Positions 1-64,000 of a stretch of 64,000 bases of DNA are shown piece after piece. This DNA is from Gammaproteobacteria bacterium (GTDB taxonomy: Bacteria > Pseudomonadota > Gammaproteobacteria > GCA-001735895): positions 572 through 64,571 of the forward strand of contig JAOTXY010000011.1 in assembly GCA_029862125.1 (NCBI GenBank). Direction: 5' to 3'. The translations under genes and the position numbers were made by a program. Each line of letters opens with the position of its first letter. Positions within the stretch are counted from its first letter, which is position 1. The notes under the pieces were generated by a model. The model saw only the letters and a program-made list of their open reading frames with translations. It had not been told where the DNA came from and made no database searches.

Positions 1-1
1 A

Positions 2-1486
2 CTGTCTGCCGGTAATTTGCTGAAGCCTGAAATGGTTGAATCGATGACGCAGAAACCAGTCGTTTTTGCGCTCGCCAACCCGACTCCCGAGATCGATCCG
101 GCCGAGGCCAAACGTGTCTGCCCCGACGTCGTTATTGCCACCGGGCGCACCGATTACCCGAACCAGGTCAATAACGTGCTGTGCTTCCCGTTTCTGTTTC
201 GTGGGGCGCTCGACGCCGGCGCCACGCAAATTAACCATGAAATGAAAATTGCCTGCGTCGATGCGTTATCGAGACTTGCGCGCGCCGGCACCAGCGATGT
301 TGTCGCCAGCGCCTACCGCGGCGAGTCACTGACCTTCGGGCCCGAGTACTTGATCCCCAAACCTTTTGACCAACGCCTTATTCTCGAAATCGCACCGGCG
401 GTGGCGCAGGCCGCGATGGACTCGGGTGTTGCCGAACGGCCGATCGAGGATATGGACGCCTATCGGCAAAAGTTAAACACCTTCGTATTTCGTTCGGGAT
501 TGTTTATGAAGCCGGTGTTCGACATGGCGCGAACCGTCCAGCGCAAGGTGGTCTTTGCAGAGGGAGAGAACCCCAAGGTTCTGCAGGCGGTCGATAATAT
601 TGTCAAGGATCAACTCTGCTTTCCGGTCGTGCTGGGTCGCGAGGAGGTAGTTAAGTCGATTATCAGCGAGTATGGTCTTGTCGCCCGGCCCGGCACGGAT
701 TACGAAATCGTGGATTATGAAGAAAACGAGGAATGGGCGCTGACCTTTCACCGTTTGACCGAACGCCGTGGAAAGACATTGTCGGAAGCCCGTGAAATAT
801 TGCGCAACAGTAAAACCACTCAGGCGGCAATGATGGTCAAGCTGGGGTTGGCCGATACCATGATCACCGGCACCATCGGCCGGTTTCATCGCCACCTTGG
901 CCGCCTGCTGAGCGTGTCTAAACAGGATAACGGTTTTGAAGAGGTTTCGGCGTTAAGCGCCATCATTACCACCAAGTTCACCTTGTTCATTTGCGATACC
1001 CACGTAACGGCAGATCCAACGGCACAGGCGATCGCCGATATGACGGTGCTGGCAGCCAAGGAGGTTGCGCGATTCGGACTGAAGCCCCGGGCGGCGTTGT
1101 TATCTCATTCAAACTTCGGCACCCGTGAAACGCAAACCTCGTGCAAAATGCGTGAGGCATTGTCCCTGATCAACAAGCTCGACCCTGAGCTGATGGTCGA
1201 GGGTGAGATGCAGGCCAACCTGGCGTTGTCTCCGAAGGCGATGGCAAAAGCGTTTCCCAATTCTAATCTCGACGGCGTCGCAAATCTGTTGATTATGCCG
1301 AACCTCGATGCCGCACATATTGCGATGAACCTGGTCAAAATGGGTGCCGATGGCGTTGCGATCGGCCCAATTCTGCTGGGCTGCGATATCGCGGCGCATA
1401 TTGTAACGCCCGGTACTACGGTGCGGGGCCTGGTTAACATGACCGCGATTGCGGCGGCCCGCATCGGGGCCGAGGAAGAGTCTTAA
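2..1486 (+). CDS. maeB: NADP-dependent malic enzyme (MaeB type, with C-terminal phosphotransacetylase-like domain); 5'-partial
   Basis: Frame is open from the window edge (LSAGNLLKPEM...). FALANPTPEI, ATGRTDYPNQVNNVLCFP and a PTA-like C-terminus (LSHSNFG, VEGEMQ, IGPILLG) are present. Confidence 0.95.
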   Translation: MSAGNLLKPEMVESMTQKPVVFALANPTPEIDPAEAKRVCPDVVIATGRTDYPNQVNNVLCFPFLFRGALDAGATQINHEMKIACVDALSRLARAGTSDVVASAYRGESLTFGPEYLIPKPFDQRLILEIAPAVAQAAMDSGVAERPIEDMDAYRQKLNTFVFRSGLFMKPVFDMARTVQRKVVFAEGENPKVLQAVDNIVKDQLCFPVVLGREEVVKSIISEYGLVARPGTDYEIVDYEENEEWALTFHRLTERRGKTLSEAREILRNSKTTQAAMMVKLGLADTMITGTIGRFHRHLGRLLSVSKQDNGFEEVSALSAIITTKFTLFICDTHVTADPTAQAIADMTVLAAKEVARFGLKPRAALLSHSNFGTRETQTSCKMREALSLINKLDPELMVEGEMQANLALSPKAMAKAFPNSNLDGVANLLIMPNLDAAHIAMNLVKMGADGVAIGPILLGCDIAAHIVTPGTTVRGLVNMTAIAAARIGAEEES

Positions 1487-1487
1487 C

Positions 1488-1655
1488 ATGCACCTGGTTA
1501 TTATTCTGCTGGCCGCCCTGGCTTTTTTTATATACCTGACGCTCGGGGTACGTGGCGATCCCGAGCGACGTAAGTTGTTCTTTCTTTACCTCGTCATCGA
1601 CCTGTGGTTGAGTGCAGTATTTTTATACCTGCTGGTCACCGCGTTACTCCACTGA
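1488..1655 (+). CDS. small membrane protein, 55 aa, two hydrophobic segments
   Basis: ATG lies 1 nt after the maeB stop, with GAGGAAG upstream. Sequence MHLVIILLAALAFFIYLTLG...FFLYLVIDLWLSAVFLYLLVTALLH. Confidence 0.55.
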   Translation: MHLVIILLAALAFFIYLTLGVRGDPERRKLFFLYLVIDLWLSAVFLYLLVTALLH

Positions 1656-1825
1656 AACTAGATACCCCGTTTAAACGATCTAGTCGTCGTTCTTGAAATC
1701 CAGCATGTCGGCTGAGCGATAGCCTTGAACTCTGATAGAGATTTACACTGTCCCGGTAGATTAGTAATAGCTGGGCTTTGATCGTTGTTTCGACGACGAT
1801 TGTTTAATTTGATGAGGTATCTGTA

Positions 1826-2767
1826 ATGAGTCATACGCAGTACGCACCGGCAAGACCGCGCTTGCAGCGTAGTGAACTGGCCGTGCCGGGATCAAACCCG
1901 GGGATGTTCGAAAAGGCGGCCGACAGTGCCGCGGATTACGTGTTTCTGGATCTCGAGGATGCGGTATCCCCGGGCGACAAGGTACAGGCTCGCAAAAACG
2001 TAATCGAGGCGCTCAACGATATCGACTGGCGCGGCAGGGGCAAAACAGTTTCGGTCCGTATCAACAGTCTCGATACCCATTACATGTATCGTGATGTCGT
2101 CGACGTTGTCGAACAGGCAGGCGATCGTCTGGATACCATCCTCATTCCCAAGGTCGGTGTTGCCGCCGACGTTTACATGGTCGATGCGATGTTGACCCAA
2201 ATTGAAACCGCGCAGGGGTTTGATAACCGTATCGGGCTCGAAGCGCTGATCGAAATCACCCTCGGTATGGCCAACGTGGATTCGATCGCCACGTCCAGTT
2301 CGCGCATGGAAGCAATGCATTTCGGGGTCGCCGATTATGCCGCAAGCTGCCGAGCGCGCACCACCAATATCGGTGGCCTGAACCCGGATTATCCGGGTGA
2401 TCAATGGCACCATGGCCTGTCGCGCATGCTGGTCGCCTGCCGCGCTTATGGATTGCGGGCAATCGATGGTCCTTTCGGGGACTTTAACGATCCTGACGGC
2501 TATCTCGACGCTGCGCGTCGCGCGGCGGCGATGGGTTATGAAGGCAAGTGGGCGATCCATCCTTCCCAGATCGATCTTGCCAATGAAATTTACTCACCGC
2601 CAGAGGCCGAGGTTGATCGCGCTCGACGCATCCTGGCGGCACTGGAAGAAGCGGCGGCAGCAGGCAAGGGTGCGGCACAACTCGACGGTCGCATGATCGA
2701 CGCAGCATCGGCGCGCATGGCTGAAAACGTCGTTAATACCGATGCAGCCATTCAGGCTAAACAGTAA
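1826..2767 (+). CDS. mcl: malyl-CoA lyase (CitE/HpcH family)
   Basis: RLQRSELAVPGSNP, FLDLEDAV, DTHYMYRDVVDV, FGVADYAAS, GFEGKWAIHPSQ-like motifs match Methylobacterium-type Mcl; adjacent to mtkAB. Confidence 0.9.
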   Translation: MSHTQYAPARPRLQRSELAVPGSNPGMFEKAADSAADYVFLDLEDAVSPGDKVQARKNVIEALNDIDWRGRGKTVSVRINSLDTHYMYRDVVDVVEQAGDRLDTILIPKVGVAADVYMVDAMLTQIETAQGFDNRIGLEALIEITLGMANVDSIATSSSRMEAMHFGVADYAASCRARTTNIGGLNPDYPGDQWHHGLSRMLVACRAYGLRAIDGPFGDFNDPDGYLDAARRAAAMGYEGKWAIHPSQIDLANEIYSPPEAEVDRARRILAALEEAAAAGKGAAQLDGRMIDAASARMAENVVNTDAAIQAKQ

Positions 2768-2791
2768 CGTTTTCGAAGCGGGAGAGGATCG

Positions 2792-3994
2792 ATGGATATT
2801 CATGAATACCAGGCGAAGGTGCTGCTGGCCGATTTTGGCATGCCGATCGCCAGGGGTGGCATCGCTTACAGCCCTGAGCAGGCTGCGTATCGAGCTATGG
2901 AACTCGGCGGCGAGAAGTGGGTCGTCAAGGCCCAGATTCATTCCGGGGCGCGCGGCAAGGCGGGCGGCATCAAGGTTTGCGCCACTGAAAACGAAGTCAT
3001 GGATGCTGCCAATGAATTGCTGGGCCGACGCCTGGTAACCAATCAAACCGGCTCACAGGGTAAGTTGGTAGGGCGGCTGTATATTGAAGAGGCGACCGAT
3101 ATCGATCGCGAGATATACCTGGCCTTTGTGCTCGACCGCAGTTCGGAGCGAATAATGTGCGTTGCATCATCAGCGGGTGGCATGGACATCGAAGAGATTG
3201 TCGAAACCGATCCCGACGCGATCGTGCGCGTACCGATCGAACCAGCAGTAGGGATGCAGGATTTTCAGGCTCGTGAAATTGCGTTTGCGCTGGGTATGGA
3301 TTCCGCGCAAATTGCCGAAGCGGTGAAGGCGCTGAAAGCCTGTTATCGTGCTTTTCGTGACCTGGATGCGACCATGGTCGAAGTCAATCCGTTGGTGGTG
3401 ACCACCGATGGCCGCATCATCGCGCTAGACGCCAAGATGGGCTTCGATGACAACGCACTGTTCCGCAGACCGCAGATATCCGAGTTACGCGACAAGTCCC
3501 AGGAAGATGCACGCGAAATGAATGCCGCGGACCGGGGCCTGAGCTATGTCGGACTGGATGGCAATATTGGCTGTATCATCAACGGCGCAGGGCTCGCGAT
3601 GGCGACCATGGATATGATCAAGCATGTCGGCGGCGAACCTGCTAACTTTCTCGATATTGGCGGTGGCGCATCGCCCGAGCGGGTTGCCAAGGCATTTAAC
3701 CTGGTATTGTCGGACGAAGGGGTCGATGCAATCCTGGTTAATATTTTCGCGGGAATCAACCGTTGCGACTGGGTTGCCGAGGGCGTGATCCAGGCGATGC
3801 AGAAACTCGACGTGCCGGTACCGGTGGTGGTACGGCTTTCAGGCACCAATGTTGAACTCGGACGGCAGATACTGGCCGATAGCGATATCGATCTGATCAC
3901 TGCAGAAACTCTCGCCGAGGCGGCCGAAAAGGCAGTGTCTGCCGCACAACTTCATCAATCGGCCAGCACCGATGTTAAGGAGGACCGAATATGA
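2792..3994 (+). CDS. mtkA: malate--CoA ligase (malate thiokinase) beta subunit
   Basis: SucC fold ([35 protein letters not shown]) with MtkA-type [12 protein letters not shown] and [10 protein letters not shown]; follows mcl. Confidence 0.88.
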
Positions 3995-4878
3995 GCATCT
4001 TCCTCGACCAAACAACAGCCGTTATCGTGCAGGGATTTACCGGTCGTATCGGCACTTTCCATGCTCAGGAAATGATCGACTATGGCACCAACCTGGTGGG
4101 TGGAGTGACGCCTGGTAAGGGCGGGGAAAGACATCTCGAGCGCCCGGTTTTCAACACGGTCAAGGATGCTGTGCGCGATACCGGTGCAGTCGCAAGCGTG
4201 GTCTTCGTACCACCTCCATTTGCCGCCGATGCGATCATGGAAGCGGCAGATGCGGGCATACGTTTTTGCGTTTGTGTCACCGACGGCATACCGGCGCAGG
4301 ACATGATGCGCGTTAAACGTTACATGCGACGCTATAGGAAAGAAGATCGCATGACCCTGACCGGCCCTAATTGTGCCGGTACGATCAGCCCCGGCAAGGC
4401 TATGATGGGAATCATGCCGGGCCATATTTACATGCAGGGTAATGTTGGACTCATCGGCCGTTCTGGCACACTGGGTTATGAAGCCGCGTCGCAGATGAAG
4501 GCGATGGGAATTGGAATATCGACCGGTGTTGGCATCGGCGGAGATCCCATCAACGGCAGCGCGTTTCGCGATCACCTCGAACGTTTCGAACAGGACCCGG
4601 AGACTAATCTCGTGGTCATGATCGGTGAGATCGGCGGACCCCAGGAAGCCGAGGCCGCAGCATTCGCCCGTGACCATATGCAAAAACCGGTACTCGCCTA
4701 CATCGCCGGCCTCACCGCGCCCAGGGGGCGAACCATGGGACACGCGGGGGCAATTGTGACCAGCGCCGGTGAATCAGCCGCGGAAAAGGTCGAAATTCTG
4801 CGTGCTGCCGGGGTCGGCATTATCGTCAGGCCTTCCGAGTTTGGTAATGCCGTCGCAGAGGCACTTTCAAAGTTGTAA
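3991..4878 (+). CDS. mtkB: malate--CoA ligase alpha subunit
   Basis: SucD fold with MtkB-type [19 protein letters not shown] and phospho-His motif MGHAGA; 4-bp overlap with mtkA. Confidence 0.88.
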
Positions 4879-4930
4879 CGCGCAGCCATATCCAGATCCC
4901 GGCACCTAGACCGGGACGACAGCACGATTC

Positions 4931-7054
4931 TTAGTATATGTAGTCACCAACAATCTCTACCAGGTGGTCGATCCAGCGTTCCGGGATGGGCTCGGTCAGT
5001 TCCGGCGATCCGAGAAAATCCGGTACAAATAAGCGTTCCAGCAATTGCCCGGCTACTTTTGGGTCTGAACTCGCGATATTCAGTTCCCGGTTGATGCGCA
5101 GGCTCAGGCGATCGAAGTTGGCGGAGCCGACACAGACCCAACCGTCATAAATCGCTGCCTTAACATGTGAAAAACCCGGGTAGATATACACCCGAATACC
5201 ATGCTTCAGCATCACGTTAGCGGCCAGAACATTACTGCGGGTGATAGGGCCGTGGTCGGTTTCCATCGGGATGATAACGCGCACGTCAACGCCCCGGCGG
5301 CGGGCCATGACCAGCTCGCGCAGCAATCGATCGTCGGTGAAGTAGGCATTTTGAACGTAAATATATCGCTGCGCCCGCTGTATCGCTGCAAGCTGTGCAT
5401 TGTAGATCTCGTAGTTGCCGGCTCCAGTCAGCAACACCCGTAGCGATGGTCCCTCGTGCGTAGTGTCTTTAACAGTCGGTGCGGTTTTCGAGATTACGTA
5501 ACCGAGGTCACCCAGCGGACCGGAATGCATCCATGAGGTCCGAAATTCGCGTGCCAGGGTGCTGACCACCGGTCCGCGCAGTTCCATCATCAGATCGTGC
5601 CAGTCGTAGCGATATTCACGACCGATATTCATACCACCGACATACGCTGTTTTCTGATCGATGATGGTGCTTTTGATGTGATCACCCGTGAACCAGGGAT
5701 TGGCTTTCTGGCGCACGGCTACCTGCGAATCGGCCTCCAGGAACCAATGTACCGAGGCAGGCGGCTCATGGTGCTCGGGTAAAGACTCGGAGTCCGACAT
5801 GGTTCCCCCGATAGTGCCCAGTCCATCAAACAGGACTTTTACCTCGATCCCTTCGTTGGAGCGCCGTTTTAGCAACTCGGCTATCCTTACCGCAAAATCG
5901 TCGTTATCAAAAATATAAGTCTGCAGGTGCACCGAATGCTCTGCTTGCGTGACGGTATCGATAAAACGTGTAAAGAAAGCCTCGCCATCGACCAGGAAAT
6001 CGACACTGCCGGTCGATTTCGAACGGCTGGATATCTTGTCGAGTTCGCTTTCCCAGATTTGCAGGTCCATCGGTGGCGACTCGCTGAGCTCTGGTACCGG
6101 TTTATTGGCCAGTCCGGTCATCCAGTCGAGGCGTAGCGTGGCGATAGTTGTGTCCGTAACCACGAAAAACAGTCGGTACAACGAGGACACGGGGCGTAAA
6201 AGAAGATCGGTAAGGTGACTTCGCATTACATGCCCGAAGGCCTGGCCACCCTTCAATCCGGGCATGCTTGTTACCGCGACTGCCTGCTGCGGCTCGTTTC
6301 TGATAAATACCAGTAAATGACGGTTGGTGTTGACGTAAAGAAACGGGAGTGAATACCAACCTGTGTCCCCGGTGTTGAACACAAACTCGGTCTCGGTGAT
6401 GCCCTGTTCACTAAGATAAGCCTCCAGGATTGGGCGCCCGCGGCGCATGAACTCGTCAAAGCGAAGCATTGTATGCACCCGGTAATCGGCCGGCTTGTCG
6501 GTTAGTCGTGTTGCCTGGAATTCGCCGTTTTCATCATAGAACAGGAAGTACTCGGTATATCCAAAATCGACGACCACTCCTTTACCGTCATCGGGTACCA
6601 CGGCGCGCAATAGCCGGTTACGCAGCAGCTGCCACTGGTCGACGCCCAGGATAGGCACCTCGACCAGAACCTGTGGCAGTGATTCCCATGGGGTTTCCTG
6701 GTGATATTCCATGGGCACAAGGCTTGGAGTTGCATAATTGGAGGGTGGCGTTAACGGTGGATCGATCAGCTCCAAGCGGTTGCGCCAGTTGCCACCGGCG
6801 TAGCTTATGCGGTCACCGATACGATACTTGACGAAGAAATTATCGGGGCCACGATAACCCTCCAACGCGATCATTGGCAGGGCACTCGAGTCTGCGCCAG
6901 CGTCCATCTGCGCGAGATTTGCCGGGGTGCTCGCGCATCCGGGCAGCAGGGTGGCGAGAACCAGAATTACGATAGTGTTCGACAGGGTTCTCAATACGAG
7001 CACACTAGGCAAGGGCCCGCTGGCAGCAATCATGGCGGCTGAAGTCGCGCGCAT
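4931..7054 (-). CDS. phospholipase D / cardiolipin synthase-like protein, probable lipoprotein with long N-terminal domain
   Basis: Two HKD motifs (HIKSTIID, HVKAAIYD-SANFD); lipobox-like LLPG-C. True start may be TTG at 6994. Confidence 0.85.
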   Translation of the reverse strand: MRATSAAMIAASGPLPSVLVLRTLSNTIVILVLATLLPGCASTPANLAQMDAGADSSALPMIALEGYRGPDNFFVKYRIGDRISYAGGNWRNRLELIDPPLTPPSNYATPSLVPMEYHQETPWESLPQVLVEVPILGVDQWQLLRNRLLRAVVPDDGKGVVVDFGYTEYFLFYDENGEFQATRLTDKPADYRVHTMLRFDEFMRRGRPILEAYLSEQGITETEFVFNTGDTGWYSLPFLYVNTNRHLLVFIRNEPQQAVAVTSMPGLKGGQAFGHVMRSHLTDLLLRPVSSLYRLFFVVTDTTIATLRLDWMTGLANKPVPELSESPPMDLQIWESELDKISSRSKSTGSVDFLVDGEAFFTRFIDTVTQAEHSVHLQTYIFDNDDFAVRIAELLKRRSNEGIEVKVLFDGLGTIGGTMSDSESLPEHHEPPASVHWFLEADSQVAVRQKANPWFTGDHIKSTIIDQKTAYVGGMNIGREYRYDWHDLMMELRGPVVSTLAREFRTSWMHSGPLGDLGYVISKTAPTVKDTTHEGPSLRVLLTGAGNYEIYNAQLAAIQRAQRYIYVQNAYFTDDRLLRELVMARRRGVDVRVIIPMETDHGPITRSNVLAANVMLKHGIRVYIYPGFSHVKAAIYDGWVCVGSANFDRLSLRINRELNIASSDPKVAGQLLERLFVPDFLGSPELTEPIPERWIDHLVEIVGDYIY

Positions 7055-7123
7055 GGCATCTTGCTGGATGCACAGCTGATGGTCTCGAGCCGGGATATTA
7101 GCGCTACCCGTAGGAGCCAGATT

Positions 7124-7540
7124 TTACTTCACCATGATGGTGATTTGCTGCGACATAACCGGTGGGTTGTGCGGCGTATGGGTAAAGTCGGCGAGCAGCA
7201 ACTGCAGCGTATGCTTGCCCGGGGCGAGTTCAATTACCACCTCGGTCTGGCCACCGCCGAAATGCCGGTGCTTGTCATCCGCCGGGATGGGTTTGCCCAG
7301 ATCAGGAACGGTGGTATCGATGAGCAGGTGATGATGTCCTGTCTTCGCCTTGTCGATACCCGCAGGTGCGACACCCATTCCAGACAATCCGAAAACGACC
7401 TTAAATGGAGATGTGACGGCTTCGCCATGCCCCGGGGAAACGATGTAAACGCTGGCTCCATCAGGCGCTGAGGTATTGCCGGCATGGGCATTTAAGGTCA
7501 ATGCCAGCAGGCAGGCTAATATTATCCTGGAAATATTCAT
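7124..7540 (-). CDS. DUF4399 domain secreted protein
   Basis: Signal peptide; VYIVSP, GHHHLLID, HFGGGQTE, LAPGKHTLQLLLAD motifs. Confidence 0.85.
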   Translation of the reverse strand: MNISRIILACLLALTLNAHAGNTSAPDGASVYIVSPGHGEAVTSPFKVVFGLSGMGVAPAGIDKAKTGHHHLLIDTTVPDLGKPIPADDKHRHFGGGQTEVVIELAPGKHTLQLLLADFTHTPHNPPVMSQQITIMVK

Positions 7541-7598
7541 AATTCTCTCCTCACTCGCAGCCAGGGTTGCATGATTTTAATCGTTACGCGAGCTAATA

Positions 7599-7639
7599 AA
7601 TATAGCGCTTTTAGCTTGTCGGGCTTTGATACAGGTCAA
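7599..7639 (-). promoter_or_regulatory. FNR/CRP-family box with -10 element (class II geometry) upstream of the DUF4399 gene
   Basis: TTGAT-ACAG-GTCAA at 7626-7639 (1 mismatch to TTGAT-N4-ATCAA); TATATT on the minus strand at 7604-7599 places the box centre near -41. Confidence 0.55.
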
Positions 7640-7758
7640 TTGTGACATCAGCCAGGTTGCTGGCTATATACCGGAATGACTGCCTCACGATGTTGATCGA
7701 AATAGAGGCTATCGCCTACATCGGTGAATAATAGTTAATCCGGAAACGGTTTGATGCG

Positions 7759-8403
7759 CTAAATCCAGCGATTCAAAGCCGATTCGAATTCATCGCGACT
7801 GATTTCGATTGCACCCAGCGAATGCAAGTGACCGGTTGGCAGCTGGCAATCGATCATTTCGTAGTTACCCGAATCAACCAGGTGTTTGAGGCAGAGCTTG
7901 GAGGCATTGGCCGCACGACTGAACATGGATTCACCGAAAAATATTTTGCCGAGTCCGATACCGTAAAGTCCACCTACGAGTTCATCCTGGTGACGACATT
8001 CTATCGAATGCGCAAATCCGGCATGGTGCATCTCGATATAGGCATCGATCATTTGCGAGTTGATCCAGGTGCCGCTCTGACCTTCGCGGTCAGCGGCGCA
8101 GGCTTCGATTACGGCCTCGAAATCCTGGTCCAGGGTTATCTGGTAACGCTGTTGACGAGCCAGTTTCTGCAGGCTTTTACTTTGATAAAAGCGTTTGGGG
8201 TAAAGCACCGTGCGTGGGGCTGGACACCACCACAGAATCGGTTCACTTTCACTGAACCACGGAAAAATACCCTGTCGATAGGCAACCAGCAGCCATTCCA
8301 CGTCGAGTCTTCCGCCCGCGGCCAGTAATCCAGCCGGTTCGGCAAGCACCGAGGCGGTGTCCGGGAAATACGGTTTTGCCGTTGCTTCTAACCAGGGAAC
8401 CAT
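7759..8403 (-). CDS. aat: leucyl/phenylalanyl-tRNA--protein transferase
   Basis: GLLAAGG, AYRQGIFPWF, PILWW, HSIEC, LVGGLYG, FFGESMFS, IDCQL. Confidence 0.95.
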   Translation of the reverse strand: MVPWLEATAKPYFPDTASVLAEPAGLLAAGGRLDVEWLLVAYRQGIFPWFSESEPILWWCPAPRTVLYPKRFYQSKSLQKLARQQRYQITLDQDFEAVIEACAADREGQSGTWINSQMIDAYIEMHHAGFAHSIECRHQDELVGGLYGIGLGKIFFGESMFSRAANASKLCLKHLVDSGNYEMIDCQLPTGHLHSLGAIEISRDEFESALNRWI

Positions 8404-8447
8404 ATATAAAACAAATGTTTACAATACAAAGTTAAAGTTGAATATAT

Positions 8448-10653
<2,206 letters not shown>

Positions 10654-10728
10654 TCAATGTTATTAGTTCTGGTTCCCAGCCAAGCTGATCATGTAAAATA
10701 AGCCGCTTTACGCAGGGCATTTATCAAA

Positions 10729-13056
10729 GTGGCGCAAGCTAGACACAAACGACGTTCCGATGAACAGGACGCCAGGCTGATGTTCGGCCAGGTTAATCAA
10801 CGCCTGCGCGAAGCCGGCATGCTGCTTTCGTTTGCACTCGCAGGCTACTTCCTGGTCGCGATGTTCAGTTACGACGCGCTGGATCCATCCTGGTCGCATA
10901 GCGGCAGTAATACTGAAATCAGCAACTTCGGTGGCACCGCGGGTGCCTGGATTGCTGACCTGACCTTCTACCTGTTTGGTTTCCTCGCTTTCCTGCTGCC
11001 GATTATGCTGATTTATAACGGCATGATCCTGGTCAGGATGCGGGAAATGAGCCCTGAAGACCGTTACCAGTTGCTGGTCATTCGCTGGAGCGGTTTCGTA
11101 CTGACCTTAATTTCGGGCTGCGCGCTGTCGAGTATTCACTTTTCGATAGAACCCGGCGCCATGCCGCTCGATGCAGGCGGGATTCTCGGGCAGATCGCGG
11201 GCAATTATTTTTCCCAGGGACTTGGTTTCATTGGTGCCACGGTAATGCACCTGGCGTTATTTTTGGCCGGTTTGACCCTGTTCACCGGGCTGTCGTGGCT
11301 GGCATTGATCGACAATGTCGGCAAGTACACGCTGCTGTTGCTGGACAAACTGCTCGACCGGTATTACCTGATGCGGGACAGGGCGGAGGGCAATCGCAAC
11401 CGCAGCGAGCGTGACCAGGTATTCCAGGTGCAGCAGAGGAAACTAGAAAAACGCAAACCGGTGAAAATCGAACCGGTGGTGGAAAATATCGAACCGAGTG
11501 TGCGGGTCGAGAAAGAGAAACAGATACCGCTGTTTAAAACCGTTGGCAAGGGCAATAGCACGATTCCACCGCTGGCGCTGCTGGATAAACCCAGGCCGAA
11601 GGTTGCCGGTTACTCCAAGTCGGCACTTGAAGCAATGTCGCAGCAGCTGGAATTGAAGCTACTCGATTTCGGTATTGAGATCCAGGTCGAATCGGTGCAC
11701 CCGGGTCCGGTCATTACGCGCTTCGAGATTCTGCCCGCACCGGGTGTCAAGGTTAGCCAGATTTCAAATCTCTCCAAGGACCTGGCTCGTGCACTCTCGG
11801 TTATCGCGGTGCGGGTTGTCGAAATCATTCCGGGTAAATCGGTAATGGGGCTCGAGATTCCGAACGAGAATCGGGAGCTGGTTGCGTTAAGCGAGATCAT
11901 CCAGTCAAAAAGTTTCGACCAGGCTGCTTCGCCGTTGACACTCGCCCTCGGCAAAGACATTAGCGGTGAAGCGATCGTTGCCGACCTGGCCAGGATGCCG
12001 CACCTGCTGGTTGCCGGTACCACCGGTTCCGGTAAATCGGTTGCGATTAATGCAATGCTGCTCAGTATCCTGTTCAAGGCGACCCCGGAAGACGTACGCA
12101 TGATCCTGATAGATCCGAAAATGCTCGAACTCAACATCTATGAAGGCATTCCGCATCTGATTGCGCCGGTGGTAACCGACATGAAGGAAGCAGCCAACGC
12201 GCTACGCTGGTGCGTGGCGGAGATGGAACGGCGTTACCGACTGATGGCTTCGCTTGGCGTGCGTAATATCGCCGGCTACAACCGCAAGATCCGCGAGGCA
12301 ATTGCCGCGGGAACACCGATTAAGGATCCGTTATTTGACAAGAAGACGCTGTTACTGGACCCCGATGCCGAGCCTGAAGACCTCGAAACCCTGCCGTATA
12401 TTGTTGTCGTTGTCGATGAATTCGCTGACATGATTATGGTGGTGGGTAAGAAGGTCGAGGAACTGATTGCTCGACTGGCACAGAAAGCTCGCGCCTCGGG
12501 CCTGCACCTGTTGCTGGCAACGCAACGCCCGTCGGTGGATGTGATTACCGGGTTGATCAAGTCGAATATTCCAACCCGCATCGCTTTCCAGGTGTCATCC
12601 AAAATAGATTCGCGCACCATCCTCGATCAAATGGGTGCGGAAACCCTGCTCGGGCACGGCGATATGCTTTACCTGCCGCCAGGCACCAGTGTGCCCGAGC
12701 GTGTCCATGGCGCTTTCGTCGATGATCACGAGGTGCATGCCGTGATCAACGAAATCAAGAAGTCGGGTGAACCAAATTACATAACCGATGTCCTTGAAGA
12801 ATCATCCTCGGCGGTATTGCCGGGAGAGGGACCGCGTGATTCCAATGGTGAAGAGGCGGACCCGCTTTATGACGAGGCAGTCGCCGTGGTTACCGAGACT
12901 CGCAAGGCTTCGATTTCCTACGTGCAGCGGCGCCTGAAGATCGGCTATAACCGGGCCGCGCGCATGATTGAAGAAATGGAAGCATCCGGTGTCGTCTCCA
13001 TGGTGCAATCAAACGGTAGCCGGGAAGTGCTAGCGCCACCACCTCCAGCGGATTGA
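10729..13056 (+). CDS. ftsK: DNA translocase FtsK
   Basis: N-terminal TM domain, Walker [27 protein letters not shown], gamma domain ([16 protein letters not shown]). Confidence 0.98.
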
Positions 13057-13682
13057 AAATGAAATTTCCTTTACTTTTAATTGCACTTGTAACCAGCCTG
13101 TCCATGCCGGCCTGGGCCGAGGATGCGGAGCAGAGACTCAAAACCGCGCTCAAGAACATGGATAACCTGAGTGCAGAGTTCAAACAGACGCTTCTCGACG
13201 AAGACAAGAATATAGTGCAGCAAAGCAGTGGCACCCTGGCACTGCAACGCCCAGGCAAGTTTGCCTGGATTTACACCGAACCCTTCGAGCAACGTATCAT
13301 CGCCGACGGCAGCGAGCTCTGGGTGTACGATGTCGAACTCGACCAGGTCACGGTCAAACCCATGGATGCAAGCATTTCCAACGCGCCGATCATGATCCTG
13401 ATGAAAGAATCCGATGTCACCCAGCAGTTCAAAGTTATCGAAGTCGGGCAGCGCAAGTTTCTTTACTGGATCGAACTTGAGCCGCAGGCTAAAGATCTCG
13501 AGTACCAGCGCATCTTTATCGGTCTCGAAGATGGCAACCTGCGTGCCATGGAACTACAAGACCAGTTCGGCCAGAGTACCCAGATCGTGTTTGATAACCT
13601 GCGCGTTGGCGTGGTACATAACCCGGCTACCTTCAAGTTTGTACCCCCCGATGGCGTCGATGTGTACGGAGTAGGCGGCTAA
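13053..13682 (+). CDS. lolA: outer membrane lipoprotein carrier protein
   Basis: Signal peptide, [23 protein letters not shown]; canonical position after ftsK. Confidence 0.95.
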
Positions 13683-13699
13683 ATTTCGGCCGTTTCGCG

Positions 13700-15010
13700 T
13701 TGCCGTCTATGAACGATTTGTTTAACGCGGAAAAGGGATTCAAACCGCTTGCCGATCGCATGCGCCCGCGCAAGCTCGACCAGGTCTTTGGCCAGTCACA
13801 TTTGCTGGCACCCGGCAAACCACTGCGCCAGGCAATCGAAGCCAACAAGCTGCACTCGATGATTTTCTGGGGCCCCCCGGGAACCGGTAAGACGACGATC
13901 GCGCGCCTTATTGCCGAATACTCTGATGCCCGATTTATCACCTTGTCCGCAGTACTCGCCGGGGTCAAGGATATTCGCGATGCGATCGAGCAGGCGCGCC
14001 AATTCCAGGGTCCCACGGTACTGTTTATCGACGAGGTTCATCGCTTTAACAAGGCACAACAGGATGCGTTTCTGCCCCATATCGAGGATGGCACGATTCT
14101 GTTCGTCGGCGCCACCACCGAGAATCCCTCGTTCGAACTGAACAATGCGCTGTTATCGCGTACCCGGACTTACGTGCTCAAGCCAATCCAGGCCGAAGAT
14201 ATCGAGCAGGTGATTCGACGTGCGCTCGAAGACCGGGAGCAGGGACTGGGGGAACTCGACCTCAGTATTGATGCCGATGCCTGCACCTTGCTGGCACGGA
14301 TTGCCGACGGCGACGCGCGGCGGGCACTGACATACCTTGAAATTATCAGCGATCTCGCTGAGGACAGCCAGATCAATGCGGCCCTGGTTGGAGAGATTGC
14401 ACAGCAGGGGCCACGGCGCTTCGACAAGGGTGGCGACGTTTTTTACGAGCAGATATCGGCGTTACACAAATCGGTGCGTGGCTCGGATCCTGATGCCGCG
14501 CTTTACTGGTTTTGTCGTATGATCGATGGCGGCTGTGACCCGAGGTATATAGCGAGGCGCGTGGTACGCATGGCGGTCGAAGATATCGGTATCGCCGATC
14601 CACGCGGGTTGGAGTTGTGTCTCAACGGTTGGCAGACTTTCGAGCGCCTTGGCAGTCCCGAAGGAGAGCTCGCAATTGCGCAGGGAATTGTCTACCTGGC
14701 CTGCGCGGCCAAGAGTAACGCGCTTTACAGCGCCTACAAGCAAGCGATGCAAGATGCGCATGATTCGGGCAGTCTCGAAGTACCAATGCATCTGCGCAAC
14801 GCACCCACACAGTTCATGGAGGAGCAGGGCTACGGCGATGACTACCGCTATGCCCACGATGAAGCGGACGCATTTGCGGCGGGCGAGACATATTTCCCCG
14901 AGGCTCTGCTCGACCGTCGATACTATCATCCCGTCGAACGCGGCTTGGAAATCAAGATCGCGGAAAAACTCGAGCGTCTGCGCAAAGCCAACCGCGATGC
15001 AAAGTCGTGA
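13700..15010 (+). CDS. rarA: replication-associated recombination protein A (AAA+ ATPase)
   Basis: [41 protein letters not shown]. Confidence 0.97.
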
Positions 15011-15594
15011 ATCTTCCTTTCGCTGAATCTGCCGAGCAAAACAAGGCCGTTATTTTTGATGCGATCAAGGCTCACCTGAATGGCGATGTGCTCGAAATAG
15101 GTAGCGGCACCGGTCAGCACGCGGTTTTCTTCAGCAGCCAGTTACCACAAGTAACCTGGCAGACTTCGGATCTGCCTGCCAACCTGCCCGGCATCAAGGC
15201 GAGGATCGAAGCCTCGGGATTGCCAAACCTGGCCGTGCCGATTGAACTCGATGTGCTCGGGGGCTGGCCGGAGCGTCTATATGACTTCGTCTATAGCGCT
15301 AACAGTTTCCATATTATGAACACAACGATGGTCGCCGCGTGCATAGAGGGCGTCGGGCGTTGCCTGAAACCCGGCGGTTTGTTTGCGCTTTACGGTCCTT
15401 TCAATTTTGGCGGGACTTACACCTCTGAAAGTAACGCCCGTTTCGACCAGTTGCTCAAGTCGCGTGATCCCGAAAGCGGGATCCGGGATTTCGAGTGGAT
15501 CGAGGAACTGGCCGGCAGGGTTCAGATCGATTTACTCGAGGATGTAGAAATGCCGGCCAACAATCGCTGCCTGATCTGGAAAAAACGAACTTAA
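15007..15594 (+). CDS. DUF938 family SAM-dependent methyltransferase
   Basis: [31 protein letters not shown]. Confidence 0.88.
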
Positions 15595-15642
15595 TAGCGC
15601 ATAGTTAGACTAATATATCTACTTTAAGCCAAAAATAAGCCA

Positions 15643-16386
15643 ATGAGAAAATTGATCCCGCAGGCCCTTGCTGCCAGCCTGGTATTCATGCTGTCGTTCT
15701 CGCTCGCCAATTCGGCCGAGGAGTCGGTCGAAGACATGACACGTTTACTCAAGTTGCGTCTCGGTACCGACAAGGTCGAAACCCCGACCGCTACCGGTGT
15801 CGACGGTGTTTATCAAACCCGTTTCGGCAACAAGTTTGCCTACCTGATAGAAGGCGGGCGCTATGTTTTTATCGGCGACATGGTCGATCTCAAGATGGCG
15901 CGGAATATGACCGAGGTGAGTCGGCGCGAGCTGGTGGTGCAGGAACTCGCCAGCTTCGATAGCAAAAAGCAGATCGTTTTCCCCGCCGAAAACGAGGAGC
16001 TCGCGGTGTTGAACGTGTTTACCGATACCAGTTGCGGCTACTGCCAGCAATTGCATAAAGAAGTGAAGTACCTGCAGGAAGCGGGCATATCGGTACATTA
16101 TTTTCCCTATCCCCGTGGCGGTAATCGCGGCCCGGGCTATAGCAATTTAAGAAAGGTCTGGTGTGCGGATGACAAGCTCACGGCCATGAGCATTGCCAAG
16201 GGAGCGAAGATGGGATCGCTGGCTTCGTCCGAGGATTGTGAGTCTGCCCTGTATGTCGACGAGGGTTATGTACTGGGTAATCGCATCGGGGTTAACGGCA
16301 CGCCCGCGCTCTACGCGAGTGACGGCACCATGTTCAATGGTTATGTGCCCTACCAGCAATTGATCCCGCAATTGCTAAACAAGTAG
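15643..16386 (+). CDS. dsbC: thiol:disulfide isomerase DsbC
   Basis: Signal peptide, dimerisation domain, FTDTSCGYC, GVNGTP. Confidence 0.92.
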   Translation: MRKLIPQALAASLVFMLSFSLANSAEESVEDMTRLLKLRLGTDKVETPTATGVDGVYQTRFGNKFAYLIEGGRYVFIGDMVDLKMARNMTEVSRRELVVQELASFDSKKQIVFPAENEELAVLNVFTDTSCGYCQQLHKEVKYLQEAGISVHYFPYPRGGNRGPGYSNLRKVWCADDKLTAMSIAKGAKMGSLASSEDCESALYVDEGYVLGNRIGVNGTPALYASDGTMFNGYVPYQQLIPQLLNK

Positions 16387-16411
16387 ATTTTATATAAAAG
16401 TCGTAGAAATA

Positions 16412-16441
16412 CGTGCCCCGGGTTAAGCGGGCATGCTTTTT
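16412..16441 (+). terminator. probable intrinsic terminator after dsbC
   Basis: CGTGCCC...GGGCATG stem followed by TTTTT. Confidence 0.5.
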
Positions 16442-16506
16442 GTGCTCGTCGAATAATTCTACTGTGTTAATATCTTTGCCTAATAAAAATTGAGTTTGCA
16501 GCTTGA

Positions 16507-16668
16507 ATGACAGAACAGGAATCATCAGGTAAACCACCGGAAACCGACGGGGACGAGGCTCGGGCAGAGGAACAGGATAAGTCGCCCAAAGAGTATGGTG
16601 GTCCCAAGGGCAAAGAGCCGACTCGATATGGCGACTGGGAAAAAAAGGGTCGTTGCATTGATTTTTGA
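16507..16668 (+). CDS. DUF1674 / SDHAF4-like succinate dehydrogenase assembly factor (53 aa, absent from ORF track)
   Basis: Hand translation MTEQESSGKPPETDGDEARAEEQDKSPKEYGGPKGKEPTRYGDWEKKGRCIDF carries the DUF1674 signature E-x-GGP-x-G-x-EPTRYGDWE-x-KGR-x-x-DF; directly upstream of sdhC. Confidence 0.92.
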   Translation: MTEQESSGKPPETDGDEARAEEQDKSPKEYGGPKGKEPTRYGDWEKKGRCIDF

Positions 16669-16718
16669 TGCGCGCGATAGTTTTGCATGAACTGTAACTC
16701 GTAACCTGGTAATCGACG

Positions 16719-17102
16719 ATGCCCAATAGCAATCATCCTGTATCCCCGCATTTACAAATCTATCGCTTACCGCTGACCGCACTACTGTCAATCACTCATC
16801 GCATCACGGGTGTAATCCTGGCCTTTGGTTGCCTGCTACTGGTCTGGATCCTGGCTGCCGCGGCCGACAGTGCCGAGGCTTACCAGGCAATTGAACCGCA
16901 CCTGGGCAGCTGGTACGGCCAGGTATTTTTACTCGGTTTCATATTTTCACTCTACCTCCATTTTTGCAACGGCGTCAGGCACCTGTTCTGGGATGTCGGT
17001 TATGGCTTTGAGCTCGAGGTTGTCGATATTACCGCCAAGCTGGCAATCGCCATGGCTGTCGTATTAACCATAGCAACCTGGGTGGTTGCGGGGGTAGCGT
17101 AA
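16719..17102 (+). CDS. sdhC: succinate dehydrogenase cytochrome b556 subunit
   Basis: PVSPHLQIYR, SITHRITG, HFCNGVRHLFWD. Confidence 0.96.
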   Translation: MPNSNHPVSPHLQIYRLPLTALLSITHRITGVILAFGCLLLVWILAAAADSAEAYQAIEPHLGSWYGQVFLLGFIFSLYLHFCNGVRHLFWDVGYGFELEVVDITAKLAIAMAVVLTIATWVVAGVA

Positions 17103-17104
17103 GC

Positions 17105-17485
17105 ATGACCGATTTAAGATCACCCCTGTCCCGGGTCAAGGGCCTCGGTTCGGCCAAGGATGGTACCAGCCATTTCTGGCGCCAGCGCCTGACCTCTCTG
17201 CTGATGATCCCGTTGGTACTGTGGGTCGGTTTCAGTCTCGCCGCATTGCCGGTCGATCACGCCACGCTCACCGGCTGGATACAGCAAACCTGGGTCACGG
17301 TCGCGCTGACTCTTTTAATCATCGTGACTTTTTACCACGCACAACTGGGACTGCAGGTCATCATCGAAGACTATGTCTCGTCGCATTCACGGCGTACGGC
17401 CATCCTGCTGTTATCTAACCTGGCGTGCCTGTTGCTCGGCACCATCGGGGTGGTTTCGGTGCTAAAAATTTCTTTCGGGGCGTAG
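17105..17485 (+). CDS. sdhD: succinate dehydrogenase hydrophobic anchor
   Basis: GLGSAKDGTSHFWRQR, HAQLGLQVIIEDY. Confidence 0.96.
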   Translation: MTDLRSPLSRVKGLGSAKDGTSHFWRQRLTSLLMIPLVLWVGFSLAALPVDHATLTGWIQQTWVTVALTLLIIVTFYHAQLGLQVIIEDYVSSHSRRTAILLLSNLACLLLGTIGVVSVLKISFGA

Positions 17486-17488
17486 GCG

Positions 17489-19276
17489 ATGGCGAACGAA
17501 TATAAATTAATCGATCATGCCTACGACGTCGTGATTGTCGGTGCGGGTGGTGCAGGCTTGCGCGCAACGCTCGGCATGGCTGCCGCCGGACTTTCGACCG
17601 CCTGTATTACCAAGGTTTTCCCGACCCGCAGCCACACGGTGGCGGCACAGGGCGGCATGAGCGCCTCGCTCGGCAACATGGGCCCGGATAGCTGGCAGTG
17701 GCACATGTACGACACCATTAAGGGCTCCGACTGGCTTGGTGACCAGGATGCGATTGAATACATGTGTCGTGAGGCGGTACCCGCGGTAATCGAACTGGAA
17801 CATTATGGCGTACCATTTTCGCGCACCGAGGAAGGCAAGATTTACCAGCGTCCGTTCGGTGGTATGACCACGAATTTCGGTGAAGGCACGGCGCAACGCA
17901 CCTGTGCCGCGGCCGATCGTACCGGACACGCTATTTTGCACACGCTCTATCAGCAGTCGCTGAAACATCGCGCCGAATTCTTCATCGAGTATTTCGCGAT
18001 CGATCTGATCATGGACGAAGGTGTTTGCCGCGGCGTGGTCGCATGGGACCTGGCAAGCGGAGAACTGCACCGTTTTCGTGCGCATACCGTGGTGCTTGCG
18101 ACCGGGGGTTGCGGGCGCGCCTATTTTTCGGCGACCTCGGCACATACCTGCACCGGCGATGGCGGCGGTATGGTGGTACGCGCCGGGCTGCCGCTGCAGG
18201 ACATGGAATTTGTACAGTTTCATCCAACCGGGATTTACGGCGCAGGGGTGCTGATTACCGAGGGCGTGCGCGGCGAGGGTGGTTATTTAACCAATTCAGA
18301 TGGTGAGCGCTTTATGGAGCGTTATGCTCCCAACGCGAAGGACCTGGCGTCACGCGATGTGGTCAGCCGTTCGATGACGATCGAAATCAACGAGGGTCGC
18401 GGGGTCGGTCCGAACAAGGATCATATCCACCTGCATCTCGAACACCTGGGCCCTGAAGTCATCGATGAACGCCTGCCGGGAATTTCCGAATCGGCTGAAA
18501 TTTTTGCCGGTGTCGATGTCACCAAGGAACCGATCCCGGTATTGCCCACCGTGCATTACAACATGGGCGGTATCCCGACCAATTACCATGGCGAGGTGGT
18601 GACGCTCAAGGATGGAGATCCGGATTCGGTGGTGCCCGGCTTGATGTCGATTGGTGAGGCCGCCTGCGTTTCAGTGCATGGCGCAAACCGCCTTGGATCT
18701 AATTCGTTGCTCGACATCGTGGTCTTCGGGCGAGCCGCAGCATTACGCGCTGCTGAAAATATTAAACCCGGGATGGCGCACAAGCCGCTGGCGTCCGATT
18801 GCTGCGATGGCATCGTCGACCACCTGGATCGTTTGCGGTGTGCATCGGGTGGGTCCACGACCGCAAGCATCAGAAACCAGATGCAACGTGATATGCAAAA
18901 GCATGCGGCCGTGTTCCGTAGCGGTGATTCGATGCAGGAAGGGGTTGATAAGATGAATCAGATTTTCGCCAGTTTCGAAGATGTCGGCCTGTCTGATCGG
19001 GGTCTTATCTGGAATACCGACCTGGTTGAAACCCTGGAACTGGAAAACCTGTTGTTACAGGCACAGGCCACGATTCAAAGTGCCTTGCATCGCACCGAGA
19101 GTCGTGGTGGTCATGCGCGTGAGGACTACGAGGAGCGCGACGATGAAAACTGGATGAAGCACACGCTTTCATGGGTTGATAACAAGGGTAATGTCAGCTT
19201 TGATTACCGCCCGGTGCACATGTACACGCTGAGCGATGAATGCGATGTTATCCCGCCGAAGAAACGTGTTTATTAG
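17489..19276 (+). CDS. sdhA: succinate dehydrogenase flavoprotein
   Basis: [16 protein letters not shown] (FAD-His), [24 protein letters not shown]. Confidence 0.99.
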
Positions 19277-19297
19277 AGTTGTGAGGAAGTAAGCAAG

Positions 19298-20080
19298 ATG
19301 GCCGAATTTACCTTACCCGCCAATTCCGTGGTCAAGCAGGGCAAGCTGTTCAAGGCTGCGGCCGGTGCGACCAATGTCAAGCGTTTCGTGGTCTATCGTT
19401 ATGATCCCGATAGCGGGGAAAATCCACGCACCGACACCTACGATGTCGATCTCGATACCTGTGGTCCCATGGTGCTGGACGCATTGCTCAAGATCAAGGA
19501 TGAAATGGATGCGACGCTATCGTTGCGCCGTTCATGCCGTGAGGGTATCTGCGGATCCTGCTCGATGAATATCGACGGCGGCAATACGCTGGCCTGTACC
19601 CAGTCAATCGCGGGAATCAAGGGAGATGTCAAGGTCTACCCGCTGCCGCACCAGCCGGTGGTGAAGGACCTGGTATCGGACCTGACCAATTTTTATGCGC
19701 AGTATGCGTCGGTGGAGCCGTGGATGAAAACCGATACGCCGGCACCACCGGATCGCGAACGCCTGCAGTCGAGGGAGGATCGGGAAAAACTTGACGGCCT
19801 CTACGAATGCATTCTCTGTGCCTGTTGCTCGACCAGCTGCCCGAGTTACTGGTGGAATAGTGACCGTTACCTTGGACCCGCTGCGTTACTGAATGCGTAT
19901 CGATGGATTGTCGACAGCCGCGATGAAGCTACCGGCGAACGCCTGGATGACCTGGAAGACCCGTTTAAGCTCTATCGCTGCCACACGATCATGAATTGCA
20001 CCAAGGTTTGTCCTAAAAGCCTGAATCCGGCACAGGCGATTGCGGAAACCAAGAAACTGCTGGTTCAGCGCAAGATCTAA
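19298..20080 (+). CDS. sdhB: succinate dehydrogenase iron-sulfur subunit
   Basis: [38 protein letters not shown]. Confidence 0.99.
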
Positions 20081-20087
20081 CTGAACG

Positions 20088-20333
20088 ATGTCGGAGTTAT
20101 CCCGCTTGCGCTGGTTATGCCGTCGCGGCATGAAAGAGCTGGATGTAGTGATGAGCAGATATCTCGAGGACTATTACGAATCTGCCTCAACGATTGACCA
20201 GGATATTTTTAAAGCATTACTGGAAATGCCCGATCCGGATTTATATGAACTGCTGCTTGGACGCAGTGAAGAAAACGATCCCGAACTGATGCGCTTTATT
20301 GAATTTTTACGCCACATGTCGGGACAGGATTAA
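20088..20333 (+). CDS. sdhE: FAD assembly factor SdhE (SDHAF2)
   Basis: RLRWLCRRGMKELD signature. Confidence 0.95.
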   Translation: MSELSRLRWLCRRGMKELDVVMSRYLEDYYESASTIDQDIFKALLEMPDPDLYELLLGRSEENDPELMRFIEFLRHMSGQD

Positions 20334-20345
20334 CAGGGATGTCGC

Positions 20346-20762
20346 TTGCAAAAATACTACGAGATTCAACCTTCTAAATCGCAACTCGTTTGTCTACTGG
20401 TTATCCATGGACTGGTCGCCGTTACGATTATTTTTTATATGCAGCCGGGCCTGCTGAAACTGAGCAGTTTAGCCCTGGTGTTGTTGCTGGCAGTAACTGA
20501 ATCCAGGTACCTGATTCGACAGGAGATTATAAAATTGCGCCTCGATTCAAAGGGCGAAACAATTGAAATGGAACGGGACGGACAACCATATTTCTACAGT
20601 AAAAACAAGGTTTACCAGACTCGATGGTTTGCTATTCTTAAGCTGGTTAACGAACAGAAATCAAGGACCCTGATATTGAATCCAGATCGCTTTAGTTCGA
20701 TCCAGTCTTACCGTCAGATGCGCTACCTTTTGCGCAAGATGGAGCAGCGTAATGTTGCTTGA
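20346..20762 (+). CDS. ygfX: YgfX/CptA-like inner membrane protein
   Basis: Directly after sdhE; two N-terminal TM segments and a C-terminal D...YRQMRYLL motif typical of the family. Confidence 0.6.
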   Translation: MQKYYEIQPSKSQLVCLLVIHGLVAVTIIFYMQPGLLKLSSLALVLLLAVTESRYLIRQEIIKLRLDSKGETIEMERDGQPYFYSKNKVYQTRWFAILKLVNEQKSRTLILNPDRFSSIQSYRQMRYLLRKMEQRNVA

Positions 20763-21213
20763 TTTTGCACCGGTCAGAAAAGGACGCGATGCCAACGCGC
20801 GCAGTTTTGCTGGACTCATGGAACTGTACGAACAGAACTATATCCGCTTGCGCAATATCGCGCCGGATTTGTGTGTTGCCGACGAGATGATTTCCTCGGT
20901 ACCGGGACACCAGGACCTCTACCTTTCGATTAGCGAACGTTGCAAGTACACCACGATGCTACGCATGACCTATCAATTTGAAGAAGGCGGGCAACCACTG
21001 TTTGAGCCCGACTTGCATTTAAAGGTCTACCATGATGCGCATGTCGTGGAAGTTCAGCAGTTTCATTCGCGCACACGCGGTCCGCTTTATGTTGCCAACA
21101 TGATCGAAGAAAAGTGGCGCATGAATCGGTTTCTGTATAAATGGCTCGGCTACTGTTTGCACCAGGGGCACTATTTCCATCCAATGCGGCACTTGAAGAC
21201 GAATTCTAAATAA
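20752..21213 (+). CDS. DUF1249 (YqiB-like) protein
   Basis: LMELYEQNYIRL, CKYTT, VYHDAHVVEV, EKWRMNRFLYKWLGYCLHQGH. Confidence 0.85.
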   Translation: MLLDFAPVRKGRDANARSFAGLMELYEQNYIRLRNIAPDLCVADEMISSVPGHQDLYLSISERCKYTTMLRMTYQFEEGGQPLFEPDLHLKVYHDAHVVEVQQFHSRTRGPLYVANMIEEKWRMNRFLYKWLGYCLHQGHYFHPMRHLKTNSK

Positions 21214-21308
21214 CTTTAAATAATCATTTTAAGCTATTGTTTTATAAAGTATTATATAATTAAAAATTTTCACAAAAATAAAATTATAAAGACCCCACGA
21301 AATACATC

Positions 21309-21362
21309 TTGACCTGATCCCGGTCATCGATATAATTCCTGACTAAATTAGTCAGGAATTAT
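21309..21362 (+). promoter_or_regulatory. iscR sigma70 promoter overlapped by a type-1 IscR operator
   Basis: TTGACC-16 nt-TATAAT (21309-21336); perfect palindrome ATAATTCCTGACTA-AAT-TAGTCAGGAATTAT (21332-21362) containing GACT-N5-AGTC. Confidence 0.85.
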
Positions 21363-21370
21363 TAGTTTTT

Positions 21371-21844
21371 ATGCGATTATCTACCAAGGGCCGTTACGCC
21401 GTGACCGCAATGATGGATATTGCCCTGCATCAGAGAGTAGGCCCGGTAACCCTGGCCGACATCTCGCAATGCCAGGGAATCTCGCTTTCTTACCTGGAGC
21501 AGTTGTTTGCCAAGTTGCGTAAAGGAGGCCTGGTGGAAGGGGTAAGAGGCCCGGGTGGCGGATATCGCCTGGCCCGACCGGCAGACCAGATATCGGTCGC
21601 TGACATCATCCAGTCTGTTGATGAAAAACTCGATATGACCAAGTGCGGTGGCAAGGGCAATTGCTCGCAGGGTGAGAAGTGCCTGACACATCAATTATGG
21701 TTCGAGCTTTCCTGCAATCTTTATCGCTTTTTAAGCGGTATCAAGCTTGATCAATACGTTAACCGCCCAGATATAAGTGAACTGGTGAAGAAACAGGACT
21801 TGCAGTACGGACGATTCATCAATCGTCCCCAAGCGTTAGCCTGA
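21371..21844 (+). CDS. iscR: Fe-S cluster assembly transcription factor IscR (Rrf2)
   Basis: MRLSTKGRYAV, SYLEQLF, RGPGGGY, three Cys plus His (CGGKGNC...CLTH). Confidence 0.96.
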   Translation: MRLSTKGRYAVTAMMDIALHQRVGPVTLADISQCQGISLSYLEQLFAKLRKGGLVEGVRGPGGGYRLARPADQISVADIIQSVDEKLDMTKCGGKGNCSQGEKCLTHQLWFELSCNLYRFLSGIKLDQYVNRPDISELVKKQDLQYGRFINRPQALA

Positions 21845-21859
21845 TTGGAGAATTTTGCA

Positions 21860-23083
21860 GTGAGTGATATAAAATTACCGATTTACCTTGATTACAGCGC
21901 GACCACGCCGATTGATCCGCGCGTCGCGGCTAAAATGTCGGAATGCCTGACCATCGAGGGTACCTTTGGCAATCCCGCTTCCCGCAGTCATGAATTCGGC
22001 TGGGTCGCGGAAGAAGCGGTTGACCTCGCGCGCCAGCAGGTTGCCGATCTTGTCAATGCTGACCCGCGTGAAATTGTCTGGACCAGCGGCGCGACCGAGG
22101 CGGACAATCTTGCGATCAAGGGAGCCGCGCATTTTTATAAAAAGAAAGGTAATCACATCATCACCATGAAAACCGAGCACAAGGCGGTACTGGATACCTG
22201 TCGTCAGCTCGAACGTGAAGGCTTTGAAGTGACCTACCTGGATCCGCAAGAAAATGGTTTGCTCGATCTCGAAAAATTAAAGGCGGCGACGACCGATCAA
22301 ACCGTAGTGATCTCGGTCATGCATGTTAATAATGAAATTGGCGTGATCCAGGATATCGAGGCGATCGGCGAATTTGCGCGCGAACAGGGTATTATCTTTC
22401 ATGTTGACGCGGCGCAATCAACCGGCAAGGTCGAGATAGACCTGCAACATCTGAAAGTAGACCTGATGTCATTTTGTGCCCACAAGACCTATGGCCCCAA
22501 GGGTATCGGCGCGCTTTACGTGCGGCGCAAACCACGTGTGCGGCTCGAGGCCCAGATGCACGGTGGCGGCCACGAGCGTGGCATGCGATCAGGCACCCTG
22601 GCCACGCACCAGATTGTCGGCATGGGCGAAGCCTTCCGCCTCGCGAAAGAAGAAATGGCAACCGAGAACGAACGGATTCGCATGCTGCGTGATCGGCTTT
22701 ACAACGGCTTGAATGATATGGAAGAAGTTTATGTCAACGGTGATCTTGAGCACCGAATCGCCGGTAACCTGAATATCAGTTTTAATTTCGTTGAAGGCGA
22801 ATCACTGATCATGGCGTTGCGCGATCTCGCGGTTTCGTCGGGTTCGGCCTGCACTTCGGCAAGCCTTGAACCTTCCTACGTGCTGCGCGCGTTGGGCCGA
22901 AACGACGAACTCGCGCATAGCTCGATCCGTTTTACCATCGGACGCTTTACCACCGTCGAGGAAATCGATTATGCAATCGGGCTGGTGCGCTCGGCGGTCG
23001 AAAAATTACGTGATCTATCACCTCTTTGGGACATGTACAAAGCCGGTATAGATTTGAATTCTGTTGAATGGGTGGCGCATTAA
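21860..23083 (+). CDS. iscS: cysteine desulfurase IscS
   Basis: [25 protein letters not shown], ends WVAH; GTG start at 21860 with GGAG upstream. Confidence 0.98.
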
Positions 23084-23105
23084 GTGCCGCATTTAGAGGT
23101 GTAAC

Positions 23106-23483
23106 ATGGCTTATAGTGAAAAAGTACTCGATCATTACGAAAACCCGCGCAACGTTGGCGTGCTCGAAGATGACGACTCGGTCGGAACCGGCATGGTGGG
23201 AGCTCCTGCCTGTGGTGACGTAATGAAGCTACAGATCAAGGTGAGTAATGAAGGCATCATCGAAGATGCCAAGTTCAAAACCTATGGTTGCGGCTCGGCA
23301 ATCGCGTCAAGTTCACTGGTTACCGAATGGGTAAAGGGCAAGAGCCTTGATGAGGCCGCGGAAATCAAGAATACCCATATCGCCGAGGAACTTGCCCTGC
23401 CACCGGTCAAGATTCATTGCTCGGTACTGGCTGAAGATGCGATTGCTGCCGCGATCGACAATTACCGCTCGAAGAAGCAATAA
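23106..23483 (+). CDS. iscU: Fe-S scaffold IscU
   Basis: MAYSEKVLDHY, GAPACGD, GCGSAIAS, LPPVKIHCS. Confidence 0.98.
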   Translation: MAYSEKVLDHYENPRNVGVLEDDDSVGTGMVGAPACGDVMKLQIKVSNEGIIEDAKFKTYGCGSAIASSSLVTEWVKGKSLDEAAEIKNTHIAEELALPPVKIHCSVLAEDAIAAAIDNYRSKKQ

Positions 23484-23500
23484 CCAGCTTTATCTGGTTT

Positions 23501-23528
23501 AAAAAGCCCGCTTTTGCGGGCTTTTTTT
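23501..23528 (+). terminator. intrinsic terminator after iscU
   Basis: AAAAAGCCCGC-TTTT-GCGGGCTTTTTTT. Confidence 0.9.
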
Positions 23529-23596
23529 ATCTCCCATTGTGAAGATGCCACGATCGACGCTGTCAGCTTATAATCTGACCCAGGATTAGACAGTCG

Positions 23597-25012
23597 ATGA
23601 ATTTTCTACCAGTTTTTTACAATATCTCGGACCAAGCCTGCCTCGTTGTCGGTGGCGGTGCGATTGCCGCGCGCAAGGCAGAACTGCTGTTAAAGGCAGA
23701 GGGCAGGGTGCGGGTAGTTACTATCGAGGTGGGCGATCGGTTGCGCGAACTGGCGACAACACAAGCACTGGAAATTGAGCAGCGAGCATTTGCAGAAACC
23801 GATCTCGAGGACGTAGTCTGTGTTATTGCGGCGACCGATAATGAAACAGTCAATGGTGAAATATCCCGGCTCGCGCAGGCCCGAAATATCCCGGTTAACG
23901 TTGTCGATAATCCCGACCTTTGCAGTTTTATCATGCCGTCGATGATCGATCGCGACCCGGTCCAGATCGCTATCTCCACGGGCGGGGTATCACCTGTGCT
24001 GGCACGCATGTTGCGATCCAAACTCGAGAGTTGTATTCCCGGAACCTATGGTGAGCTTGCCAGGTTAGCCGAGGAATACCGGGATGAAGTCAAGGCGAGT
24101 TTAACCGATGTGGATTCACGCCGACGATTCTGGGAATCAATTCTCGAGGGACAGGTTTCCGAACTGATCTTTTCCGGTAGAAGTGAAGACGCCCGTGTTT
24201 TATTGCGTGAACAGTTGCAGGAATTTAATGTCGGTACTGTGAAAGGGGAGGTTTACCTGGTGGGCGCCGGCCCGGGTGATCCGGACCTGATTACGTTCAA
24301 GGCTTTGCGCTTGATGCAAAAGGCCGATGTCGTGGTTTATGATCGCCTGGTATCGCCCCCGATCCTGGACATGGTGCGTCGCGATGCCGAGAAAATATAC
24401 GCCGGTAAGGCAAGTTCCAATCACGCGATTCCCCAGGAAAATATTAACCAGCTGCTGGTGCGACTGGCAAAAGAAGGTAAGCGCGTGTTGCGCTTGAAGG
24501 GTGGCGATCCATTCATCTTTGGCCGAGGCGGTGAAGAGCTCGCCGAACTGATCGATGAAAATATCGAGTTCCAGGTGGTGCCGGGCATCACCGCCGCATC
24601 GGGCTGCGCCAGCTATGCTGGTATACCGTTAACCCACCGTGATCACTCACAGGCCTGCATATTCGTGACCGGTCATCGTCGCGAGGGCAGTGATGATCTT
24701 AACTGGGAAATGCTGAGTCACGCCAACCAGACTGTTGTGTTTTACATGGGGCTTGAGAACGTTGAGCGCATCTGCAACTCGATGAAGACACACGGGCGTG
24801 CTGCCACCACCCCGGCAGCCCTGGTGGAAAAGGGTACCACCACGGAGCAACGCGTGTTCGTCGGTGATCTTGACAGCCTGCCAGGTATTATTGCAGAAAA
24901 CGAGGTACGTGCACCGACCCTTATCCTGGTTGGAGAAGTGGTTGCGTTGCATAAGCGGTTGGGCTGGTACAAATCGGGCAAGGAAATAAAACGATCGTTA
25001 CCTGGATTATAA
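23597..25012 (+). CDS. cysG: siroheme synthase
   Basis: N-terminal dehydrogenase/ferrochelatase (VVGGG, NVVD, AISTGG) fused to SUMT domain (GAGPGD, LKGGDPFIFGRGGEE). Confidence 0.97.
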   Translation: MNFLPVFYNISDQACLVVGGGAIAARKAELLLKAEGRVRVVTIEVGDRLRELATTQALEIEQRAFAETDLEDVVCVIAATDNETVNGEISRLAQARNIPVNVVDNPDLCSFIMPSMIDRDPVQIAISTGGVSPVLARMLRSKLESCIPGTYGELARLAEEYRDEVKASLTDVDSRRRFWESILEGQVSELIFSGRSEDARVLLREQLQEFNVGTVKGEVYLVGAGPGDPDLITFKALRLMQKADVVVYDRLVSPPILDMVRRDAEKIYAGKASSNHAIPQENINQLLVRLAKEGKRVLRLKGGDPFIFGRGGEELAELIDENIEFQVVPGITAASGCASYAGIPLTHRDHSQACIFVTGHRREGSDDLNWEMLSHANQTVVFYMGLENVERICNSMKTHGRAATTPAALVEKGTTTEQRVFVGDLDSLPGIIAENEVRAPTLILVGEVVALHKRLGWYKSGKEIKRSLPGL

Positions 25013-25248
25013 GGGCCTAATAGCGCAATTTTCCTGTAGCCAGGGCCCCGCTCTACAACGAAATGATTGAATCAGTTGGTGGAACATTTCACGGCCGTTA
25101 AAGCAGAAGATTTCCCGCGAAATCAAGGTCTTGAACACATCTGTTCAGTTTAAACCTGCCCTGGATCACACAATTAGTAAAAAGCCAGAATATTGACGGT
25201 TATGACCTAGACTTAGGATTGGTGTGTAACAGCTATCGATTGAACATT

Positions 25249-26253
25249 ATGCGTGTATTATCCGTGCCCCTGGGCCTGATTTTCTTTATCGTCAGTACTA
25301 TCTACCCAGGCCAGGCAAACGAGCTGCAATTCTTCCGAATAGGTACCGGCGGTATCGCGGGGACTTACTACCCGATCGGCGGTATGATTGCCAGTGCGGT
25401 CAGCAACCCGCCGGGATCGCGCCCCTGCGATCAGGGTGGGAGTTGCGGCCCACCCGGTCTGGTGGTGATCGCCCAGTCGGCAAATGGTTCGGTGTCGAAC
25501 GTCAGGGGTATGGAGATGGGTCACCTCGAATCTGGATTCGTGCAATCGGATATCGCTTACTGGGCCTATACCGGAACCGGAACTTTTAAAGGCGAAAGGC
25601 CCTTTCGACAGCTTCGTGCCATTGCTAATTTATATCCCGAAAGCATTCATATCGTAACACGCAAGGATGCGGGTATTCGCAGCGTTCGTGGCCTGGTCGG
25701 CAAACGCGTTTCGCTCGATGAGCCCGGTTCGGGTACCTTGATTGACGCCGAGCTTGTATTGAGCGCGTACGGCATTTCCAAGAATGATATTCGGGTTGAA
25801 TATACCAAGCCGGACCTGGCTGTCAGGAGAATCAAGGACAACAAGCTGGATGCCTTCTTTATCGTGGCCGGTTATCCGGCTCGGGCAGTGGCAGAACTGG
25901 CACAAGATACCGGTATTAATTTAATTCCCATTAATGGTCCCGAAGCGGATCAGCTGGTCTCTTCGCATCGATTTTTTTCTCGAGCTGACATCCCGGGTGG
26001 GGTATATTCGGGTGTTTCACGGGTCGAGACAGTGAGTGTCGGCGCACAATGGCTGGTCGCGTCGACCATGGAAGAAGAAATGATTTACCAGATAACCAAA
26101 ACATTGTGGAATCAGAATTCCCGGAAATTGCTGGATAGTGGTCATGCCAAAGGTCGCTACATTACCATTGAGTCGGCAATGGATGGTATCGCGGTGCCGC
26201 TGCACCCGGGGGCCAGGCGGTTCTACGAAGAAATCGGCATGTCGAAGGAATAA
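25249..26253 (+). CDS. TAXI family TRAP solute-binding protein
   Basis: IGTGGIAGTYYPIG, GSVSNV, QSDIAYWA, LYPESIH, VPLHPGARRFY; signal-like N-terminus from ATG 25249. Confidence 0.92.
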   Translation: MRVLSVPLGLIFFIVSTIYPGQANELQFFRIGTGGIAGTYYPIGGMIASAVSNPPGSRPCDQGGSCGPPGLVVIAQSANGSVSNVRGMEMGHLESGFVQSDIAYWAYTGTGTFKGERPFRQLRAIANLYPESIHIVTRKDAGIRSVRGLVGKRVSLDEPGSGTLIDAELVLSAYGISKNDIRVEYTKPDLAVRRIKDNKLDAFFIVAGYPARAVAELAQDTGINLIPINGPEADQLVSSHRFFSRADIPGGVYSGVSRVETVSVGAQWLVASTMEEEMIYQITKTLWNQNSRKLLDSGHAKGRYITIESAMDGIAVPLHPGARRFYEEIGMSKE

Positions 26254-26304
26254 TTCAGTTTTGCCCAGGGACACCGTAATAATTGTGCTCGCAGGTATTG
26301 GTTA

Positions 26305-28308
26305 ATGAGGATTTTAATCAATAAACTGTTAATGCGTCCGGCGATACCCTTCGCGCTGGTGTTGCTGCTTTTGGTCGGTACCTCCAGTGTTATTTTCTAC
26401 GTCGAAAGAACACTTTCGGAAATAGAGGAAGCGCTACCGATAACCCTGTCCAAGCAGGAGCGCGATATCCGTGTACTCGTCAGCGATATGGGTACATTGT
26501 TGCAGAGTATTGGCATCGCGCGCACCAACCGGGCACCCGGAAATTTCAGCATCGTGCTCAGGCAGATCGACGAAATGCAAATGCACCTCGAGGTAATCAG
26601 GGAGAGCTATCGATTTAACGATGTACTGGGAGCGTCAGCGATCCATGCCAAACTCAATCCAGCCATCTTCGATATCCATACCTGGCTGACCAAGGGGCTT
26701 TATAATTTTGAGCCGACCTCTGCCCAAACCTTGAAAATTGCTGAAATGCGAGCCAAGGAAGCGCATTCGGAAGCCGAGATCTTGCTGTTACAGGTGGGTA
26801 AAACGGCAATTGATGTACTGACCGCGCAGGCGGACAGGATAGACGGTTTTCGAAATATTATGATCTTAACTCTCGCGGTCCTGACGATTATGACCGTGGG
26901 ACTGGTAATGCTGGGGTTCCGACTGCAAAAGAGCGTGCTGGCCCTGAAAGACAGCGAGGAGCAGATTCGCTACCGGGCGAATTATGATTCCTTAACCGAT
27001 TTACCCAACCGCCTGAATTTCATTGAGCACCTTAGCGAAGCAGTATCCCGCAGCCGACGCAACCCGGGTCATACCGCGTTGATGTTTATCGATCTCGATC
27101 GCTTCAAAACCATTAACGATACGCTCGGTCATGATTTCGGGGATGAACTGATCAAGCAGGTCGCGATCAGAATTAGAGAGGTGATTCGTGAAACCGATGT
27201 TGTGTCACGACTCGGAGGGGATGAATTTACCGTGTTGCTGCCCGATATGACGGATGAGATACATGCTTCTATCATTGCCAAAAATATCCTTGCGAGCCTG
27301 GCGGAACCCTTCATGTTGTATGGCCACGAGGTTTACTCAAGTGCCAGTATCGGCATTACGATATCTCCGGATGACGGTGAGGATGCAAATACACTGTTGA
27401 AAAATGCTGATATGGCCATGTACGAGGCCAAGGACCAGGGGCGTAATACGTTTCGTTTCTTTACCTCGCAAATGACTGACCGGGCAAGGCATTTTCTCGA
27501 GCTCGACAAGGACATGCGCAGGGCCCTGTCACAGAACGAACTCCAGGTATATTTTCAACCGATATACGAGCTCCGCAAGCATTCCCTGATAGGAGTTGAA
27601 GCATTACTTCGCTGGCAACATCCTAAAAGAGGACTGATATTACCGGCAGAATTTATTCCCGTGGCCGAGGAAACCGGCCTGATTGAGGAAATTGGACTGT
27701 GGGTATTGCGTAGTGCCTGTAGCGAGGGGTTAGAATGGCTGGACCAGGATTTACATCCCGGTTTTTATCTTGCGGTGAACATATCGATGCGCCAGTTCAA
27801 AGGTGGATTCGACAAAAAGCAAATGCAACAAATTCTGCAGGAGACAGGCTTCCCGGCAGACAAGCTGTTACTCGAAATTACCGAGTCGTTGCTGATGGAT
27901 GAAGATATACGAATTAAGGATGTGCTGGCCGAGTTTCGGGGTATGGGAATCAGGTTGGCAGTCGACGATTTTGGCACCGGTTACTCGGCGTTAAGTTACC
28001 TCAGGGAATTCCCGGTCAATACGCTGAAAATAGACCGTTCCTTTATTCATGATATCGGTGCAAGCGACAGTCATCGGCGTCTGGTCGAAGCAATCATTAC
28101 GATGGCGCATGGCCTGGATTTGATGACGATTGCGGAAGGCGTGGAGACATCCGAACAGGACGCCCTGTTGTCCGAACTAAACTGCGATATGGGGCAGGGG
28201 TATTTCTACTGTAAACCGGTTTCCATTGACAATATTAAGCATCTAACCACTAACAAGAAGCCGCGCCTGGTATTGTTTGATCCCGCCAAAAAAAGCACAA
28301 AGAGCTGA
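26305..28308 (+). CDS. membrane GGDEF-EAL protein with periplasmic sensor domain
   Basis: Two TM segments flanking about 150 aa; YDSLTDLPNR, RETD I-site, GGDEF, EAL, DDFGTGYS, AEGVET. Confidence 0.95.
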   Translation: MRILINKLLMRPAIPFALVLLLLVGTSSVIFYVERTLSEIEEALPITLSKQERDIRVLVSDMGTLLQSIGIARTNRAPGNFSIVLRQIDEMQMHLEVIRESYRFNDVLGASAIHAKLNPAIFDIHTWLTKGLYNFEPTSAQTLKIAEMRAKEAHSEAEILLLQVGKTAIDVLTAQADRIDGFRNIMILTLAVLTIMTVGLVMLGFRLQKSVLALKDSEEQIRYRANYDSLTDLPNRLNFIEHLSEAVSRSRRNPGHTALMFIDLDRFKTINDTLGHDFGDELIKQVAIRIREVIRETDVVSRLGGDEFTVLLPDMTDEIHASIIAKNILASLAEPFMLYGHEVYSSASIGITISPDDGEDANTLLKNADMAMYEAKDQGRNTFRFFTSQMTDRARHFLELDKDMRRALSQNELQVYFQPIYELRKHSLIGVEALLRWQHPKRGLILPAEFIPVAEETGLIEEIGLWVLRSACSEGLEWLDQDLHPGFYLAVNISMRQFKGGFDKKQMQQILQETGFPADKLLLEITESLLMDEDIRIKDVLAEFRGMGIRLAVDDFGTGYSALSYLREFPVNTLKIDRSFIHDIGASDSHRRLVEAIITMAHGLDLMTIAEGVETSEQDALLSELNCDMGQGYFYCKPVSIDNIKHLTTNKKPRLVLFDPAKKSTKS

Positions 28309-28352
28309 AGCGCCCGGATTGCCGGTAAATGTTGTTGTCCTGAAAGAAATCT

Positions 28353-28937
28353 CTAGTCGAGGTCGTTTAGTAACGAGGCCCGGGTTTCACCGACAATATT
28401 CAGATCATAGCTGTAGACTGGATGTTGAACTCCAATGTCCCATTTCGCGCCTGCTTTTAATTCATGTGCCATTTCATCACTGATTTCGAAGCGCACAAAG
28501 TGCACGGCGGATGTCTTGGTATCGGTGGCTCTCTCTAAATCCTCGTCCGCGATAGACCAGATTTTGTCGTGCTCTCCTACCTGCATCCACAGCAGATCTT
28601 CGATACCCAGCAGTTTTTCGAGTTGAGCCGCGCGAATAACCGGGTCGGGATACTCGATCATGAATGTGGCCTTGAAATTGCGCCCACCCGGAACCAGCGG
28701 GTTATAGGCTTCCAGCTCTTCATTGATACCATCGGCTTCAAACACTTTCTCGATGCGCAGCATTTCCTGGATCTGGTAGAGCAGGGTAAGCCGATCTTCA
28801 AAATAGAGGGTCGCGTTTGGACCGAGCGCTACCTGGCGGTGCTTTTTGTGCAATAACACCTGCTGACGGAACTCGCCGCGTTTTTCGGCATACTGCTCCA
28901 GGCTCATTAAATCGTCGCGAGTGATAGGATTACTCAT
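28353..28937 (-). CDS. DUF3501 family protein
   Basis: FEDRLTLLYQIQEMLRIE, AYNPLVP, KTSAVHFVRF; start placed at ATG 28937. Confidence 0.88.
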   Translation of the reverse strand: MSNPITRDDLMSLEQYAEKRGEFRQQVLLHKKHRQVALGPNATLYFEDRLTLLYQIQEMLRIEKVFEADGINEELEAYNPLVPGGRNFKATFMIEYPDPVIRAAQLEKLLGIEDLLWMQVGEHDKIWSIADEDLERATDTKTSAVHFVRFEISDEMAHELKAGAKWDIGVQHPVYSYDLNIVGETRASLLNDLD

Positions 28938-28951
28938 AGTCGTTTCCATCA

Positions 28952-30289
28952 TCAAATTCCGTAGGCCTGTCGTAACAGGCTGATAGGGTGCTGGGTGCTG
29001 CTGCCATCGTCGAGCCCGGCAGAAATATGGTGGCCGGCCATGGGGCAGTCACTGGCGTAGGCGTCAGGCTCTGCTTTTTGCACGCGATTGACCACGGGTC
29101 TGGCGATCTTCATTGACGCCTGGTGAAATTCCTGCTTGATCGCGTAGGTACCATCATGTCCCGAGCAGCGCTCGATCGTGTCGATCTCGGTACCGGGGAT
29201 TAACGCCAGTATGTCGCGTGTTTTCATGCCAATACGTTGCACCCGTTGATGACATGCAACGTGGTAACTGATCTTGCCGATACTATTTTGAAAATCGGTT
29301 TTGAGCAATCCCGCCTTGTTACGCAACGCCAGGTATTCGAAGGGATCGAAAAAAGCTGCCTGTACCTTTGACACTGCTGCATCCTCGGGGAACATCAGCG
29401 GCAATTCCTGTTTGAACTGCAGGGTACAGGAGGGAACCGGTGAAATAATATCCCAGCCCTCGTTAACCAGCCTGGCCAGCAGCGGTATATTGTGATTTTT
29501 TAATATTTCGACCGCGTCAAGATCACCCAGCTCCAGTTTTGGCATACCGCAGCAAACCGTATTCTTTACCACCATGGTGGGGATGCCGTTATGTTCGAAA
29601 ACTGCAAGCAGGTCTTCGCCCAGCAGGGGTTCGTTATACTCGCCGTAACAGGTGGCGAAGATAGCGACCTTGCCGCTGGTTTTATCGGTGGCCTGGATTT
29701 CGACATCGGCGGGTTTGTGCGCGGAGGTGCGCTTGCTCAGGGTTTTACTGTCGTACCTGGGCAAACGTGCCTCGGCCGCGATCCCGAGTGAAGACTCCAG
29801 TAGCGCACGGGTGTGTTCGTTGTTGTTAACAGCGTTGACCAGGTTGACCACGACAGGGATGCTGGCAAGACTGCCGATGCGATCGGTTGAAGTGACCAGC
29901 TTGTCGCGCAGCTTGGTGCGGCCCTGTTTGTAACCGATTGCCTTGGCGCGCAACATCAGGTGCGGAAAGTCAACGTTCCATTCATGGGGTGGAACATAAG
30001 GGCACTTGGTCAGGTAGCAGAGGTCGCAGAGATAGCACTGGTCGACAACTTTCCAGTAATCTGCCTTGTCGACTCCGTCGACCTCGAAGGTCTCGGATTC
30101 ATCGACCAGGTCGAACAGGGTCGGGAATGCGTTGCACAGGCTGACACAGCGGCGACAGCCGTGGCAAATATCGTAGACACGCTCAAGCTCTTCGAAGAGT
30201 GCTCCCGCATCGTAAAAACCAGGGTCATTTTGGCCGAGCGGATGACGGGTAGGCGCCTCGAGACTACCCTCGCGAGATTCAGTTGCCAT
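28952..30289 (-). CDS. Fe-S oxidoreductase (HdrD/GlpC-like; rubrerythrin-associated)
   Basis: CHGCRRCVSLC, CYLCDLCYLTKCPY, CCG domains (CCGMP, CSGHDGT). Confidence 0.9.
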   Translation of the reverse strand: MATESREGSLEAPTRHPLGQNDPGFYDAGALFEELERVYDICHGCRRCVSLCNAFPTLFDLVDESETFEVDGVDKADYWKVVDQCYLCDLCYLTKCPYVPPHEWNVDFPHLMLRAKAIGYKQGRTKLRDKLVTSTDRIGSLASIPVVVNLVNAVNNNEHTRALLESSLGIAAEARLPRYDSKTLSKRTSAHKPADVEIQATDKTSGKVAIFATCYGEYNEPLLGEDLLAVFEHNGIPTMVVKNTVCCGMPKLELGDLDAVEILKNHNIPLLARLVNEGWDIISPVPSCTLQFKQELPLMFPEDAAVSKVQAAFFDPFEYLALRNKAGLLKTDFQNSIGKISYHVACHQRVQRIGMKTRDILALIPGTEIDTIERCSGHDGTYAIKQEFHQASMKIARPVVNRVQKAEPDAYASDCPMAGHHISAGLDDGSSTQHPISLLRQAYGI

Positions 30290-30305
30290 CTATGTTCCGT
30301 TGAAT

Positions 30306-30335
30306 GAAATCCGGATCCCGAAGGATCCGGATTTC
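30306..30335 (-). other. perfect 13-bp intercistronic hairpin with cUUCGg tetraloop
   Basis: Minus strand reads GAAATCCGGATCC-TTCG-GGATCCGGATTTC between the rubrerythrin stop and the oxidoreductase start. Confidence 0.85.
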
Positions 30336-30343
30336 GAGGAGGA

Positions 30344-30763
30344 TTAAGCGTCGAGGTTATCGAGTGCTTTCTGGAAGCGATTAGCGTGCGAACGCTCTGC
30401 TTTTGCCAGCGTTTCAAACCAGTCGGCGATTTCGTCAAAACCTTCGTCGCGAGCAGATTTTGCCATGCCCGGATACATGTCTGTGTATTCGTGGGTTTCC
30501 CCGGCAATCGAAGCTTTCAGATTTTGCTCAGTGCTGCCAATGGGCAGGCCGGTTGCAGGATCACCAACTTCCTCGAGGTACTCCAGGTGTCCGTGTGCAT
30601 GGCCGGTTTCACCCTCAGCTGTAGAGCGGAACACTGCTGACACGTCATTAAAGCCTTCAACGTCGGCCTTGGCGGCAAAATACAGATAACGGCGATTAGC
30701 CTGTGATTCACCAGCAAAAGCGTCTTTCAGGTTTTGTTCGGTTTTAGATCCTTTCAGGGACAT
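30344..30763 (-). CDS. rbr: rubrerythrin, short aerobic type lacking the rubredoxin domain
   Basis: [36 protein letters not shown]; ends without CxxC; start ATG 30763 with GGAGG upstream. Confidence 0.93.
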
Positions 30764-30829
30764 GATGCCTCCAGTTGAGTTATTTAACATTTCGGAGGGG
30801 CATAGTAGCAATTCTGTTGTATAAATGAA

Positions 30830-30866
30830 GTTAATTTTGTTTATACAATTAATTGAATTTAACTAT
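30830..30866 (-). promoter_or_regulatory. possible OxyR-type operator upstream of rubrerythrin
   Basis: Minus strand ATAG-N7-CAAT-N7-ATAA-N7-TAAC, matching OxyR spacing (ATAG-N7-CTAT-N7-ATAG-N7-CTAT) in an AT-rich tract. Confidence 0.35.
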
Positions 30867-30877
30867 TTAAGAGATAT

Positions 30878-30907
30878 AAAAAAAACCACCGAGATGGTGG
30901 TTTTTTT
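30878..30907 (-). terminator. intrinsic terminator (potentially bidirectional)
   Basis: A8-CCACC-GAGAT-GGTGG-T7, just downstream of the minus-strand 64-aa ORF. Confidence 0.8.
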
Positions 30908-30921
30908 CAAGCTGAACAAGC

Positions 30922-31116
30922 TCAGTTTCCGTTATACTTTTTATAGTGCTGAAGCCTGTGTTCGGCTGGGTTTTGCAAATACAAATCGCGGTTAATTTCA
31001 GACTCAAAATAAATTACCAGGCTGTCGTCATTATCGTTTTCAATGACGTACGGCATGTCGACTAAATGCTCCACTGTTTTTCCGGTAATTGGGTCGGTAG
31101 TTTCAATGCGATACAT
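30922..31116 (-). CDS. small YHS/TRASH-like protein lacking cysteines (64 aa)
   Basis: MYRIETTDPITGKTV...LVIYFESEINRDLY; G-rich RBS upstream of ATG 31116; own terminator downstream. Confidence 0.65.
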   Translation of the reverse strand: MYRIETTDPITGKTVEHLVDMPYVIENDNDDSLVIYFESEINRDLYLQNPAEHRLQHYKKYNGN

Positions 31117-31300
31117 TATCAAGACCCCCGTTTTGACAAATAGCGAAATATATATATAGACGTTTTTTCGAACTTTGAAAAGGATAAATGGTGAATATTT
31201 CGGGATTAATTTTGTTTTCACCGAGTAATCAAAAGATTATCCTAGCAAGCTGACAAGACGGGTAAACTGCCCAGAATAAACTACTGATTGAAGGACATTT

Positions 31301-32302
31301 ATGAAAAAATTTGATGTATACGCGATTGGCAATGCACTGGTCGATATCGAGTATCACGCCACAGCCCACAAGCTTCTGGAGCTGAATATTGATAAGGGTG
31401 TCATGACGCTTATCGATGAACAACGTCAGAACAGCCTGATAGCTCAACTCGGTGAGTCGCACGAAAGCATGGCCTGCGGGGGTTCGGCGGCGAACACGAT
31501 TATTGCGCTCGCGCAAATGGGTGCCAGAACCCATCTTGACTGCCGCGTATCAAATGATATGACCGGGCAGGTATTTGCCCGGGATCTGCATGATTCGGGT
31601 GTCAATTCGAATCTCGATTTCAAGCCTCTTCCGCCCGGGATTACTGGCAAGTGCCTGGTGTTTGTCACCCCTGACGCCGACCGCACCATGAATACCTTTC
31701 TCGGGGTGAGTGCCGATCTCGATACAGATGACATCGACACCGAGGCGATTAAAATGTCCGAATACATCTATATCGAGGGATACCTGGCGAGTGACGACAG
31801 TACCCGGGATGCTGCCATTGAAGCACGCAGAATCGCCGAATCCCATGATGTCAAAACCTCTTTGACGCTCTCGGACCCTAACATGGTCAAGTTTTTTCGC
31901 GAATCGATCGAGGCCATGATCGGTGATCGAGTCGACCTGCTGTTTGCCAACGAGGACGAAGCCATGGAGTTGGCCGGAACCGTTAATCTTGATGAAGCCG
32001 TGCAGCTGTTCAAGAAAATATCGCGCAGTTTCGCGATTACACGGGGCAAGGACGGAGCCTTGCTGTTCGACGGTGTCGCGCTAATCGAAATCCAGCCTAA
32101 ACCGGTGCAGGCTGTCGATACGCTGGGTGCAGGTGACATGTTTGCCGGTGCTTTTCTATACGGGTTATCCGAGGGTATGAGTTTTCACCAGTCCGGGGAC
32201 CTGGCATCACTGGCGTCGGCAAAGATTGTTACCCAGTTCGGCCCACGCCTCAGGGCAAAGCAGACCAGGACCTTGCTGAAATCATTTACTACTGGCAATT
32301 GA
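31301..32302 (+). CDS. PfkB-family kinase (adenosine kinase-like)
   Basis: GNALVD, GGSAANT, DADRTMNTFLG, FANEDE, DTLGAGDMFAG. Confidence 0.92.
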   Translation: MKKFDVYAIGNALVDIEYHATAHKLLELNIDKGVMTLIDEQRQNSLIAQLGESHESMACGGSAANTIIALAQMGARTHLDCRVSNDMTGQVFARDLHDSGVNSNLDFKPLPPGITGKCLVFVTPDADRTMNTFLGVSADLDTDDIDTEAIKMSEYIYIEGYLASDDSTRDAAIEARRIAESHDVKTSLTLSDPNMVKFFRESIEAMIGDRVDLLFANEDEAMELAGTVNLDEAVQLFKKISRSFAITRGKDGALLFDGVALIEIQPKPVQAVDTLGAGDMFAGAFLYGLSEGMSFHQSGDLASLASAKIVTQFGPRLRAKQTRTLLKSFTTGN

Positions 32303-32365
32303 GCCTTCAATAGTTAAGAATATCGCCTTTTTTCAAATAGATAGCTGTATCGGAAAGACACCAAC

Positions 32366-33430
32366 ATGACCATGCCTCAAACCAAAGACCTGCGCATCAT
32401 CGGCACCAAGGAAATTCAAACTCCGGAGGCGCTGATGCAGGAACTGCCCTTGACGGAGCAGGCCGCGAACACGGTTGCCGAAACGCGTCAACAAATTTAC
32501 GACGTGCTGGACGGTAAGGACGATCGCCTGGTGGTCATTATCGGCCCCTGCTCGATTCACGATACCGATGCGGCGCATGAATATGCCGATCGTTTGCGTA
32601 AGCTGATGGATGAACTCAAGGGCGAACTGATTATCGTCATGCGGGTTTATTTTGAAAAACCCCGTACCACGGTCGGCTGGAAAGGCCTGATTAACGATCC
32701 CGACCTGGACGGCAGTTTCCATATCAACAAGGGCGTGCGCAAGGCACGTGAACTGCTGCTGAGTCTCGCTGATAAAGGTGTACCCGCCGGGCACGAGTAC
32801 CTTGACCTGATCAGTCCGCAATACATTTCCGACCTGGTCTGCTGGGGCGCTATCGGCGCACGCACAACCGAAAGCCAGGGACACCGTGAACTGGCCTCGG
32901 GTCTTTCCTGCCCGGTAGGATTTAAAAATGGCACTGACGGCGGCGTACAGGTTGCGATAGACGCGATGGGCGCCGCCCAGGGCTCACACCATTTCATCTC
33001 GATTACACTGCAAGGACATTCGGCTATTTTTACCACCGCCGGCAATGACTACACCCATGTTATTTTGCGTGGTGGCAGTGACCGCCCCAATTATGATCGC
33101 GTCAGCGTGGCCGGTGTGACTGCAAGGCTTGAATCATCCGGGCTGAATCCCCGCCTGATGATCGATACCAGCCATGCCAATAGTCAAAAACAGTTTCACA
33201 AGCAGGTCGAAGTCTGCCGTGACATCATCCATCAAATCAAAACCGGCCAGGACAATATCTTTGGCCTGATGATTGAATCGCATCTGATCGAAGGACGGCA
33301 GGATTTTGCGGAGGGCGCTAAACTGACTTATGGCCAGAGTATTACCGATGCCTGTATTGGATGGGAGGATTCAGCGAAATTGCTGCACGAACTTGCCGAT
33401 GCGGTCAAGGCCAAGCGGAAACAAGGATAA
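32366..33430 (+). CDS. aroG: class I DAHP synthase
   Basis: GPCSIHD, RVYFEKPRTTVGWKG, IGARTTESQ, FKNGTDG, DTSHANS. Confidence 0.95.
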   Translation: MTMPQTKDLRIIGTKEIQTPEALMQELPLTEQAANTVAETRQQIYDVLDGKDDRLVVIIGPCSIHDTDAAHEYADRLRKLMDELKGELIIVMRVYFEKPRTTVGWKGLINDPDLDGSFHINKGVRKARELLLSLADKGVPAGHEYLDLISPQYISDLVCWGAIGARTTESQGHRELASGLSCPVGFKNGTDGGVQVAIDAMGAAQGSHHFISITLQGHSAIFTTAGNDYTHVILRGGSDRPNYDRVSVAGVTARLESSGLNPRLMIDTSHANSQKQFHKQVEVCRDIIHQIKTGQDNIFGLMIESHLIEGRQDFAEGAKLTYGQSITDACIGWEDSAKLLHELADAVKAKRKQG

Positions 33431-33454
33431 TCGCGGAGCTGAAGCGGCGCGGCG

Positions 33455-35692
33455 ATGCCACCCAAGTCAAAACGCAAAAAGTCAAAATCCACCAGGTCCT
33501 CGCTTAAGAGAAAGTACTTCTCGATTGTGGCACTGGTTCTGGTTGCGGCGTTTGCGATATACCTCGGATACCTGAATCACTTAATCAACGGCCGTTTTGA
33601 AGATGACACCTGGGCATTGCCATCACGGGTCTTTGCCAGGGCGCAGGAACTTTATCCCGGCCTGGCACTCACGCGAGACCAGCTGATTTATGAACTGGAG
33701 CTATCAAGTTACCTCGCCGTTGAATCTGAACCGCTGCCCGGACAATATCGATTGCTGGGCGAGTCGCTCGAACTGAATACCCGCCCATTTGAATTCGGCA
33801 GCCGGTTTCAGGGTTCGAGGTTGGTGCAGGCATTTTTCGACAAGGGCCGGATTGCGGCGCTGATCGACTCTAAAAGCAGTGACGACCTGGAAATATTCCG
33901 CCTGCCCCCGGTCATTCTGGGCAGTTACTATCCGGACAATGACGAGGACCGGTTACTGCTGACCGAAGACGAGGTTCCGCAACGCCTTATCCAGGCGCTT
34001 ATAGCGGTTGAAGATCGCGAGTTCTTTGAACACTGGGGTTTGAGTCCAATGGCGATCATGCGGGCAATGCTGGCGAATCTGAAGGCGGGCAGGGCGGTAC
34101 AGGGGGGCAGCACGATTACCCAGCAGTTGGCCAAGAACCTGTTTTTAACCCCGGAAAAAACGATATTACGCAAGATTAACGAGGCTTTCATGGCCCTGAT
34201 ACTGGAGCTGCGTTTCAGCAAGCAGGCGATTATTACCGCTTACATCAACGAGGTATTCCTGCTGCAGCAAAAGCGCATTGCCATACATGGTTTCGCCCAG
34301 GCCAGTCGCATGTTATTCCGTCGCAGCGTCGATAGCCTGGAAGCGCAACACCTGGCCTTGCTGGTTGGAATGGTTAAGGGTCCTTCTCTTTACAACCCCT
34401 TCACTTCACCTGACAACGCCCTGTCTCGACGTAACCTCGTGCTCAAGATTATGCTCAAGCAGGAATTGCTCGAGCAGGTGGAATATGCAGGCGCTGTAGC
34501 CGCGCCTCTTGGCATTGTCGGACGCCTGCCGGGGGTCAATCCCTTTCCAGCCTACCTCGACCTGGTTAAACGTCAGCTGCAGACGAGTTATTCCAGCGCT
34601 GAATTATCGCGTCGCGGTTTGCGCGTGTTTACCGCTTTCGATCCGTTGCTACAGCGTAACCTGGAGCGTGGCCTGGCGCGCGGGCTTGGTCGTTTTGATC
34701 AACCCGAGTTGCAGGTTTCGGTCGTTATTGCCGACTATCTCAATGGCGATATCCAGGCCTTGATCGGTGATCGAGTAACCGATTTTCCGGGATTTAACCG
34801 CGCGCTTATGGCGCAACGTCCGATTGGGTCGTTGATCAAACCGTTACTGCTTTATAGCCTGTTAAACGATGGATTAACGCTTGCGAGCAAGGTCAGGGAT
34901 GAGCCAATCCGTATTCAACAGTCGAATGGGAATATCTGGGAACCGCGCAATTTTGACCGCGAACTGCATGGCGAAATGAGCCTTTACGAAGCATTTATAC
35001 GATCTTACAACCTGCCTTTCGTCCAGCTTGGCGTGGCAGGTGGCCTCGAGAAGCTGGCTGATAACCTGGCCAGGATCAACCTGCTAAAACACGACGTGGT
35101 TTATCCGTCGATGTTACTCGGCACCACGTCGATGTCGGCTTACGAAGTAGCCCAGATGTACCAGGTCATCGCCAACAATGGCTACTTTACACCGTTGACG
35201 ACGATACGCAGTGTCACTGACCAGGAAAATCAGACCCTGGAGCGAGTTCCGCTGGAATCACACAAGCTGTTTGACCAGGCGGGCATGATCCAGGTACAGC
35301 GTGCCATGATTGGGGTCACCGAGAGCGGCACCGCCAGGTACCTCGCAGAACGATTTCCCGAGCAGACGCTTGCTGGCAAGACCGGTACCACCAACGAGGC
35401 TCGTGATTCGTGGTTTGCCGGATTTTCGAACCGCCTGCTGTCGGTAGTGTGGCTGGGCCGGGACGATAACAGCCCGATAAACCTGACCGGTTCGTCCGGC
35501 GCATTGAAACTGTGGTCGGACATCATGGAGCTACAGGGATTCGAATCATTCAAGATAAGCCGGGACGAGAGTCTCGATTGGCGTCATATCAATCCGGCCA
35601 ACGGCGGAATTACCCAACAATCCTGTGCAATTAGTGTATTGTTACCGTTTCCCAAAGATCGGATTCCGACAACACGATCCCGATGTCAGTAA
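33455..35692 (+). CDS. mrcB: penicillin-binding protein 1B
   Basis: TM anchor, UB2H region, transglycosylase (EDREF, GGSTITQQLAKN), transpeptidase SLIK/SYN/KTG. Confidence 0.95.
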   Translation: MPPKSKRKKSKSTRSSLKRKYFSIVALVLVAAFAIYLGYLNHLINGRFEDDTWALPSRVFARAQELYPGLALTRDQLIYELELSSYLAVESEPLPGQYRLLGESLELNTRPFEFGSRFQGSRLVQAFFDKGRIAALIDSKSSDDLEIFRLPPVILGSYYPDNDEDRLLLTEDEVPQRLIQALIAVEDREFFEHWGLSPMAIMRAMLANLKAGRAVQGGSTITQQLAKNLFLTPEKTILRKINEAFMALILELRFSKQAIITAYINEVFLLQQKRIAIHGFAQASRMLFRRSVDSLEAQHLALLVGMVKGPSLYNPFTSPDNALSRRNLVLKIMLKQELLEQVEYAGAVAAPLGIVGRLPGVNPFPAYLDLVKRQLQTSYSSAELSRRGLRVFTAFDPLLQRNLERGLARGLGRFDQPELQVSVVIADYLNGDIQALIGDRVTDFPGFNRALMAQRPIGSLIKPLLLYSLLNDGLTLASKVRDEPIRIQQSNGNIWEPRNFDRELHGEMSLYEAFIRSYNLPFVQLGVAGGLEKLADNLARINLLKHDVVYPSMLLGTTSMSAYEVAQMYQVIANNGYFTPLTTIRSVTDQENQTLERVPLESHKLFDQAGMIQVQRAMIGVTESGTARYLAERFPEQTLAGKTGTTNEARDSWFAGFSNRLLSVVWLGRDDNSPINLTGSSGALKLWSDIMELQGFESFKISRDESLDWRHINPANGGITQQSCAISVLLPFPKDRIPTTRSRCQ

Positions 35693-36084
35693 CATCCCTC
35701 CTACGCTTGTTCTATCGTGTTACGACACTTTCAATGCTGTTAATTGTCGGTGCCTGTACCGTCTCCGAGATACCGAGTAACCGTTACCAGGACGATATTG
35801 AAGTCAGCATGGCCGAGGCCCGGCCGGTTACCGAACTGCAGAACCAGGCCCTCGCCGCGCTCGGTGAAGAACAGTTTCAATTGGCTATCGACTACCTGCA
35901 ACGCGCGATCAAGATACAGCCTCGCAATGCCTGGAGCTGGCATTACCTGGCACAAACCTATTGGCGCGATTCGCAGTATGACCGTTGCCTGGCCATGATC
36001 GAGCGTTCGGACAGTTACGGCATCTTCGATGATGCCCTGGTTTCTGCAAACAACAGGCTCAAGCCAAAGTGCCAGCAAGGCTAG
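35683..36084 (+). CDS. TPR lipoprotein, LpoP-like PBP1B partner
   Basis: Lipobox-like IVGA-C; TPR repeats (LQRAIKIQPRNAWSWHYLAQ); overlaps the mrcB stop. Confidence 0.75.
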   Translation: MSVTSLLRLFYRVTTLSMLLIVGACTVSEIPSNRYQDDIEVSMAEARPVTELQNQALAALGEEQFQLAIDYLQRAIKIQPRNAWSWHYLAQTYWRDSQYDRCLAMIERSDSYGIFDDALVSANNRLKPKCQQG

Positions 36085-36353
36085 TACTCCTTCAATGAGA
36101 TATCTTAAGATGCAGAGCGTCCCAAATGGGCCAAGGCAAGGCGCAGTCCGCAGGGAATGGCATGTGCCCTTTACAAGGACTGCAACGCAGCATTGGCCCA
36201 TTTGGGGCGCTCCCTTCGGGCCGGTCAGGAAGCGGTCATCTGCGTTGTTGTGCTCCTTTGAATTAGCTTCGGCTAGTCCTGCAGTCGCACGCCTAGCAGC
36301 TAACCGCTTCCTGACTGGCTGCATCCTAAGATATCTCATTGAAGGAGTACTAG
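36081..36353. mobile_element. MITE-like non-autonomous element, 273 bp
   Basis: 35-bp terminal inverted repeats with 1 mismatch (36081-36115, 36319-36353), CTAG at both ends, two internal long hairpins, no transposase. Confidence 0.8.
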
Positions 36354-36372
36354 TGTTGAAAGAGCACTAGGC

Positions 36373-38313
36373 ATGGGAGAACTTGCAGCTGAACTGAACG
36401 TGGGATCGGTGCTCGGCAATGGTGGCATCATTGGTGAAACTATCAACGATTTCCAACCACGCTCGAGTCAGCTCGGTATGGCCCAGCTTATCGATCAAGC
36501 CATCGCACTCGGCGAGTCACGAATAATTGAAGCCAGTACCGGCATCGGCAAATCCTTTGCCTACCTGGTGCCTGCTTTTTTAAGCGATGCCAAAGTAGTG
36601 ATCTCAACCGGAACCCGTAACCTGCAGGATCAGCTGTTTCAAAAGGATATTCCGTTAATCCGTAAAGCCATCGTCAGCGCCAGGAAGGTTGCCCTGTTGA
36701 AAGGCCGCAGTAATTACTGCTGCCCACACCGGTTAAAGAAATATCGTGCCGAGGATCGCTTTAAAAGCCGCGAAATGGCCGCGATATTTCGTGCAATCGA
36801 TGCATGGGCAGAACTCAGCGACAGTGGCGATATCGGAGAATTCGCCGATATTCCCGAAAATGACAGCCTCTGGTATTACGCGACTTCGAACGCGGATAAC
36901 TGTCTTGGCGGCGAATGTCCTGAAATTGATCGATGTTTCGTATTAAAGGCACGCAAACTTGCAATGGACGCGGACATACTGGTAATCAATCACCATCTGT
37001 ATTTTTCCGACCTGGCACTGAAGGAGGATGGCTTCGGCGAGTTATTGCCCGATGCCGATGTGCTTATATTCGACGAGGCACATCAACTTCCCGATATCGC
37101 CGGGAATTTTTACGGGCAGCAAATCACGATGCGGCAGATCGATAACCTTTGTCGAGATATCACCGAAGCCGAAGTCGCCGAGGCAGCAGAATCGAAAGTA
37201 CTAAAGAAGTGTGGCGATCGTTTGAATAAAATAGCCGCTGATTTAAGGTTGGCCCTGCGTCCGTTTGCGCAAAAAGCGGAGTGGGAGCGAATTCAGAATG
37301 CGCCAGCGATTCGTGAGGCAGTAACAGCGATGCGACAGTCGATCGAAGCACTCGATGATGAACTCGAGCCGATGATCAGTCGCGGTAAGGAGCTCGCCAT
37401 GTGTCATCGTCGATTGCAAACGCTCAAACTTGAACTGGCCAGTTTTCTTGAACCGACCGATAACCGGATCAGCTGGTATGAAATAAACGAGCGCAGTTTT
37501 CGGCTGGTGCAATCACCGCTGGAGGTGGCAACCGAGTTTCGCCAGCAACTCGATACGGCTGCGTTCGGGTCAGTGATTTTTACCTCTGCCACGCTGAGCT
37601 CGCAGAAGTCTTTTCAATTTTACTCCAATCGCCTGGGCCTGGACGGATTTGACAGCGTCAGTTTTGACAGTCCTTTCGATTACCCGCAACAGGCGATGCT
37701 GTACCTGCCGACGCATTTGCCCGATCCCTCCGATGATCGTTACGCAGCGATATTTGGCGAGTTATGTCGTGCGCTTATAGATGCCACCGAGGGGCGCTGT
37801 TTTATCCTGTTTACCAGTTACCGCATGTTAACCTGGACCGCAGATTACCTGCGATCCCATGTCGCCTATCCGCTACTGGTGCAGGGGGAGCTACAACGTA
37901 ACGAGTTATTGCAACAGTTCATCAAGATCGAAAATCCAATATTGCTGGGGACCAACAGTTTCTGGGAAGGGGTCGATGTCAAGGGTGACCAACTACGTTG
38001 CGTGATTATCGACAAACTGCCATTCAAATCTCCCAACGATCCCGTGTATCGAAAACGAATACAGCAGGTCAATCAGAAGGGTGGAAATGCTTTCTTCGAA
38101 GTACAGATTCCCGAGGCTACCATCAGTCTGCGCCAGGGCGTGGGCCGGCTGATTCGCGACGTCGGTGATCGCGGTATCGTGGCACTATGCGATAACCGCC
38201 TCAACACGAAATCTTATGGCAAGGGTATGCTGGATAGTTTGCCGCCGATGCAACGCAGTTCGGACCTGGACGAGGTCAGGGCATTTGCGGCACGGATGGC
38301 CGACCACGATTAA
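36373..38313 (+). CDS. yoaA: ATP-dependent DNA helicase, YoaA/DinG family
   Basis: EASTGIGKS, LKGRSNYCC, Fe-S cysteines, DEAH, SATL, LFTSY, QGVGRLIR. Confidence 0.92.
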   Translation: MGELAAELNVGSVLGNGGIIGETINDFQPRSSQLGMAQLIDQAIALGESRIIEASTGIGKSFAYLVPAFLSDAKVVISTGTRNLQDQLFQKDIPLIRKAIVSARKVALLKGRSNYCCPHRLKKYRAEDRFKSREMAAIFRAIDAWAELSDSGDIGEFADIPENDSLWYYATSNADNCLGGECPEIDRCFVLKARKLAMDADILVINHHLYFSDLALKEDGFGELLPDADVLIFDEAHQLPDIAGNFYGQQITMRQIDNLCRDITEAEVAEAAESKVLKKCGDRLNKIAADLRLALRPFAQKAEWERIQNAPAIREAVTAMRQSIEALDDELEPMISRGKELAMCHRRLQTLKLELASFLEPTDNRISWYEINERSFRLVQSPLEVATEFRQQLDTAAFGSVIFTSATLSSQKSFQFYSNRLGLDGFDSVSFDSPFDYPQQAMLYLPTHLPDPSDDRYAAIFGELCRALIDATEGRCFILFTSYRMLTWTADYLRSHVAYPLLVQGELQRNELLQQFIKIENPILLGTNSFWEGVDVKGDQLRCVIIDKLPFKSPNDPVYRKRIQQVNQKGGNAFFEVQIPEATISLRQGVGRLIRDVGDRGIVALCDNRLNTKSYGKGMLDSLPPMQRSSDLDEVRAFAARMADHD

Positions 38314-38332
38314 CAGTGACGTGGGGTAAATC

Positions 38333-39340
38333 GTGTTAAATCGAAACTGGTTAGCAAAGGCCGTAAAAGGCGGTTTCGTTACAGGTTTAATAGGATTAGC
38401 GAGCGTCGCCCAGGGTTTTGACCTGCAAGGCCACAGGGGTGCACGCGGATTGATGCCGGAGAATACCCTTCCCGGGTTTGCCCGGGCGCTTGCCATCGGT
38501 GTGACTACGCTGGAGCTGGATCTCGCACTCACCCGGGATTCAGAAGTCGTGGTTATACATAATCCACGGTTCGAGCCGGAGCTTACACGAAACGCCAATG
38601 GAGAATGGTTGCAGCAAAGTAGCGCCAGTATTCATTCGATGACATTGGCCAGGGTCAAAACCTACGATGTCGGGCGCCTGAATCCAGGCAGCAAGTACGC
38701 ACAGGGTTATCCCAGGCAACAAGCCGTCGATGGCACATCGGTACCGACATTGGCCGAGGTATTTGACCTGGTTAACAGGTCCGGCAACCAGGCGGTGCAA
38801 TTTAATATCGAGATAAAAATTAATCCTGAAAGATCCGATCTGACATGGCCGCCGAAAAAGTTTGCTCGAGCCGTTATCGATGTGCTGCGCGCTTACAAAA
38901 TGGAGGGCCGGGTTATGCTGCAATCCTTTGACTGGCGTGCGTTGCAGGAAGTCCAGGATATAGCGCCTGAAGTTACAACCGCTTACCTGACCGCCAACCA
39001 GCGCTGGTTGAGTAATTTGCAAACGGGCATTCCAGGGCCATCGCCATGGTTAAACGGGCTGGACGTGGATTATTTCGAGGGAAGTGCAGCCCGGGCTATC
39101 AAGGCTGCCGGGGGTGACATCTGGTCTTCCTATCACAAGGAGGTCGATGCCGATGCCATACAACTTGCGCATGAGCTCGGTTTGTCGGTAAACGTCTGGA
39201 CCGTGAATGAAACCGATCGTATGCGTGAACTTATCGAAATGGGAGTCGATGGCATTATTACCGACTATCCTGACCGCCTGCGCCAGGTGATGCTGGAGTT
39301 CGACTTGCCGTTACCCGAGTCAACCCCGGTCGAATATTGA
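38333..39340 (+). CDS. glycerophosphodiester phosphodiesterase
   Basis: QGHRGARG, PENT, ELD, NIEIK, VWTVN, GIITDYPD; signal peptide. Confidence 0.93.
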   Translation: MLNRNWLAKAVKGGFVTGLIGLASVAQGFDLQGHRGARGLMPENTLPGFARALAIGVTTLELDLALTRDSEVVVIHNPRFEPELTRNANGEWLQQSSASIHSMTLARVKTYDVGRLNPGSKYAQGYPRQQAVDGTSVPTLAEVFDLVNRSGNQAVQFNIEIKINPERSDLTWPPKKFARAVIDVLRAYKMEGRVMLQSFDWRALQEVQDIAPEVTTAYLTANQRWLSNLQTGIPGPSPWLNGLDVDYFEGSAARAIKAAGGDIWSSYHKEVDADAIQLAHELGLSVNVWTVNETDRMRELIEMGVDGIITDYPDRLRQVMLEFDLPLPESTPVEY

Positions 39341-39410
39341 GCGGACGACAACTGGGCAGGCAAACCATAAATGGTTATGCTGCCTTTACTGTGAAGGAAC
39401 TGGATAGCTC

Positions 39411-40406
39411 ATGGGTGTGCGTAACGGCTTTGTCGAAACGATAGGTAATACGCCGCTTATTCGTTTACAGGCCGCCTCGGAAGCGACCGGTTGCGAGATT
39501 CTGGGCAAGGCAGAATTCATGAATCCCGGTGGTTCGGTCAAGGACCGCGCCGCCTGGTGGATGATTCGTGAAGCCGAACGCGTTGGCGCTATACGGCCCG
39601 GCACTACGATAGTCGAAGGCACGGCCGGCAATACCGGTATCGGCCTGGCCCATGTCTGCAATGCTCGCGGGTACCCCATCGTTATCTACATGCCTGATAA
39701 CCAGTCGCGGGAAAAAGTCGATATCCTGGAAACGCTGGGTGCCGAAGTGCGGGTCGTCCCGACTGTGCCTTATACGAACGATATGAATTACCAGAAGCAG
39801 GCCGAGCGTTACGCCGAGTCACTCGACTCGGCGGTGTGGGTAAACCAGTTTGACAATACCGCGAACCGGCTCGCCCATTACGAGTCGACCGGACCCGAAA
39901 TATGGGAACAGACCGAGGGCAGGGTGGATGCCTTCGTCTGCGCGGTCGGCACCGGCGGCACCATCGCGGGGGTGTCAAAGTACCTAAAACGAAAGAGGGG
40001 GGAGATCCAGCTGGTGCTGCTCGACTGTATCGGTAGCGCGCTCTATAACTTCATCACAACCGGTAACCCGACCATGAGCGACGGCACCTCCATTACCGAG
40101 GGCATAGGTAATAGTCGAATCACGGATAACCTGGCTGGAGCTGAGATCGATTGGGCGCTGCAGATATCCGACCAGGATGCGGTCAGCATGGTTTATCGAT
40201 TGCTGCGCGAAGAGGGCTGGTTTTTTGGTTCGAGTACAGGGATCAATGTTAGCGGTGCAATTGAAGTCGCCCGCAGACTCGGTCCGGGACACACCGTTGT
40301 GACCGTGCTTTGTGACGGTGGTGGCAAGTACCGATCAAGCCTGTTCAACCGTGCGTGGCTGGCTGAGAAAGGTATTTCCCCTGATTTGCCTGAAGACGCG
40401 GTTTAG
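39411..40406 (+). CDS. cysK: cysteine synthase
   Basis: IGNTPL, NPGGSVKDR (PLP Lys), EGTAGNTGIG, GTGGT. Confidence 0.9.
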   Translation: MGVRNGFVETIGNTPLIRLQAASEATGCEILGKAEFMNPGGSVKDRAAWWMIREAERVGAIRPGTTIVEGTAGNTGIGLAHVCNARGYPIVIYMPDNQSREKVDILETLGAEVRVVPTVPYTNDMNYQKQAERYAESLDSAVWVNQFDNTANRLAHYESTGPEIWEQTEGRVDAFVCAVGTGGTIAGVSKYLKRKRGEIQLVLLDCIGSALYNFITTGNPTMSDGTSITEGIGNSRITDNLAGAEIDWALQISDQDAVSMVYRLLREEGWFFGSSTGINVSGAIEVARRLGPGHTVVTVLCDGGGKYRSSLFNRAWLAEKGISPDLPEDAV

Positions 40407-40891
40407 AGACTGAGTCGTCGAGTATTCTGGTCCTGGTCGCAGGCTTCCCACATGTCCATGAAATTATCGTAGTAGGATCTGCATTCAAGCTTGTTGTCGA
40501 TTTCGTAGTAACCTTCAAAACGTTCGGGGTTACGAATGCGCATGTAGGCACTGTCATCGGCAATCAACCAGCTTTCCCTGAAGTTCCGGTGTTCCTGGGT
40601 GACCGTGGCGCGAATCTGTGCAAACGTGGGTAACCTTTGTGCCAGTTGAATCAGGTAATGGCCCTGGTTTGCTGCCACGCGCGTGTCATGGGTGATGATG
40701 CGGATATCGGTATGGCGGTTAGTGGTTGCCAGGTGCGACAGGTGATCGTAAATTTCCACGTCATTGTAGAGTTCGGATTCAAGTCGCTGGGTGATAATAT
40801 ATACACGCCCGACAGATCCGAGGATAAGGGTTTTCGCCGCTTCCTGGCAGTCTCGACGCCCATCTAATAATATACTTGAACTTTCAGTCAT
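40403..40891 (-). CDS. conserved hypothetical protein of the type usually found after roxA/GNAT genes
   Basis: LESELY...DIRII..D...GHYLIQLAQRLPT...IAD pattern; co-oriented downstream of roxA. Confidence 0.7.
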   Translation of the reverse strand: MTESSSILLDGRRDCQEAAKTLILGSVGRVYIITQRLESELYNDVEIYDHLSHLATTNRHTDIRIITHDTRVAANQGHYLIQLAQRLPTFAQIRATVTQEHRNFRESWLIADDSAYMRIRNPERFEGYYEIDNKLECRSYYDNFMDMWEACDQDQNTRRLSL

Positions 40892-40912
40892 AAACTATTG
40901 AATTAATTTAAA

Positions 40913-42073
40913 TTAATCGTTAATCGGTATAATCGCGTGATTTGTTGCAAGCTCGATCAGCATTGCTTCCATAGGTTCGATTTCGAGACATTCACTAATT
41001 AGTGAGACCGACCATTCGCGGTTCGCGCATAATTGCTGCAGGTGATCGAGTACTTGCTGGCTGCGCGGTAATACACTGACTCTTCCATTATAGTAAAACG
41101 AAACGGTTTGTTTCGACTGATGATAAAACATGCGGGTTTCAGGATGCCGTAACCAGGCACAGGAGAGTAGATCCGACACGTAAACCGGCTGATCGTCTCC
41201 CTGCGGCGCTACAACCGCGCTATCGGAGAGCATTTTTCCAACGGCATCCTGCCATACCTGGACCGGTTGTTGTAATAACTCGGTAGCAAGGGTTCGAAAC
41301 CGATCAATTTCGGCGTCGGTAATTTCTGCGTGATGTCGATCAAGTTCGAGATCGGTATCACGATAGCGTTTGAGGCCGATACCAAGATGTTCCGTTTCGA
41401 GGGCATAGGATTCGAGCACGCTGCTCGAGGTGGGTGCCCGAAACCCGATCGAATAAGTCATGCAGCGCTCGAGCGCGATACCATGATGGGCAATTCCAGG
41501 CGGTAGGTAGAGCATGTCACCGGGATTTAAGGTGACATCCTGGTCCGGCTCGAATTCCTGCAGAATTGCCAGATCCAGGTCGGGAATCAATTGAGGCTGC
41601 TCGCCAGGTGTGTCGCAAAATAACCAGCGCCGTGATCCCATTGTCTGCAATAGAAAAACGTCGTATTCATCGATATGGGGGCCTACCGATCCCTCGGCCG
41701 GGGCGTAGCTAATCATTAAATCATCGATGCGCCAGTCGGGGATAAAGCGAAACTGATCAAGCAATTCGGTCAGTTCCGGGAACCATTTTTCGCATTCAGA
41801 TACCAGTAACGAGTAGTGTGTTTCCGGAAGTTGCAGAAAATCCTCGTCTTCAAAGGGGCCATAGAGCAGTTGCCAGGGGCTGGTACCGTCTTTTTCAATC
41901 ACCAGGCGACAATGAACATCTTCTTCGCAGGCGAGCCCGGCGAGTTCCTCTGGACTCACCAATTGTTGCTGCATTTCGTCCAGGTTTGAAAATGCGTTAC
42001 GCAATACACAGGGTTGCTTTTGCCAGTAGCGACTGATGAATTCTTCGCGGTCAAATTCCTGTAATTTCCACAT
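40913..42073 (-). CDS. roxA: 50S ribosomal protein L16 3-hydroxylase (JmjC/cupin)
   Basis: [53 protein letters not shown]. Confidence 0.92.
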   Translation of the reverse strand: MWKLQEFDREEFISRYWQKQPCVLRNAFSNLDEMQQQLVSPEELAGLACEEDVHCRLVIEKDGTSPWQLLYGPFEDEDFLQLPETHYSLLVSECEKWFPELTELLDQFRFIPDWRIDDLMISYAPAEGSVGPHIDEYDVFLLQTMGSRRWLFCDTPGEQPQLIPDLDLAILQEFEPDQDVTLNPGDMLYLPPGIAHHGIALERCMTYSIGFRAPTSSSVLESYALETEHLGIGLKRYRDTDLELDRHHAEITDAEIDRFRTLATELLQQPVQVWQDAVGKMLSDSAVVAPQGDDQPVYVSDLLSCAWLRHPETRMFYHQSKQTVSFYYNGRVSVLPRSQQVLDHLQQLCANREWSVSLISECLEIEPMEAMLIELATNHAIIPIND

Positions 42074-42079
42074 GGTGAA

Positions 42080-43528
<1,449 letters not shown>

Positions 43529-43536
43529 TCAGGCGT

Positions 43537-44250
43537 TTATTGATCGGCAGCGTTAAAAGCTTTGTGTTTGAAGATCAGTTGCTTGGCTTTTTCGTAAGAT
43601 CCGGTCGGGATTATAGATTCGTCTTTCAAGCGCCGCAGCTCGCGCAATTCCCGCGCCAGGAATTTATTCTGGTTTAATCCCTTGGCGGTCTTGCTTCTGT
43701 TGATTTGCATGATGAATTTATTGACAAAACTGCGAAAACTGGCGTTATCAGGGTTCTTGTTGATGAGTTCCACCAGCCTTATTTTGCCGTACTGGGTACG
43801 AAAAAATACCTTGTCATGCGAATAGTAGAAAAATGCCAGCAGGCACATGATTGCAACAACCGTAATCGCCGTGAAAGCGCCGAAGAAACTTAGCGAAAAT
43901 GTATCGAGCCAACCCGAAAAATACAACGCGGCATCGAGTCCCAGCAATGCCAGGGATAAATACAACCACTTCCAGGCCTTGACCCGGATTCTAAAGGGCC
44001 GCGGATCCAGGTATGCGAGATCGATACGAAACTTGTACTTGCGCTGATGCTTGATTTTGATCGACTGGTAAAGTTGCGTGTCGTTGAATACAGTAAAGTG
44101 CCGATATACGCCGTGCAGCTTGTTGACCTGCTCGAACTCGAAGTTGATATGTTCGACAGGAACCTGCTCGTTATCGGAAAAATTCGTAGTGGTTGAGTCC
44201 TCTAAAGGCTCCAGATCGATTTCAACTGATTCAACGTTAACTTCGGCCAT
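43537..44250 (-). CDS. hypothetical inner-membrane protein (two central TM segments)
   Basis: 237-aa ORF with an acidic N-terminus, WKWLYLSLALLG...FFYYS hydrophobic hairpin and basic C-terminus. Confidence 0.75.
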   Translation of the reverse strand: MAEVNVESVEIDLEPLEDSTTTNFSDNEQVPVEHINFEFEQVNKLHGVYRHFTVFNDTQLYQSIKIKHQRKYKFRIDLAYLDPRPFRIRVKAWKWLYLSLALLGLDAALYFSGWLDTFSLSFFGAFTAITVVAIMCLLAFFYYSHDKVFFRTQYGKIRLVELINKNPDNASFRSFVNKFIMQINRSKTAKGLNQNKFLARELRELRRLKDESIIPTGSYEKAKQLIFKHKAFNAADQ

Positions 44251-44349
44251 TTATTAGATTTAGTGGTTTGGAACCTTCTATAAATAGCACAAATAACGGC
44301 AATAACACGGGTTCTCCTGATTTAATGCGACAAACAGCCTGATCACTGT

Positions 44350-44387
44350 AAAAAACCTGAAAATGTGGGTATGCCGTCCTTCAGGTT
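44350..44387 (-). terminator. possible terminator with 18-nt loop downstream of the DUF3604 gene
   Basis: Minus strand AACCTGAA-18 nt-TTCAGGTT followed by TTTT. Confidence 0.4.
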
Positions 44388-44499
44388 CAATGGCGAGACT
44401 TACCCCTGGAGCTGGTTTTATAACGCTTGACCGGCATTCGCAACGGTGATTTCAACTCAGGTGCCGGGGCCAGCAGTGGGATAATGAAGCCAGTCTGCT

Positions 44500-46743
44500 T
44501 CAACGAATCAGGTAAATCGGGCTGGACCAGGAGTAGTGGCCGTCTTCATGCGTTACCCGGACATAAAGCGGGTTATCGCGTTGCGTAACCAGTTCGATAT
44601 CGCGTTCGATTTTTAACGCGCAATGGGGATTATGATCGGGTAATCGAAACACTCTTATTCGACGCTCGATGCCACCGTTAGCAAAAATTAATTCATGGCG
44701 TCCGATATCGCTAATCTCGATCTCCTGCTGAACCAGTGCAGTATCGATGTGCAAAGTGCCTGTATCGCGTTCCCGTAATATGGCTTCAAAGCCACCAAAT
44801 CCACCGGTTGTCAGCGCACTCCATTCAACGCGGTCGTCAGCGGTCTGTTGGAAACGTCGATCCAGGTTGTAGCGATTGATCGGCGTCACCGACTCGAAAC
44901 CGTTATCGCTCAGTTTTGCATGACCATCCCAGATGGTTTCGCGACCGCGGCCGCGATACTCGGAGCCTTCCCAGATGACACGGATGCGATGCCCGAGATC
45001 GGCTTCGCTGTAAGGGCGAAAGATTTCCAGCGTATCGAGCCCGTTACGGATATCGATGCGCTCGATGGGTGCTGCGCTGTGAACGTCAATGTGGAACTTT
45101 ACGCTGTCCTGCGAGGTTTGCAGGATGTCACCCATCATCGCTTCGCGTACCATTTCAGAACTGACGTCACCCAGCCTCGGATCGTCGGAGAAGAGTTCAG
45201 CCGGTTGCGTGAATTCGACCCGGGTATCCAGTATCACCCGACTGCCGGTAGTGCCGTAGTGATGCCTTTGACGTAAACCCTGCATGATACCTGCGCGGGT
45301 AAAGTCGGGCGCCAGCACACAGGTCAGGCCGCCATAAGCACCAAAACTGGTAGAACCGGGGTGAGATGCCCCGGGACGGCCCTTGTGTCCATCGGAGTTA
45401 GAAAGGATACCGACGCGGTAACCCTGCTCGAAAGCGTCGTGAACCAGCCATTCGAAGGTGCCCCAGGCCGAATGAACTTCGACGCCCTTTTCGATGCGCT
45501 GGTCGTGGGCAACCTTGATATCGGCATAGCGTCCGCCGATATGTGCAAACACGGTGCAATCCTCATCCTTTAATGCCTCGAATAAATCGCCGGCCGAGGT
45601 TGCGTCGCTTTCGACATCGGACAAATCATCAACCAGCGCATGCGAGGAGCGATGTATCGGTCGACCTTCATGCATGTGCAGCACATTCCTGTCGCCACCC
45701 AGCCCGGTATTGCCCGACCATTCCCAGCCGGGAAACACGATGAAGCTTCCATCCTCGGTAAATTCCGCGGAAAGTTCGTTAAGCCATTGCCAGAATTCAC
45801 CGGTTATTTGAAAGTCATTCCCCTGGTGCACGCAAATATCGAGGAATGCCTTGTCGCGCGCAAACTCGTAGAAATCGCGTGCCGAATTGGTACCGATGGT
45901 TTCCTCCGACTGGCCATGCAGGTCGCCCCAGTAGGGCAGTAAATCGGCATCGGCGATGAATCGACAGGGATTCGATTTAGCAAGCAGGTTGTCGTCGGCG
46001 TCGAGCAACTCGATAATCAAATCACCAGTCTCGACAACATTCAGATGTTCGAGAATCCGTGTGAATTTGCCAACTTCAAAAGTAACCGAATCGGGCAGGC
46101 CATCGACGATCATATTGGCGCGTAACTTCAGCTTCAGGTCGCCAAGATTCGATGGATTGCCCCAGCGGTCTTCTCCCTTGAGGCAAAGCCGGAAACTGTC
46201 CTGTTGCTGCCGCATGGTCGGTAATATCGCTTTAAAGAGGACGGGTGGGCCAGGCACGATCTCGATCTCCGGCTGATGCGGCAGTTCAACATAGTTGTAG
46301 GTTGCTATCGCATCGACAAGCACCTTGAATTCGAAGGTTTTCTCACAAAAGGTCTGGATCCGCATGCCGGGTGAGCCTTGGCGTCGATCACCGAAACGCA
46401 CAATGATCTGATCACCCTCGCGCAAAAATCCCCGCACTACCTTAATGTAAAGCGTCTTGTCCCAGGGACGGATATTTCGCTTCATATCGTACTCGATATG
46501 TAAAACGGCCCCGTTAGTGGCTTCGGCGGTGACATAATTGGCAGCATCGGGTTTGTCAAACTGGGGTTTGCCCATGTCCGACGCAAAACGATGCACTATT
46601 TTGAGTGACCCGGTATCGTCGATTCCAAAATAACCCGCGGTATAAGTGAGGGTGAATTCCTGGAACGAGCCAGCTTCGAAACTACCGGTTGGTGCAACCG
46701 AGGCTGAACCCATCTTTTCGGGAAGGTAGGTAGAGTGGGGCAC
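44500..46743 (-). CDS. DUF3604-like PHP-fold putative metallohydrolase
   Basis: YWGDLHGQS, HQGND, FPGWEWSG, AHIGG, EVHSAWG, NSDGH metal-binding-type motifs; no signal peptide. Confidence 0.75.
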   Translation of the reverse strand: MPHSTYLPEKMGSASVAPTGSFEAGSFQEFTLTYTAGYFGIDDTGSLKIVHRFASDMGKPQFDKPDAANYVTAEATNGAVLHIEYDMKRNIRPWDKTLYIKVVRGFLREGDQIIVRFGDRRQGSPGMRIQTFCEKTFEFKVLVDAIATYNYVELPHQPEIEIVPGPPVLFKAILPTMRQQQDSFRLCLKGEDRWGNPSNLGDLKLKLRANMIVDGLPDSVTFEVGKFTRILEHLNVVETGDLIIELLDADDNLLAKSNPCRFIADADLLPYWGDLHGQSEETIGTNSARDFYEFARDKAFLDICVHQGNDFQITGEFWQWLNELSAEFTEDGSFIVFPGWEWSGNTGLGGDRNVLHMHEGRPIHRSSHALVDDLSDVESDATSAGDLFEALKDEDCTVFAHIGGRYADIKVAHDQRIEKGVEVHSAWGTFEWLVHDAFEQGYRVGILSNSDGHKGRPGASHPGSTSFGAYGGLTCVLAPDFTRAGIMQGLRQRHHYGTTGSRVILDTRVEFTQPAELFSDDPRLGDVSSEMVREAMMGDILQTSQDSVKFHIDVHSAAPIERIDIRNGLDTLEIFRPYSEADLGHRIRVIWEGSEYRGRGRETIWDGHAKLSDNGFESVTPINRYNLDRRFQQTADDRVEWSALTTGGFGGFEAILRERDTGTLHIDTALVQQEIEISDIGRHELIFANGGIERRIRVFRLPDHNPHCALKIERDIELVTQRDNPLYVRVTHEDGHYSWSSPIYLIR

Positions 46744-47232
46744 AGGTGTATTGTCCTCGTAAACGTGACAGCGAACAGGTTCTGGTCGCTTATTTTAACT
46801 GGTATAAGGGGCTTTAGAACATGGTTTGTTTTCTCGATAATTCAAATGTACCGAATTAAAACCGGATTTTATCGGCATATCGTTTAATTCGGCGTAAAAC
46901 TGGTACTTAAAGCAATGACGGTTAAGCGTATTTTCTTTATTATTGGAGCAGGCAACATAGGTTCACAAATTTCAACAACGACTATTTTGGTTCGCAACCA
47001 AACGACGGCACTCATACAGGAGACAGACTATTGAATGTTCCGAATAAGCAGTTTCCCTCCTCATCGGTAACCTTTTCCATGTTGATTTCAGAATCAATTT
47101 ACAAGCATGTCGTGGGTATCGAACCTACTATTCGCTGGTTTGCAAAAGCTGTTTTCAGACCCTGCCTGGCCCAGTTCAGGTGCCTGCTATGGTGAAAACA
47201 GATATCCAAATCGTACAAATCGGCGTCGATTT

Positions 47233-48465
47233 ATGATCCAACGCAGGTTTGTAGCAGCCACGCTATCGTGTCTATTAATGGGAGTCCCCGGCCTGGCACA
47301 GGCTGCCGTTTGCGATATCGATAAAGATGGCGACGTGGATCGCCTGGATATCAGCCTGATCATCAGTGCACGCGATACACCGGCGGATGGATCACGCGAT
47401 CTGCGTGATCCAGACGGTGACGGCAATATCACAGTGTTCGATGCACGGACCTGTATACGGCGGTGTAATTTGCCAGACTGTCAGATAGTCGATCCTGCAC
47501 CCCCTCCCACAACCGATAATTCAGACCAACTTAAAACACCGGTGGTAACTCCAGCTCAGAATACAGGAGATAAAGCCAGTAAACCAAGCGTGGCAGCTAC
47601 AAATCAGTCAGGTACTGGTATCCAGGGAAGGGCGATGGCCAGCGGCACTAAATGGAAAGTAAAACGTGGCGATACCCTGTATGCGATCGGTCGTGCTGTT
47701 TATCCGGGGGATGTCAATAAGCAGGCCCGTTTAAGGCAGGATATCATCAAGTTGAATCCCGCTATTTTCGCCAATGGCGCCAATAAAATGGCCGTTGGTG
47801 TCGTTCTGAAACTGCCCGATTATGTCATTCCAAAAGATGCGCCGGTCGAAGCTACTCCCAAACCACCGCCAAAGCTTGTTGAGCCTGCCCCGGTCGTTAA
47901 GCCTGCCCCGGTCGTTAAGCCTGCCCCGGTCGTTAAGCCTGCCCCGGTGGTTGAACCTGAACCCGAAACACCACAGGAAATCTCGGCATCTTTCGTGCGC
48001 ACAGAAAGTAATTACCTGGTCAGTCTTGGTTACGCTTACGGTGGGGATAAGCTGGTTTATGAAGATGGTTCCTACGATCCTGCAGGGGCTGGTGCCCATG
48101 CGCGTCTGGGTTATGAACAAATGTATCAATTTGGTGGCGGCTATCGCGTAGGGCTCGGTTTTCAATACGGTTTTACGGAAGACTCGACATTGCAGGATGT
48201 CTATTTGCAATTGGCGTATCAATATCGCTCAAATCCATTTATTTTCGGGATTGGTGTTGTTGTTCATGATGGGGCGACGCTCGAAGATGATTCCACTATC
48301 GAATACGATGCCGCAAATGGTGTGGTTGTGTATTTGGAGAATGTCGGGAAAGGTGACCTGGCTGGCTGGGGGCTTAGTTACACCTCCCTGGATATTGAAG
48401 ACAAAGACAGCTCTGAATCATTTGATGCATCGCGAGCCGAACTTTATTACAGTTGGCGTTTTTAA
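47233..48465 (+). CDS. outer-membrane protein: dockerin-like EF-hand pair + LysM + Pro-rich linker + beta-barrel
   Basis: Signal peptide from ATG 47233; DIDKDGDVD and DPDGDGNIT loops; WKVKRGDTLYAIG...LKLP LysM; C-terminal alternating strands ending YYSWRF. Confidence 0.8.
   Translation: MIQRRFVAATLSCLLMGVPGLAQAAVCDIDKDGDVDRLDISLIISARDTPADGSRDLRDPDGDGNITVFDARTCIRRCNLPDCQIVDPAPPPTTDNSDQLKTPVVTPAQNTGDKASKPSVAATNQSGTGIQGRAMASGTKWKVKRGDTLYAIGRAVYPGDVNKQARLRQDIIKLNPAIFANGANKMAVGVVLKLPDYVIPKDAPVEATPKPPPKLVEPAPVVKPAPVVKPAPVVKPAPVVEPEPETPQEISASFVRTESNYLVSLGYAYGGDKLVYEDGSYDPAGAGAHARLGYEQMYQFGGGYRVGLGFQYGFTEDSTLQDVYLQLAYQYRSNPFIFGIGVVVHDGATLEDDSTIEYDAANGVVVYLENVGKGDLAGWGLSYTSLDIEDKDSSESFDASRAELYYSWRF
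47883..47954 (+). repeat. 18-bp coding tandem repeat x4 (PAPVVK)
   Basis: GCCTGCCCCGGTCGTTAA three times exactly, plus one variant copy. Confidence 0.95.
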
Positions 48466-48518
48466 TTTCAATCCCGGGAGCGGAATACCGGCTCACAATA
48501 AGCTAGCCGTGGTATTTT

Positions 48519-48974
48519 TCATTTTTTTGCTATTGCGAGGATATGCCGGCTAAATGCGTCATCCTCACCTTCAAGGAGGTCGGGCAGTAATTCGACGAAC
48601 TCCTTTTTGCGGCACCACTCTGCCATGTCGTCTTCCCAGGACATCCAGCGACGTTTTGCATCGGGTTTCATATTTTCGGAATAGAGAATAATGTAGGCCT
48701 TTTCAAATAGTGACACCAGCATCCTGTAGATAATTTCCCGTCGTTCGAGTTGTTCCTCTGATAGTGTAGGCGGATTATTCGATGCCCTTAAAAGTAAAAG
48801 GTCGGCATTGTCCAGAACCAGCCTCAGGAAATTATCGTATTCCTCTGAAAGGTGTCGGTGGAGTTCGTTTTCTTCATTATCGAGACGTCTTCTATGCTCG
48901 TAAATAAAAACGAGAATAGCGGTTGGGAAACCCAGTATTGTTACCAGGTAACTCAATGCCTCTAACCAGGTCAT
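48519..48974 (-). CDS. conserved hypothetical protein with single N-terminal TM anchor
   Basis: LSYLVTILGFPTAILVFIYE followed by a helical domain (LVSLFEKAY...RWMSWED...W). Confidence 0.75.
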   Translation of the reverse strand: MTWLEALSYLVTILGFPTAILVFIYEHRRRLDNEENELHRHLSEEYDNFLRLVLDNADLLLLRASNNPPTLSEEQLERREIIYRMLVSLFEKAYIILYSENMKPDAKRRWMSWEDDMAEWCRKKEFVELLPDLLEGEDDAFSRHILAIAKK

Positions 48975-48978
48975 GGCA

Positions 48979-49983
48979 TTAAACCTTTACAACCAGCTTT
49001 CCAAAATGCCCTGCAGCGCGCATTGCGTGATAGGCGGAGCGTGCATCTTCAAAATCAAATACCCGGTCAATAACCGGGTGTATCTTGTTTAGAGCGAAGG
49101 CCGCGTTCATGTCTTCGAACATCCGGCGGTTGCCAACATAAACACCTTGCAGGCGGATTGATTTTCGCATCACGGTGGTGGGATTAATCGCGCCGCCTGT
49201 CAGGACTCCGATCAAACTGATGGTACCGCCGATCCGGGTAGCCTCCATTGTTTTCTCCAGGGTCCCGCCACCGCCGGTCTCAATGGTCACATCGACACCA
49301 CTACCATTGGTCATTTCGAGGACTTGTTTTTCCCAGGCAGGGTTCTGGCGATAGTTGATCAATTCATCTGCGCCCAGCACCCTGGCACGGGTCAATTTAT
49401 CATCACTGGATGACGTAACTATTGCCCGCGCGCCCATCATTTTTGCAATCTGCAAACCGATGATTGATACACCACCGGTGCCAAGAAACAATGCCGTGTT
49501 GCCTGCCCTGAGGCCACCCTGTTCAACCAGGCAGTTCCAGGCAGTCAATCCGGCACAAGGAAGTGTCGATGCTTCTTCAAATGACATATGGGCGGGAATG
49601 TGCACCGCACCGGCTTCGTTAAGCACCACCTGTTCGGAGAGGACGCCATCAACCGAACCACCCATTGCGCTGGCCATGGCTTCAGCTGATATGCGCCCGT
49701 CAGACCAGTTCTGGAAGAAACATCCAGCAACCCGGTCTCCGATTTCAAACCGGGAGACTTCTGCACCGACACCAATCACCTCGCCGGCACCGTCAGAATT
49801 CGGGATCAGCGGGTACTCGATACCTCGTGGAACAGGGTCTTCAATTGTCGAGAGATCTCGATAATTTATGGATGAGGCTCGGATGCTAACGAGTATTTCA
49901 CTCGCTCCCGGTTGCGGTGATTGCCTTTTGTTCAGGGCAAGCGCATCGACACCGTCGTCTGATACTATTTCATAAGTGCGCAT
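48979..49983 (-). CDS. MDR-family NAD(P)-dependent oxidoreductase (zinc-independent type)
   Basis: SINYRD, PNSDGAGEV, LPCAGLTAW, GTGGVS, HFGKLV. Confidence 0.92.
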   Translation of the reverse strand: MRTYEIVSDDGVDALALNKRQSPQPGASEILVSIRASSINYRDLSTIEDPVPRGIEYPLIPNSDGAGEVIGVGAEVSRFEIGDRVAGCFFQNWSDGRISAEAMASAMGGSVDGVLSEQVVLNEAGAVHIPAHMSFEEASTLPCAGLTAWNCLVEQGGLRAGNTALFLGTGGVSIIGLQIAKMMGARAIVTSSSDDKLTRARVLGADELINYRQNPAWEKQVLEMTNGSGVDVTIETGGGGTLEKTMEATRIGGTISLIGVLTGGAINPTTVMRKSIRLQGVYVGNRRMFEDMNAAFALNKIHPVIDRVFDFEDARSAYHAMRAAGHFGKLVVKV

Positions 49984-50233
49984 GTGAAATCTTCAAAAAA
50001 CTCTGCCTGAATCTGCCTGGACACACTCTCCATGTTGGAGAAATTTTTGTCAATTACTGATTCACAATATATTAGCGAGGATCAACTAACGACGTCCTCT
50101 GCCAGCGACAACCCCGCAACCGGTTTGTGCAAGCGGTACAGGAATGTTTAAGCAATAAGGAAGTCGGTAGTGCTTTTTTCCGGGGAGTGCAGAATGGAAT
50201 AAAATTTAGTACCCCGGGATTAGATCAGTTTAA

Positions 50234-50467
50234 CTAGTTAAAGCTGAACAGTTTTTTAAACGAGGACTTTAAAGAGGAAACCTCACTGCGATCAGTACCA
50301 AAGTATTGCCGAACAAGTTCATCTCGTATTTTCTGCTGTCTGCGTTCGGCCCGATCTTTACCGACGACACTGCTGACTACTTGCGTAAAATCAGTAATCA
50401 GGCTATTGTCAGTAGCATCGGTGTTATCGCTTCTTCTTGTTCCCGGTAAAGTTATTTCTTCGTTCAT
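50234..50467 (-). CDS. hypothetical protein (77 aa)
   Basis: Co-oriented ORF in an otherwise empty gap; no recognisable motif; weak RBS. Confidence 0.45.
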   Translation of the reverse strand: MNEEITLPGTRRSDNTDATDNSLITDFTQVVSSVVGKDRAERRQQKIRDELVRQYFGTDRSEVSSLKSSFKKLFSFN

Positions 50468-50844
50468 CTATTTTGAATCTGCCTAAATTGTAGCGGCCAG
50501 CCATGGCCTCATTTTCAATCCGGTGCATCCGCATTAATACCAGCAAAGCATAACAAGGCATTAATATGGCGACATCCCCTGTATGGGTTAAATGTTTAAT
50601 TGCTGAAATGTTGCAGCGGGATGGTTTTTTGCTGTGGTTTTCTTTAAAAAAGACAGCAACGGGATACTTGACTTACACGCCCCTGATTAGAAATTAATGC
50701 TAGCCGACGGGTATCTTGTGCGACCGAAACGGCAAAATAACAGCATACTTTCATAATGCTTTAGGAGGCTTTGCTGTCAGTGGCGATGTTTTTCTTGTTA
50801 TCCGCTTATGTGCTGCGGGAGGATAAGGAGTTACGACAATATTA

Positions 50845-51768
50845 TTACTGTCTCGCAATATCGGTTTGGAACAGGTAGGTTTCTTCTAAATCTTCATCGA
50901 TATCGAGGTCAACCATTCCGAGAGACTCCATTACTTCAAACCACTGTTCGTCGGCCAGGCGGCAGGCGATGGCTATTTGCTCCGATGTGCACTTCGATTT
51001 TTCCCAGTTCGGAATTGTCGACAGGATATCCGCTACCACATCTTCTTCCTCTTCTTCTTCATCGATATTATTCAGGTCAAGCCGGCTCAATTTATTCGCC
51101 AAATATACAATGCTGGTTTCAACTGCTATTTGCCCATTGTGATCGGTATCGTGGTGTCTTTTCACGCATTGGGTAATCAGACCTGGAATGCCCCATTTAT
51201 CCAGTAACGCAACCCCGACATCGATGTGTGAAACCCCCAGCTTTTCGGTTTCGACCTGGATGACATCCTTGTTTTCGGTTCTCGCAAGTTCGGAGATCTG
51301 GATATAAGAGCCCGGATTCACTTTTGCGATTACCAGCCATCCGATATCATGCAACAGCCCGGCCGTGAAGAAAGCCTCGTGATCGATGACACATGCATTT
51401 TGCATCGCCAGTTGCCTGCCGATAATCGCGGTTTTTATACTATGTTGCCAGAAGTCCCTTAGCGGAAACTCGGTGATATCAAAATCTTTAAAAACGCCGG
51501 CTAATACGGAACCCACCAGGACCTGTCGTAACTGCTGGCGACCCAGTAAGGTTACGGCCTGGGGGATGGAGGTAACCGGATTTTGCAATCCGTAGTAGGC
51601 GCTGTTGATCAGTTTCAGGATTCTGGCGGTTAATGCGGGATCGGACTGAACCGCTTCTCCGATTTTTATGCCGGTTGAGCTTTCAGTCTCAAGCAGTTCA
51701 GTTACCCTGATATAGACTTCGGGAAGTGAAGGTAACTCACCTGCCTGCTTTAGTAGAGGTTCCAGCAT
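50845..51768 (-). CDS. HDOD domain protein
   Basis: LPSLPEV, DPALTARILKLINSAYYG, FWQHS, AGLLHDIG, W-G-I-P. Confidence 0.92.
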   Translation of the reverse strand: MLEPLLKQAGELPSLPEVYIRVTELLETESSTGIKIGEAVQSDPALTARILKLINSAYYGLQNPVTSIPQAVTLLGRQQLRQVLVGSVLAGVFKDFDITEFPLRDFWQHSIKTAIIGRQLAMQNACVIDHEAFFTAGLLHDIGWLVIAKVNPGSYIQISELARTENKDVIQVETEKLGVSHIDVGVALLDKWGIPGLITQCVKRHHDTDHNGQIAVETSIVYLANKLSRLDLNNIDEEEEEEDVVADILSTIPNWEKSKCTSEQIAIACRLADEQWFEVMESLGMVDLDIDEDLEETYLFQTDIARQ

Positions 51769-51867
51769 TTTTATCCTTAATATTTTATTTGAACCAATAT
51801 CGAATACTGTTGCAGTCTAATTCGACACCGTCCAGGGCATTGCCATGGTGTTGTAAAAACGACTCCT

Positions 51868-53115
51868 TTAAATCGATCCAAGCATACTTTCGACTGCCGC
51901 GACTTCTGCCTTGGACTCTTCGATAAAGCTTTCACTTTCTTCTGCACTGAATTCCAGCTGTAGTTTCAGGAAAGCAGGCATTTTTGAAAGCGCTGGCAAA
52001 GTCTTTTCTGAAGCTGTTCCGAGGAGACTGTAATATCGAGCTACCAGAACCAGGTCGCACAGGTCAGCTTCGTCGCGATGGTTGCGAAACCATTTACGGG
52101 ATTCTTCACCGACAGTAACGATTTCATCACCCAGGCTCCATTGGTAGAGCAACATTCCGTTGATCTGGGAGTGCAGTGAGCGAATGGTTTGATCGAGCGC
52201 CTCATCGTCGCCATAAAGGTCGCTGTGTGACTGCGCGTAATCCAGTATCGCGATTATCCCCAGGTCGCTTATCAATCCTGCCATCTGGGCCATTTCAGGA
52301 TCGAAGCTTCCCGACCTGCTGGCAAGCACCCGGCTGTAAGCCGAAAGTTTGCGACAATTCTTCCACAACGACTGCATGCGATTTTGCATACTATTTGATT
52401 TGGACTCGAACAATTCAGAAGCCGCGTAAATCATGATCTGCTTTTTAATTACATCCATCCCCATACGTACGATCGCTTGTTGCAGGGTCTCGATAGGCTC
52501 GCTGCCACGATATAATGCGCTGTTGGCCGTTTTCAGCAACTTGGCAGTTATCGAGGGATCAGACTGGATAAGCCCGGTAACCTTGGCGACATCATAGTTG
52601 TCGTCGGCAAATACCTTTTGGATTTTTTGTACGACATCCGGCAATGTCGGCAGCGAAATATTGCCGCTGCTGATATCGGTACAGAGACTGATGGTCAGTT
52701 GATTAGCTGCCTCCGATTGCTCAATTATTTCGACTTCCATTTCGGTAGATTCCGGCTCCTCAACCAAGGACAACTCGGTTAACAGGTCGTTGGGGATCTC
52801 CAGGTACTTCGTAGGTGAGACTGTCTCGATTTCATAAAGGCTCGGGCGGATATGTGCGATCGGCTCCAGGTCATCATCGCTTTCTGAACCCATCTTGCGT
52901 TCGTTTCCCTCACCGTCGCGGCTGATGGCTTCGCCGCTCAACAGGTACAGGCTGTAATCACCCAGGTCACCCAGGCCGATTATGCGCTGCTTCGGCGCAG
53001 CCATTTTTGGTTCAAGCCTGGCGGCCAGGCTGTTGAGCTGCTTGTCGTTGAATAGCGCCAGGTTTCTGATACGTTTCAAAACCGAGTGGTCGAGTGCCGT
53101 GGTATCGTTCTGCAT
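51868..53115 (-). CDS. HDOD domain protein with N-terminal cNMP-binding-like domain
   Basis: N-terminal LALF..L..L..L...YSLYLLSG pattern; HDOD LPTLPDV, DPSITAKLLKTANSALY, AGLISDLG. Confidence 0.85.
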   Translation of the reverse strand: MQNDTTALDHSVLKRIRNLALFNDKQLNSLAARLEPKMAAPKQRIIGLGDLGDYSLYLLSGEAISRDGEGNERKMGSESDDDLEPIAHIRPSLYEIETVSPTKYLEIPNDLLTELSLVEEPESTEMEVEIIEQSEAANQLTISLCTDISSGNISLPTLPDVVQKIQKVFADDNYDVAKVTGLIQSDPSITAKLLKTANSALYRGSEPIETLQQAIVRMGMDVIKKQIMIYAASELFESKSNSMQNRMQSLWKNCRKLSAYSRVLASRSGSFDPEMAQMAGLISDLGIIAILDYAQSHSDLYGDDEALDQTIRSLHSQINGMLLYQWSLGDEIVTVGEESRKWFRNHRDEADLCDLVLVARYYSLLGTASEKTLPALSKMPAFLKLQLEFSAEESESFIEESKAEVAAVESMLGSI

Positions 53116-53314
53116 CTGTATATTCCCCGTGAAAATTCAGATTTTTTATGGACATATTAATGTATGGCAGCCCTATCGGCCGTTGGTGGAAAAACTTGAG
53201 TAGCAGTTAAAGCTAGTTGTTTTTGTGGCAAATATACGGCTTCTACAATCCATACCAGGGGAGAAAACCAATTCTGACTGGAGTTTGTCCCTGTTGCCGG
53301 TTATTTTGTATTCC

Positions 53315-54130
53315 GTGAACAATAGAAACAAAAAATTTATCGCCTGTGGCATGTATGCATTTAGCGACGACCTGGCAGGGGCGTGGCAACAGCTGTTTGC
53401 CTGCTTTAGCGAACTGCTTGATGCCAGTAGTAAGCAAGCGATCGAATTGCGCTTTGATTCAGACCAGGCCCTGCTGCGAGATGCGGGATTATTCCTCGGT
53501 CATACCTGTGGCTATCCGTTGATGAAGCATTTAAAAGACCAGGTCATTCCGTTTTGCGTACCCGTGTTTGAGGTGCCTGGAACCGATGGAAAAATGTATT
53601 CGAGTCGTTTCATTGTTGCCGCGGATTCGTCCATCGAAGCACTTGATGAGTGCCGGGGAAAAGTCGCTGCGATGAATGCCGCGGACTCAAATAGCGGGAT
53701 GAACGTACTCAGGTACGCGATTGCAAGGTTCAACCCGTCCGGTCCATTCTTTTCCAGGGTAGTTCAAACCGGCAGTCATCTGCATAGCCTGGAGACGGTG
53801 GCTGACGGGACCACGGATGTCGCTGCCATCGATTGTGTCAGTTACCAGCTGATCCAGGATCATTGGCCGGAACTGGTTGAAAAGGTGCGTAGCATTGGTT
53901 TCAGCGTAAAGACATGTGGCCTGCCTTTGGTGCTTCCGAGACCAGGTATTGACGATGCCGACTTGGAGCTGCTGGTGGAAAAAATGAATCAGGCACTTGC
54001 AGATACCCCTGAAACGATTCGTAACAGGCTTCACCTGCACGGATTCGAGCCAGTGACACTGGAAGACTACCAACCGATAATCGAGCTGGAGAACTTTGCT
54101 ATAGATTCAGGTTACCCCCGTCTCATTTAG
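53315..54130 (+). CDS. PhnD/phosphonate-binding-like protein without apparent signal peptide
   Basis: GHTCGYP, YSSRFIV, AMNAADSNSG, TGSHLHSL..VADG..DVAAIDCVSY, PLV; start placed at GTG 53315 (uncertain). Confidence 0.8.
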   Translation: MNNRNKKFIACGMYAFSDDLAGAWQQLFACFSELLDASSKQAIELRFDSDQALLRDAGLFLGHTCGYPLMKHLKDQVIPFCVPVFEVPGTDGKMYSSRFIVAADSSIEALDECRGKVAAMNAADSNSGMNVLRYAIARFNPSGPFFSRVVQTGSHLHSLETVADGTTDVAAIDCVSYQLIQDHWPELVEKVRSIGFSVKTCGLPLVLPRPGIDDADLELLVEKMNQALADTPETIRNRLHLHGFEPVTLEDYQPIIELENFAIDSGYPRLI

Positions 54131-54309
54131 TAGCCCCTTACCGGCAGTCGTTAATTAACGCGGCCGGTTAATTCCCTGTAGATACCTGGTTAACGATTCG
54201 ATGCTGTTTACTGCCATCGGCGAAGTTGCATGTAAATAACCTGATTTTCCCGGCTAGACGGCTCCAGATTTCTCAAATACTATCGACTGCTGTATCACAG
54301 GAGCCCTCA

Positions 54310-55830
54310 ATGAGCCGCAGAAGAGCCCGTAAACGAAGTGCCACGCCGGATCAGGTGGTCAAACCAAAGGCCGAGCAACTCTTTAATCCCTATCAGCCGA
54401 TCGAAGCGCTCGATCAAACGGCGCTCGATCTGATCCATGATGGATCCATGCGTATCCTCGAAGAAATCGGGCTCGAGGTCTTAAATGAATCCGCGCTCGC
54501 GCTCTACGAACAGGATGGCGCCCGAGTTGACTGGGATTTGCAGCGCGTATACATCGATCGCGAGCGACTGATGCAACGACTTGCCACGGTGCCTTCGGAG
54601 TTTACCCTGCACGCGCGCAATCCCGGGCGATCCCGCCTGGTCGGCAGAAACGCGGTGAATTTCACCACCGTCGCCAGCGCGCCCAACAGTTCCGATCTCG
54701 AAGGAGGGCGCCGCACCGGCAACTTCGAGGATTACTGTAATTTTCTGCGCCTCGGGCACAGTTATGACGTGATCGACTTTTTTAGCGGTTACCCGGTCGA
54801 ACCGATCGATATCCATCCCGAAACCCGCCACCTCGACGCGACACTGGCGGCGCTGACCCTGGCAGATCGTTCATTTTCGCTGTACTGCCTCGGGGGCGGG
54901 CGTGTCAACGATGGCATCGAGATGACCGCAATTGCGCGTGGAGTCGACCGCGAAACGATGAAATCCGAGCCCAGCATTATCACCGTCGTCAATACCAATT
55001 CTCCATTACGGGTTGATGGTCCCATGCTCGATGGCTTGATAGAAATGGCCGAGAATGGGCAGCCAACGATCGTGACACCATTTACGTTGTCCGGCGCCAT
55101 GTGTCCGATTACGATCGCGGGTGCGCTGGCGCAACAAAATGCCGAAGCGCTTGGCGTAATCGCGTTGTCACAAATCGTTAAACCCGGTGCGCCAATGGTC
55201 TATGGTGGCTTTACCTCAAATGCCGACATGCGCAGCGGTGCACCGGCATTCGGTACCCCGGAATACACCCGCGCCGCTTGGGCGAGCGGTCAGCTGGCAC
55301 GACGCTACAACCTGCCATTTCGTTCGTCCAATACCAATGCCTCGAATTGTGTCGATGCCCAGGCAGCCTGGGAGTCTCAAATGTCGCTCTGGGGCGCGGT
55401 CATGGGGCAGGCCCAGATTATCAAGCATGCCGCGGGATGGCTCGAAGGCGGGCTGTGTGCGTCGTTCGAGAAATTTATTATCGATATCGATATGCTGCAA
55501 ATGATGGCCGAGACCCTGAAACCGCTGCAGGTTGACGAGTCGAGTCTGGCGTTGGAAGCCATTACCGAGGCCGGGCATGGGGGGCATTTTTTCGGAACTT
55601 CCCATACCATCGCGAATTACACCACCGCTTTTTACGAGCCGATTGTGTCGGACTGGAGCAACTTCGAGACCTGGGTTGAAAACGGTGAGCAAACCGCCTT
55701 TCAGCGCGCCAACAAGGTGTATCGCCAGGCCCTGAAAGATTACCAGGAACCCGAAATAGACGCTGCGATTCGTGAGTCGCTGGAACAGTATGCAAGTGAG
55801 CGACGACGCGAACTGGAGCTCGCGCGATGA
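54310..55830 (+). CDS. trimethylamine methyltransferase (MttB) family, non-pyrrolysine
   Basis: GYPVEPIDI, NTNSPL..DGPM, TPFTLSGAMCP, PAFGTPE, DAQAAWES, HAAGWLEGGL; ATG 54310 with CAGGAG RBS. Confidence 0.93.
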   Translation: MSRRRARKRSATPDQVVKPKAEQLFNPYQPIEALDQTALDLIHDGSMRILEEIGLEVLNESALALYEQDGARVDWDLQRVYIDRERLMQRLATVPSEFTLHARNPGRSRLVGRNAVNFTTVASAPNSSDLEGGRRTGNFEDYCNFLRLGHSYDVIDFFSGYPVEPIDIHPETRHLDATLAALTLADRSFSLYCLGGGRVNDGIEMTAIARGVDRETMKSEPSIITVVNTNSPLRVDGPMLDGLIEMAENGQPTIVTPFTLSGAMCPITIAGALAQQNAEALGVIALSQIVKPGAPMVYGGFTSNADMRSGAPAFGTPEYTRAAWASGQLARRYNLPFRSSNTNASNCVDAQAAWESQMSLWGAVMGQAQIIKHAAGWLEGGLCASFEKFIIDIDMLQMMAETLKPLQVDESSLALEAITEAGHGGHFFGTSHTIANYTTAFYEPIVSDWSNFETWVENGEQTAFQRANKVYRQALKDYQEPEIDAAIRESLEQYASERRRELELAR

Positions 55831-55914
55831 CCCGGGGTATTGCGGCTAAATTTCGTGATGTAATTAGTAGCGGCTGCGCGACTTCGCTCGCGCTTCAACA
55901 TTAGGGTTATTGTC

Positions 55915-58332
55915 ATGCGCTCACATGCACAGGTTGTTGTCATTGGCGGCGGTGTCGTCGGTTGCAGCGTTATCTACCATTTAACCAGGTTCGGCTGGAA
56001 AGATGTCGTCCTGATCGAACGTTCCGAGCTGACCTCGGGCTCTACCTGGCATGCGGCGGGTGGATTTCACACCTTGAATGCCGATACCAACATGGCTGCC
56101 TTGCAGGGATACACGATTCGCCTCTATCGTGAACTCGAGGAGATTACCGGTCAATCCTGCAGTTTGCACCATGTCGGCGGCCTTACCTTGGCTGAATCCC
56201 CGGAACGTCTCGACTTTCTCAAATCCGCTCGCGCAATGCATCGGCACATGGGTCTCGATACCGAGCTGGTAACACCTGAAGAGATTCGCAAGCTTAGCCC
56301 TATTACCAATACCGATGGTGTACTCGGAGCGCTTTATGATCCTTTGGATGGGCACCTCGACCCTTCGGGAACCACCCATGCCTACGCCAGGGCGGCGCAG
56401 ATGCAGGGGGCCGAAATCATCCTGCGCAACCCCGTGCTCGAGACTAACCCGCGTGCCGACGGTAACTGGGAAGTGGTCACCGAGCAGGGCACGATCGTGG
56501 CCGAGCAGTTGGTCAATGCAGCCGGTCTGTGGGCGCGCGAAGTCGCTGCAATGGCCGGCGTTTACCTGCCGCTGCATCCAATGGAGCACCAGTATTTTGC
56601 GACCGACGATATTGCCGAAGTGTTTGAACGCGATGCCGAATTACCGCACGTGATGGACCCTGAAGGGGAGAGCTACCTGCGCCAGGAAGGGAAGGGGCTG
56701 GTGATCGGTTTTTACGAGCAGAATTGCGTTCCGTGGGCAGTAGACGGTACGCGCTGGGATTTCGGTCACGAGTTATTGAGCGAAAACCTGGATCGTATCG
56801 GCGATTCGATGGAATTTGCTTTCAAACGCTACCCGGTGTTAGCCGAGGCCGGCATCAAGACCATCATCAACGGTCCGTTTACTTTTGCGCCGGATGGTAA
56901 TCCGCTGGTGGGCCCGGTACCGGGTTTACGCAACTACTGGTCCGCCTGCGCGGTCATGGCGGGTTTCAGCCAGGGCGGCGGGGTCGGCTTGACGCTCGCC
57001 GAATGGATGATCGAGGGCGAGCCTTCGCGCGATGTGTTTGCGATGGATGTGGCGCGGTTTGGTGATTACTGCAATCCTTCGTATACCCGCTTAAAGGTTA
57101 CCGAGAATTATCAACGCCGCTTTACCGTGTCGTATCCGAACGAAGAACTACCTGCTGCAAGACCGCTCGACACCACGCCGGCCTACGGTATCTGGCAACA
57201 GCAAAACGCGGTGTTTGGATCGGCTTACGGCATGGAGCACGTCAACTATTTTGCCCCGGCAGGGGAGGATCCTTACGAAGTACCCAGCTTACGGCGTTCT
57301 AACGCCTTTGACACCGTGGCAGAGGAATGTCGAGCGGTGCGCGAAGGGGTTGGTATTAACGAAGTCCATAATTTCGGCAAGTACGAAGTTAGCGGTCCGG
57401 GTGCGCACCAATACCTCGATATCATAATGGCCGGTAAGATCCCGGCCCCCGGTCGTATCAGCCTGAACCCGATGCTGAGCCCGGGCGGTAAGATAATCGG
57501 TGATTTCACAGTAGGCCGTCTGCGTGACGACGTGTTCCAGGTAACCGCATCATTTGGCGCACAGGCTTACCATATGCGCTGGTTTGAGCAGCATCTGCCG
57601 CAAAACGGTGTTAATTTGAAAAATATTTCCAAGGAGCGTATCGGCTTCCAGATTGCAGGTCCAAAGGCACAGGAGTTACTGAGTCGTGTAACCCGTGCCG
57701 ACGTATCGACGGCTGCGTTGCCATTTCTTTCTATACGAGAAATCGATGTCGGCCAGTGCCAGGCGATCGTACAACGCGTTAGTTACACCGGGGATCGTGG
57801 CTACGAACTCTATGTGCCATCACACCAGCAGGTAGCGTTGTATGAAATATTGATGGAGGCGGGCGCCGATCTCGGTCTGCGCCCTTTTGGTATGCGAGCG
57901 ATGATGAGCCTGCGACTGGACAAGTCATTCGGTTCATGGATGCGAGAATTCAAGCCTGACTATACTCCGCTGGAAACAGGTCTCGATCGTTTCGTCGATT
58001 ACGACAAGGACACTGAATTTATCGGTAAGGCCGCCGTGAGCGCCGAGCGTGAAAAGGGAGCAACGCGTAAATTGTGTACTTTCGTGGTCGACGCAAAAGA
58101 TGCCGATACGGTCGCCTGGGAGCCAATCTGGCATGACGGCGAGGTGGTTGGCTATGTGACGTCGGGCGGTTACTCGCATCATGCGCAAAAAAGCATCGCG
58201 TTCGGATTTTTACCAGTGGCACTGGTTGAAGAGGGTCGAGAGGTCGAAATTGAAATTCTCGGCGAAATGATTCCGGCCAGGCTTTATTCAGCTCCTTTGT
58301 TCGACCCAAAAAACGAATACCTGCGCGGGTAG
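55915..58332 (+). CDS. dimethylglycine dehydrogenase-like FAD oxidoreductase with GcvT domain
   Basis: IGGGVVG, SGSTWHAAG, NGPFTFAPDG, SYTGDRGYE, SLRLDK, VTSGGYSH. Confidence 0.92.
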   Translation: MRSHAQVVVIGGGVVGCSVIYHLTRFGWKDVVLIERSELTSGSTWHAAGGFHTLNADTNMAALQGYTIRLYRELEEITGQSCSLHHVGGLTLAESPERLDFLKSARAMHRHMGLDTELVTPEEIRKLSPITNTDGVLGALYDPLDGHLDPSGTTHAYARAAQMQGAEIILRNPVLETNPRADGNWEVVTEQGTIVAEQLVNAAGLWAREVAAMAGVYLPLHPMEHQYFATDDIAEVFERDAELPHVMDPEGESYLRQEGKGLVIGFYEQNCVPWAVDGTRWDFGHELLSENLDRIGDSMEFAFKRYPVLAEAGIKTIINGPFTFAPDGNPLVGPVPGLRNYWSACAVMAGFSQGGGVGLTLAEWMIEGEPSRDVFAMDVARFGDYCNPSYTRLKVTENYQRRFTVSYPNEELPAARPLDTTPAYGIWQQQNAVFGSAYGMEHVNYFAPAGEDPYEVPSLRRSNAFDTVAEECRAVREGVGINEVHNFGKYEVSGPGAHQYLDIIMAGKIPAPGRISLNPMLSPGGKIIGDFTVGRLRDDVFQVTASFGAQAYHMRWFEQHLPQNGVNLKNISKERIGFQIAGPKAQELLSRVTRADVSTAALPFLSIREIDVGQCQAIVQRVSYTGDRGYELYVPSHQQVALYEILMEAGADLGLRPFGMRAMMSLRLDKSFGSWMREFKPDYTPLETGLDRFVDYDKDTEFIGKAAVSAEREKGATRKLCTFVVDAKDADTVAWEPIWHDGEVVGYVTSGGYSHHAQKSIAFGFLPVALVEEGREVEIEILGEMIPARLYSAPLFDPKNEYLRG

Positions 58333-58384
58333 GTCATTTAATAACCGAGAGCGGGCGGTTTATAGTATTTGTGATATATTTGCA

Positions 58385-58412
58385 ACTTTACATAATATAC
58401 ATTATGCGCAGT
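58385..58412 (-). other. dif: chromosomal dif site (XerC/XerD recombination site)
   Basis: Minus strand ACTGCGCATAA-TGTATA-TTATGTAAAGT versus E. coli GGTGCGCATAA-TGTATA-TTATGTTAAAT; intergenic; KOPS polarity flips around it. Confidence 0.9.
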
Positions 58413-58551
58413 CATAAAGTTATATACAGATGGGCACTGAATGGGTGATCTGGGCACCTGCAGCTTAATGTTTCGATTTACAAGGTTAAATCATGGTTTA
58501 TGATTCTCAACTTAAGATATAGACTACCCATTCGCCAAGCCGAGATAACAA

Positions 58552-59859
58552 ATGGCAGCTACCAACAAGAAATATTCAAAACCCGTTTACTTGATCGATG
58601 GTAATCGCACACCGTTCCTGAAAGCACGCGGAAGACCGGGACCATTCAAGCACGCGGACCTCGGTATTTATGCCGCCAGGTCACTACTACTTCGAATGCC
58701 GTTTGCCGCGACCGAGTTCGACGAGGTGATATTCGGTTCCACCATGCCGGGCCCTGACGAAGCCAACATTGCACGTATCGTAGCGCTTCGACTCGGATGT
58801 GGTGACCAGGTCCCGGCTTACACGGTGCACCGAAATTGTGCATCGGGTATGCAGGCGCTCGATAATGCTGCAATGTCGATCGCCTCGGGACGCTCTAACC
58901 TGGTTCTGGCCGGTGGCATCGAGGCGATGAGCCAGGCGCCGCTGTTGTTTCACCCGAAAATGGTGAACTGGCTGGCCGACTGGTGGGGAGCAAAATCGAT
59001 CGGTCAGAAATTCAAGGTTCTGGGCGGGTTCAGTCCACGCCTGTTAGCGCCGGTTATTGCGCTGTTGAAAGGTTTAACCGATCCGGTCGTCGGCCTTAAC
59101 ATGGGTCAGACTGCCGAACAGATCGCCTATCGCTTCGGTATTACGCGCGACCAGATGGATCAATTTGCGCTGGAAAGTCATTTGAAACTGCACCAGGCCC
59201 AGCAGGATAATGAATTACCCGAAGTAGTACCTGTTTTCGACTCCCGTGGCAAAGTTTACGATCTTGACGATGGTGTAAGACCTGATTCAACCCTGGAAAA
59301 GCTCGGTAAATTGCGCCCTGCTTTCGATAAACCCTATGGACTTGTGACCCCGGGTAACAGCGCACAGATTACCGATGGCGCCGCGGCACTGGTGATGGCC
59401 AGTGAAGCCGCGGTTAAAAAGTACGATTTACCGATTCTCGCCAGGCTGGTCAGTACCGAGTGGGCCGCGCTTAGTCCCGCAGAAATGGGCCTGGGACCGG
59501 CGCACGCGATTGCCCCGTTATTGAAATCACAGCGCCTCAAGGTTGGCGATATCGATTACTGGGAAATTAACGAGGCTTTTGCGGCCCAGGTGCTTGCAGT
59601 GCTGGCCGCCCTGAATGACAAGGATTACTGCAAACAACAGCTGGGTCTGCGTTCTGCGGTCGGTGAAATTCCGCTGGAGCGCCTCAATATTCACGGTGGC
59701 GGCGTTAGTCTCGGACATCCGGTTGGCGCCAGCGGTGCCCGTATCGTGCTACACCTGGCAAAAGTGCTGCAACAGAAAAATGCGAGCACCGGCGTTGCGT
59801 CCTTATGCATCGGTGGCGGTCAGGGCGGCGCGATGCTGATCGAAAGGAGTACGTCATGA
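58552..59859 (+). CDS. acetyl-CoA acyltransferase (thiolase, FadI-like)
   Basis: RTPFLKA, NCASG, NEAFAAQV, GHPVGASG, LCIGGGQG. Confidence 0.93.
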   Translation: MAATNKKYSKPVYLIDGNRTPFLKARGRPGPFKHADLGIYAARSLLLRMPFAATEFDEVIFGSTMPGPDEANIARIVALRLGCGDQVPAYTVHRNCASGMQALDNAAMSIASGRSNLVLAGGIEAMSQAPLLFHPKMVNWLADWWGAKSIGQKFKVLGGFSPRLLAPVIALLKGLTDPVVGLNMGQTAEQIAYRFGITRDQMDQFALESHLKLHQAQQDNELPEVVPVFDSRGKVYDLDDGVRPDSTLEKLGKLRPAFDKPYGLVTPGNSAQITDGAAALVMASEAAVKKYDLPILARLVSTEWAALSPAEMGLGPAHAIAPLLKSQRLKVGDIDYWEINEAFAAQVLAVLAALNDKDYCKQQLGLRSAVGEIPLERLNIHGGGVSLGHPVGASGARIVLHLAKVLQQKNASTGVASLCIGGGQGGAMLIERSTS

Positions 59860-61886
59860 GTGAAACCATAGTCGATTGGCAAAGCCACAGCGATGACGAT
59901 GGAATCCTTTGGTTGACCCTCGATAAACAAGATACCGATACCAATGTACTTTCGATATCGGTACTGGAACAACTGGATAGCCTGCTCGACGAAATCAACA
60001 ATAACCCGCCCACGGCAATAATCTTTCGCTCGGGTAAAGCAAAGGGTTTTATCGCGGGTGCGGATATCAACGAGTTTCTCGAGGTTACTTCCACGCAGGA
60101 AGCCCTGATCATGATAAAGCGCGGGCAGACCCTGTTTAGTCGAATCGAGTCACTGCCCTGCCCGACCGTCGCCCTGATCGAGGGTTTTTGCATGGGCGGG
60201 GGCACAGAACTTGCGCTCGCCTGCGATTACCGCGTTGCACTCGATGACGCGGGAACACGCATCGGTCTACCCGAGGTAAAACTCGGCATTCATCCGGCTT
60301 ATGGCGGTCTTGTGCGTGCCACTTCGATGATTAATCCTCTGCAATCGTTAGAAATTATGCTTTCGGGGCGGGCATTGACTGCGTCGGCGGCGCGTGCCAT
60401 TGGGCTGGTCGATAAGGCACAGCCAAAACGCCAGATTGAACGCGCGGCGCGCAACGTCGCGTTGGCCCCACCAGATCGGCAGAGCATGCCGTTCATTGGC
60501 AAAGTCCTGTCTTTACCCGGTATTCGCAACTTGCTGGCCGGATACATGAAAAAGCAGGTGGCGAAAAAAGCACCTCGACAACACTACCCGGCGCCATATG
60601 CGATTCTCGATGTCTGGGCCAGTTTTTACGGCAACGACAAGCGCATGATGGAAGAAGAAGCCAATTCGGTTGCACGTCTGATCCAGGGCAGCAAAGTGCG
60701 CAGTTTAATCCGTGTGTTCTTCCTGCAAACGCGGCTAAAGGGACTAGGTGACAAAAAGGCATTCAACCCGAGTCATGTGCATATCATTGGCGCTGGCACC
60801 ATGGGCGGGGATATCGCGGCCTGGTGTGCATTGCGTGGTTTCAATGTGACCTTGCAGGACCGGGAAGCCAAGTATTTAAGCAATGCCTTCAAGCGCGCCC
60901 ACCAGCTGTTCGGCAAGCGTCTGAAAACAACCCGGGAGCGCAATGCCGCGCTGGATCGTTTGATTCCAGACATCGATGGTGACGGCGTCACCAGGGCCGA
61001 TGTCGTAATCGAGGCTATTTTTGAGGATATCGATGCCAAGCACGCAATATACAAGGACATCGAACCGCGCATGAAGCCCGGTGCAGTGCTCGCAACCAAC
61101 ACCTCGAGCATTCCGCTGGAAACACTGGCGACTGTGCTGAAAGAACCTGATCGCCTGGTCGGCATTCATTTTTTCAACCCGGTTGCAATGATGCCGCTGG
61201 TGGAGATCGTCCGGACCGCCTCGTCCTCGGAGGAAACCGTGCAACAGGCGATTGCATTTACGCAGCACATCGGCAAATTACCCTTGCCGGTCAAGAGTTC
61301 TCCCGGATTCCTGGTTAACCGCATCCTGATGCCTTACCTGGTTGAAGCGTTTACGCTTTACGACGAAGGTGTCGCGCCGGAGGCGATCGACAAGGCGGCA
61401 ACCGATTTTGGCATGCCGATGGGACCGGTTGAGCTTGCCGATACCGTGGGTCTCGATATCTGTCAGTCGGTAGCGCAGAATTTATCCGCGGCTTATGGCA
61501 TTGGGTTGCCCGAGGCCCTGAACAGGTTCGTCAATTCAAAGCAGCTCGGCAAGAAATCCGGGCGTGGGTTTTATAACTACGACAAGGGTAAGCCGGTTAA
61601 AGATAAAGATGCCGATCTCGGAGATCAGAAAATGATCCAGAACCGGCTTGTATTCCGTTTGCTCAACGAGGCTGCGGCCTGTCTTAAGGAAGGTATCGTG
61701 ACAGACAAAGACCTGTTGGATGCCGGCATAATATTCGGTACCGGATTTGCACCTTTTCGTGGCGGACCGATGCATCATAGCCTGCAGGAAGGAGTCGAAT
61801 CACTGGTCGCCGCGATGTCTGATTACGAGACGAAATTCGGTGAACGTTTTCATCCAGCCGAGGGCTGGTCGCTAGTGACTGAATAA
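59856..61886 (+). CDS. fadJ: fatty acid oxidation complex alpha subunit (enoyl-CoA hydratase/3-hydroxyacyl-CoA dehydrogenase)
   Basis: FIAGADI, GGGTELALAC, GLPEVKLG, GAGTMGG, TNTSSI, HFFNP, PGFLVNR; ATG at 59856 overlaps the thiolase stop. Confidence 0.88.
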   Translation: MSETIVDWQSHSDDDGILWLTLDKQDTDTNVLSISVLEQLDSLLDEINNNPPTAIIFRSGKAKGFIAGADINEFLEVTSTQEALIMIKRGQTLFSRIESLPCPTVALIEGFCMGGGTELALACDYRVALDDAGTRIGLPEVKLGIHPAYGGLVRATSMINPLQSLEIMLSGRALTASAARAIGLVDKAQPKRQIERAARNVALAPPDRQSMPFIGKVLSLPGIRNLLAGYMKKQVAKKAPRQHYPAPYAILDVWASFYGNDKRMMEEEANSVARLIQGSKVRSLIRVFFLQTRLKGLGDKKAFNPSHVHIIGAGTMGGDIAAWCALRGFNVTLQDREAKYLSNAFKRAHQLFGKRLKTTRERNAALDRLIPDIDGDGVTRADVVIEAIFEDIDAKHAIYKDIEPRMKPGAVLATNTSSIPLETLATVLKEPDRLVGIHFFNPVAMMPLVEIVRTASSSEETVQQAIAFTQHIGKLPLPVKSSPGFLVNRILMPYLVEAFTLYDEGVAPEAIDKAATDFGMPMGPVELADTVGLDICQSVAQNLSAAYGIGLPEALNRFVNSKQLGKKSGRGFYNYDKGKPVKDKDADLGDQKMIQNRLVFRLLNEAAACLKEGIVTDKDLLDAGIIFGTGFAPFRGGPMHHSLQEGVESLVAAMSDYETKFGERFHPAEGWSLVTE

Positions 61887-61899
61887 GCTAGCGAGCGGA

Positions 61900-63609
61900 T
61901 CAGGAACGTTGCGGATACAAATTCGGCAACGAGTCCTCCCGGGTACCGGTTTCAACTGTCAATTGCCGATGCTCGGCAGCAACCAGTCGCCACAATGCTC
62001 GCCCCTGCCAGGTTTCACTGTGATCCGCATATAATGCTTTGTCGAGACGACGAAGTTCCCCGGCAAGCTCACTGGATCTTGTTCTGATCCTGATCTCATA
62101 TAGACCATTGATGTTATCGCACGGCCAACGCGCCCTGCCCCATGTTATTAGTTCCCGGCAGGCCAGTACGGGATTATTAGATAGGCAGGCCTGTTTTAAC
62201 AATTGACGGTGGCGGCGACTCTTCAGCATGGTTGCAATTGATTCACTCATGCGAACGCGCACTGACCTGAGGCACATCAACAGGCCAGGGATCAGCAATA
62301 TTGCACCGATCCCCGCGTACCACGACCAGTTACCGTGAGCCAGGGTGATGGCCGACCCTGGTGATCCTGTGCCAGACCAGCTTGTCGCTTTACCTGCCGT
62401 CTCTAAGCCGTCTTCGCCAGTTTCCGGCGCGGACGCAGTCCAGCTTTTTCCGGCGAGAGCAGCCATTCTTTCGACCTCTTGTTCGACGTCCCACCATTTC
62501 AGGTTAATCGCAGGTATTTGGATTTCACCTGGCTCTGTAACAACAATCACGAAGCGTTGCTCCAGGCGCCCTGTTAACTCTCGGCCCTCAAACTGGTTTG
62601 AGCGTGTTTCCTGATCGGCGTAAACCCTGAACTTACCAGAATTTGTCGATAACAGGCCCGCGGGCAGAGCTTCTGCAGGTAGCCCTTTAGCCTCGATGCC
62701 GAGGGTCAGTCCGAGCGAATCACCAACCTGCAATTCATTGGTAATCTCATCCCAGTGTTGCTCAAGTTCGATCTCTTGGGCAGGCAGCCAGGTACTACCG
62801 CTGAATTCAGATGGTGGTTTGCGGACCTGCAGCAGCAGGGTTTTGCTGGACCGATTGATGCGTCTCGATTTCGCAGTGGATCCTGCGACTGAGCTGGCCG
62901 ATGCGGATTGTATGAGCCCACGATAATTAACCGGTGGAATCCTGATCTGACCGGGTGATCGAGCAACGATTGAAAGGTTTCGCTCCAGCACCTGGAATTC
63001 CTGGCCTTCGCGAAAAATTGAGTACCTGGACTCCAGGCCGTGACTAAAGGTATCTGTATTATCGACTGCTGGTTCAATCAAATCGCCGTCAAACAGGGGA
63101 ACGTTGTGAATGACACGTATCACGATTTGTGTTTGCTGGCCGACGTAAGGCCTTTCAGGTTCAGCCTCTAGTTCGACCCGTACGTTATTGGCTGAATTCA
63201 GCTCGGCCGATTGTGGGATGACTTCAAGCATTAAAACCGGCGTGAAAACTTCACCAACCTGCAGAGGTGGAATTCTGAGCTTACCGGGGCTACGCGGAAG
63301 TATCTCGATTTGCCACCGCATTCGATGGAATGCCTTGTTTGACTCGAACTTACGCGAAACACTGGACTTGATATCCAGAATCTCGAAGTCTGCTTCAAGT
63401 ACCGATGTATCCAGTGCATAAAGAGATGGAATCCGGTTGTCAAACTCAATTATTAACTCGGCAATATCACCCGAAAATATTTGTTTCGATTGCAGGTAGG
63501 CCGTTTGCGCATAGCTGAGGGATTGCAGCTGGATAAGCAGGATGACACAAAAAAGAAATGGAATTCGAAACACCAAATTATCTCGCCTGTCGTTTCTGTC
63601 GTTGTGCAT
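61900..63609 (-). CDS. batD: BatD family protein
   Basis: Signal-like N-terminus, YVGQQ, WLPAQEIELEQ.W, VGDSL, VYADQ, I.LKWWD, C-terminal LPNLYP; start uncertain (63609, 63576 or 63573). Confidence 0.85.
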   Translation of the reverse strand: MHNDRNDRRDNLVFRIPFLFCVILLIQLQSLSYAQTAYLQSKQIFSGDIAELIIEFDNRIPSLYALDTSVLEADFEILDIKSSVSRKFESNKAFHRMRWQIEILPRSPGKLRIPPLQVGEVFTPVLMLEVIPQSAELNSANNVRVELEAEPERPYVGQQTQIVIRVIHNVPLFDGDLIEPAVDNTDTFSHGLESRYSIFREGQEFQVLERNLSIVARSPGQIRIPPVNYRGLIQSASASSVAGSTAKSRRINRSSKTLLLQVRKPPSEFSGSTWLPAQEIELEQHWDEITNELQVGDSLGLTLGIEAKGLPAEALPAGLLSTNSGKFRVYADQETRSNQFEGRELTGRLEQRFVIVVTEPGEIQIPAINLKWWDVEQEVERMAALAGKSWTASAPETGEDGLETAGKATSWSGTGSPGSAITLAHGNWSWYAGIGAILLIPGLLMCLRSVRVRMSESIATMLKSRRHRQLLKQACLSNNPVLACRELITWGRARWPCDNINGLYEIRIRTRSSELAGELRRLDKALYADHSETWQGRALWRLVAAEHRQLTVETGTREDSLPNLYPQRS

Positions 63610-64000
63610 CCCGCAAAAACTTGCGCCGGAACAAGTCGGTCGAGGTTTCGGGCAAGCTTCTGATCCAGCGTTCGATAAACTCGGGATCCAGCGACTGTTC
63701 ACCAGTTTGAGCTGGTAACACAAAACGCTGTTGCGCTTCCTCCTGGCCATCAAAACGCTCAAATGGATCTACCTGGCCTCCCGGTTGCATCGAAGCGCCC
63801 AAACCGGGTCCCAATTCAGGATCATCTCCCGGATTCGTTGATGTTTCCGCAACCCCGATGCGCATCTCGGTGTCGCCTTGATTCTGATATTCATTGGAGG
63901 ATTCGGCTTCGTCAGAATCGCCGAATTGATTCCCATTGGTCTCAGATTGTTGTTCCAGGTATATCCCGACGAGGCGTTTGTTATACCTGGCGGGTTCAAG
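63578..64000 (-). CDS. C-terminal part of a BatB/BatC-type TPR protein; 5'-partial
   Basis: Frame open from the window end (LEPARYNKRLV...), low-complexity Q/E tail, and ERWIRSLPETSTDLFRRKF resembling the family's EQWLRRIPDDP...LLRRKF end. Confidence 0.8.
   Translation of the reverse strand, partial: LEPARYNKRLVGIYLEQQSETNGNQFGDSDEAESSNEYQNQGDTEMRIGVAETSTNPGDDPELGPGLGASMQPGGQVDPFERFDGQEEAQQRFVLPAQTGEQSLDPEFIERWIRSLPETSTDLFRRKFLRDAQRQKRQAR

Follow-up and report, generated by a model that had tools for sequence, protein, structure and literature searches.

A TAXI-family binding-protein gene paired with a membrane GGDEF-EAL gene: a candidate binding-protein-dependent c-di-GMP sensor

In the window—the whole 64-kb stretch of gammaproteobacterial DNA analysed here—a gene for a TAXI-family solute-binding protein is followed on the same strand by one for a membrane GGDEF-EAL protein. 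The preliminary description had given this anatomy as a TAXI gene, a 51-nt spacer and a GGDEF-EAL gene whose product has two transmembrane (TM) helices, and the recounted coordinates as well as the profile and hydropathy analyses agree with it; the intact GGDEF, RxxD I-site, EAL and DDFGTGYS motifs that it named were likewise all located in the sequence. Upstream of the pair lie iscS, iscU and cysG, and downstream, on the opposite strand, genes for DUF3501, a CCG-domain protein and rubrerythrin. No Rfam match was found within the 64-kb window. The features of the pair are as follows.

25013..25248, forward strand: 236 nt separating cysG from the TAXI gene; putative promoter region of the pair
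25249..26253, forward strand: gene for a TAXI-family periplasmic solute-binding protein of 334 aa, ATG at 25249; proposed ligand-binding co-sensor
25249..25317, forward strand: TAXI signal peptide, aa 1-23, read from the sequence, with predicted cleavage after GQA
25351..25872, forward strand: span of the predicted ligand-pocket residues of the TAXI protein, mapped onto the VcGluP pocket (PMC11574862)
25402..25458, forward strand: two-cysteine loop SNPPGSRPCDQGGSCGPPG, aa 52-70 of the TAXI protein, an insertion relative to 1US4 and 8S4J, about 13 residues longer
26254..26304, forward strand: intergenic spacer between the TAXI and GGDEF-EAL genes, exactly 51 nt by count
26305..28308, forward strand: gene for the membrane GGDEF-EAL protein, 667 aa (PF00990, 180.7 bits; PF00563, 246.3 bits)
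26341..26403, forward strand: TM helix 1, aa ~13-33, from hydropathy; helical in the AF2 model
26404..26856, forward strand: periplasmic sensor domain, aa ~34-184, an AF2-modelled four-helix bundle between the TM helices; proposed TAXI docking site
26857..26919, forward strand: TM helix 2, aa ~185-205, from hydropathy, running on as a short helical stalk into GGDEF
26977..27447, forward strand: GGDEF domain, aa 225-381 (Pfam PF00990)
27187-27198, forward strand: RETD I-site, aa 295-298, five residues ahead of GGDEF
27214-27228, forward strand: GGDEF motif, aa 304-308, intact
27511..28218, forward strand: EAL domain, aa 403-638 (Pfam PF00563)

Consensus scans recognised neither a sigma-70 promoter nor a terminator-like site in 25013..25248, and no promoter-like or terminator-like site in the 51-nt spacer. 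In one related locus (L002) the pair sits ~470 nt past iscU with no cysG between, and for this reason we take the pair to have an upstream region of its own. The sequence is supported by Illumina contigs from sediment metagenomes, which contain zero indels in either coding region, and positions that vary among related populations tend toward the 3-base spacing expected of third codon positions—a pattern that fits purifying selection acting on both genes.

The product of the first gene is, by profile scores and by sequence alignment to solved TAXI structures, a clear member of the TAXI family. It matched TIGR02122 (TRAP_TAXI) over aa 7-330 with 304.7 bits (cut-off 84.35) and PF16868 (NMT1_3) over profile positions 1-289 of 289 with 247.8 bits (cut-off 27); NMT1_3 was the only Pfam family found, besides a sub-threshold match to the related NMT1 family. 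Residues 25-332 could be aligned to both TtGluBP (1US4, E = 6.7e-51) and VcGluP (8S4J, E = 8.2e-50). Homologues number more than 120, at 65-94% identity, and because they are 334 aa long at 100% coverage, the ATG at 25249 is the likely start, the open reading frame list also offering a TTG at 25219. The N-terminus reads as a Sec-type signal peptide, MRVLSVPLGLIFFIVSTIYPGQA followed by NE, with a basic residue, a hydrophobic core and a small-x-small cleavage site, and reading of the N-terminal sequence revealed no lipobox cysteine. Alignment to the solved TAXI structures begins at aa 25-27.

The second gene encodes a protein for which no NCBIfam equivalog scored above its cut-off. R2, K7 and R11 stand ahead of TM helix 1, which fits a cytoplasmic N-terminus, and AF2 models TM helix 2 and the stalk as a single unbroken helix (140-224). 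Between TM helix 2 and GGDEF, where Pfam is blank, neither a HAMP nor a PAS domain was found. The canonical catalytic and metal-binding motifs of the predicted EAL domain are all present in the sequence, comprising EALLRW (432-437), AVNIS with N493, EITES, DDFGTGYS (554-561), KIDRS, EGVE and QGYF, and the protein also carries a KTINDTLGH motif. Many homologues are truncated; a genuinely split sensor gene was dropped as an explanation for the window, where the reading frame is intact and the Illumina contigs are free of indels. The breaks in the sensor genes of L001 and L002 fall at different places, and the names of their contigs suggest low-coverage long-read assemblies.

Between the two TM helices lies a region for which neither a Pfam model (even at E <= 5) nor an NCBIfam model or PDB sequence relative was found. 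AF2 predicted it to be helical (pLDDT 82; helices 2-74, 78-101, 110-130 and 140-224), and the best Foldseek matches were periplasmic helical sensor domains—QseE, Adeh_2942, LytS-N, PcaY, NarQ and Tar—with weak scores (best E = 0.012, none <= 0.001) and a target-normalised TM-score of up to 0.72 (Adeh_2942 sensor, 4K0D). In general architecture the predicted fold resembles known four-helix periplasmic sensors (4HB_MCP, TarH, NarX/Q-type and similar families), with no profile match to any of them. An exhaustive HMMER search returned 193 clusters. The domain has a strongly conserved motif (Y102, G109, H114, A115, P119, D123, W127, G131 and R149), of which P119, D123, W127, G131 and R149 are invariant. 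Of the 71 members scanned, 43 carry HisKA, 23 GGDEF, 17 EAL and 2 Guanylate_cyc; throughout, the domain sits at the N-terminus, with a TM helix on either side and a signalling output attached. Judged by these searches, the sensor domain is a modular, undescribed family that occurs mostly in histidine kinases, a point that the preliminary description had missed. All members found come from uncultured organisms, and a tblastn search of 72,556 plasmids gave no match to a kinase-type sensor domain, so that no annotated example from a cultured organism came to light.

Adjacency of the two genes extends well beyond the window. The same order was seen in 22/22 related loci: a TAXI gene and, immediately after it on the same strand, a gene encoding the same N-terminal sensor domain. 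Approached from the TAXI side (L005-L009 and L039-L042; TAXI identity 63-94%), the following gene encoded the sensor with GGDEF-EAL, and not a permease, in 9/9 loci; approached from the sensor side, an NMT1_3 gene stood immediately upstream in each of L001-L004 and a TAXI gene in 9/9 of L030-L038, for a total of 13/13. The latter loci were found in a metagenome scan with an alignment of 11 kinase-type sensor sequences, and the sensor-side loci include remote histidine-kinase versions (~30-35% sensor identity). A protein search with a diverse alignment of 35 sensor sequences brought up only 18 close fragments that were already known; the most remote sensor members (adenylate-cyclase type, the weakest matches) stand outside the 22-locus context count. 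At least five gene contexts are represented: an isc-cysG/DUF3501 type, an isc/Mur-ligase type (L002, L040 and L042), and unrelated flanks in L003, L004, L009, L039, L041 and L030-L038. Because the flanks differ between loci, we regard the two-gene pair as the conserved unit, and no consistent third gene hinting at a ligand or regulon was seen near the pairs among the loci inspected. Gap lengths span -4 to 62 nt, close relatives having 44-62 nt, with a 4-nt start/stop overlap in five loci (L002, L030, L033, L035 and L042); this range and these overlaps point to probable co-transcription and translational coupling. Pairwise identities of TAXI and sensor co-vary (r = 0.94; 0.78 among divergent pairs), and the TAXI reading frames of the paired loci are intact at 43-94% identity. 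On these comparative grounds, the pairing of TAXI and sensor is not a product of chance.

TAXI proteins are usually regarded as transporter subunits. A hydropathy scan of all open reading frames of at least 150 aa in the window detected none with more than five TM segments, and hence no polytopic permease; the lone 5-TM reading frame is FtsK. The absence of a TRAP permease alongside the pair, which had been claimed for the locus, therefore holds for the entire window. No permease was found beside the TAXI-sensor pair in the 22 related loci either, and an adjacent DctQ/DctM-type membrane component, by which a TAXI-TRAP system is recognised, is absent from the window and from all 22. The control comprised 20 more distant TAXI loci (28-43% identity) retrieved by the same scan as L005-L009, 18 of which had readable downstream sequence; a fused permease of 10-20 TM segments lay directly downstream in 18/18. 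The synteny survey proposed in the preliminary description thus separates the related TAXI genes, paired with the sensor in every case, from the distant ones with their permeases. The reading given there, of the TAXI protein as a signalling receptor, gains support from a pairing that is conserved from both sides; in so far as its refuting conditions, a pairing that is not conserved or a TAXI protein that serves a permease, are open to computation, they did not apply.

We then turn to the pocket of the TAXI protein, whose predicted residues (G35, T39, Y40, Y41, S81, Q99, Y129, E131, G162, T163, I205, V206 and G208) correspond, in order, to S40, V44, Y45, Y46, S75, Q93, H123, E125, G156, D157, Y200, M201 and G203 of VcGluP. 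In VcGluP, the alpha-amino and alpha-carboxyl groups of the ligand are held by Y45, S75, Q93, E125 and G156 (PMC11574862), and equivalents of all five are retained here; the main difference from the TtGluBP pocket is accounted for by two positions. By this mapping, the predicted pocket lies close to the pockets of TtGluBP and VcGluP, which bind Glu/Gln; the likeliest ligand is an alpha-amino acid like glutamate or glutamine, in keeping with an earlier guess at an organic or amino acid, which the retained residues would fit. Across the alignment of 19 sensor-linked TAXIs the pocket columns hardly change, while in permease-linked TAXIs they vary. These 19 form one clade in a simple neighbour-joining (NJ) tree of 27 sequences, in which the nearest outgroup is the TAXI of L029. 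That protein is linked to a 17-TM permease and carries the two-cysteine loop, from which we conclude that transport ancestry is recent and dual use possible. The loop occurs in all sensor-linked TAXIs; we dropped it as a candidate signalling-specific docking element, since the permease-linked L029 TAXI has it too.

Several known systems share part of this arrangement. The closest precedent, already drawn in the preliminary description, is NspS-MbaA of Vibrio cholerae, found also in Sinorhizobium meliloti, in which a polyamine binding protein controls a 2-TM GGDEF-EAL enzyme. The parallel stands for logic and gene order: there too the binding-protein gene lies directly upstream of the 2-TM GGDEF-EAL gene without a cognate transporter alongside, and NspS is proposed to bind the periplasmic part of MbaA and to shift the balance of cyclase and phosphodiesterase (PMC8050422, PMC8967002). 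It does not extend to homology, which is undetectable in either sensing part. NspS is a PotD-like SBP_bac_8 protein, whereas ours is a TAXI (NMT1_3) protein; the ligand is a polyamine rather than the amino acid class predicted here; and the MbaA periplasmic domain, listed as dCache-like (PMC8050422), is by that description unlike the all-helical four-helix bundle of our AF2 model. ScrB-ScrC of Vibrio parahaemolyticus resembles the pair in having a membrane GGDEF-EAL protein that takes its signal from a binding protein (PMC8050422), but ScrB belongs to SBP_bac_3, a third gene (scrA) makes the signal and the periplasmic domain is of another type.

In XylFII-LytS (5XSJ), QseG-QseE (9M08), MBP-Tar and GlnH-GlnX, the periplasmic sensor domain is helical and serves as the docking site for a periplasmic protein that is either soluble or lipid-anchored. 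Structures of these systems rank among the closest in fold to the sensor model, which resembles helical periplasmic sensors with known protein partners, namely those in the complexes QseE-QseG (9M08) and XylFII-LytSN (5XSJ), and that of Tar. Most members of the sensor family are themselves histidine kinases. Unlike our pair, however, these systems lack a TAXI partner, and they show no sequence similarity to the sensor. TAXI-TRAP systems (VcGluPQM, TtGluBP) and TAXI-GltS (BP0403) share with our locus a TAXI member with a very similar Glu/Gln-binder pocket and differ in the partner, which here is a signalling protein, with no transport component adjoining. TAXI-GltS illustrates that TAXI proteins can swap the TRAP permease for another partner (bioRxiv 10.1101/2024.11.27.625746). 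Reviews count 13 families of binding proteins that act on receptors, and in the portions of these sources that were accessible no TAXI protein appears among the entries (PMC9602780, PMC8050422). We found no published description of the TAXI-sensor pairing in the literature.

Because the pairing recurs in every related locus examined and no transporter accompanies it, the binding protein is most likely the ligand sensor of the enzyme, and we consider it probable that the TAXI and GGDEF-EAL genes together encode a binding-protein-dependent c-di-GMP sensor. The TAXI protein would be exported to the periplasm and bind a small ligand, and in its loaded or unloaded form would dock on the four-helix bundle that the GGDEF-EAL protein exposes to the periplasm. 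From there the signal would travel via TM helix 2 and the short helical stalk, shifting the balance between diguanylate cyclase (GGDEF, with its I-site) and phosphodiesterase (EAL) activity. Under this proposal the TAXI protein here would be no transporter subunit, and its sub-clade would be tied to a single modular receptor domain, which is likewise found N-terminally in histidine kinases, GGDEF-only proteins and nucleotide cyclases. The anatomy, the strictly conserved adjacency, the lack of a neighbouring permease, the conserved pocket and the modular use of the sensor domain are direct findings; the contact between TAXI protein and sensor, the nature of the ligand and the way in which the enzymatic switch turns are ones that we infer.

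It is unlikely, in our judgement, that the TAXI protein still serves as a transport subunit for a TAXI-TRAP or GltS-like permease encoded elsewhere, with adjacency reflecting co-regulation or an added signalling role, as in MBP-Tar and BctC-BctE. The sister TAXI of L029, with its cysteine loop and 17-TM permease, speaks for such a role, as does the ability of TAXI proteins to serve partners not encoded by TRAP genes, exemplified by TAXI-GltS (bioRxiv 10.1101/2024.11.27.625746). Against it, permeases are absent beside all 22 loci and from the 64-kb window, and a pocket that is invariant across very different hosts and outputs better suits a dedicated sensor. Gene order argues in the same direction: a binding protein whose target is a kinase tends to have its gene beside the signalling gene, and one that also transports, beside the transporter (PMC8050422).

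That near-invariant pocket, which would not be expected had ligand binding been lost across the clade, also makes it quite improbable that the four-helix domain senses directly while the TAXI protein modulates it independently of any ligand, repressing it or acting as a scaffold in the way of YfiR-YfiN, or as a lipoprotein partner like QseG-QseE, even though the conserved residues Y102-R149 of the sensor motif could form a ligand site and the best fold match is the QseE-QseG complex. As for a decaying orphan TAXI gene that merely happens to lie beside an unrelated GGDEF-EAL gene, such an explanation is scarcely credible given a pair kept in 22/22 loci across contexts, overlapping stop and start codons, and TAXI frames that stay intact, with their pocket conserved, over the whole 43-94% range of identity.

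Looking beyond the single locus, we lean, with less assurance than for the pair itself, toward a widespread and undescribed class of TAXI-dependent receptors, in which the TAXI proteins of one dedicated sub-clade, sharing a fixed pocket of the amino-acid type, would be the obligatory periplasmic partners of a new four-helix domain fused to histidine kinases, GGDEF, GGDEF-EAL or nucleotide cyclases. If this is true, TAXI proteins would for the first time have a role in signalling, and a new sensor domain family would be defined. The pairing itself, if it works as proposed, would bring a new family of binding proteins into bacterial signal transduction and give a function to the N-terminal domain, so far unannotated, of about 190 protein clusters, most of them histidine kinases. 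It would also mean that the label "TAXI family TRAP transporter solute-binding subunit" misleads annotation pipelines for the sensor-linked clade. For the organisms themselves, the pairing suggests that marine-sediment Gammaproteobacteria may couple an extracellular amino-acid cue to c-di-GMP.

The TAXI gene and the GGDEF-EAL gene stand side by side in the following arrangement:

Upstream of the pair: iscS-iscU-cysG
25249-26253 (+): TAXI solute-binding protein, 334 aa, ATG at 25249 (open reading frame, full-length profile matches)
Between the genes (+): spacer of exactly 51 nt (sequence)
26305-28308 (+): GGDEF-EAL membrane protein, 667 aa, ATG at 26305 (open reading frame, Pfam)
Residues ~13-33 and ~185-205 of the GGDEF-EAL protein: hydrophobic helices TM1 and TM2, enclosing a loop of ~150 aa
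Residues 225-381 and 403-638: GGDEF and EAL domains, C-terminal to TM2 (Pfam)
28353-30811 (-): downstream neighbours on the opposite strand—DUF3501, CCG-domain protein, rubrerythrin

The TAXI protein reaches 304.7 bits against TIGR02122 (cut-off 84) and 247.8 against PF16868, matches the solved structures of TtGluBP (1US4, E = 7e-51) and VcGluP (8S4J, E = 8e-50), and has an N-terminus that reads as a cleavable signal peptide lacking a lipobox cysteine. In its partner, RETD sits five residues ahead of GGDEF, and every EAL-half motif was found (EALLRW, the N of AVNIS, EITES, DDFGTGYS, KIDRS, EGVE, and QGYF); judged by these motifs, both domains look catalytically competent. A hydropathy scan of the 64-kb window found no permease, in that no open reading frame exceeds five predicted TM segments, and the only one with five is FtsK. 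Open reading frames, profiles, and the TM scan thus bear out every anatomical detail of the preliminary description, namely the 51-nt gap, the two-TM GGDEF-EAL protein, its intact motifs, and the lack of a permease.

Illumina sediment-metagenome contigs span the pair with its coding sequence free of indels; the only indel variation seen over the locus is one nucleotide deleted and one inserted at 26290-26293, inside the spacer, in the contig from run X1. The two genes share a reading frame, separated by one TAA codon plus 17 sense codons; we saw no sign of read-through or fusion, and relatives show overlaps or other spacer lengths. Elsewhere in the window lie a 747-aa protein with only a weak DUF3604 match (44500-46743, -) and a 452-aa protein without a Pfam match (47107-48465, +). 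Immediately downstream of sdhA and sdhB come, at 20088-20762, an sdhE-like gene (81 aa) and then a 138-aa ORF with homologues that match PF07254 (Cpta_toxin); we take these two to be the known sdhE-ygfX (CptB-CptA) pair.

Conservation of the pairing was examined from both sides. The first 225 residues of the GGDEF-EAL protein retrieved 21 database hits, every one a fragment, and in each of the four looked up (L001-L004) the immediately preceding gene, in the same orientation, is an NMT1_3 gene. A TAXI-based scan of 185,579 species-representative genomes gave five close relatives (71-94% identity, L005-L009) and 20 distant ones (28-43%, L010-L029), whose downstream genes were judged with an ORF, BLAST, and hydropathy script. 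The next gene downstream encodes the sensor-GGDEF-EAL protein in all five close relatives, whereas a 10-20-TM permease directly follows in 18/18 readable distant loci (L022 and L028, where contig ends cut off the downstream side, are not counted). A TAXI gene followed by a permease is the classical TAXI-TRAP layout. Four further TAXIs on long contigs (68-69% identical, L039-L042) all precede a 663-685-aa GGDEF-EAL gene with the same sensor domain. Finally, a metagenome scan with a kinase-type sensor alignment, only ~30-35% identical to the window's sensor, yielded nine loci (L030-L038), and in each the TAXI gene is directly upstream of the sensor gene on the same strand; the nine sensor genes encode five histidine kinases, two GGDEF-EAL proteins, and two proteins truncated by contig ends. 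Their TAXIs are 43-60% identical to that of the window, versus 28-43% for the permease-linked TAXIs.

In total, the pair is kept in 22/22 loci, whether reached from the TAXI or the sensor side, in a sample of GGDEF-EAL and histidine-kinase types that extends to sensors ~30-35% identical to the window's. This survey refutes the view that the adjacency is meaningless: chance pairing is not a serious explanation, because of the several thousand genes in each genome only a few encode TAXIs. It also upholds the synteny prediction of the preliminary description, with no permease adjacent to any pair. Spacers range from -4 to 62 nt. TAXI stop and sensor start codons overlap in L002, L030, L033, L035, and L042, an arrangement that usually points to a shared transcript and coupled translation. 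Flanks are of several kinds—isc-cysG and DUF3501 (window, L001, L005-L008), isc(-cysG) and a Mur-ligase-domain gene (L002, L040, L042, with a cyanophycin-synthetase-like gene next in L040 and L042), or unrelated genes (L003, L004, L009, L039, L041)—and because they differ, the conserved unit is the two-gene pair itself. In the closest relatives, the genes for DUF3501, the CCG-domain Fe-S protein (a GlpC-like match below cut-off), and rubrerythrin form a conserved cluster that converges on the GGDEF-EAL gene; distant loci lack them, which places them outside the module. Every family member recovered is from an uncultured organism, and MAGs of sediment Gammaproteobacteria are the source of the window and of its close relatives.

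The sensor domain, the periplasmic part of the GGDEF-EAL protein, had no match in Pfam up to E = 5 and, as a 35-sequence profile, none among PDB sequences; NCBIfam matches in family members are confined to kinase cores. An AlphaFold2 model (pLDDT 82, from 17 homologues) predicts a periplasmic four-helix bundle, in which a long helix runs from TM1 into the periplasm, three more follow, and the last continues through TM2 to the cytoplasm. Foldseek returned no PDB match at E <= 0.001, and the top hits, all above that threshold, are almost entirely helical sensors of the periplasm: QseE (both by itself and bound to the lipoprotein QseG), PcaY, NarQ, Tar, the Adeh_2942 kinase sensor (target-normalised TM-score 0.72), and the LytS N-terminal domain complexed with the binding-protein-like XylFII. 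Several of these receptors are known to be operated by a periplasmic partner protein. Run exhaustively over 1.84 billion representative proteins, the HMMER sensor profile matched 193 clusters at E <= 1e-3 (164 at E <= 1e-10), with the domain N-terminal in all 193. Outputs in 71 members scanned with Pfam were HisKA (43), HATPase_c (42), GGDEF (23), EAL (17), receiver (12), and Guanylate_cyc (2), often with PAS or GAF interposed; the domain is modular, with histidine kinases its main users. Numbered as in the window protein, residues P119, D123, W127, G131, and R149 are invariant, and L44, P45, Y102, G109, H114, and A115 nearly so.

No response regulator gene was seen beside the kinase-type pairs examined; a hemerythrin-domain protein (L035, 7400-8086) adjoins one such pair, and a histidine kinase ending in a hemerythrin domain (L033, 1-2079) another. 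GGDEF-EAL homologues are often split or truncated by a frameshift near TM2 (L001 5396-7400, L002 8001-10011, and database proteins P0001, P0002, P0009, P0010, and P0013), with the alternative frame open for ~40 codons. A real split gene was rejected for the window, whose ORF is intact and where the Illumina contigs are indel-free. The frameshifts in the homologues, which differ in position, are probably assembly errors; the contig names of L001 and L002 suggest low-coverage long-read assemblies.

In a neighbour-joining tree of 27 TAXIs, the 19 sensor-linked proteins form a single clade, sister to L029, a permease-linked TAXI from a Roseicyclus genome. TAXI and sensor pairwise identities co-vary (r = 0.94), which is supporting rather than independent proof, being expected of genes inherited together. 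The clade and L029 (6875-7933) share a ~13-residue insertion with two conserved cysteines (25402-25458 in the window), likely a disulfide loop, that is missing from all solved TAXI structures.

In VcGluP, Y45 and Q93 dominate binding, the alpha-carboxylate is held by S75 and the G156 main chain and the alpha-amino group by Y45, Q93, and E125, and Y200A costs only 3.5-fold in affinity (PMC11574862). Transferring the pocket residues named there through HMMER and our own alignment, we found Y45, Y46, S75, Q93, E125, G156, and G203 unchanged in the window TAXI, whereas S40 becomes G, V44 T, H123 Y, D157 T, Y200 I, and M201 V. At its side-chain end, the pocket is more hydrophobic than that of VcGluP. 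TtGluBP, a Thermus Glu/Gln binder, likewise carries Y in place of H123 and T in place of D157, and the window pocket departs from it mainly through S40G and Y200I. Across all sensor-linked TAXIs, whatever their output, the thirteen pocket columns read G-T/S-Y-Y/F-S-Q-Y-E-G-T-[IVTM]-V/T-G/S, whereas permease-linked TAXIs vary at most of them. On this basis it is quite possible, if short of probable, that all members of the clade respond to one ligand or only a few, most likely a Glu/Gln-type alpha-amino acid. A DAO-FAO_M-GCV_T protein (dimethylglycine/sarcosine dehydrogenase-like) adjoins the pair in two otherwise unrelated loci, L003 (2034-4550, after a fused ABC permease) and L041 (2284-4743), and a paralogue or orthologue lies 27 kb from the pair in the window (55915-58332); its presence could be a clue to the ligand or to the pathway under control (glycine betaine, sarcosine, or glycine catabolism), or may be coincidental.

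We propose that the TAXI protein, ligand-loaded or empty, would dock on the four-helix domain of a receptor that is probably dimeric, by analogy with Tar and LytS; a conformational change could then pass along helix 4 and TM2, and a HAMP-free helical stalk of ~20 residues would relay it straight to the GGDEF domain, shifting the balance between making and degrading c-di-GMP. That the TAXI instead serves a distant permease in transport, alone or in addition to signalling, appears unlikely: the permease-linked sister L029 adds a little to this view, and TAXI-GltS pairing shows that TAXIs can switch partners (bioRxiv 10.1101/2024.11.27.625746), but no permease lies beside any of the 22 pairs and, as a rule of thumb, signalling binding proteins are encoded beside the receptor they act on (PMC8050422). 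That the TAXI protein is a modulator working without a ligand, in the manner of YfiR or QseG, is quite improbable, being hard to reconcile with its invariant pocket.

A review describes two systems in which a binding protein acts on a GGDEF-EAL protein, NspS-MbaA and ScrB-ScrC (PMC8050422). Both resemble the TAXI pair in function but differ in binding-protein family and periplasmic fold, so that the pair belongs to neither; the NspS-MbaA precedent invoked in the preliminary description therefore holds as a functional parallel and not as the same system. A full-text literature search found no paper tying TAXI proteins to diguanylate cyclases, histidine kinases, or signalling, and recent TAXI papers leave orphan TAXIs unexplained or take them as GltS partners (bioRxiv 10.1101/2024.11.27.625746 for GltS). 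The principle of a binding protein controlling a receptor is thus already known; what is new here is the family of the binding protein and the domain of the receptor.

Follow-up and report, generated by a model that had tools for sequence, protein, structure and literature searches.

A family of palindromic MITEs with stop-codon and Shine-Dalgarno motifs at both ends, found at gene junctions in uncultured sediment Gammaproteobacteria

RESULTS

A palindromic element of 267 bp lies between a lipoprotein gene and yoaA

The window, by which we mean the whole 64-kb stretch of DNA analysed here, carries on its forward strand an operon encoding a class A penicillin-binding protein, a small lipoprotein and a DinG-family helicase, and the last two genes are separated by a palindromic sequence of 267 bp (36084-36350, beginning and ending with GTAC) that has a TA on either side. 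The features of this region are:

33455-35692, + strand: class A penicillin-binding protein (PBP1B-like) gene; an ORF whose orthologues carry Pfam UB2H, Transgly and Transpeptidase
35683-36084, + strand: TPR lipoprotein gene, 133 aa; an ORF whose orthologues give TPR Pfam matches
36082-36083, no strand: left copy of the TA target-site duplication, from the empty site at locus L090 (single TA there, TA-element-TA here)
36084-36115, + strand: left terminal inverted repeat (TIR), GTACTCCTTCAATGAGATATCTTAAGATGCAG, from the repeat search; its outermost 24 nt vary hardly at all among 16 copies
36116-36212, + strand: inner hairpin A, a 23-bp stem with an apical sub-hairpin, from repeats and predicted fold
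36213-36219, + strand: junction linker, with c(UUCG)g at 36214-36219; UUCG or UCCG in other copies
36220-36318, + strand: inner hairpin B, whose 24-nt stem contains an internal loop and whose apex has a c(UUCG)g cap at 36267-36272
36319-36350, + strand: right TIR, ending in CATTGAAGGAGTAC, with an outward Shine-Dalgarno (SD) motif AAGGAG at 36342-36347
36351-36352, no strand: right copy of the TA target-site duplication, from comparison with the L090 empty site
36353-36369, + strand: 15-nt putative remnant of an older copy, GTGTTGAAAGAGCAC, with its own TA; present without the 267-bp element in L090
36373-38313, + strand: yoaA, a DinG-family helicase gene, 646 aa; an ORF with PF00270 and PF13307

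Some sources give the name of the YoaA family as ATP-dependent DNA helicase DinG.

A repeat search of the window recovered outer arms of 40 nt (36076-36115 and 36319-36358, 93%), within which the TIRs of the 267-bp element are 32 nt long with 1 mismatch. The window contains exactly two occurrences of the terminal 27-mer CTAGTACTCCTTCAATGAGATATCTTA, one per strand, where 0 are expected, and neither a second copy nor a degenerate terminus was found elsewhere within the 64 kb. A preliminary description of this DNA, made from the sequence alone, had read 35-bp TIRs with CTAG at both ends; the repeats it described are all present, but the element itself is 267 bp long, the TA is a target-site duplication, and the outermost C and G of the two CTAG motifs are host bases. 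The search also recovered both of the inner stems reported earlier, that of hairpin A (36115-36137 with 36190-36212; 23 nt, 91%) and that of hairpin B (36220-36243 with 36296-36319; 24 nt, 88%), but of the two cUUCGg loops that had been assigned to them only one caps a stem, that of hairpin B, the other being the linker between A and B.

The left TIR contains the anti-SD-like motif CTCCTT and the palindrome AAGATATCTT, as well as stop codons in two further inward frames, a TGA ending at +15 and a TAG ending at +25. Read outward, both termini are CATTGAAGGAGTAC, a consensus SD (AAGGAG-TAC), and all copies of the family described below begin with GTACTCC and end with GGAGTAC, the terminal G and C being invariant. 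The TAG stop codon of the lipoprotein gene (36082-36084) is made up of the target TA and the first base of the element, G. The coordinates agree with the earlier placement of the element between the lipoprotein stop and the yoaA start, with the addition that the stop itself is completed by the element. Neither the terminal SD nor the rebuilt stop codon had been mentioned in the preliminary description. Three ORFs overlap the element (36029-36370 on the + strand, 35740-36339 on the - strand and 36126-36266 on the + strand), and all of them merely run through the palindrome; given that indels and inserted modules differ between copies, no ORF within the element is supported, as had been concluded before.

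One metatranscriptome contig of 380 nt covers 36047-36420 and is uninterrupted through the whole element (n = 1 contig), so that the window copy is likely transcribed within the operon mRNA, with the reservation that this contig could derive from contaminating DNA. A scan of 35900-36500 found no sigma-70 promoter and no intrinsic terminator after the hairpin, and an outward promoter is therefore unsupported.

The element belongs to a dispersed multicopy family

Further copies were sought in MAGs and metagenomes with an exact 20-mer of the TIR, CTCCTTCAATGAGATATCTT. This search yielded 79 loci in differing gene contexts, 24 of them in 11 MAGs and the other 55 in metagenomes. The MAGs are labelled Gammaproteobacteria or Proteobacteria, apart from one Haliangium, and hold at most 5 loci each; fragmentary MAGs have 2-5 loci apiece, as in Ust_6, which contains L001, L003, L009, L012 and L024. 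When mismatches are allowed, the TIRs form 44 pairs spanning 54-373 bp, with a mode at 265 bp and further size classes near 243, 280-286 and 308-309 bp, while the 37 single TIRs include many that are cut by contig ends, the rest being truncated copies. Depth in sediment DNA run X3 was 60-97 on the element compared to ~7 on its flanks, a roughly 10-fold excess, and contigs from this run split into different sequences at 36350-36354. Those public runs in which the window locus is present are metagenomes from estuaries and marine sediments. No plasmid matched the element in a BLAST search, and a search of viral contigs with the terminal 18-mer gave two chance matches, neither with a TIR.

The preliminary description had interpreted the element as MITE-like. 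The many genomic copies at unrelated loci in several genomes, together with the empty site and the compensatory pairing described below, bear out this interpretation and exclude the counter-scenario of a single copy conserved at one locus. The element is short and non-coding, has TIRs and a target-site duplication, and is present in several copies per genome, and we hold with high confidence that it is a MITE, the 267-bp sequence representing one copy of a previously undescribed non-autonomous family.

Empty alleles demonstrate insertion into a TA dinucleotide

Locus L090, the closest relative outside the window/L004 lineage (YoaA 93% identical), reads ...caaggtTA-GTGTTGAAAGAGCAC-TAGGC-ATG, which equals the window sequence minus 267 bp and minus one TA. 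The single TA in L090, set against TA-element-TA in the window, demonstrates duplication of a TA and a recent insertion, and places the boundaries of the element at 36084-36350. L004, whose YoaA is 97.4% identical to that of the window, carries an element that differs from the window copy at 3 positions, and this comparison places the insertion between the divergence from the L090 lineage and the later divergence of the window from L004. Among more distant relatives, L080-L085, L091 and L092 have no element, and in these 1-3 nt separate the lipoprotein stop from the following yoaA ATG, as in caaggTTAGagcATG; YoaA of L080/L081 is ~85% identical to that of the window, and the MAG to which L080 belongs bears elements at L005 and L007. 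Empty sites in relatives, proposed earlier as a check on mobility, are therefore available both in exact single-TA form (L090) and in these more distant forms.

A different arrangement is seen in L044, L058 and L067 (YoaA 82% identical), in which a 265-bp copy occupies the same yoaA junction, directly touching the ATG, and has an internal orientation opposite to that of the window copy. The opposite orientation of this copy implies that the yoaA junction was hit repeatedly, unless recombination between the TIRs flipped the interior. The 15-nt sequence GTGTTGAAAGAGCAC between the window copy and yoaA may record a further such event. It has a TA on both sides, matches the element terminus at 10/14 positions and the GTGC-type terminus AAGGAGCAC at 11/14, and is missing from the more distant empty alleles L080, L091 and L092. 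From these matches we infer that it is what is left of a copy that had previously inserted at this TA. The yoaA ATG follows its AAAGAG at a distance of 7 nt, and a mini-ORF of 5 codons runs from a GTG at 36353, 5 nt after the SD of the element (36342-36347), to a TAG at 36368-36370, ending 2 nt before the yoaA ATG. The SD of the element is itself 25 nt from this ATG and is thus not a direct ribosome-binding site (RBS) in the window copy.

The outward flank of the copies is most often TAG and next most often TAA, giving C-TA-G sites, and on the evidence of these flanks the target is a TA, preferably within CTAG. A 4-bp CTAG or YTAR duplication, of the IS5/IS701 kind, is excluded by the invariance of the terminal G and C of the element and by L024 (flanks CTAG and CTAA) and L011 (flanks GTAG and CTAA), in which only TA is common to both sides. 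Duplication of a TA is an attribute of IS630/Tc1-like transposases. Accordingly, of the mobilisers proposed in the preliminary description, an IS630-type enzyme fits, whereas the 4-bp duplication of IS5/IS701 is not observed. A search of ~0.6 Mb of DNA flanking the copies revealed neither a transposase nor an autonomous parent that shares these TIRs; no TIR pair in the loci searched is wider than 373 bp, and no ORF resembling a transposase lies inside any single TIR. Since no transposase was found, mobilisation is read from its footprints only, and an IS630/Tc1-type transposase acting in trans is our best guess for the mobiliser. Most older copies have a TA on one side only, the other flank usually being CA, TG or TC, which needs to be explained by later change.

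The three-way junction is maintained by compensatory changes, without strand bias

The predicted fold of the + strand RNA is a three-way junction (-174.6 kcal/mol, z = -14.3), in agreement with the structure claimed at the outset, and the same consensus fold is predicted for 16 copies. The predicted fold of the - strand RNA is equally good (-168.3 kcal/mol, z = -17.2). For the analysis of covariation we aligned 16 copies of 264-267 bp, with a mean column identity of 94%. Ten base pairs were changed on both sides, compared to 3.9 +/- 1.3 in shuffled alignments (0 of 500 reached 10) and 1-4 in slid controls. In hairpin A, the alignment column pair 45/116 is CG in 6 copies, UA in 4, GC in 3, UG in 2 and AU in 1, and in hairpin B the column pair 152/224 is GC in 9, CG in 2 and AU in 2. 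Covariation analysis, which had been suggested in the preliminary description, therefore indicates that compensatory changes keep the pairing.

To compare the strands, 19 copies were oriented to the downstream gene; the total folding energy was -2988 kcal/mol for sense and -2984 kcal/mol for antisense, and G-U pairs numbered 109 and 108, respectively. This lack of strand bias implies that the palindrome is maintained as a palindrome, and leaves a strand-specific role for the RNA unsupported. Orientation with respect to the gene is mixed, with hairpin A toward the gene in 12 copies and hairpin B in 5 (hand tally). Selection for a strand-specific RNA was considered and rejected on the equal energies and equal G-U counts of the two strands, and the related idea that G-U pairs and UNCG loops favour the A-to-B strand was dropped along with it. 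It is possible that the palindrome is kept up by selection acting in either orientation, by the needs of transposition or by template-switch correction; template switching at quasi-palindromes can yield compensatory changes without selection on structure. A search of Rfam at a permissive threshold returned only chance-level matches to miRNAs and snoRNAs (E of at least 0.34, far below gathering scores).

Element termini coincide with upstream stops and downstream starts

Given the motifs in the termini, we compared the positions of element ends with those of neighbouring ORFs. An ORF of at least 100 aa (ATG or GTG) starts 1-14 nt beyond the end in 22 of 83 non-redundant ends (p = 8e-12), compared to 4.4% for the control, TA sites in intergenic DNA of the same loci. 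With offsets that are mostly 1-8 nt, GGAG comes to lie 4-11 nt from the start codon. Comparison with orthologues served to check two of the starts: YoaA of L044 begins MAELATELNV, compared to MGELAAELNV in the window, and MoeB of L076 begins MDEKQRDRY, compared to MNEEQSDRY in empty alleles. The adjacency of SD and start may partly reflect a preference for stop-codon TAs at tight junctions, and not use of the SD.

On the upstream side, 11 of 32 non-redundant sites have an ORF of at least 100 aa whose stop coincides exactly with the TA plus the G of the element, compared to ~10% expected (p = 2e-4), and 7 further ORFs end inside the TIR, at the TGA (+15) or the TAG (+25). In at least 12 independent loci (hand tally) an upstream stop, the element and a start 1-14 nt beyond it follow one another, and in these loci the entire intercistronic region is the element. 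The window copy fits this pattern on its left, with the TAG at 36082-36084, while on its right the older remnant comes between the element and yoaA. The empty alleles of two loci, yoaA and moeB, have a stop and a start that are 1-3 nt apart or overlap (ATGA). The family is therefore concentrated at junctions where stop and start were tightly packed or overlapped to begin with, and the combination of a rebuilt stop with SD-bearing ends is probably the reason that copies persist at gene junctions. From the position of the motifs it is likely that the termini are used as RBSs by downstream genes.

The moeB locus is the second one for which both empty and filled alleles are available. In the cluster of thiS, a small ORF and moeB, the upstream stop overlaps the moeB start (ATGA) in the empty alleles L088 and L089, this overlap being the ancestral state. 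The filled alleles carry copies of 308 bp (L068), 243 bp (L017 and L076) and 54 bp (L062), while L086 and L048 have the 3' half alone (~77 bp), the remainder having apparently been lost by deletion between two GGCTAG repeats. All filled moeB alleles keep TTGAAGGAGTAC followed by TCG or CAG and then ATG. In decayed L086 (moeB) and L090 (yoaA) alike, the surviving part is the SD-bearing end beside the gene. These two alleles were found by protein orthology and not by TIR, whereas loci found by their TIRs suffer from detection bias where asymmetry between ends is concerned. Survival of the SD end in L086 and L090 (n = 2) is the best evidence for the terminus as a present RBS.

DISCUSSION

A MITE tolerated at operon junctions

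Based on the data presented above, the best explanation overall, and one that we regard as quite probable, is that the family consists of TA-inserting MITEs whose stop- and SD-bearing ends make them tolerated at operon junctions. In the case of the window copy, the element inserted into the TA of the lipoprotein TAG stop, inside the PBP1B / lipoprotein / yoaA operon; its G restores the TAG, and the TIR closes two more inward frames within 25 nt. In the operon mRNA the TIRs would then pair over ~30 bp, with the AAGGAG of one arm sequestered by the CTCCTT of the other, and the upstream stop and the downstream start would be juxtaposed at the foot of the three-way junction. A ribosome that terminates at the upstream stop, which is located at or inside the 5' arm, would open the pairing of the SD with its partner and thereby expose the SD, so that translational coupling could be retained; cutting of the long duplex by RNase III may offer an alternative or additional way to free the SD. 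For the window copy in particular, the SD that serves yoaA is probably that of the older remnant, perhaps by way of a relay through the 5-codon mini-ORF.

A stronger form of this model is that the insertion of 54-373 nt is looped out and becomes invisible to translation, so that the coupling of ATGA or 1-3-nt junctions is preserved. We put this forward tentatively, as a model that is rather unlikely to hold in full; if true, selection for looping out would also explain the compensatory upkeep of the stems in either orientation.

Alternative explanations

One alternative is that the main effect of the element is on RNase III processing and mRNA stability, which would uncouple the cistrons and either free or destroy the RBS. 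The operon transcript is predicted to contain a near-perfect duplex of 32 bp (predicted fold, one contig), and Correia elements are described in PMC2649163 and PMC10969869 as binding RNase III and being either cleaved or protected. On the other hand, the one metatranscriptome contig is unbroken across the whole element. We consider processing as the main effect to be possible, at somewhat less than even chances. An RNase III reading is compatible with the explanation set out above.

It is also conceivable that the SD-like ends are functionless, and that a preference for TA within CTAG, TAG or TAA simply lands the element on stop codons near the next start. The TA target and the TAG consensus of the flank, with the enrichment of stop-codon TAs, are what this predicts; moreover, the empty alleles already had stop and start 1-3 nt apart or overlapping, and the window yoaA makes no use of the element's own SD. 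Against it, the spacing from GGAG to the start clusters at 4-11 nt, and the decayed alleles L086 and L090, which were found by orthology, have kept exactly the SD-bearing terminus. In addition, the native RBS lies within the upstream coding sequence and is lost on insertion: 54-373 bp of new DNA remove it from the start (e.g., the AAGG in caAAGGttagagcATG), and the downstream gene therefore needs a replacement. In view of this evidence, we judge functionless ends to be unlikely.

A composite origin, in which hairpins A and B are independent REPIN-like mini-elements nested in a TIR hairpin such as the 54-bp form, appears similarly improbable. In its favour, hairpins A and B are each self-contained palindromes of ~98-100 nt, L075 carries hairpin A in inverted form at its usual place, A or B is missing from some variants, and several internal positions can be occupied by small modules (X, Y and Z). 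Yet in the DNA searched, A, B and modules X, Y and Z are absent outside TIR-bounded copies, the sole exception being a 20-nt match to module Y in L014, and metagenome depth is even over the TIRs, A and B. Parts of hairpin A are still present in the short forms L009 and L006, which marks these forms as deletion derivatives and not progenitors.

REPINs are hairpin-rich elements whose structure is reported to be kept by compensatory changes. The present family shares these properties, and the TA on only one side of most old copies could also be taken to favour single-stranded mobilisation by an HUH/Y1 enzyme (REP/REPIN with RAYT, or IS200/IS605-like). We nevertheless regard this as very unlikely, as the youngest copy has a clean 2-bp TA duplication when compared with its empty site, the 32-nt TIRs are long and terminal, GTAC stands at the ends in place of the GTAG/CGTC heads given for REP superfamilies in PMC3733652, and no RAYT-like gene lies beside any copy. 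Finally, the very stable fold predicted directly upstream of yoaA might suggest a locus-specific structured RNA (leader, riboswitch or sRNA) controlling yoaA, but there is hardly any room for this explanation, given that the same sequence lies beside dozens of unrelated genes in both orientations, is missing at the yoaA locus of close relatives, whose empty alleles contradict it, matches Rfam at chance level only, and has no strand asymmetry in folding.

Comparison with known elements

A close parallel to a MITE with expression signals at its ends is the Correia element of Neisseria (CREE/NEMIS), described in PMC2649163 and PMC3184786 as a TA-flanked TIR MITE that is cotranscribed with neighbouring genes, forms long hairpins in mRNA and has size variants. 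The present family resembles Correia elements in all of these respects, including the TA flanks, the mRNA hairpin, the signals at the ends and the size variants. In contrast, Correia elements as described are 104-157 bp long with shorter TIRs and no three-way junction, their hosts are unrelated, and the signals carried by their ends comprise promoters and an IHF site and not an SD. RUP of Streptococcus pneumoniae and other IS630-mobilised MITEs are further small, non-coding TIR elements that duplicate a TA, and a transposase of the IS630 family is presumed to move them in trans. The imperfect palindromes of the ERIC/IRU type in Enterobacteriaceae lie in transcribed intergenic regions of operons and have longer variants with internal insertions. 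RUP is listed in Table 1 of PMC3184786, which also covers ERIC/IRU. In its behaviour the present element is akin to Correia, RUP and ERIC as TA-flanked MITEs. RUP differs from the present family in its size (107 bp), in having a candidate parent, IS630-Spn1, where ours has no known parent, and in having no reported RBS function, while ERIC is 127 bp long and forms a single hairpin without a terminal SD.

An RBS supplied by a dispersed repeat has precedent in Neisseria REP2 and the Borrelia IR repeats, both of which lie immediately upstream of ORFs (PMC3184786). REP2 has no TIRs, is directional and also brings a promoter and an ATG, whereas the present family is a symmetric transposon that has an SD at both ends and rebuilds the upstream stop. 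Chunjie of Geobacter uraniireducens, a MITE with a very stable predicted fold, is a precedent for tolerance in an operon, having been reported to reside in one that it does not disrupt (Chen et al. 2008, a reference given in both PMC3184786 and PMC10969869); its 21-bp TIRs, 9-bp direct repeats and A+T-rich composition are unlike those of the present family. REP2 and the Borrelia IR repeats are the only repeats for which the 2011 review (PMC3184786) speaks of an RBS, a 2024 review on the functions of prokaryotic MITEs (PMC10969869) contains no word beginning with 'ribosom' or 'Shine', and a search of the full-text literature returned nothing relevant linking a MITE to Shine-Dalgarno sequences or translational coupling. 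What is new here is a MITE family with symmetric termini that combine stop and SD and with a preference for gene junctions.

MITEs are usually viewed as disruptive, or as chance donors of promoters. The present family suggests another route to persistence in gene-dense genomes, in which both ends present a stop inward and an SD outward. If the hairpin does maintain coupling, the element would constitute a natural portable intercistronic module, and a ready-made part for synthetic operons, as well as an example of long-range RNA structure linking cistrons over hundreds of nucleotides. In practical terms, the family is a marker for one clade of uncultured Gammaproteobacteria from sediments, and its copies break assemblies and mislead gene callers at start sites.

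Host operon and a mini-ORF ahead of yoaA

Within the window, the element interrupts an operon in which the end of a PBP1B-type gene is overlapped by a TPR lipoprotein gene (the two genes together span 33455-36084), and the usual spacer between such a pair and the coupled yoaA helicase gene is 1-3 nt. Orthologues of the PBP1B-type gene have a UB2H domain. In Pseudomonas, PBP1B is activated by LpoP, and the placement of a TPR lipoprotein gene beside a PBP1B-type gene in the window recalls that system in its gene arrangement. The 15-nt remnant of an older copy, together with its TA, forms a mini-ORF directly upstream of yoaA:

36353-36370: mini-ORF of 5 codons, GTG TTG AAA GAG CAC TAG

The mini-ORF starts 5 nt past the outward-facing Shine-Dalgarno motif in the element terminus, and the yoaA ATG follows 2 nt after its stop. 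Given this placement between the Shine-Dalgarno motif and the yoaA ATG, the mini-ORF could serve as a relay for re-initiation at yoaA. In the 90%-identity cluster to which the YoaA protein P0001 belongs, some members are annotated as 673 aa as opposed to 646-649 aa, possibly because gene callers placed the start codon too far upstream, within the element or the remnant.

Target sites and flanks

An 82-bp deletion derivative at locus L006 (3098-3215) lies inside the central TA of a second perfect palindrome, GTTTTAGTGCAGACC-TA-GGTCTGCACTAAAAC, consistent with palindromic CTAG sites being the preferred target. Most older copies have kept the TA on one side only, with the other flank usually one transition off (CAG, TGG, CAN, TGN). 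A CTAG-to-CCAG/CTGG bias is attributed to very-short-patch repair, and the flanks of the older copies resemble the product of that bias; alternatively, selection on the spacer ahead of the start codon could account for them.

Internal features and variant copies

Each TIR of the window copy contains one 10-bp perfect palindrome, AAGATATCTT, which includes an EcoRV site and may be recognised by a protein that binds as a dimer:

36100-36109: palindrome in one TIR
36325-36334: palindrome in the other TIR

The longer copies carry small modules that the 265-bp form lacks and that may have been either gained or lost. Copies of 308-309 bp occur at L053, L068, L028, L030, L043 and L071, and further module-bearing longer copies at L020, L014/L025, L007, L001, L024 and L051. 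Module X (22 nt, CCAAAAGTAGGCGCTTTAGGCG) occupies CA^A sites at three different positions and in both orientations, and module Y is ~17 nt (TGATGCGGCACCCCGAC). In L001 and L024, module Z (~36 nt) is present in hairpin A as well as in hairpin B. The only stretch seen outside the elements that resembles any of the three lies in L014 (424-443), where 20 nt match Y.

The copy at L075 (7324-7588) has hairpin A at its normal position but in reverse orientation with respect to hairpin B and the TIRs, which suggests that the arms of the inner palindrome have recombined. Mini-hairpins that are diverged in sequence but have related ends (GTACCCCTTC...GAAGGGGTAC) at L010 (4724-4758) and L011 (~2986-3047) may represent an older or sister subfamily. 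The contig that holds the copy L019 (CAXMQY010000045.1) was assigned to 'uncultured Haliangium sp.' and is probably mis-binned; the label of every other carrier is Gammaproteobacteria or Proteobacteria.

Follow-up and report, generated by a model that had tools for sequence, protein, structure and literature searches.

What is the role of a secreted protein that appears to carry a dockerin-like module at its front, a LysM domain in its middle and a small outer membrane β-barrel at its end? The question is raised by an open reading frame within a 64,000-nucleotide stretch of DNA (the window) from a Gammaproteobacteria bacterium (GCA_029862125.1 JAOTXY010000011.1:572-64571). The original prediction had read from this gene a signal peptide, two DxDxDG loops with Cys residues on both sides, a FimV-like LysM, a Pro-rich spacer with an exact 18-bp repeat, and a barrel-like end of about 155 aa with a terminal Phe, and had proposed that the product is either an outer membrane-to-peptidoglycan tether or a surface-displayed adhesin. 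Each of the sequence elements is borne out by the analysis described here. With moderate confidence, we favor a model in which the protein is an outer membrane barrel tethered to the wall by a periplasmic LysM, a domain-permuted analogue of OmpA in which the dockerin-like head is an accessory attachment. The features of the locus are as follows.

47233-48465, plus strand: open reading frame encoding 410 aa (translation).
47233..47304, plus strand: Sec signal peptide, residues 1-24, with predicted cleavage between AQA and A (sequence reading).
47305..47490, plus strand: dockerin-type-I-like, putatively Ca-binding module with four invariant Cys, residues 25-86 (Pfam Dockerin_1, profile, model).
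47491..47640, plus strand: linker 1, variable and predicted to be disordered, residues 87-136 (pLDDT <50).
47641..47820, plus strand: FimV-type LysM, residues 137-196 (model, Foldseek, family-level Pfam).
47821..47997, plus strand: linker 2, Pro/Glu/Lys-rich, residues 197-255, 29% Pro (composition, pLDDT <50).
47878-47952, plus strand: 18-bp tandem repeat encoding (PAPVVK)n, 4.2 copies (Tandem Repeats Finder).
47998..48462, plus strand: predicted 8-stranded outer membrane β-barrel, residues 256-410, ending in the β-signal-like YYSWRF (AlphaFold2, Foldseek).

The gene likely starts at 47233, because an M-x-x-R-R-F signal peptide opens all of the homologues as well as a gene called independently on the near-identical contig L017; a longer reading frame from the ATG at 47107 was rejected, as the homologues and the L017 gene call begin at a signal peptide of the MIQRRF type. 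Read directly from the sequence, the signal peptide (MIQRRFVAATLSCLLMGVPGLAQA, followed by A) has a basic n-region, a hydrophobic core and an AQA site, and the N-termini of the homologues are of the same type. We also considered a lipoprotein with Cys27 in a lipobox, and rejected it because the residues preceding Cys27 do not suit a lipobox and vary across the family of dockerin-like modules. An AT-rich spacer of 489 bp and unrelated genes on the opposite strand border the gene, with a DUF3604/PHP-type hydrolase encoded upstream, and a 151-aa protein of unknown function and a zinc alcohol dehydrogenase encoded downstream. Synteny is kept only among close relatives (L017 and L003); at L001 the gene comes after xseA, at L002 it comes before rimP-nusA-infB, and there is no conserved operon partner in L001, L002 or the window. 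Such a solitary gene fits a structural envelope protein. None of the RNA runs searched for the gene carries it.

An AlphaFold2 model built from a 45-sequence alignment has eight strands in the C-terminal domain (257-270, 287-298, 303-314, 319-333, 336-351, 355-370, 379-390 and 396-409; pLDDT 80-93). The strands are 12-16 residues long with aromatic-rich ends, and their connections, short periplasmic turns of 4, 2 and 8 residues and one long external loop of 16 residues, fit the usual rule for outer membrane barrels. Foldseek searches of the PDB return 8-stranded outer membrane barrels only, at E 9e-5 to 1e-3 and probability 1.0, namely Ail (3qra, E 9e-5), OmpA (1bxw, target TM 0.61), NspA (1p4t) and OmpX, then PagL and OprF, with target TM values of 0.55-0.61 over these matches; the barrels of invasin and intimin match weakly (E 5.5e-3 to 7e-3, target TM about 0.2). 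The protein ends in ...AELYYSWRF and so has the C-terminal β-signal closing on an aromatic residue, usually Phe, that is expected of a BAM substrate. Of 148 family sequences, 138 have the terminal Phe, and Y-x-W-x-F or YSWRF-like endings dominate.

At the sequence level, by contrast with the fold, the likeness to OmpX, Ail and OMP_b-brl barrels disappears, with no match to PF06316 or PF13505. Pfam and NCBIfam contain nothing for the barrel when the whole protein is searched at E<=1, four divergent barrels have no Pfam match at E<=10, and a barrel profile finds only a chance-level match among PDB sequences (E 0.21). A barrel-only profile run against 5.8 billion proteins recovers fragments of the same family, with no stand-alone barrels and no named relatives. 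As judged from these searches, the barrel forms a separate sequence family that is invariably linked to LysM. This lack of a sequence match to any known outer membrane protein family, together with the acidity of the domain (24 D+E versus 9 K+R) and the weakly hydrophobic faces of some strands, is what could be said for a soluble secreted or periplasmic protein with a non-membrane barrel that resembles an outer membrane protein by coincidence. However, Foldseek gives only membrane barrels at significant scores, and the strand lengths, the aromatic-rich strand ends and the near-invariant aromatic-x-aromatic-x-Phe terminus are hallmarks of BAM substrates, and we regard a soluble protein as most improbable.

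The barrel is also the most conserved part of the protein, with many invariant polar residues (R, E, Q, D and Y); its omega values are 0.11-0.38 (pairwise dN/dS, five relatives). For a surface-exposed segment, its first extracellular loop (YGGD[KE]L...) shows unusually high conservation, which hints at a function for the barrel beyond anchoring. This raises the possibility that the barrel is the functional part of the protein, acting, for example, as a receptor, a small channel or a lipid-acting enzyme akin to PagL or PagP, with the LysM merely immobilizing it. PagL is indeed among the fold matches, but the invariant columns contain no His or Ser-His-type catalytic set, and we reject an enzymatic barrel of the PagL type for this reason. 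Moreover, the best fold matches are to non-enzymatic anchors, and charged interiors are normal for barrels of the OmpA/OmpX type, so that a primarily functional barrel seems very doubtful.

In 8-stranded outer membrane barrels both termini are periplasmic, and the lumen is too narrow to pass a chain. Because both ends of such a barrel lie on the periplasmic side, the linkers, the LysM and the head of the window protein would all be periplasmic, a topology drawn from the strand count in the predicted structure. This is the arrangement expected of the outer membrane-to-peptidoglycan tether of the original prediction, with LysM and head beneath the outer membrane, and the chain topology of the model is consistent with it. 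The same considerations disfavor the other proposal, in which the barrel would anchor a surface-displayed adhesin whose LysM and head would be exposed at the cell exterior and bind glycans resembling chitin, or else a partner carried by another cell. LysM domains are capable of binding chitin, the head module elsewhere accompanies adhesin-type repeats, and the gene evolves faster than its neighbors, being 86% identical at L003 where the neighbors are 96-98% identical. Nonetheless, a surface location conflicts with the barrel topology and with a wall-binding LysM; all of the fold matches are to narrow barrels of the 8-stranded kind, neither a 12-stranded barrel of the autotransporter type nor a Pfam autotransporter or IAT_beta match is seen, and omega values indicate that the rapid change is confined mainly to the signal peptide and linker 1 rather than to the folded domains. 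We consider a surface adhesin highly unlikely.

The tether model further requires that the LysM bind the wall. The domain is below threshold in the window protein alone, which scores 13 bits against a cut-off of 20.9 for Pfam LysM (PF01476) and 13.5 against 43.45 for FimV_core (TIGR03505), but Pfam LysM is matched in 13 of 45 family members (best E 2.1e-7). The models contain a β-α-α-β unit (pLDDT 75-88), for which Foldseek finds the LysM structures 4uz2, 5k2l and 6u5b_6 at probability 0.84-0.97, with target TM values of 0.69-0.71 for the single-domain chains 5k2l and 6u5b_6 and 0.38 for 4uz2. The family-level sequence matches and the β-α-α-β fold together place the domain in PF01476. We call it FimV-type because of its long insert (...P(G)D..KQ..L...I..LNP..F..GAN.M..G..L.LP), which marks the same LysM subtype as that of FimV and HubP, and because of its weak TIGR03505 matches; it also weakly matches E. 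coli Kbp. Its closest relatives outside the family are in other envelope proteins with LysM-FecR or LysM-TPR-Slam-like barrel architectures, and it is under purifying selection (omega 0.12-0.22, five relatives).

The resemblance to FimV and HubP does not extend beyond the LysM. FimV resides in the inner membrane, its cytoplasmic part is large and acidic, and its C-terminus is of the TPR/FimV kind. The window protein has none of these; it lacks a transmembrane or cytoplasmic part, ends in a barrel, and falls well short of the TIGR03505 cut-off as given above. What the two would share is the location of the LysM, which FimV and HubP place in the periplasm (PMC12918733); the LysM-like domains of FimV and HubP are periplasmic wall binders (PMC12918733, PMC5285504). 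In inverse autotransporters as well, a LysM situated N-terminal to the barrel binds peptidoglycan (PMC5595812; bioRxiv 10.64898/2026.01.22.700529). By analogy with these proteins, the LysM described here would bind peptidoglycan non-covalently, and a LysM that is both periplasmic and wall-binding would mean that the protein ties the outer membrane to the wall.

Linker 1 has only 42-62% identity to relatives and omega values of 0.7-0.86, indicative of near-neutral drift. Linker 2 varies across the family from 45 to about 106 aa (median 70, ~20% Pro), and its composition resembles that of the Pro-rich hinge of E. coli OmpA. Within it lies the repeat array (period 18, 96% matches, score 136 by Tandem Repeats Finder), in which three copies of the unit aagcctgccccggtcgtt are exact. 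The original prediction had suggested looking for variation in repeat number, and this is observed: contig L017, which comes from another sample and is 99.9% identical over 11 kb, lacks exactly 36 bp, corresponding to two units, with no other change within the gene. This difference of 4 versus 2 units, which rests on two assemblies, with the Logan contigs (four sediment runs, 3-6x depth) breaking at the repeat, demonstrates slippage of the array, but not that array length sets the width of the periplasm, as the earlier reading had supposed. A linker that is Pro-rich and flexible puts a limit on reach and does not hold a distance constant.

Among known envelope systems, one close parallel is with E. 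coli OmpA and P. aeruginosa OprF, which have the same 8-stranded barrel fold (1bxw and 4rlc), a Pro-rich flexible hinge and a non-covalent periplasmic peptidoglycan binder, as we propose for the window protein. OmpA and OprF act as outer membrane-to-wall couplers (PMC11648852), and the role here is likely the same. The order of the parts is reversed, however: here a wall-binder of the LysM type, and not OmpA_C, occupies the N-terminal part and the barrel the C-terminal part; there is an extra dockerin-like head, and the barrel has no detectable sequence similarity to that of OmpA. Neither Pfam OmpA_membrane (PF01389) nor OmpA (PF00691), the two domains that define the OmpA family, is matched. 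The model thus suggests a protein that works like OmpA but is no member of the OmpA family.

Two other groups place the wall-binder before the barrel. The inverse autotransporters (intimin, invasin and YeeJ) share a signal peptide and a periplasmic peptidoglycan-binding LysM upstream of the barrel (PMC5595812), but theirs is a 12-stranded barrel (IAT_beta) that exports a C-terminal passenger, whereas the window protein has eight strands, ends with its barrel, carries no passenger and has no match to PF11924, the IAT_beta domain of type Ve systems. The OmpM/SlpA tethers of diderm Terrabacteria share the order of N-terminal wall-binder, stalk and C-terminal barrel (PMC10628300, PMC9388160). These belong to other phyla, and combine an SLH domain binding a pyruvylated polymer with a coiled-coil stalk and a large trimeric porin-type barrel; the gammaproteobacterial protein instead has a LysM, a Pro-rich linker predicted to be disordered and not helical, and a small monomer-type barrel of eight strands, and it has no SLH match in Pfam.

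The protein is one of a real, conserved and undescribed family. A word-indexed search finds 157 relatives, and an exhaustive HMMER scan of 1.84 billion representatives finds 29 clusters at E<=1e-30. None of the homologues has a functional name, their labels being 'hypothetical protein' and occasionally 'LysM repeat protein' or 'nucleoid-associated protein YgaU'. The named sources are metagenome-assembled genomes of uncultured Gammaproteobacteria, mostly from marine sediment and one labelled Thiotrichaceae, and the window's gene occurs in runs that, with few exceptions, are sediment metagenomes, again mostly marine. The original prediction knew of no described protein with this combination of domains, and this view stands: the combined architecture is covered by no Pfam or NCBIfam family and no named homologue, and the literature searched describes neither a LysM joined to an 8-stranded C-terminal barrel nor the four-Cys module. 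All three folded domains are under purifying selection (omega 0.11-0.41, pairwise dN/dS versus five relatives). The LysM-linker-barrel core is kept in all full-length relatives, but the N-terminal head is exchangeable, being dockerin-like in 67, a second LysM in 25 (about a quarter of relatives), and missing from up to 15, a number that includes truncated sequences.

The two Ca-type loops of the head, DIDKDGDVDRLD (residues 28-39) and DPDGDGNITVFD (residues 59-70), are each followed by a helix, and are flanked by Cys27 before both loops and by Cys75, Cys79 and Cys84 after them. Pfam Dockerin_1 (PF00404) scores 25.4 bits against a cut-off of 22.9 (E 1.6e-5), with the aligned stretch covering one repeat only (residues 23-44), and is matched in 34 of 45 family members (best E 3.4e-8); the head thus combines an above-threshold PF00404 score with the two Ca-loop-plus-helix segments of that family. 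A profile built from 44 such modules matches the dockerin chains 2y3n_B (E 1.6e-4), 4fl4_A and 1ohz_B over both loops at E 1.6e-4 to 3e-4. EF-hand proteins match this profile as well as dockerins do, and a dockerin-like EF-hand pair is thus the right level of claim. The head is modelled as two helices in the full-length AlphaFold2 prediction (pLDDT 75-83). When the N-terminal half is modelled alone, from 11 sequences, the pLDDT of the head is only 46-64, too low to test a dockerin fold, and with this low-confidence model the dockerin chains 2ozn_B, 1ohz_B and 2vn5_D appear in Foldseek only at E 1.3-4.5.

The module conforms to the pattern C-D-x-D-x-D-G-x-[VI]-D-x-x-D ... P-R-D-x-D-G-D-G-x-I-T ... 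D-A-R-x-C-x-x-x-C-x-x-x-x-C, in which nine positions, the four Cys among them, are invariant. It shares with the type I dockerins of cellulosomes (C. thermocellum Xyn10B, 1ohz_B) two units of a 12-residue Ca loop plus helix at dockerin spacing, but differs in its four-Cys clamp, in being mostly N-terminal after the signal peptide in these Gammaproteobacteria, and probably in being periplasmic. The head is probably disulfide-stabilized and loaded with Ca. A periplasmic place for it here is not self-evident, and follows from the position we propose for the barrel. Other bearers of the module have domains (PKD, cadherin-like, Big_9 and S8 protease) that are typical of extracellular proteins.

The module is far commoner than the LysM-barrel family and occurs on a wide range of secreted proteins. 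Of 1255 matches obtained in one search at E<=0.001, most of the best ones listed outside the LysM-barrel family are to the head module. No NCBIfam model covers it. In gammaproteobacterial metagenome-assembled genomes it occurs in large proteins behind the signal peptide (an N-terminal position in 61 of 70), with PKD, cadherin-like, Big_9, PASTA plus S8 protease, and choice-of-anchor-D domains as companions; in a metagenome scan it mostly makes up the C-terminal 60 residues, where dockerins classically sit. At five unrelated metagenome loci the module-bearing gene adjoins a gene for a small PEP-CTERM protein, a possible socket, although no cohesin or other ectodomain family is recognized by Pfam in these neighbors.

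These properties bear on a model in which the main job of the protein is to serve as a wall-anchored docking platform, placing the head at a defined position under the outer membrane so as to capture a partner or other proteins with the same module. We think this rather unlikely. The head is stereotyped and strongly conserved, as the invariant positions attest, and is under purifying selection here (omega 0.14-0.41, five relatives); the module occurs on many other secreted proteins and lies beside PEP-CTERM genes at the loci noted above; and FimV-type LysM domains direct proteins to specific wall sites (PMC5285504). However, recruitment of a partner by the head, as the original prediction proposed, gains no support here: neither the 64-kb window nor the flanks of the relatives contain a cohesin-like partner, there is no second module-bearing gene in the window or in family loci L001-L017, and the PEP-CTERM neighbor has no counterpart in either. 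The dockerin recognition positions 10/11 read R-L and V-F, and not the S-T of cellulosomes. Finally, the replacement of the head by a LysM in 25 relatives and its absence from others indicate that it is dispensable for the core function. If there were such a platform, its site could be septal or polar peptidoglycan, as for the LysM of FimV, and its partner cohesin-like or other.

A broader proposal is that the four-Cys module constitutes a widespread, undescribed Ca-dependent plug-and-socket system of Gram-negative envelopes, for which the LysM-barrel protein would be a periplasmic docking post fixed to the wall and outer membrane; we regard this as decidedly unlikely. The module marks hundreds of secreted proteins, being N-terminal in marine Gammaproteobacteria and C-terminal elsewhere, and is sometimes beside small PEP-CTERM proteins. 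A docking post of this type might be located at septal or polar peptidoglycan, coupling dockerin-mediated assemblies to the wall.

We return to the tether. The domain parse, the barrel fold, the conservation of the family and the purifying selection acting on it, the swapping of heads and the repeat polymorphism between assemblies are shown by the analysis; membrane insertion, topology, the binding of peptidoglycan and of Ca, and the role of the head are what we infer, as follows. The protein would be exported by Sec, and its barrel inserted by the BAM pathway by means of the terminal Y-x-W-[RK]-F signal, leaving the Pro-rich linker, the LysM, the disordered spacer and the Ca-binding head to hang in the periplasm. 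There the FimV-type LysM would grip peptidoglycan non-covalently and tie the outer membrane to the wall, with the (PAPVVK)n hinge acting as a flexible, slippage-prone spacer that limits reach. The head would add a second attachment, either by Ca-dependent self-association or by binding an envelope partner or component, and would do the work of the second LysM that substitutes for it in relatives. It is because a second LysM can take its place that we suppose the head to contribute attachment or avidity to the same tether.

Outer membrane tethering in Proteobacteria is thought to rely on Lpp, Pal and OmpA, with covalently linked barrels in some lineages. The function expected of the family described here is a variation on this familiar theme, predicted throughout and in organisms that are uncultured. 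If the model is correct, the family would add to the Gammaproteobacteria a fourth non-covalent tether design, composed of a LysM, a hinge and a small C-terminal barrel, that mirrors both the logic of OmpM in the Terrabacteria and the LysM-barrel stub of inverse autotransporters. Its barrel is without sequence relatives, and the difference in repeat number between near-identical genomes would offer a natural experiment in hinge length. The head, in turn, points to a large and uncharacterized set of putative Ca-binding terminal modules on the secreted proteins of uncultured bacteria.

Over the compared region (window 43537-51768), protein identity to L003, a related MAG contig, is 96-98% for the neighbouring genes but only 86% for the studied gene, and the differences in the latter cluster in the signal peptide and linker 1. 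Downstream of the studied gene, and converging on it, lies a further reading frame:

48519-48974, minus strand, 151-aa ORF

This ORF has a hydrophobic segment at its start and is given no family by Pfam; it is mostly absent from L003, where 42 amino acids alone match, and is kept only in L017, the nearly identical contig. At the other end of the studied gene the open frame reaches 42 codons further upstream than the likely start (window 47107-47232), an extension that the homologues do not have. The protein P0005 has a long N-terminal extension unlike the window's own, and this looks like a gene-calling artefact.

The predicted barrel has a sole long external loop:

48043-48090, residues 271-286, barrel loop 1

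Model confidence is low here despite the near-invariant motif YGGD[KE]L...AG.G that the loop contains. A conserved surface loop is unusual among small outer-membrane barrels, and the conservation may point to an element that binds something or acts as a plug.

Beyond the LysM-barrel family, the closest LysM relatives (P0155, P0164, P0179, P0191, P0202, P0223, and P0186) are LysM-FecR-domain proteins and one LysM/TPR/barrel protein, P0186, whose barrel is Slam/BBP2-like. Other modules of the envelope, a further outer-membrane barrel among them, are thus also joined to the FimV-type LysM.

The four-Cys dockerin-like module (window 47305-47490) is promiscuous, and many secreted proteins carry it terminally (proteins P0149-P0268, loci L018-L082), with no covering model in NCBIfam. 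In Gammaproteobacterial MAGs it is N-terminal, past the signal peptide, and is accompanied by PKD, cadherin-like, Big_9, PASTA-S8 protease, and choice-of-anchor-D domains. The module mostly forms the final 60 residues of the protein in other metagenomes.

Secreted PEP-CTERM proteins of roughly 210-260 aa, with an ectodomain lacking family assignment, form one cluster. In four loci their genes directly neighbour a gene that has the dockerin-like module at its end, and they are present in two further module loci:

L023:12755-13531, minus strand, adjoining
L039:748-1431, plus strand, adjoining
L048:4388-5413, plus strand, adjoining
L053:373-1107, plus strand, adjoining
L049:1754-2506, plus strand, in module locus
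L031:6299-6925, minus strand, in module locus

No cluster members were found in the window or in the LysM-barrel loci. The PEP-CTERM cluster proteins are a candidate cell-surface socket for the dockerin-like module.

Follow-up and report, generated by a model that had tools for sequence, protein, structure and literature searches.

Does the 28-bp sequence at positions 58385–58412 of the 64,000-nt stretch of DNA analysed here (hereafter, the window) represent the chromosomal dif site of the organism, and does the DNA around it belong to the terminus region of the chromosome? The first-pass annotation had answered both questions positively: it described a dif site on which KOPS motifs converge and concluded that the window holds the replication terminus. 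For the analysis of the DNA to the right of the site we also used a 32.7-kb metagenome contig (ERZ28013244 k141_2528362), which shares 99.84% identity with the window across 5,547 bp. Its first base is 42 bp to the right of the site and it reaches the window-equivalent position 73,573, which gives a 9.6-kb extension and brings the DNA examined to 73.6 kb.

Architecture and conservation of the 28-bp site

The plus strand of the window reads ACTTTACATAATATACATTATGCGCAGT at positions 58385–58412. On the minus strand, the 28-bp site (ACTGCGCATAATGTATATTATGTAAAGT) is composed of ACTGCGCATAA, TGTATA and TTATGTAAAGT, i.e., two 11-bp imperfectly inverted arms around a 6-bp centre, and the TGTATA spacer and the inner CATAA/TTATG arms described in the first-pass annotation are all present on this strand. 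The putative XerC-binding arm ACTGCGCATAA (58402–58412, minus strand) aligns with the E. coli dif arm GGTGCGCATAA and faces the thiolase gene, while the putative XerD-binding arm TTATGTAAAGT (58385–58395, minus strand) faces the left, ftsK-side replichore. The central 6-bp region (58396–58401, minus strand) is identical to that of E. coli dif. A search of the 64 kb with a degenerate gammaproteobacterial dif pattern, allowing up to three mismatches, returned this site as the sole match, and the pattern was found in none of 100 shuffled sequences. The 28-mer is unique within the 64-kb window and within the 73.6 kb examined, and it occurs as a single copy in each relative's own locus as well. Matches to a second site, full or degenerate, were at chance level only, both in the window with its extension and in the relatives' loci, with 44 weak inner-arm matches observed vs. 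41 in shuffled sequences. One weak dif-like 28-mer, at 55839–55866, agrees at 16 of 28 positions, is inverted with respect to dif and lies between the MttB-like and the dimethylglycine-dehydrogenase-like gene, in the very gap where one related locus (L004) has a 2.1-kb insertion. We judged this to be a coincidence; the match itself is at the chance level of the shuffle control.

The site agrees with dif of E. coli K-12 (GGTGCGCATAATGTATATTATGTTAAAT) at 24 of 28 positions and has the same 11 + 6 + 11 layout, with the TGTATA centre and the inner arm bases identical; the E. coli site is also intergenic and is also found at the convergence of GGGNAGGG motifs. The differences are confined to positions 1–2 (GG to AC), 24 (T to A) and 27 (A to G), and A25 is kept. 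According to Carnoy & Roten (2009, PMC2731167), the XerD arm is the best-conserved part of dif and A25 is highly conserved, positions 23–24 are more variable, and intra-species differences occur at positions 1–4 and 27–28. The departures from E. coli dif thus fall only at positions that the literature reports as variable, which argues for the identification of the site as dif. The dif of Shewanella oneidensis MR-1 (ACTGCGCACAATGTATATTATGTTAAAT) carries a nearly identical XerC arm (ACTGCGCAcAA) and the same spacer as the window site. As for the XerD arm, TTATGTAAAGT differs from the usual gammaproteobacterial form, TTATGTTAAAT, at positions 24 and 27. In the accessible part of the tabulation by Carnoy & Roten (2009), gammaproteobacterial XerD arms have the form TTATGTTAAAT, Xanthomonas excepted, and the TTATGTAAA form is listed for the deltaproteobacteria Myxococcus and Syntrophus.

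The locus comes from a lineage known from metagenomes. Sequencing runs that hold it derive from marine and other sediments, and the closest relatives by the flanking thiolase (78–97% identity) are only metagenome-assembled genomes (MAGs) of uncultured Gammaproteobacteria. BLAST of positions 57000–60000 against E. coli genomes gave no match, hence the organism is not an enteric. An exact-protein look-up for the 805-aa left neighbour of dif returned no record. The site itself is located within a 219-bp gap between a gene for a dimethylglycine-dehydrogenase-like FAD/GcvT fusion protein (55915–58332) and an operon encoding a thiolase and a FadJ-like protein (58552–61886, plus strand), and scanning of this intergenic region for promoters and terminators detected weak consensus matches only.

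We found dif in 11 of the 12 closest relatives' loci; in the twelfth (L008) the site is cut off, since the contig only begins 131 bp upstream of the thiolase gene. The thiolase-fadJ operon is its constant right-hand neighbour throughout the clade, and the distance from dif to the thiolase gene is about 140–330 bp, with the exception of L012, where the site lies 2.5 kb upstream. For the alignment we used the window and ten related MAG loci. The eleventh site-bearing locus (L009), whose contig begins only 16 bp away from the 28-mer, was for that reason not aligned, although its 28-mer is identical to that of the window. The alignment revealed 25 invariant and 3 nearly invariant columns, nearly all in one block coinciding with the 28-mer, and the intergenic DNA on both of its flanks was unalignable. 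This sharp phylogenetic footprint, together with the fit to the motif, supports the identification of the site as dif. The XerD arm TTATGTAAAGT does not vary among the 11 site-bearing relatives. The outer three positions of the XerC arm vary (ACT, AGT or TAT), which is the pattern reported for dif by Carnoy & Roten (2009), and the centre is altered in two relatives, to TGGTTA in L007 and TGAATA in L010.

Canonical dif sites of the form A[GT]T[AG]CGCATAATGTATATTATGTTAAAT, i.e., with the usual TTATGTTAAAT ending, were also seen in distant gammaproteobacterial MAGs, including Thiohalophilus (L023:3, L050:2033 and L064:5151). In these lineages, whose thiolase is ~62% identical, the site lies 5–7 kb from the orthologous thiolase-fadJ operon, and the placement of this operon near the terminus may thus be old. 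The one complete relative (CP070646.1; 3,722,441 bp) has the orthologous dif at about position 2,016,509, or 54% of the record by its own numbering, which is only suggestive of a place opposite the origin.

KOPS polarity and the junction of the replichores

All ten coordinates and strands given for GGGNAGGG in the first-pass annotation proved exact. To the left of dif there are seven forward copies on the plus strand, directed rightward to the site (23701, 28192, 34087, 37964, 39917, 47625 and 56689; span 23701–56696), and a single reversed copy on the minus strand (38466). To the right are two reversed copies on the minus strand, directed leftward to the site (60156 and 62133; span 60156–62140), and the extension beyond the window adds three more (65209, 70468 and 71643, minus strand). 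No forward copy was found right of dif in the window or its extension. The site is thereby bracketed by the last forward (56689) and the first reversed (60156) motif. The motif is not enriched in the window, its total of 10 comparing with 6.7 ± 2.2 expected.

For the window alone the orientation contrast is suggestive only (Fisher about 0.07). With the 9.6-kb extension included, the counts are 7 forward and 1 reversed on the left vs. 0 forward and 5 reversed on the right, that is, 12 motifs directed toward dif and 1 away (Fisher p = 0.0047). In 14 related loci we counted 11 forward and 0 reversed copies on the left and 2 forward and 34 reversed copies on the right. As a control, we used the 41 other permutations of GGGNAGGG, which are likewise G-rich. 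These motifs also point mostly toward dif (70–75% of the time, and 70.5% in the pooled set of the window and ten relatives), which reflects the general G-richness of leading strands. Measured against these controls, the window by itself gives no significant KOPS polarity (p = 0.12), whereas in the pooled set 48 copies are directed toward dif and 1 away (p = 8e-7), and among all 42 permutations GGGNAGGG is both the most abundant and the most polar. The proposed convergence of KOPS on the site, suggestive in the window, is therefore firm once the extension (12:1) and the relatives (48:1) are taken into account. This flip of KOPS polarity at dif, seen in the window with its extension and in the relatives, indicates that a replichore junction is located there.

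Gene orientation and composition at third codon positions point in the same direction. Left of dif the genes are mostly on the plus strand, and from 61.9 kb rightward the contig used for the extension carries twelve consecutive minus-strand genes, including batD-like, VWA/TPR, DUF58, moxR, tatD, pilZ, holB, tmk, mltG and fabF genes; the switch in gene orientation is thus about 3.5 kb right of dif. GC3 skew, calculated on the coding strand, was −0.022 for the left plus-strand genes (n = 31), −0.140 for the left minus-strand genes (n = 14) and −0.028 for the right minus-strand genes (n = 12). The latter are therefore leading-strand-like, as predicted for a terminus at dif. The two right plus-strand genes, thiolase and fadJ (n = 2), have a GC3 skew near zero (+0.001); the lagging-strand class would be at about −0.14, so these genes are not lagging-like. 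The switch in gene orientation, taken together with the GC3 skew of the right minus-strand genes, again indicates a junction of replichores.

Bulk GC skew is +0.039 left of dif and +0.004 across the 15 kb to its right, weak and with no clean inversion, and still positive in the first 3.5 kb right of the site. In bins of 1.5–2 kb it is too noisy, and the right side too short, to place the switch. For the pooled G-rich motifs the cumulative maximum is reached 0.6–2.4 kb right of dif in the window; the same measure is noisy in the relatives. From the GC3 skew and this peak we place the compositional switch at dif or a few kb to its right.

A small offset of this kind is what would be expected if the site were a genuine dif displaced from the point where the replication forks meet, so that the window would hold the terminus of segregation, as marked by KOPS, and not that of replication. 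GC skew and the generic polarity of G-rich motifs switch 0.6–3.5 kb right of dif, and in published genomes dif lies between 146 bp and 44.6 kb from the maximum of cumulative skew. In P. aeruginosa, according to PMC6199493, it is segregation and not replication that ends at dif. Yet the shift seen here does not exceed a few kb, no more than gene-level noise would give, and is measured over 15 kb of right side. We consider such a displacement rather unlikely. In view of the P. aeruginosa precedent, what we claim is a replichore junction and not a fork-meeting point. The statement of the first-pass annotation that the window holds the replication terminus stands in this narrower form: KOPS polarity, gene orientation and GC3 skew support that the window contains the junction of two replichores, i.e., the terminus region, and a strict meeting point of the forks is not part of the claim.

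Variable DNA on the flanks of dif

The DNA to the left of dif differs between relatives. L005 and L010 lack a variable left flank of 11.6 kb (46800–58384), and in both of them homologues of window positions 44.0–46.7 kb are found 1–2 kb from dif. The 11.6-kb segment encodes two HDOD proteins, a quinone oxidoreductase, a PhnD-like binding protein, an MttB-family methyltransferase and the dimethylglycine-dehydrogenase-like fusion protein, and its GC content falls to 0.45 at 50–52 kb. The left flank is missing or replaced in several relatives (L005, L010, L011, L012 and L013), with L012 and L013 having other left flanks than the window; all relatives retain the right flank. L012 has, in addition, 2.4 kb inserted between dif and the thiolase gene, which encode the copper chaperones SCO1 and PCuAC and a DUF2946 protein. 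Several independent assemblies break at or beside the site: the contig of L001 begins 42 bp right of it (58454), and those of L009 and L023 begin 16 bp and 2 bp left of it, respectively. In Logan contigs of run X2 a different left sequence is joined exactly at 58384, while contigs of runs X1 and X4 span the 58384/58385 junction as in the window. Word depth is flat in the Logan contigs, and a span of 12 kb is too short for a gradient from origin to terminus to show. The assembly ends and the alternative flank in X2 probably reflect strain or species heterogeneity beside a conserved 28-mer, and the variability of the flanks agrees with what ordinary plasticity of the terminus region would produce.

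At 1826–4878 a citE/malyl-CoA-lyase-like gene is followed by one whose best family match is NF010647 (malate-CoA ligase beta subunit; 703 bits, above the cut-off) and by a third, for a succinate-CoA ligase subunit of the alpha type. These three genes, along with the MttB-family gene and the dimethylglycine-dehydrogenase-like one near dif, suggest methylated-amine or C1/C2 metabolism.

Two less ordinary readings were weighed. One is that the DNA beside dif of this clade is a preferred landing pad for cargo, inserted through an Xer-linked process with no second dif-like scar left behind. The cargo would then include, in the window, the betaine/dimethylglycine catabolic segment to the left of dif and, in L012, the copper-chaperone genes to its right, with junctions at the very edge of the 28-mer. 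We find this very improbable; if true, an uncultured lineage from sediment would have an IMEX-like mechanism for taking up metabolic cargo that is not of phage type. The other is that the site is the end of an integrated Xer-exploiting element (an IMEX, as are CTX-phi, TLC and GGI) or the attachment site of a phage, instead of or besides a plain dif. The changing gene content next to dif (the loss of 46.8–58.4 kb in L005 and L010, the insertion in L012), the contigs whose ends fall on the site or only tens of bases away from it and the X2 flank that joins exactly at 58384 would all fit such an element. However, second dif-like sites do not exceed the chance level given above in the window, its extension or the relatives' loci. 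The variable segments hold metabolic and signalling genes, and no integrase, phage or replication genes, and the L012 insertion consists of copper-chaperone genes. Moreover, a scan of viral contigs found the 26-mer core of the site in none of them, and tRNA and Rfam scans of the window gave no matches, hence no tRNA gene. An origin of the site in an integrated element is accordingly, in our view, a very remote prospect.

A multimer-resolution site of the cer, psi or pdif type, from a plasmid or a secondary replicon, would share the architecture of XerC and XerD arms but is excluded for practical purposes by the chromosomal context: the window and its extension carry core-chromosome genes (a malic enzyme fragment, citE/malyl-CoA-lyase-like, malate/succinate-CoA ligase, aat, trxB, ftsK-lolA-rarA, dsbC-like, sdhAB, iscS, cysG, mrcB, yoaA, cysK and purB, with holB-tmk-mltG-fabF in the extension), the orthologous dif lies in the 3.7-Mb chromosome record CP070646.1, the 6-bp spacer is identical to that of chromosomal dif, and KOPS converge on the site. 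We are highly confident that 58385–58412 is the genuine, conserved chromosomal dif of an uncultured marine-sediment gammaproteobacterium, placed at a replichore junction.

FtsK and the predicted resolution of chromosome dimers

The window encodes a 775-aa FtsK (10729–13056, plus strand; 799 bits to NF007615) with 4TM, alpha, motor and gamma domains. Its gamma domain (residues 708–769) matches PF09397 at 93 bits and aligns over 66 residues with the KOPS-bound P. aeruginosa FtsK-gamma (2VE8/2VE9; E = 1.5e-25), and the 11-residue recognition helix is identical in both proteins. Given the match of the gamma domain and the identical helix, it is a reasonable inference from sequence similarity that the FtsK of the window reads GGGNAGGG. 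The distance from the end of ftsK to dif is 45.3 kb, in agreement with the first-pass estimate of about 45 kb. The gene resides in its usual trxB-ftsK-lolA-rarA cluster. In E. coli and P. aeruginosa, unlike in the window, ftsK lies hundreds of kb from dif; we know of no functional meaning of this closeness. Family models of XerC and XerD had no match among the scanned ORFs of the window, which comprised most of the long ones.

Taking the site, its conservation, the convergent KOPS and the FtsK with a KOPS-type gamma domain together, the locus can be read by analogy with the E. coli, Vibrio and Pseudomonas systems. Sister chromosomes recombined into a dimer would be pumped, after replication, by FtsK anchored at the septum. 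The gamma domain would read the polar GGGNAGGG motifs on each arm, and FtsK would move toward their point of convergence. There XerC and XerD would bind the two 11-bp arms and, upon activation by FtsK, exchange strands across the 6-bp centre, resolving the dimer.

The site is a canonical feature, one more dif of the XerCD/dif family, from an uncultured lineage, and its identification as dif in the first-pass annotation is correct yet routine; our knowledge of Xer, dif and FtsK biology is unchanged by it. What it adds is the record of a clade-specific XerD-arm variant, TTATGTAAAGT, which is a minor one. For those who assemble MAGs, the locus shows that assemblies tend to break at dif, beside variable gene content. 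The dif site anchors the replichore junction within a 64-kb piece of DNA, which aids the scaffolding and orientation of MAGs, coverage-based estimates of growth rate and annotation.
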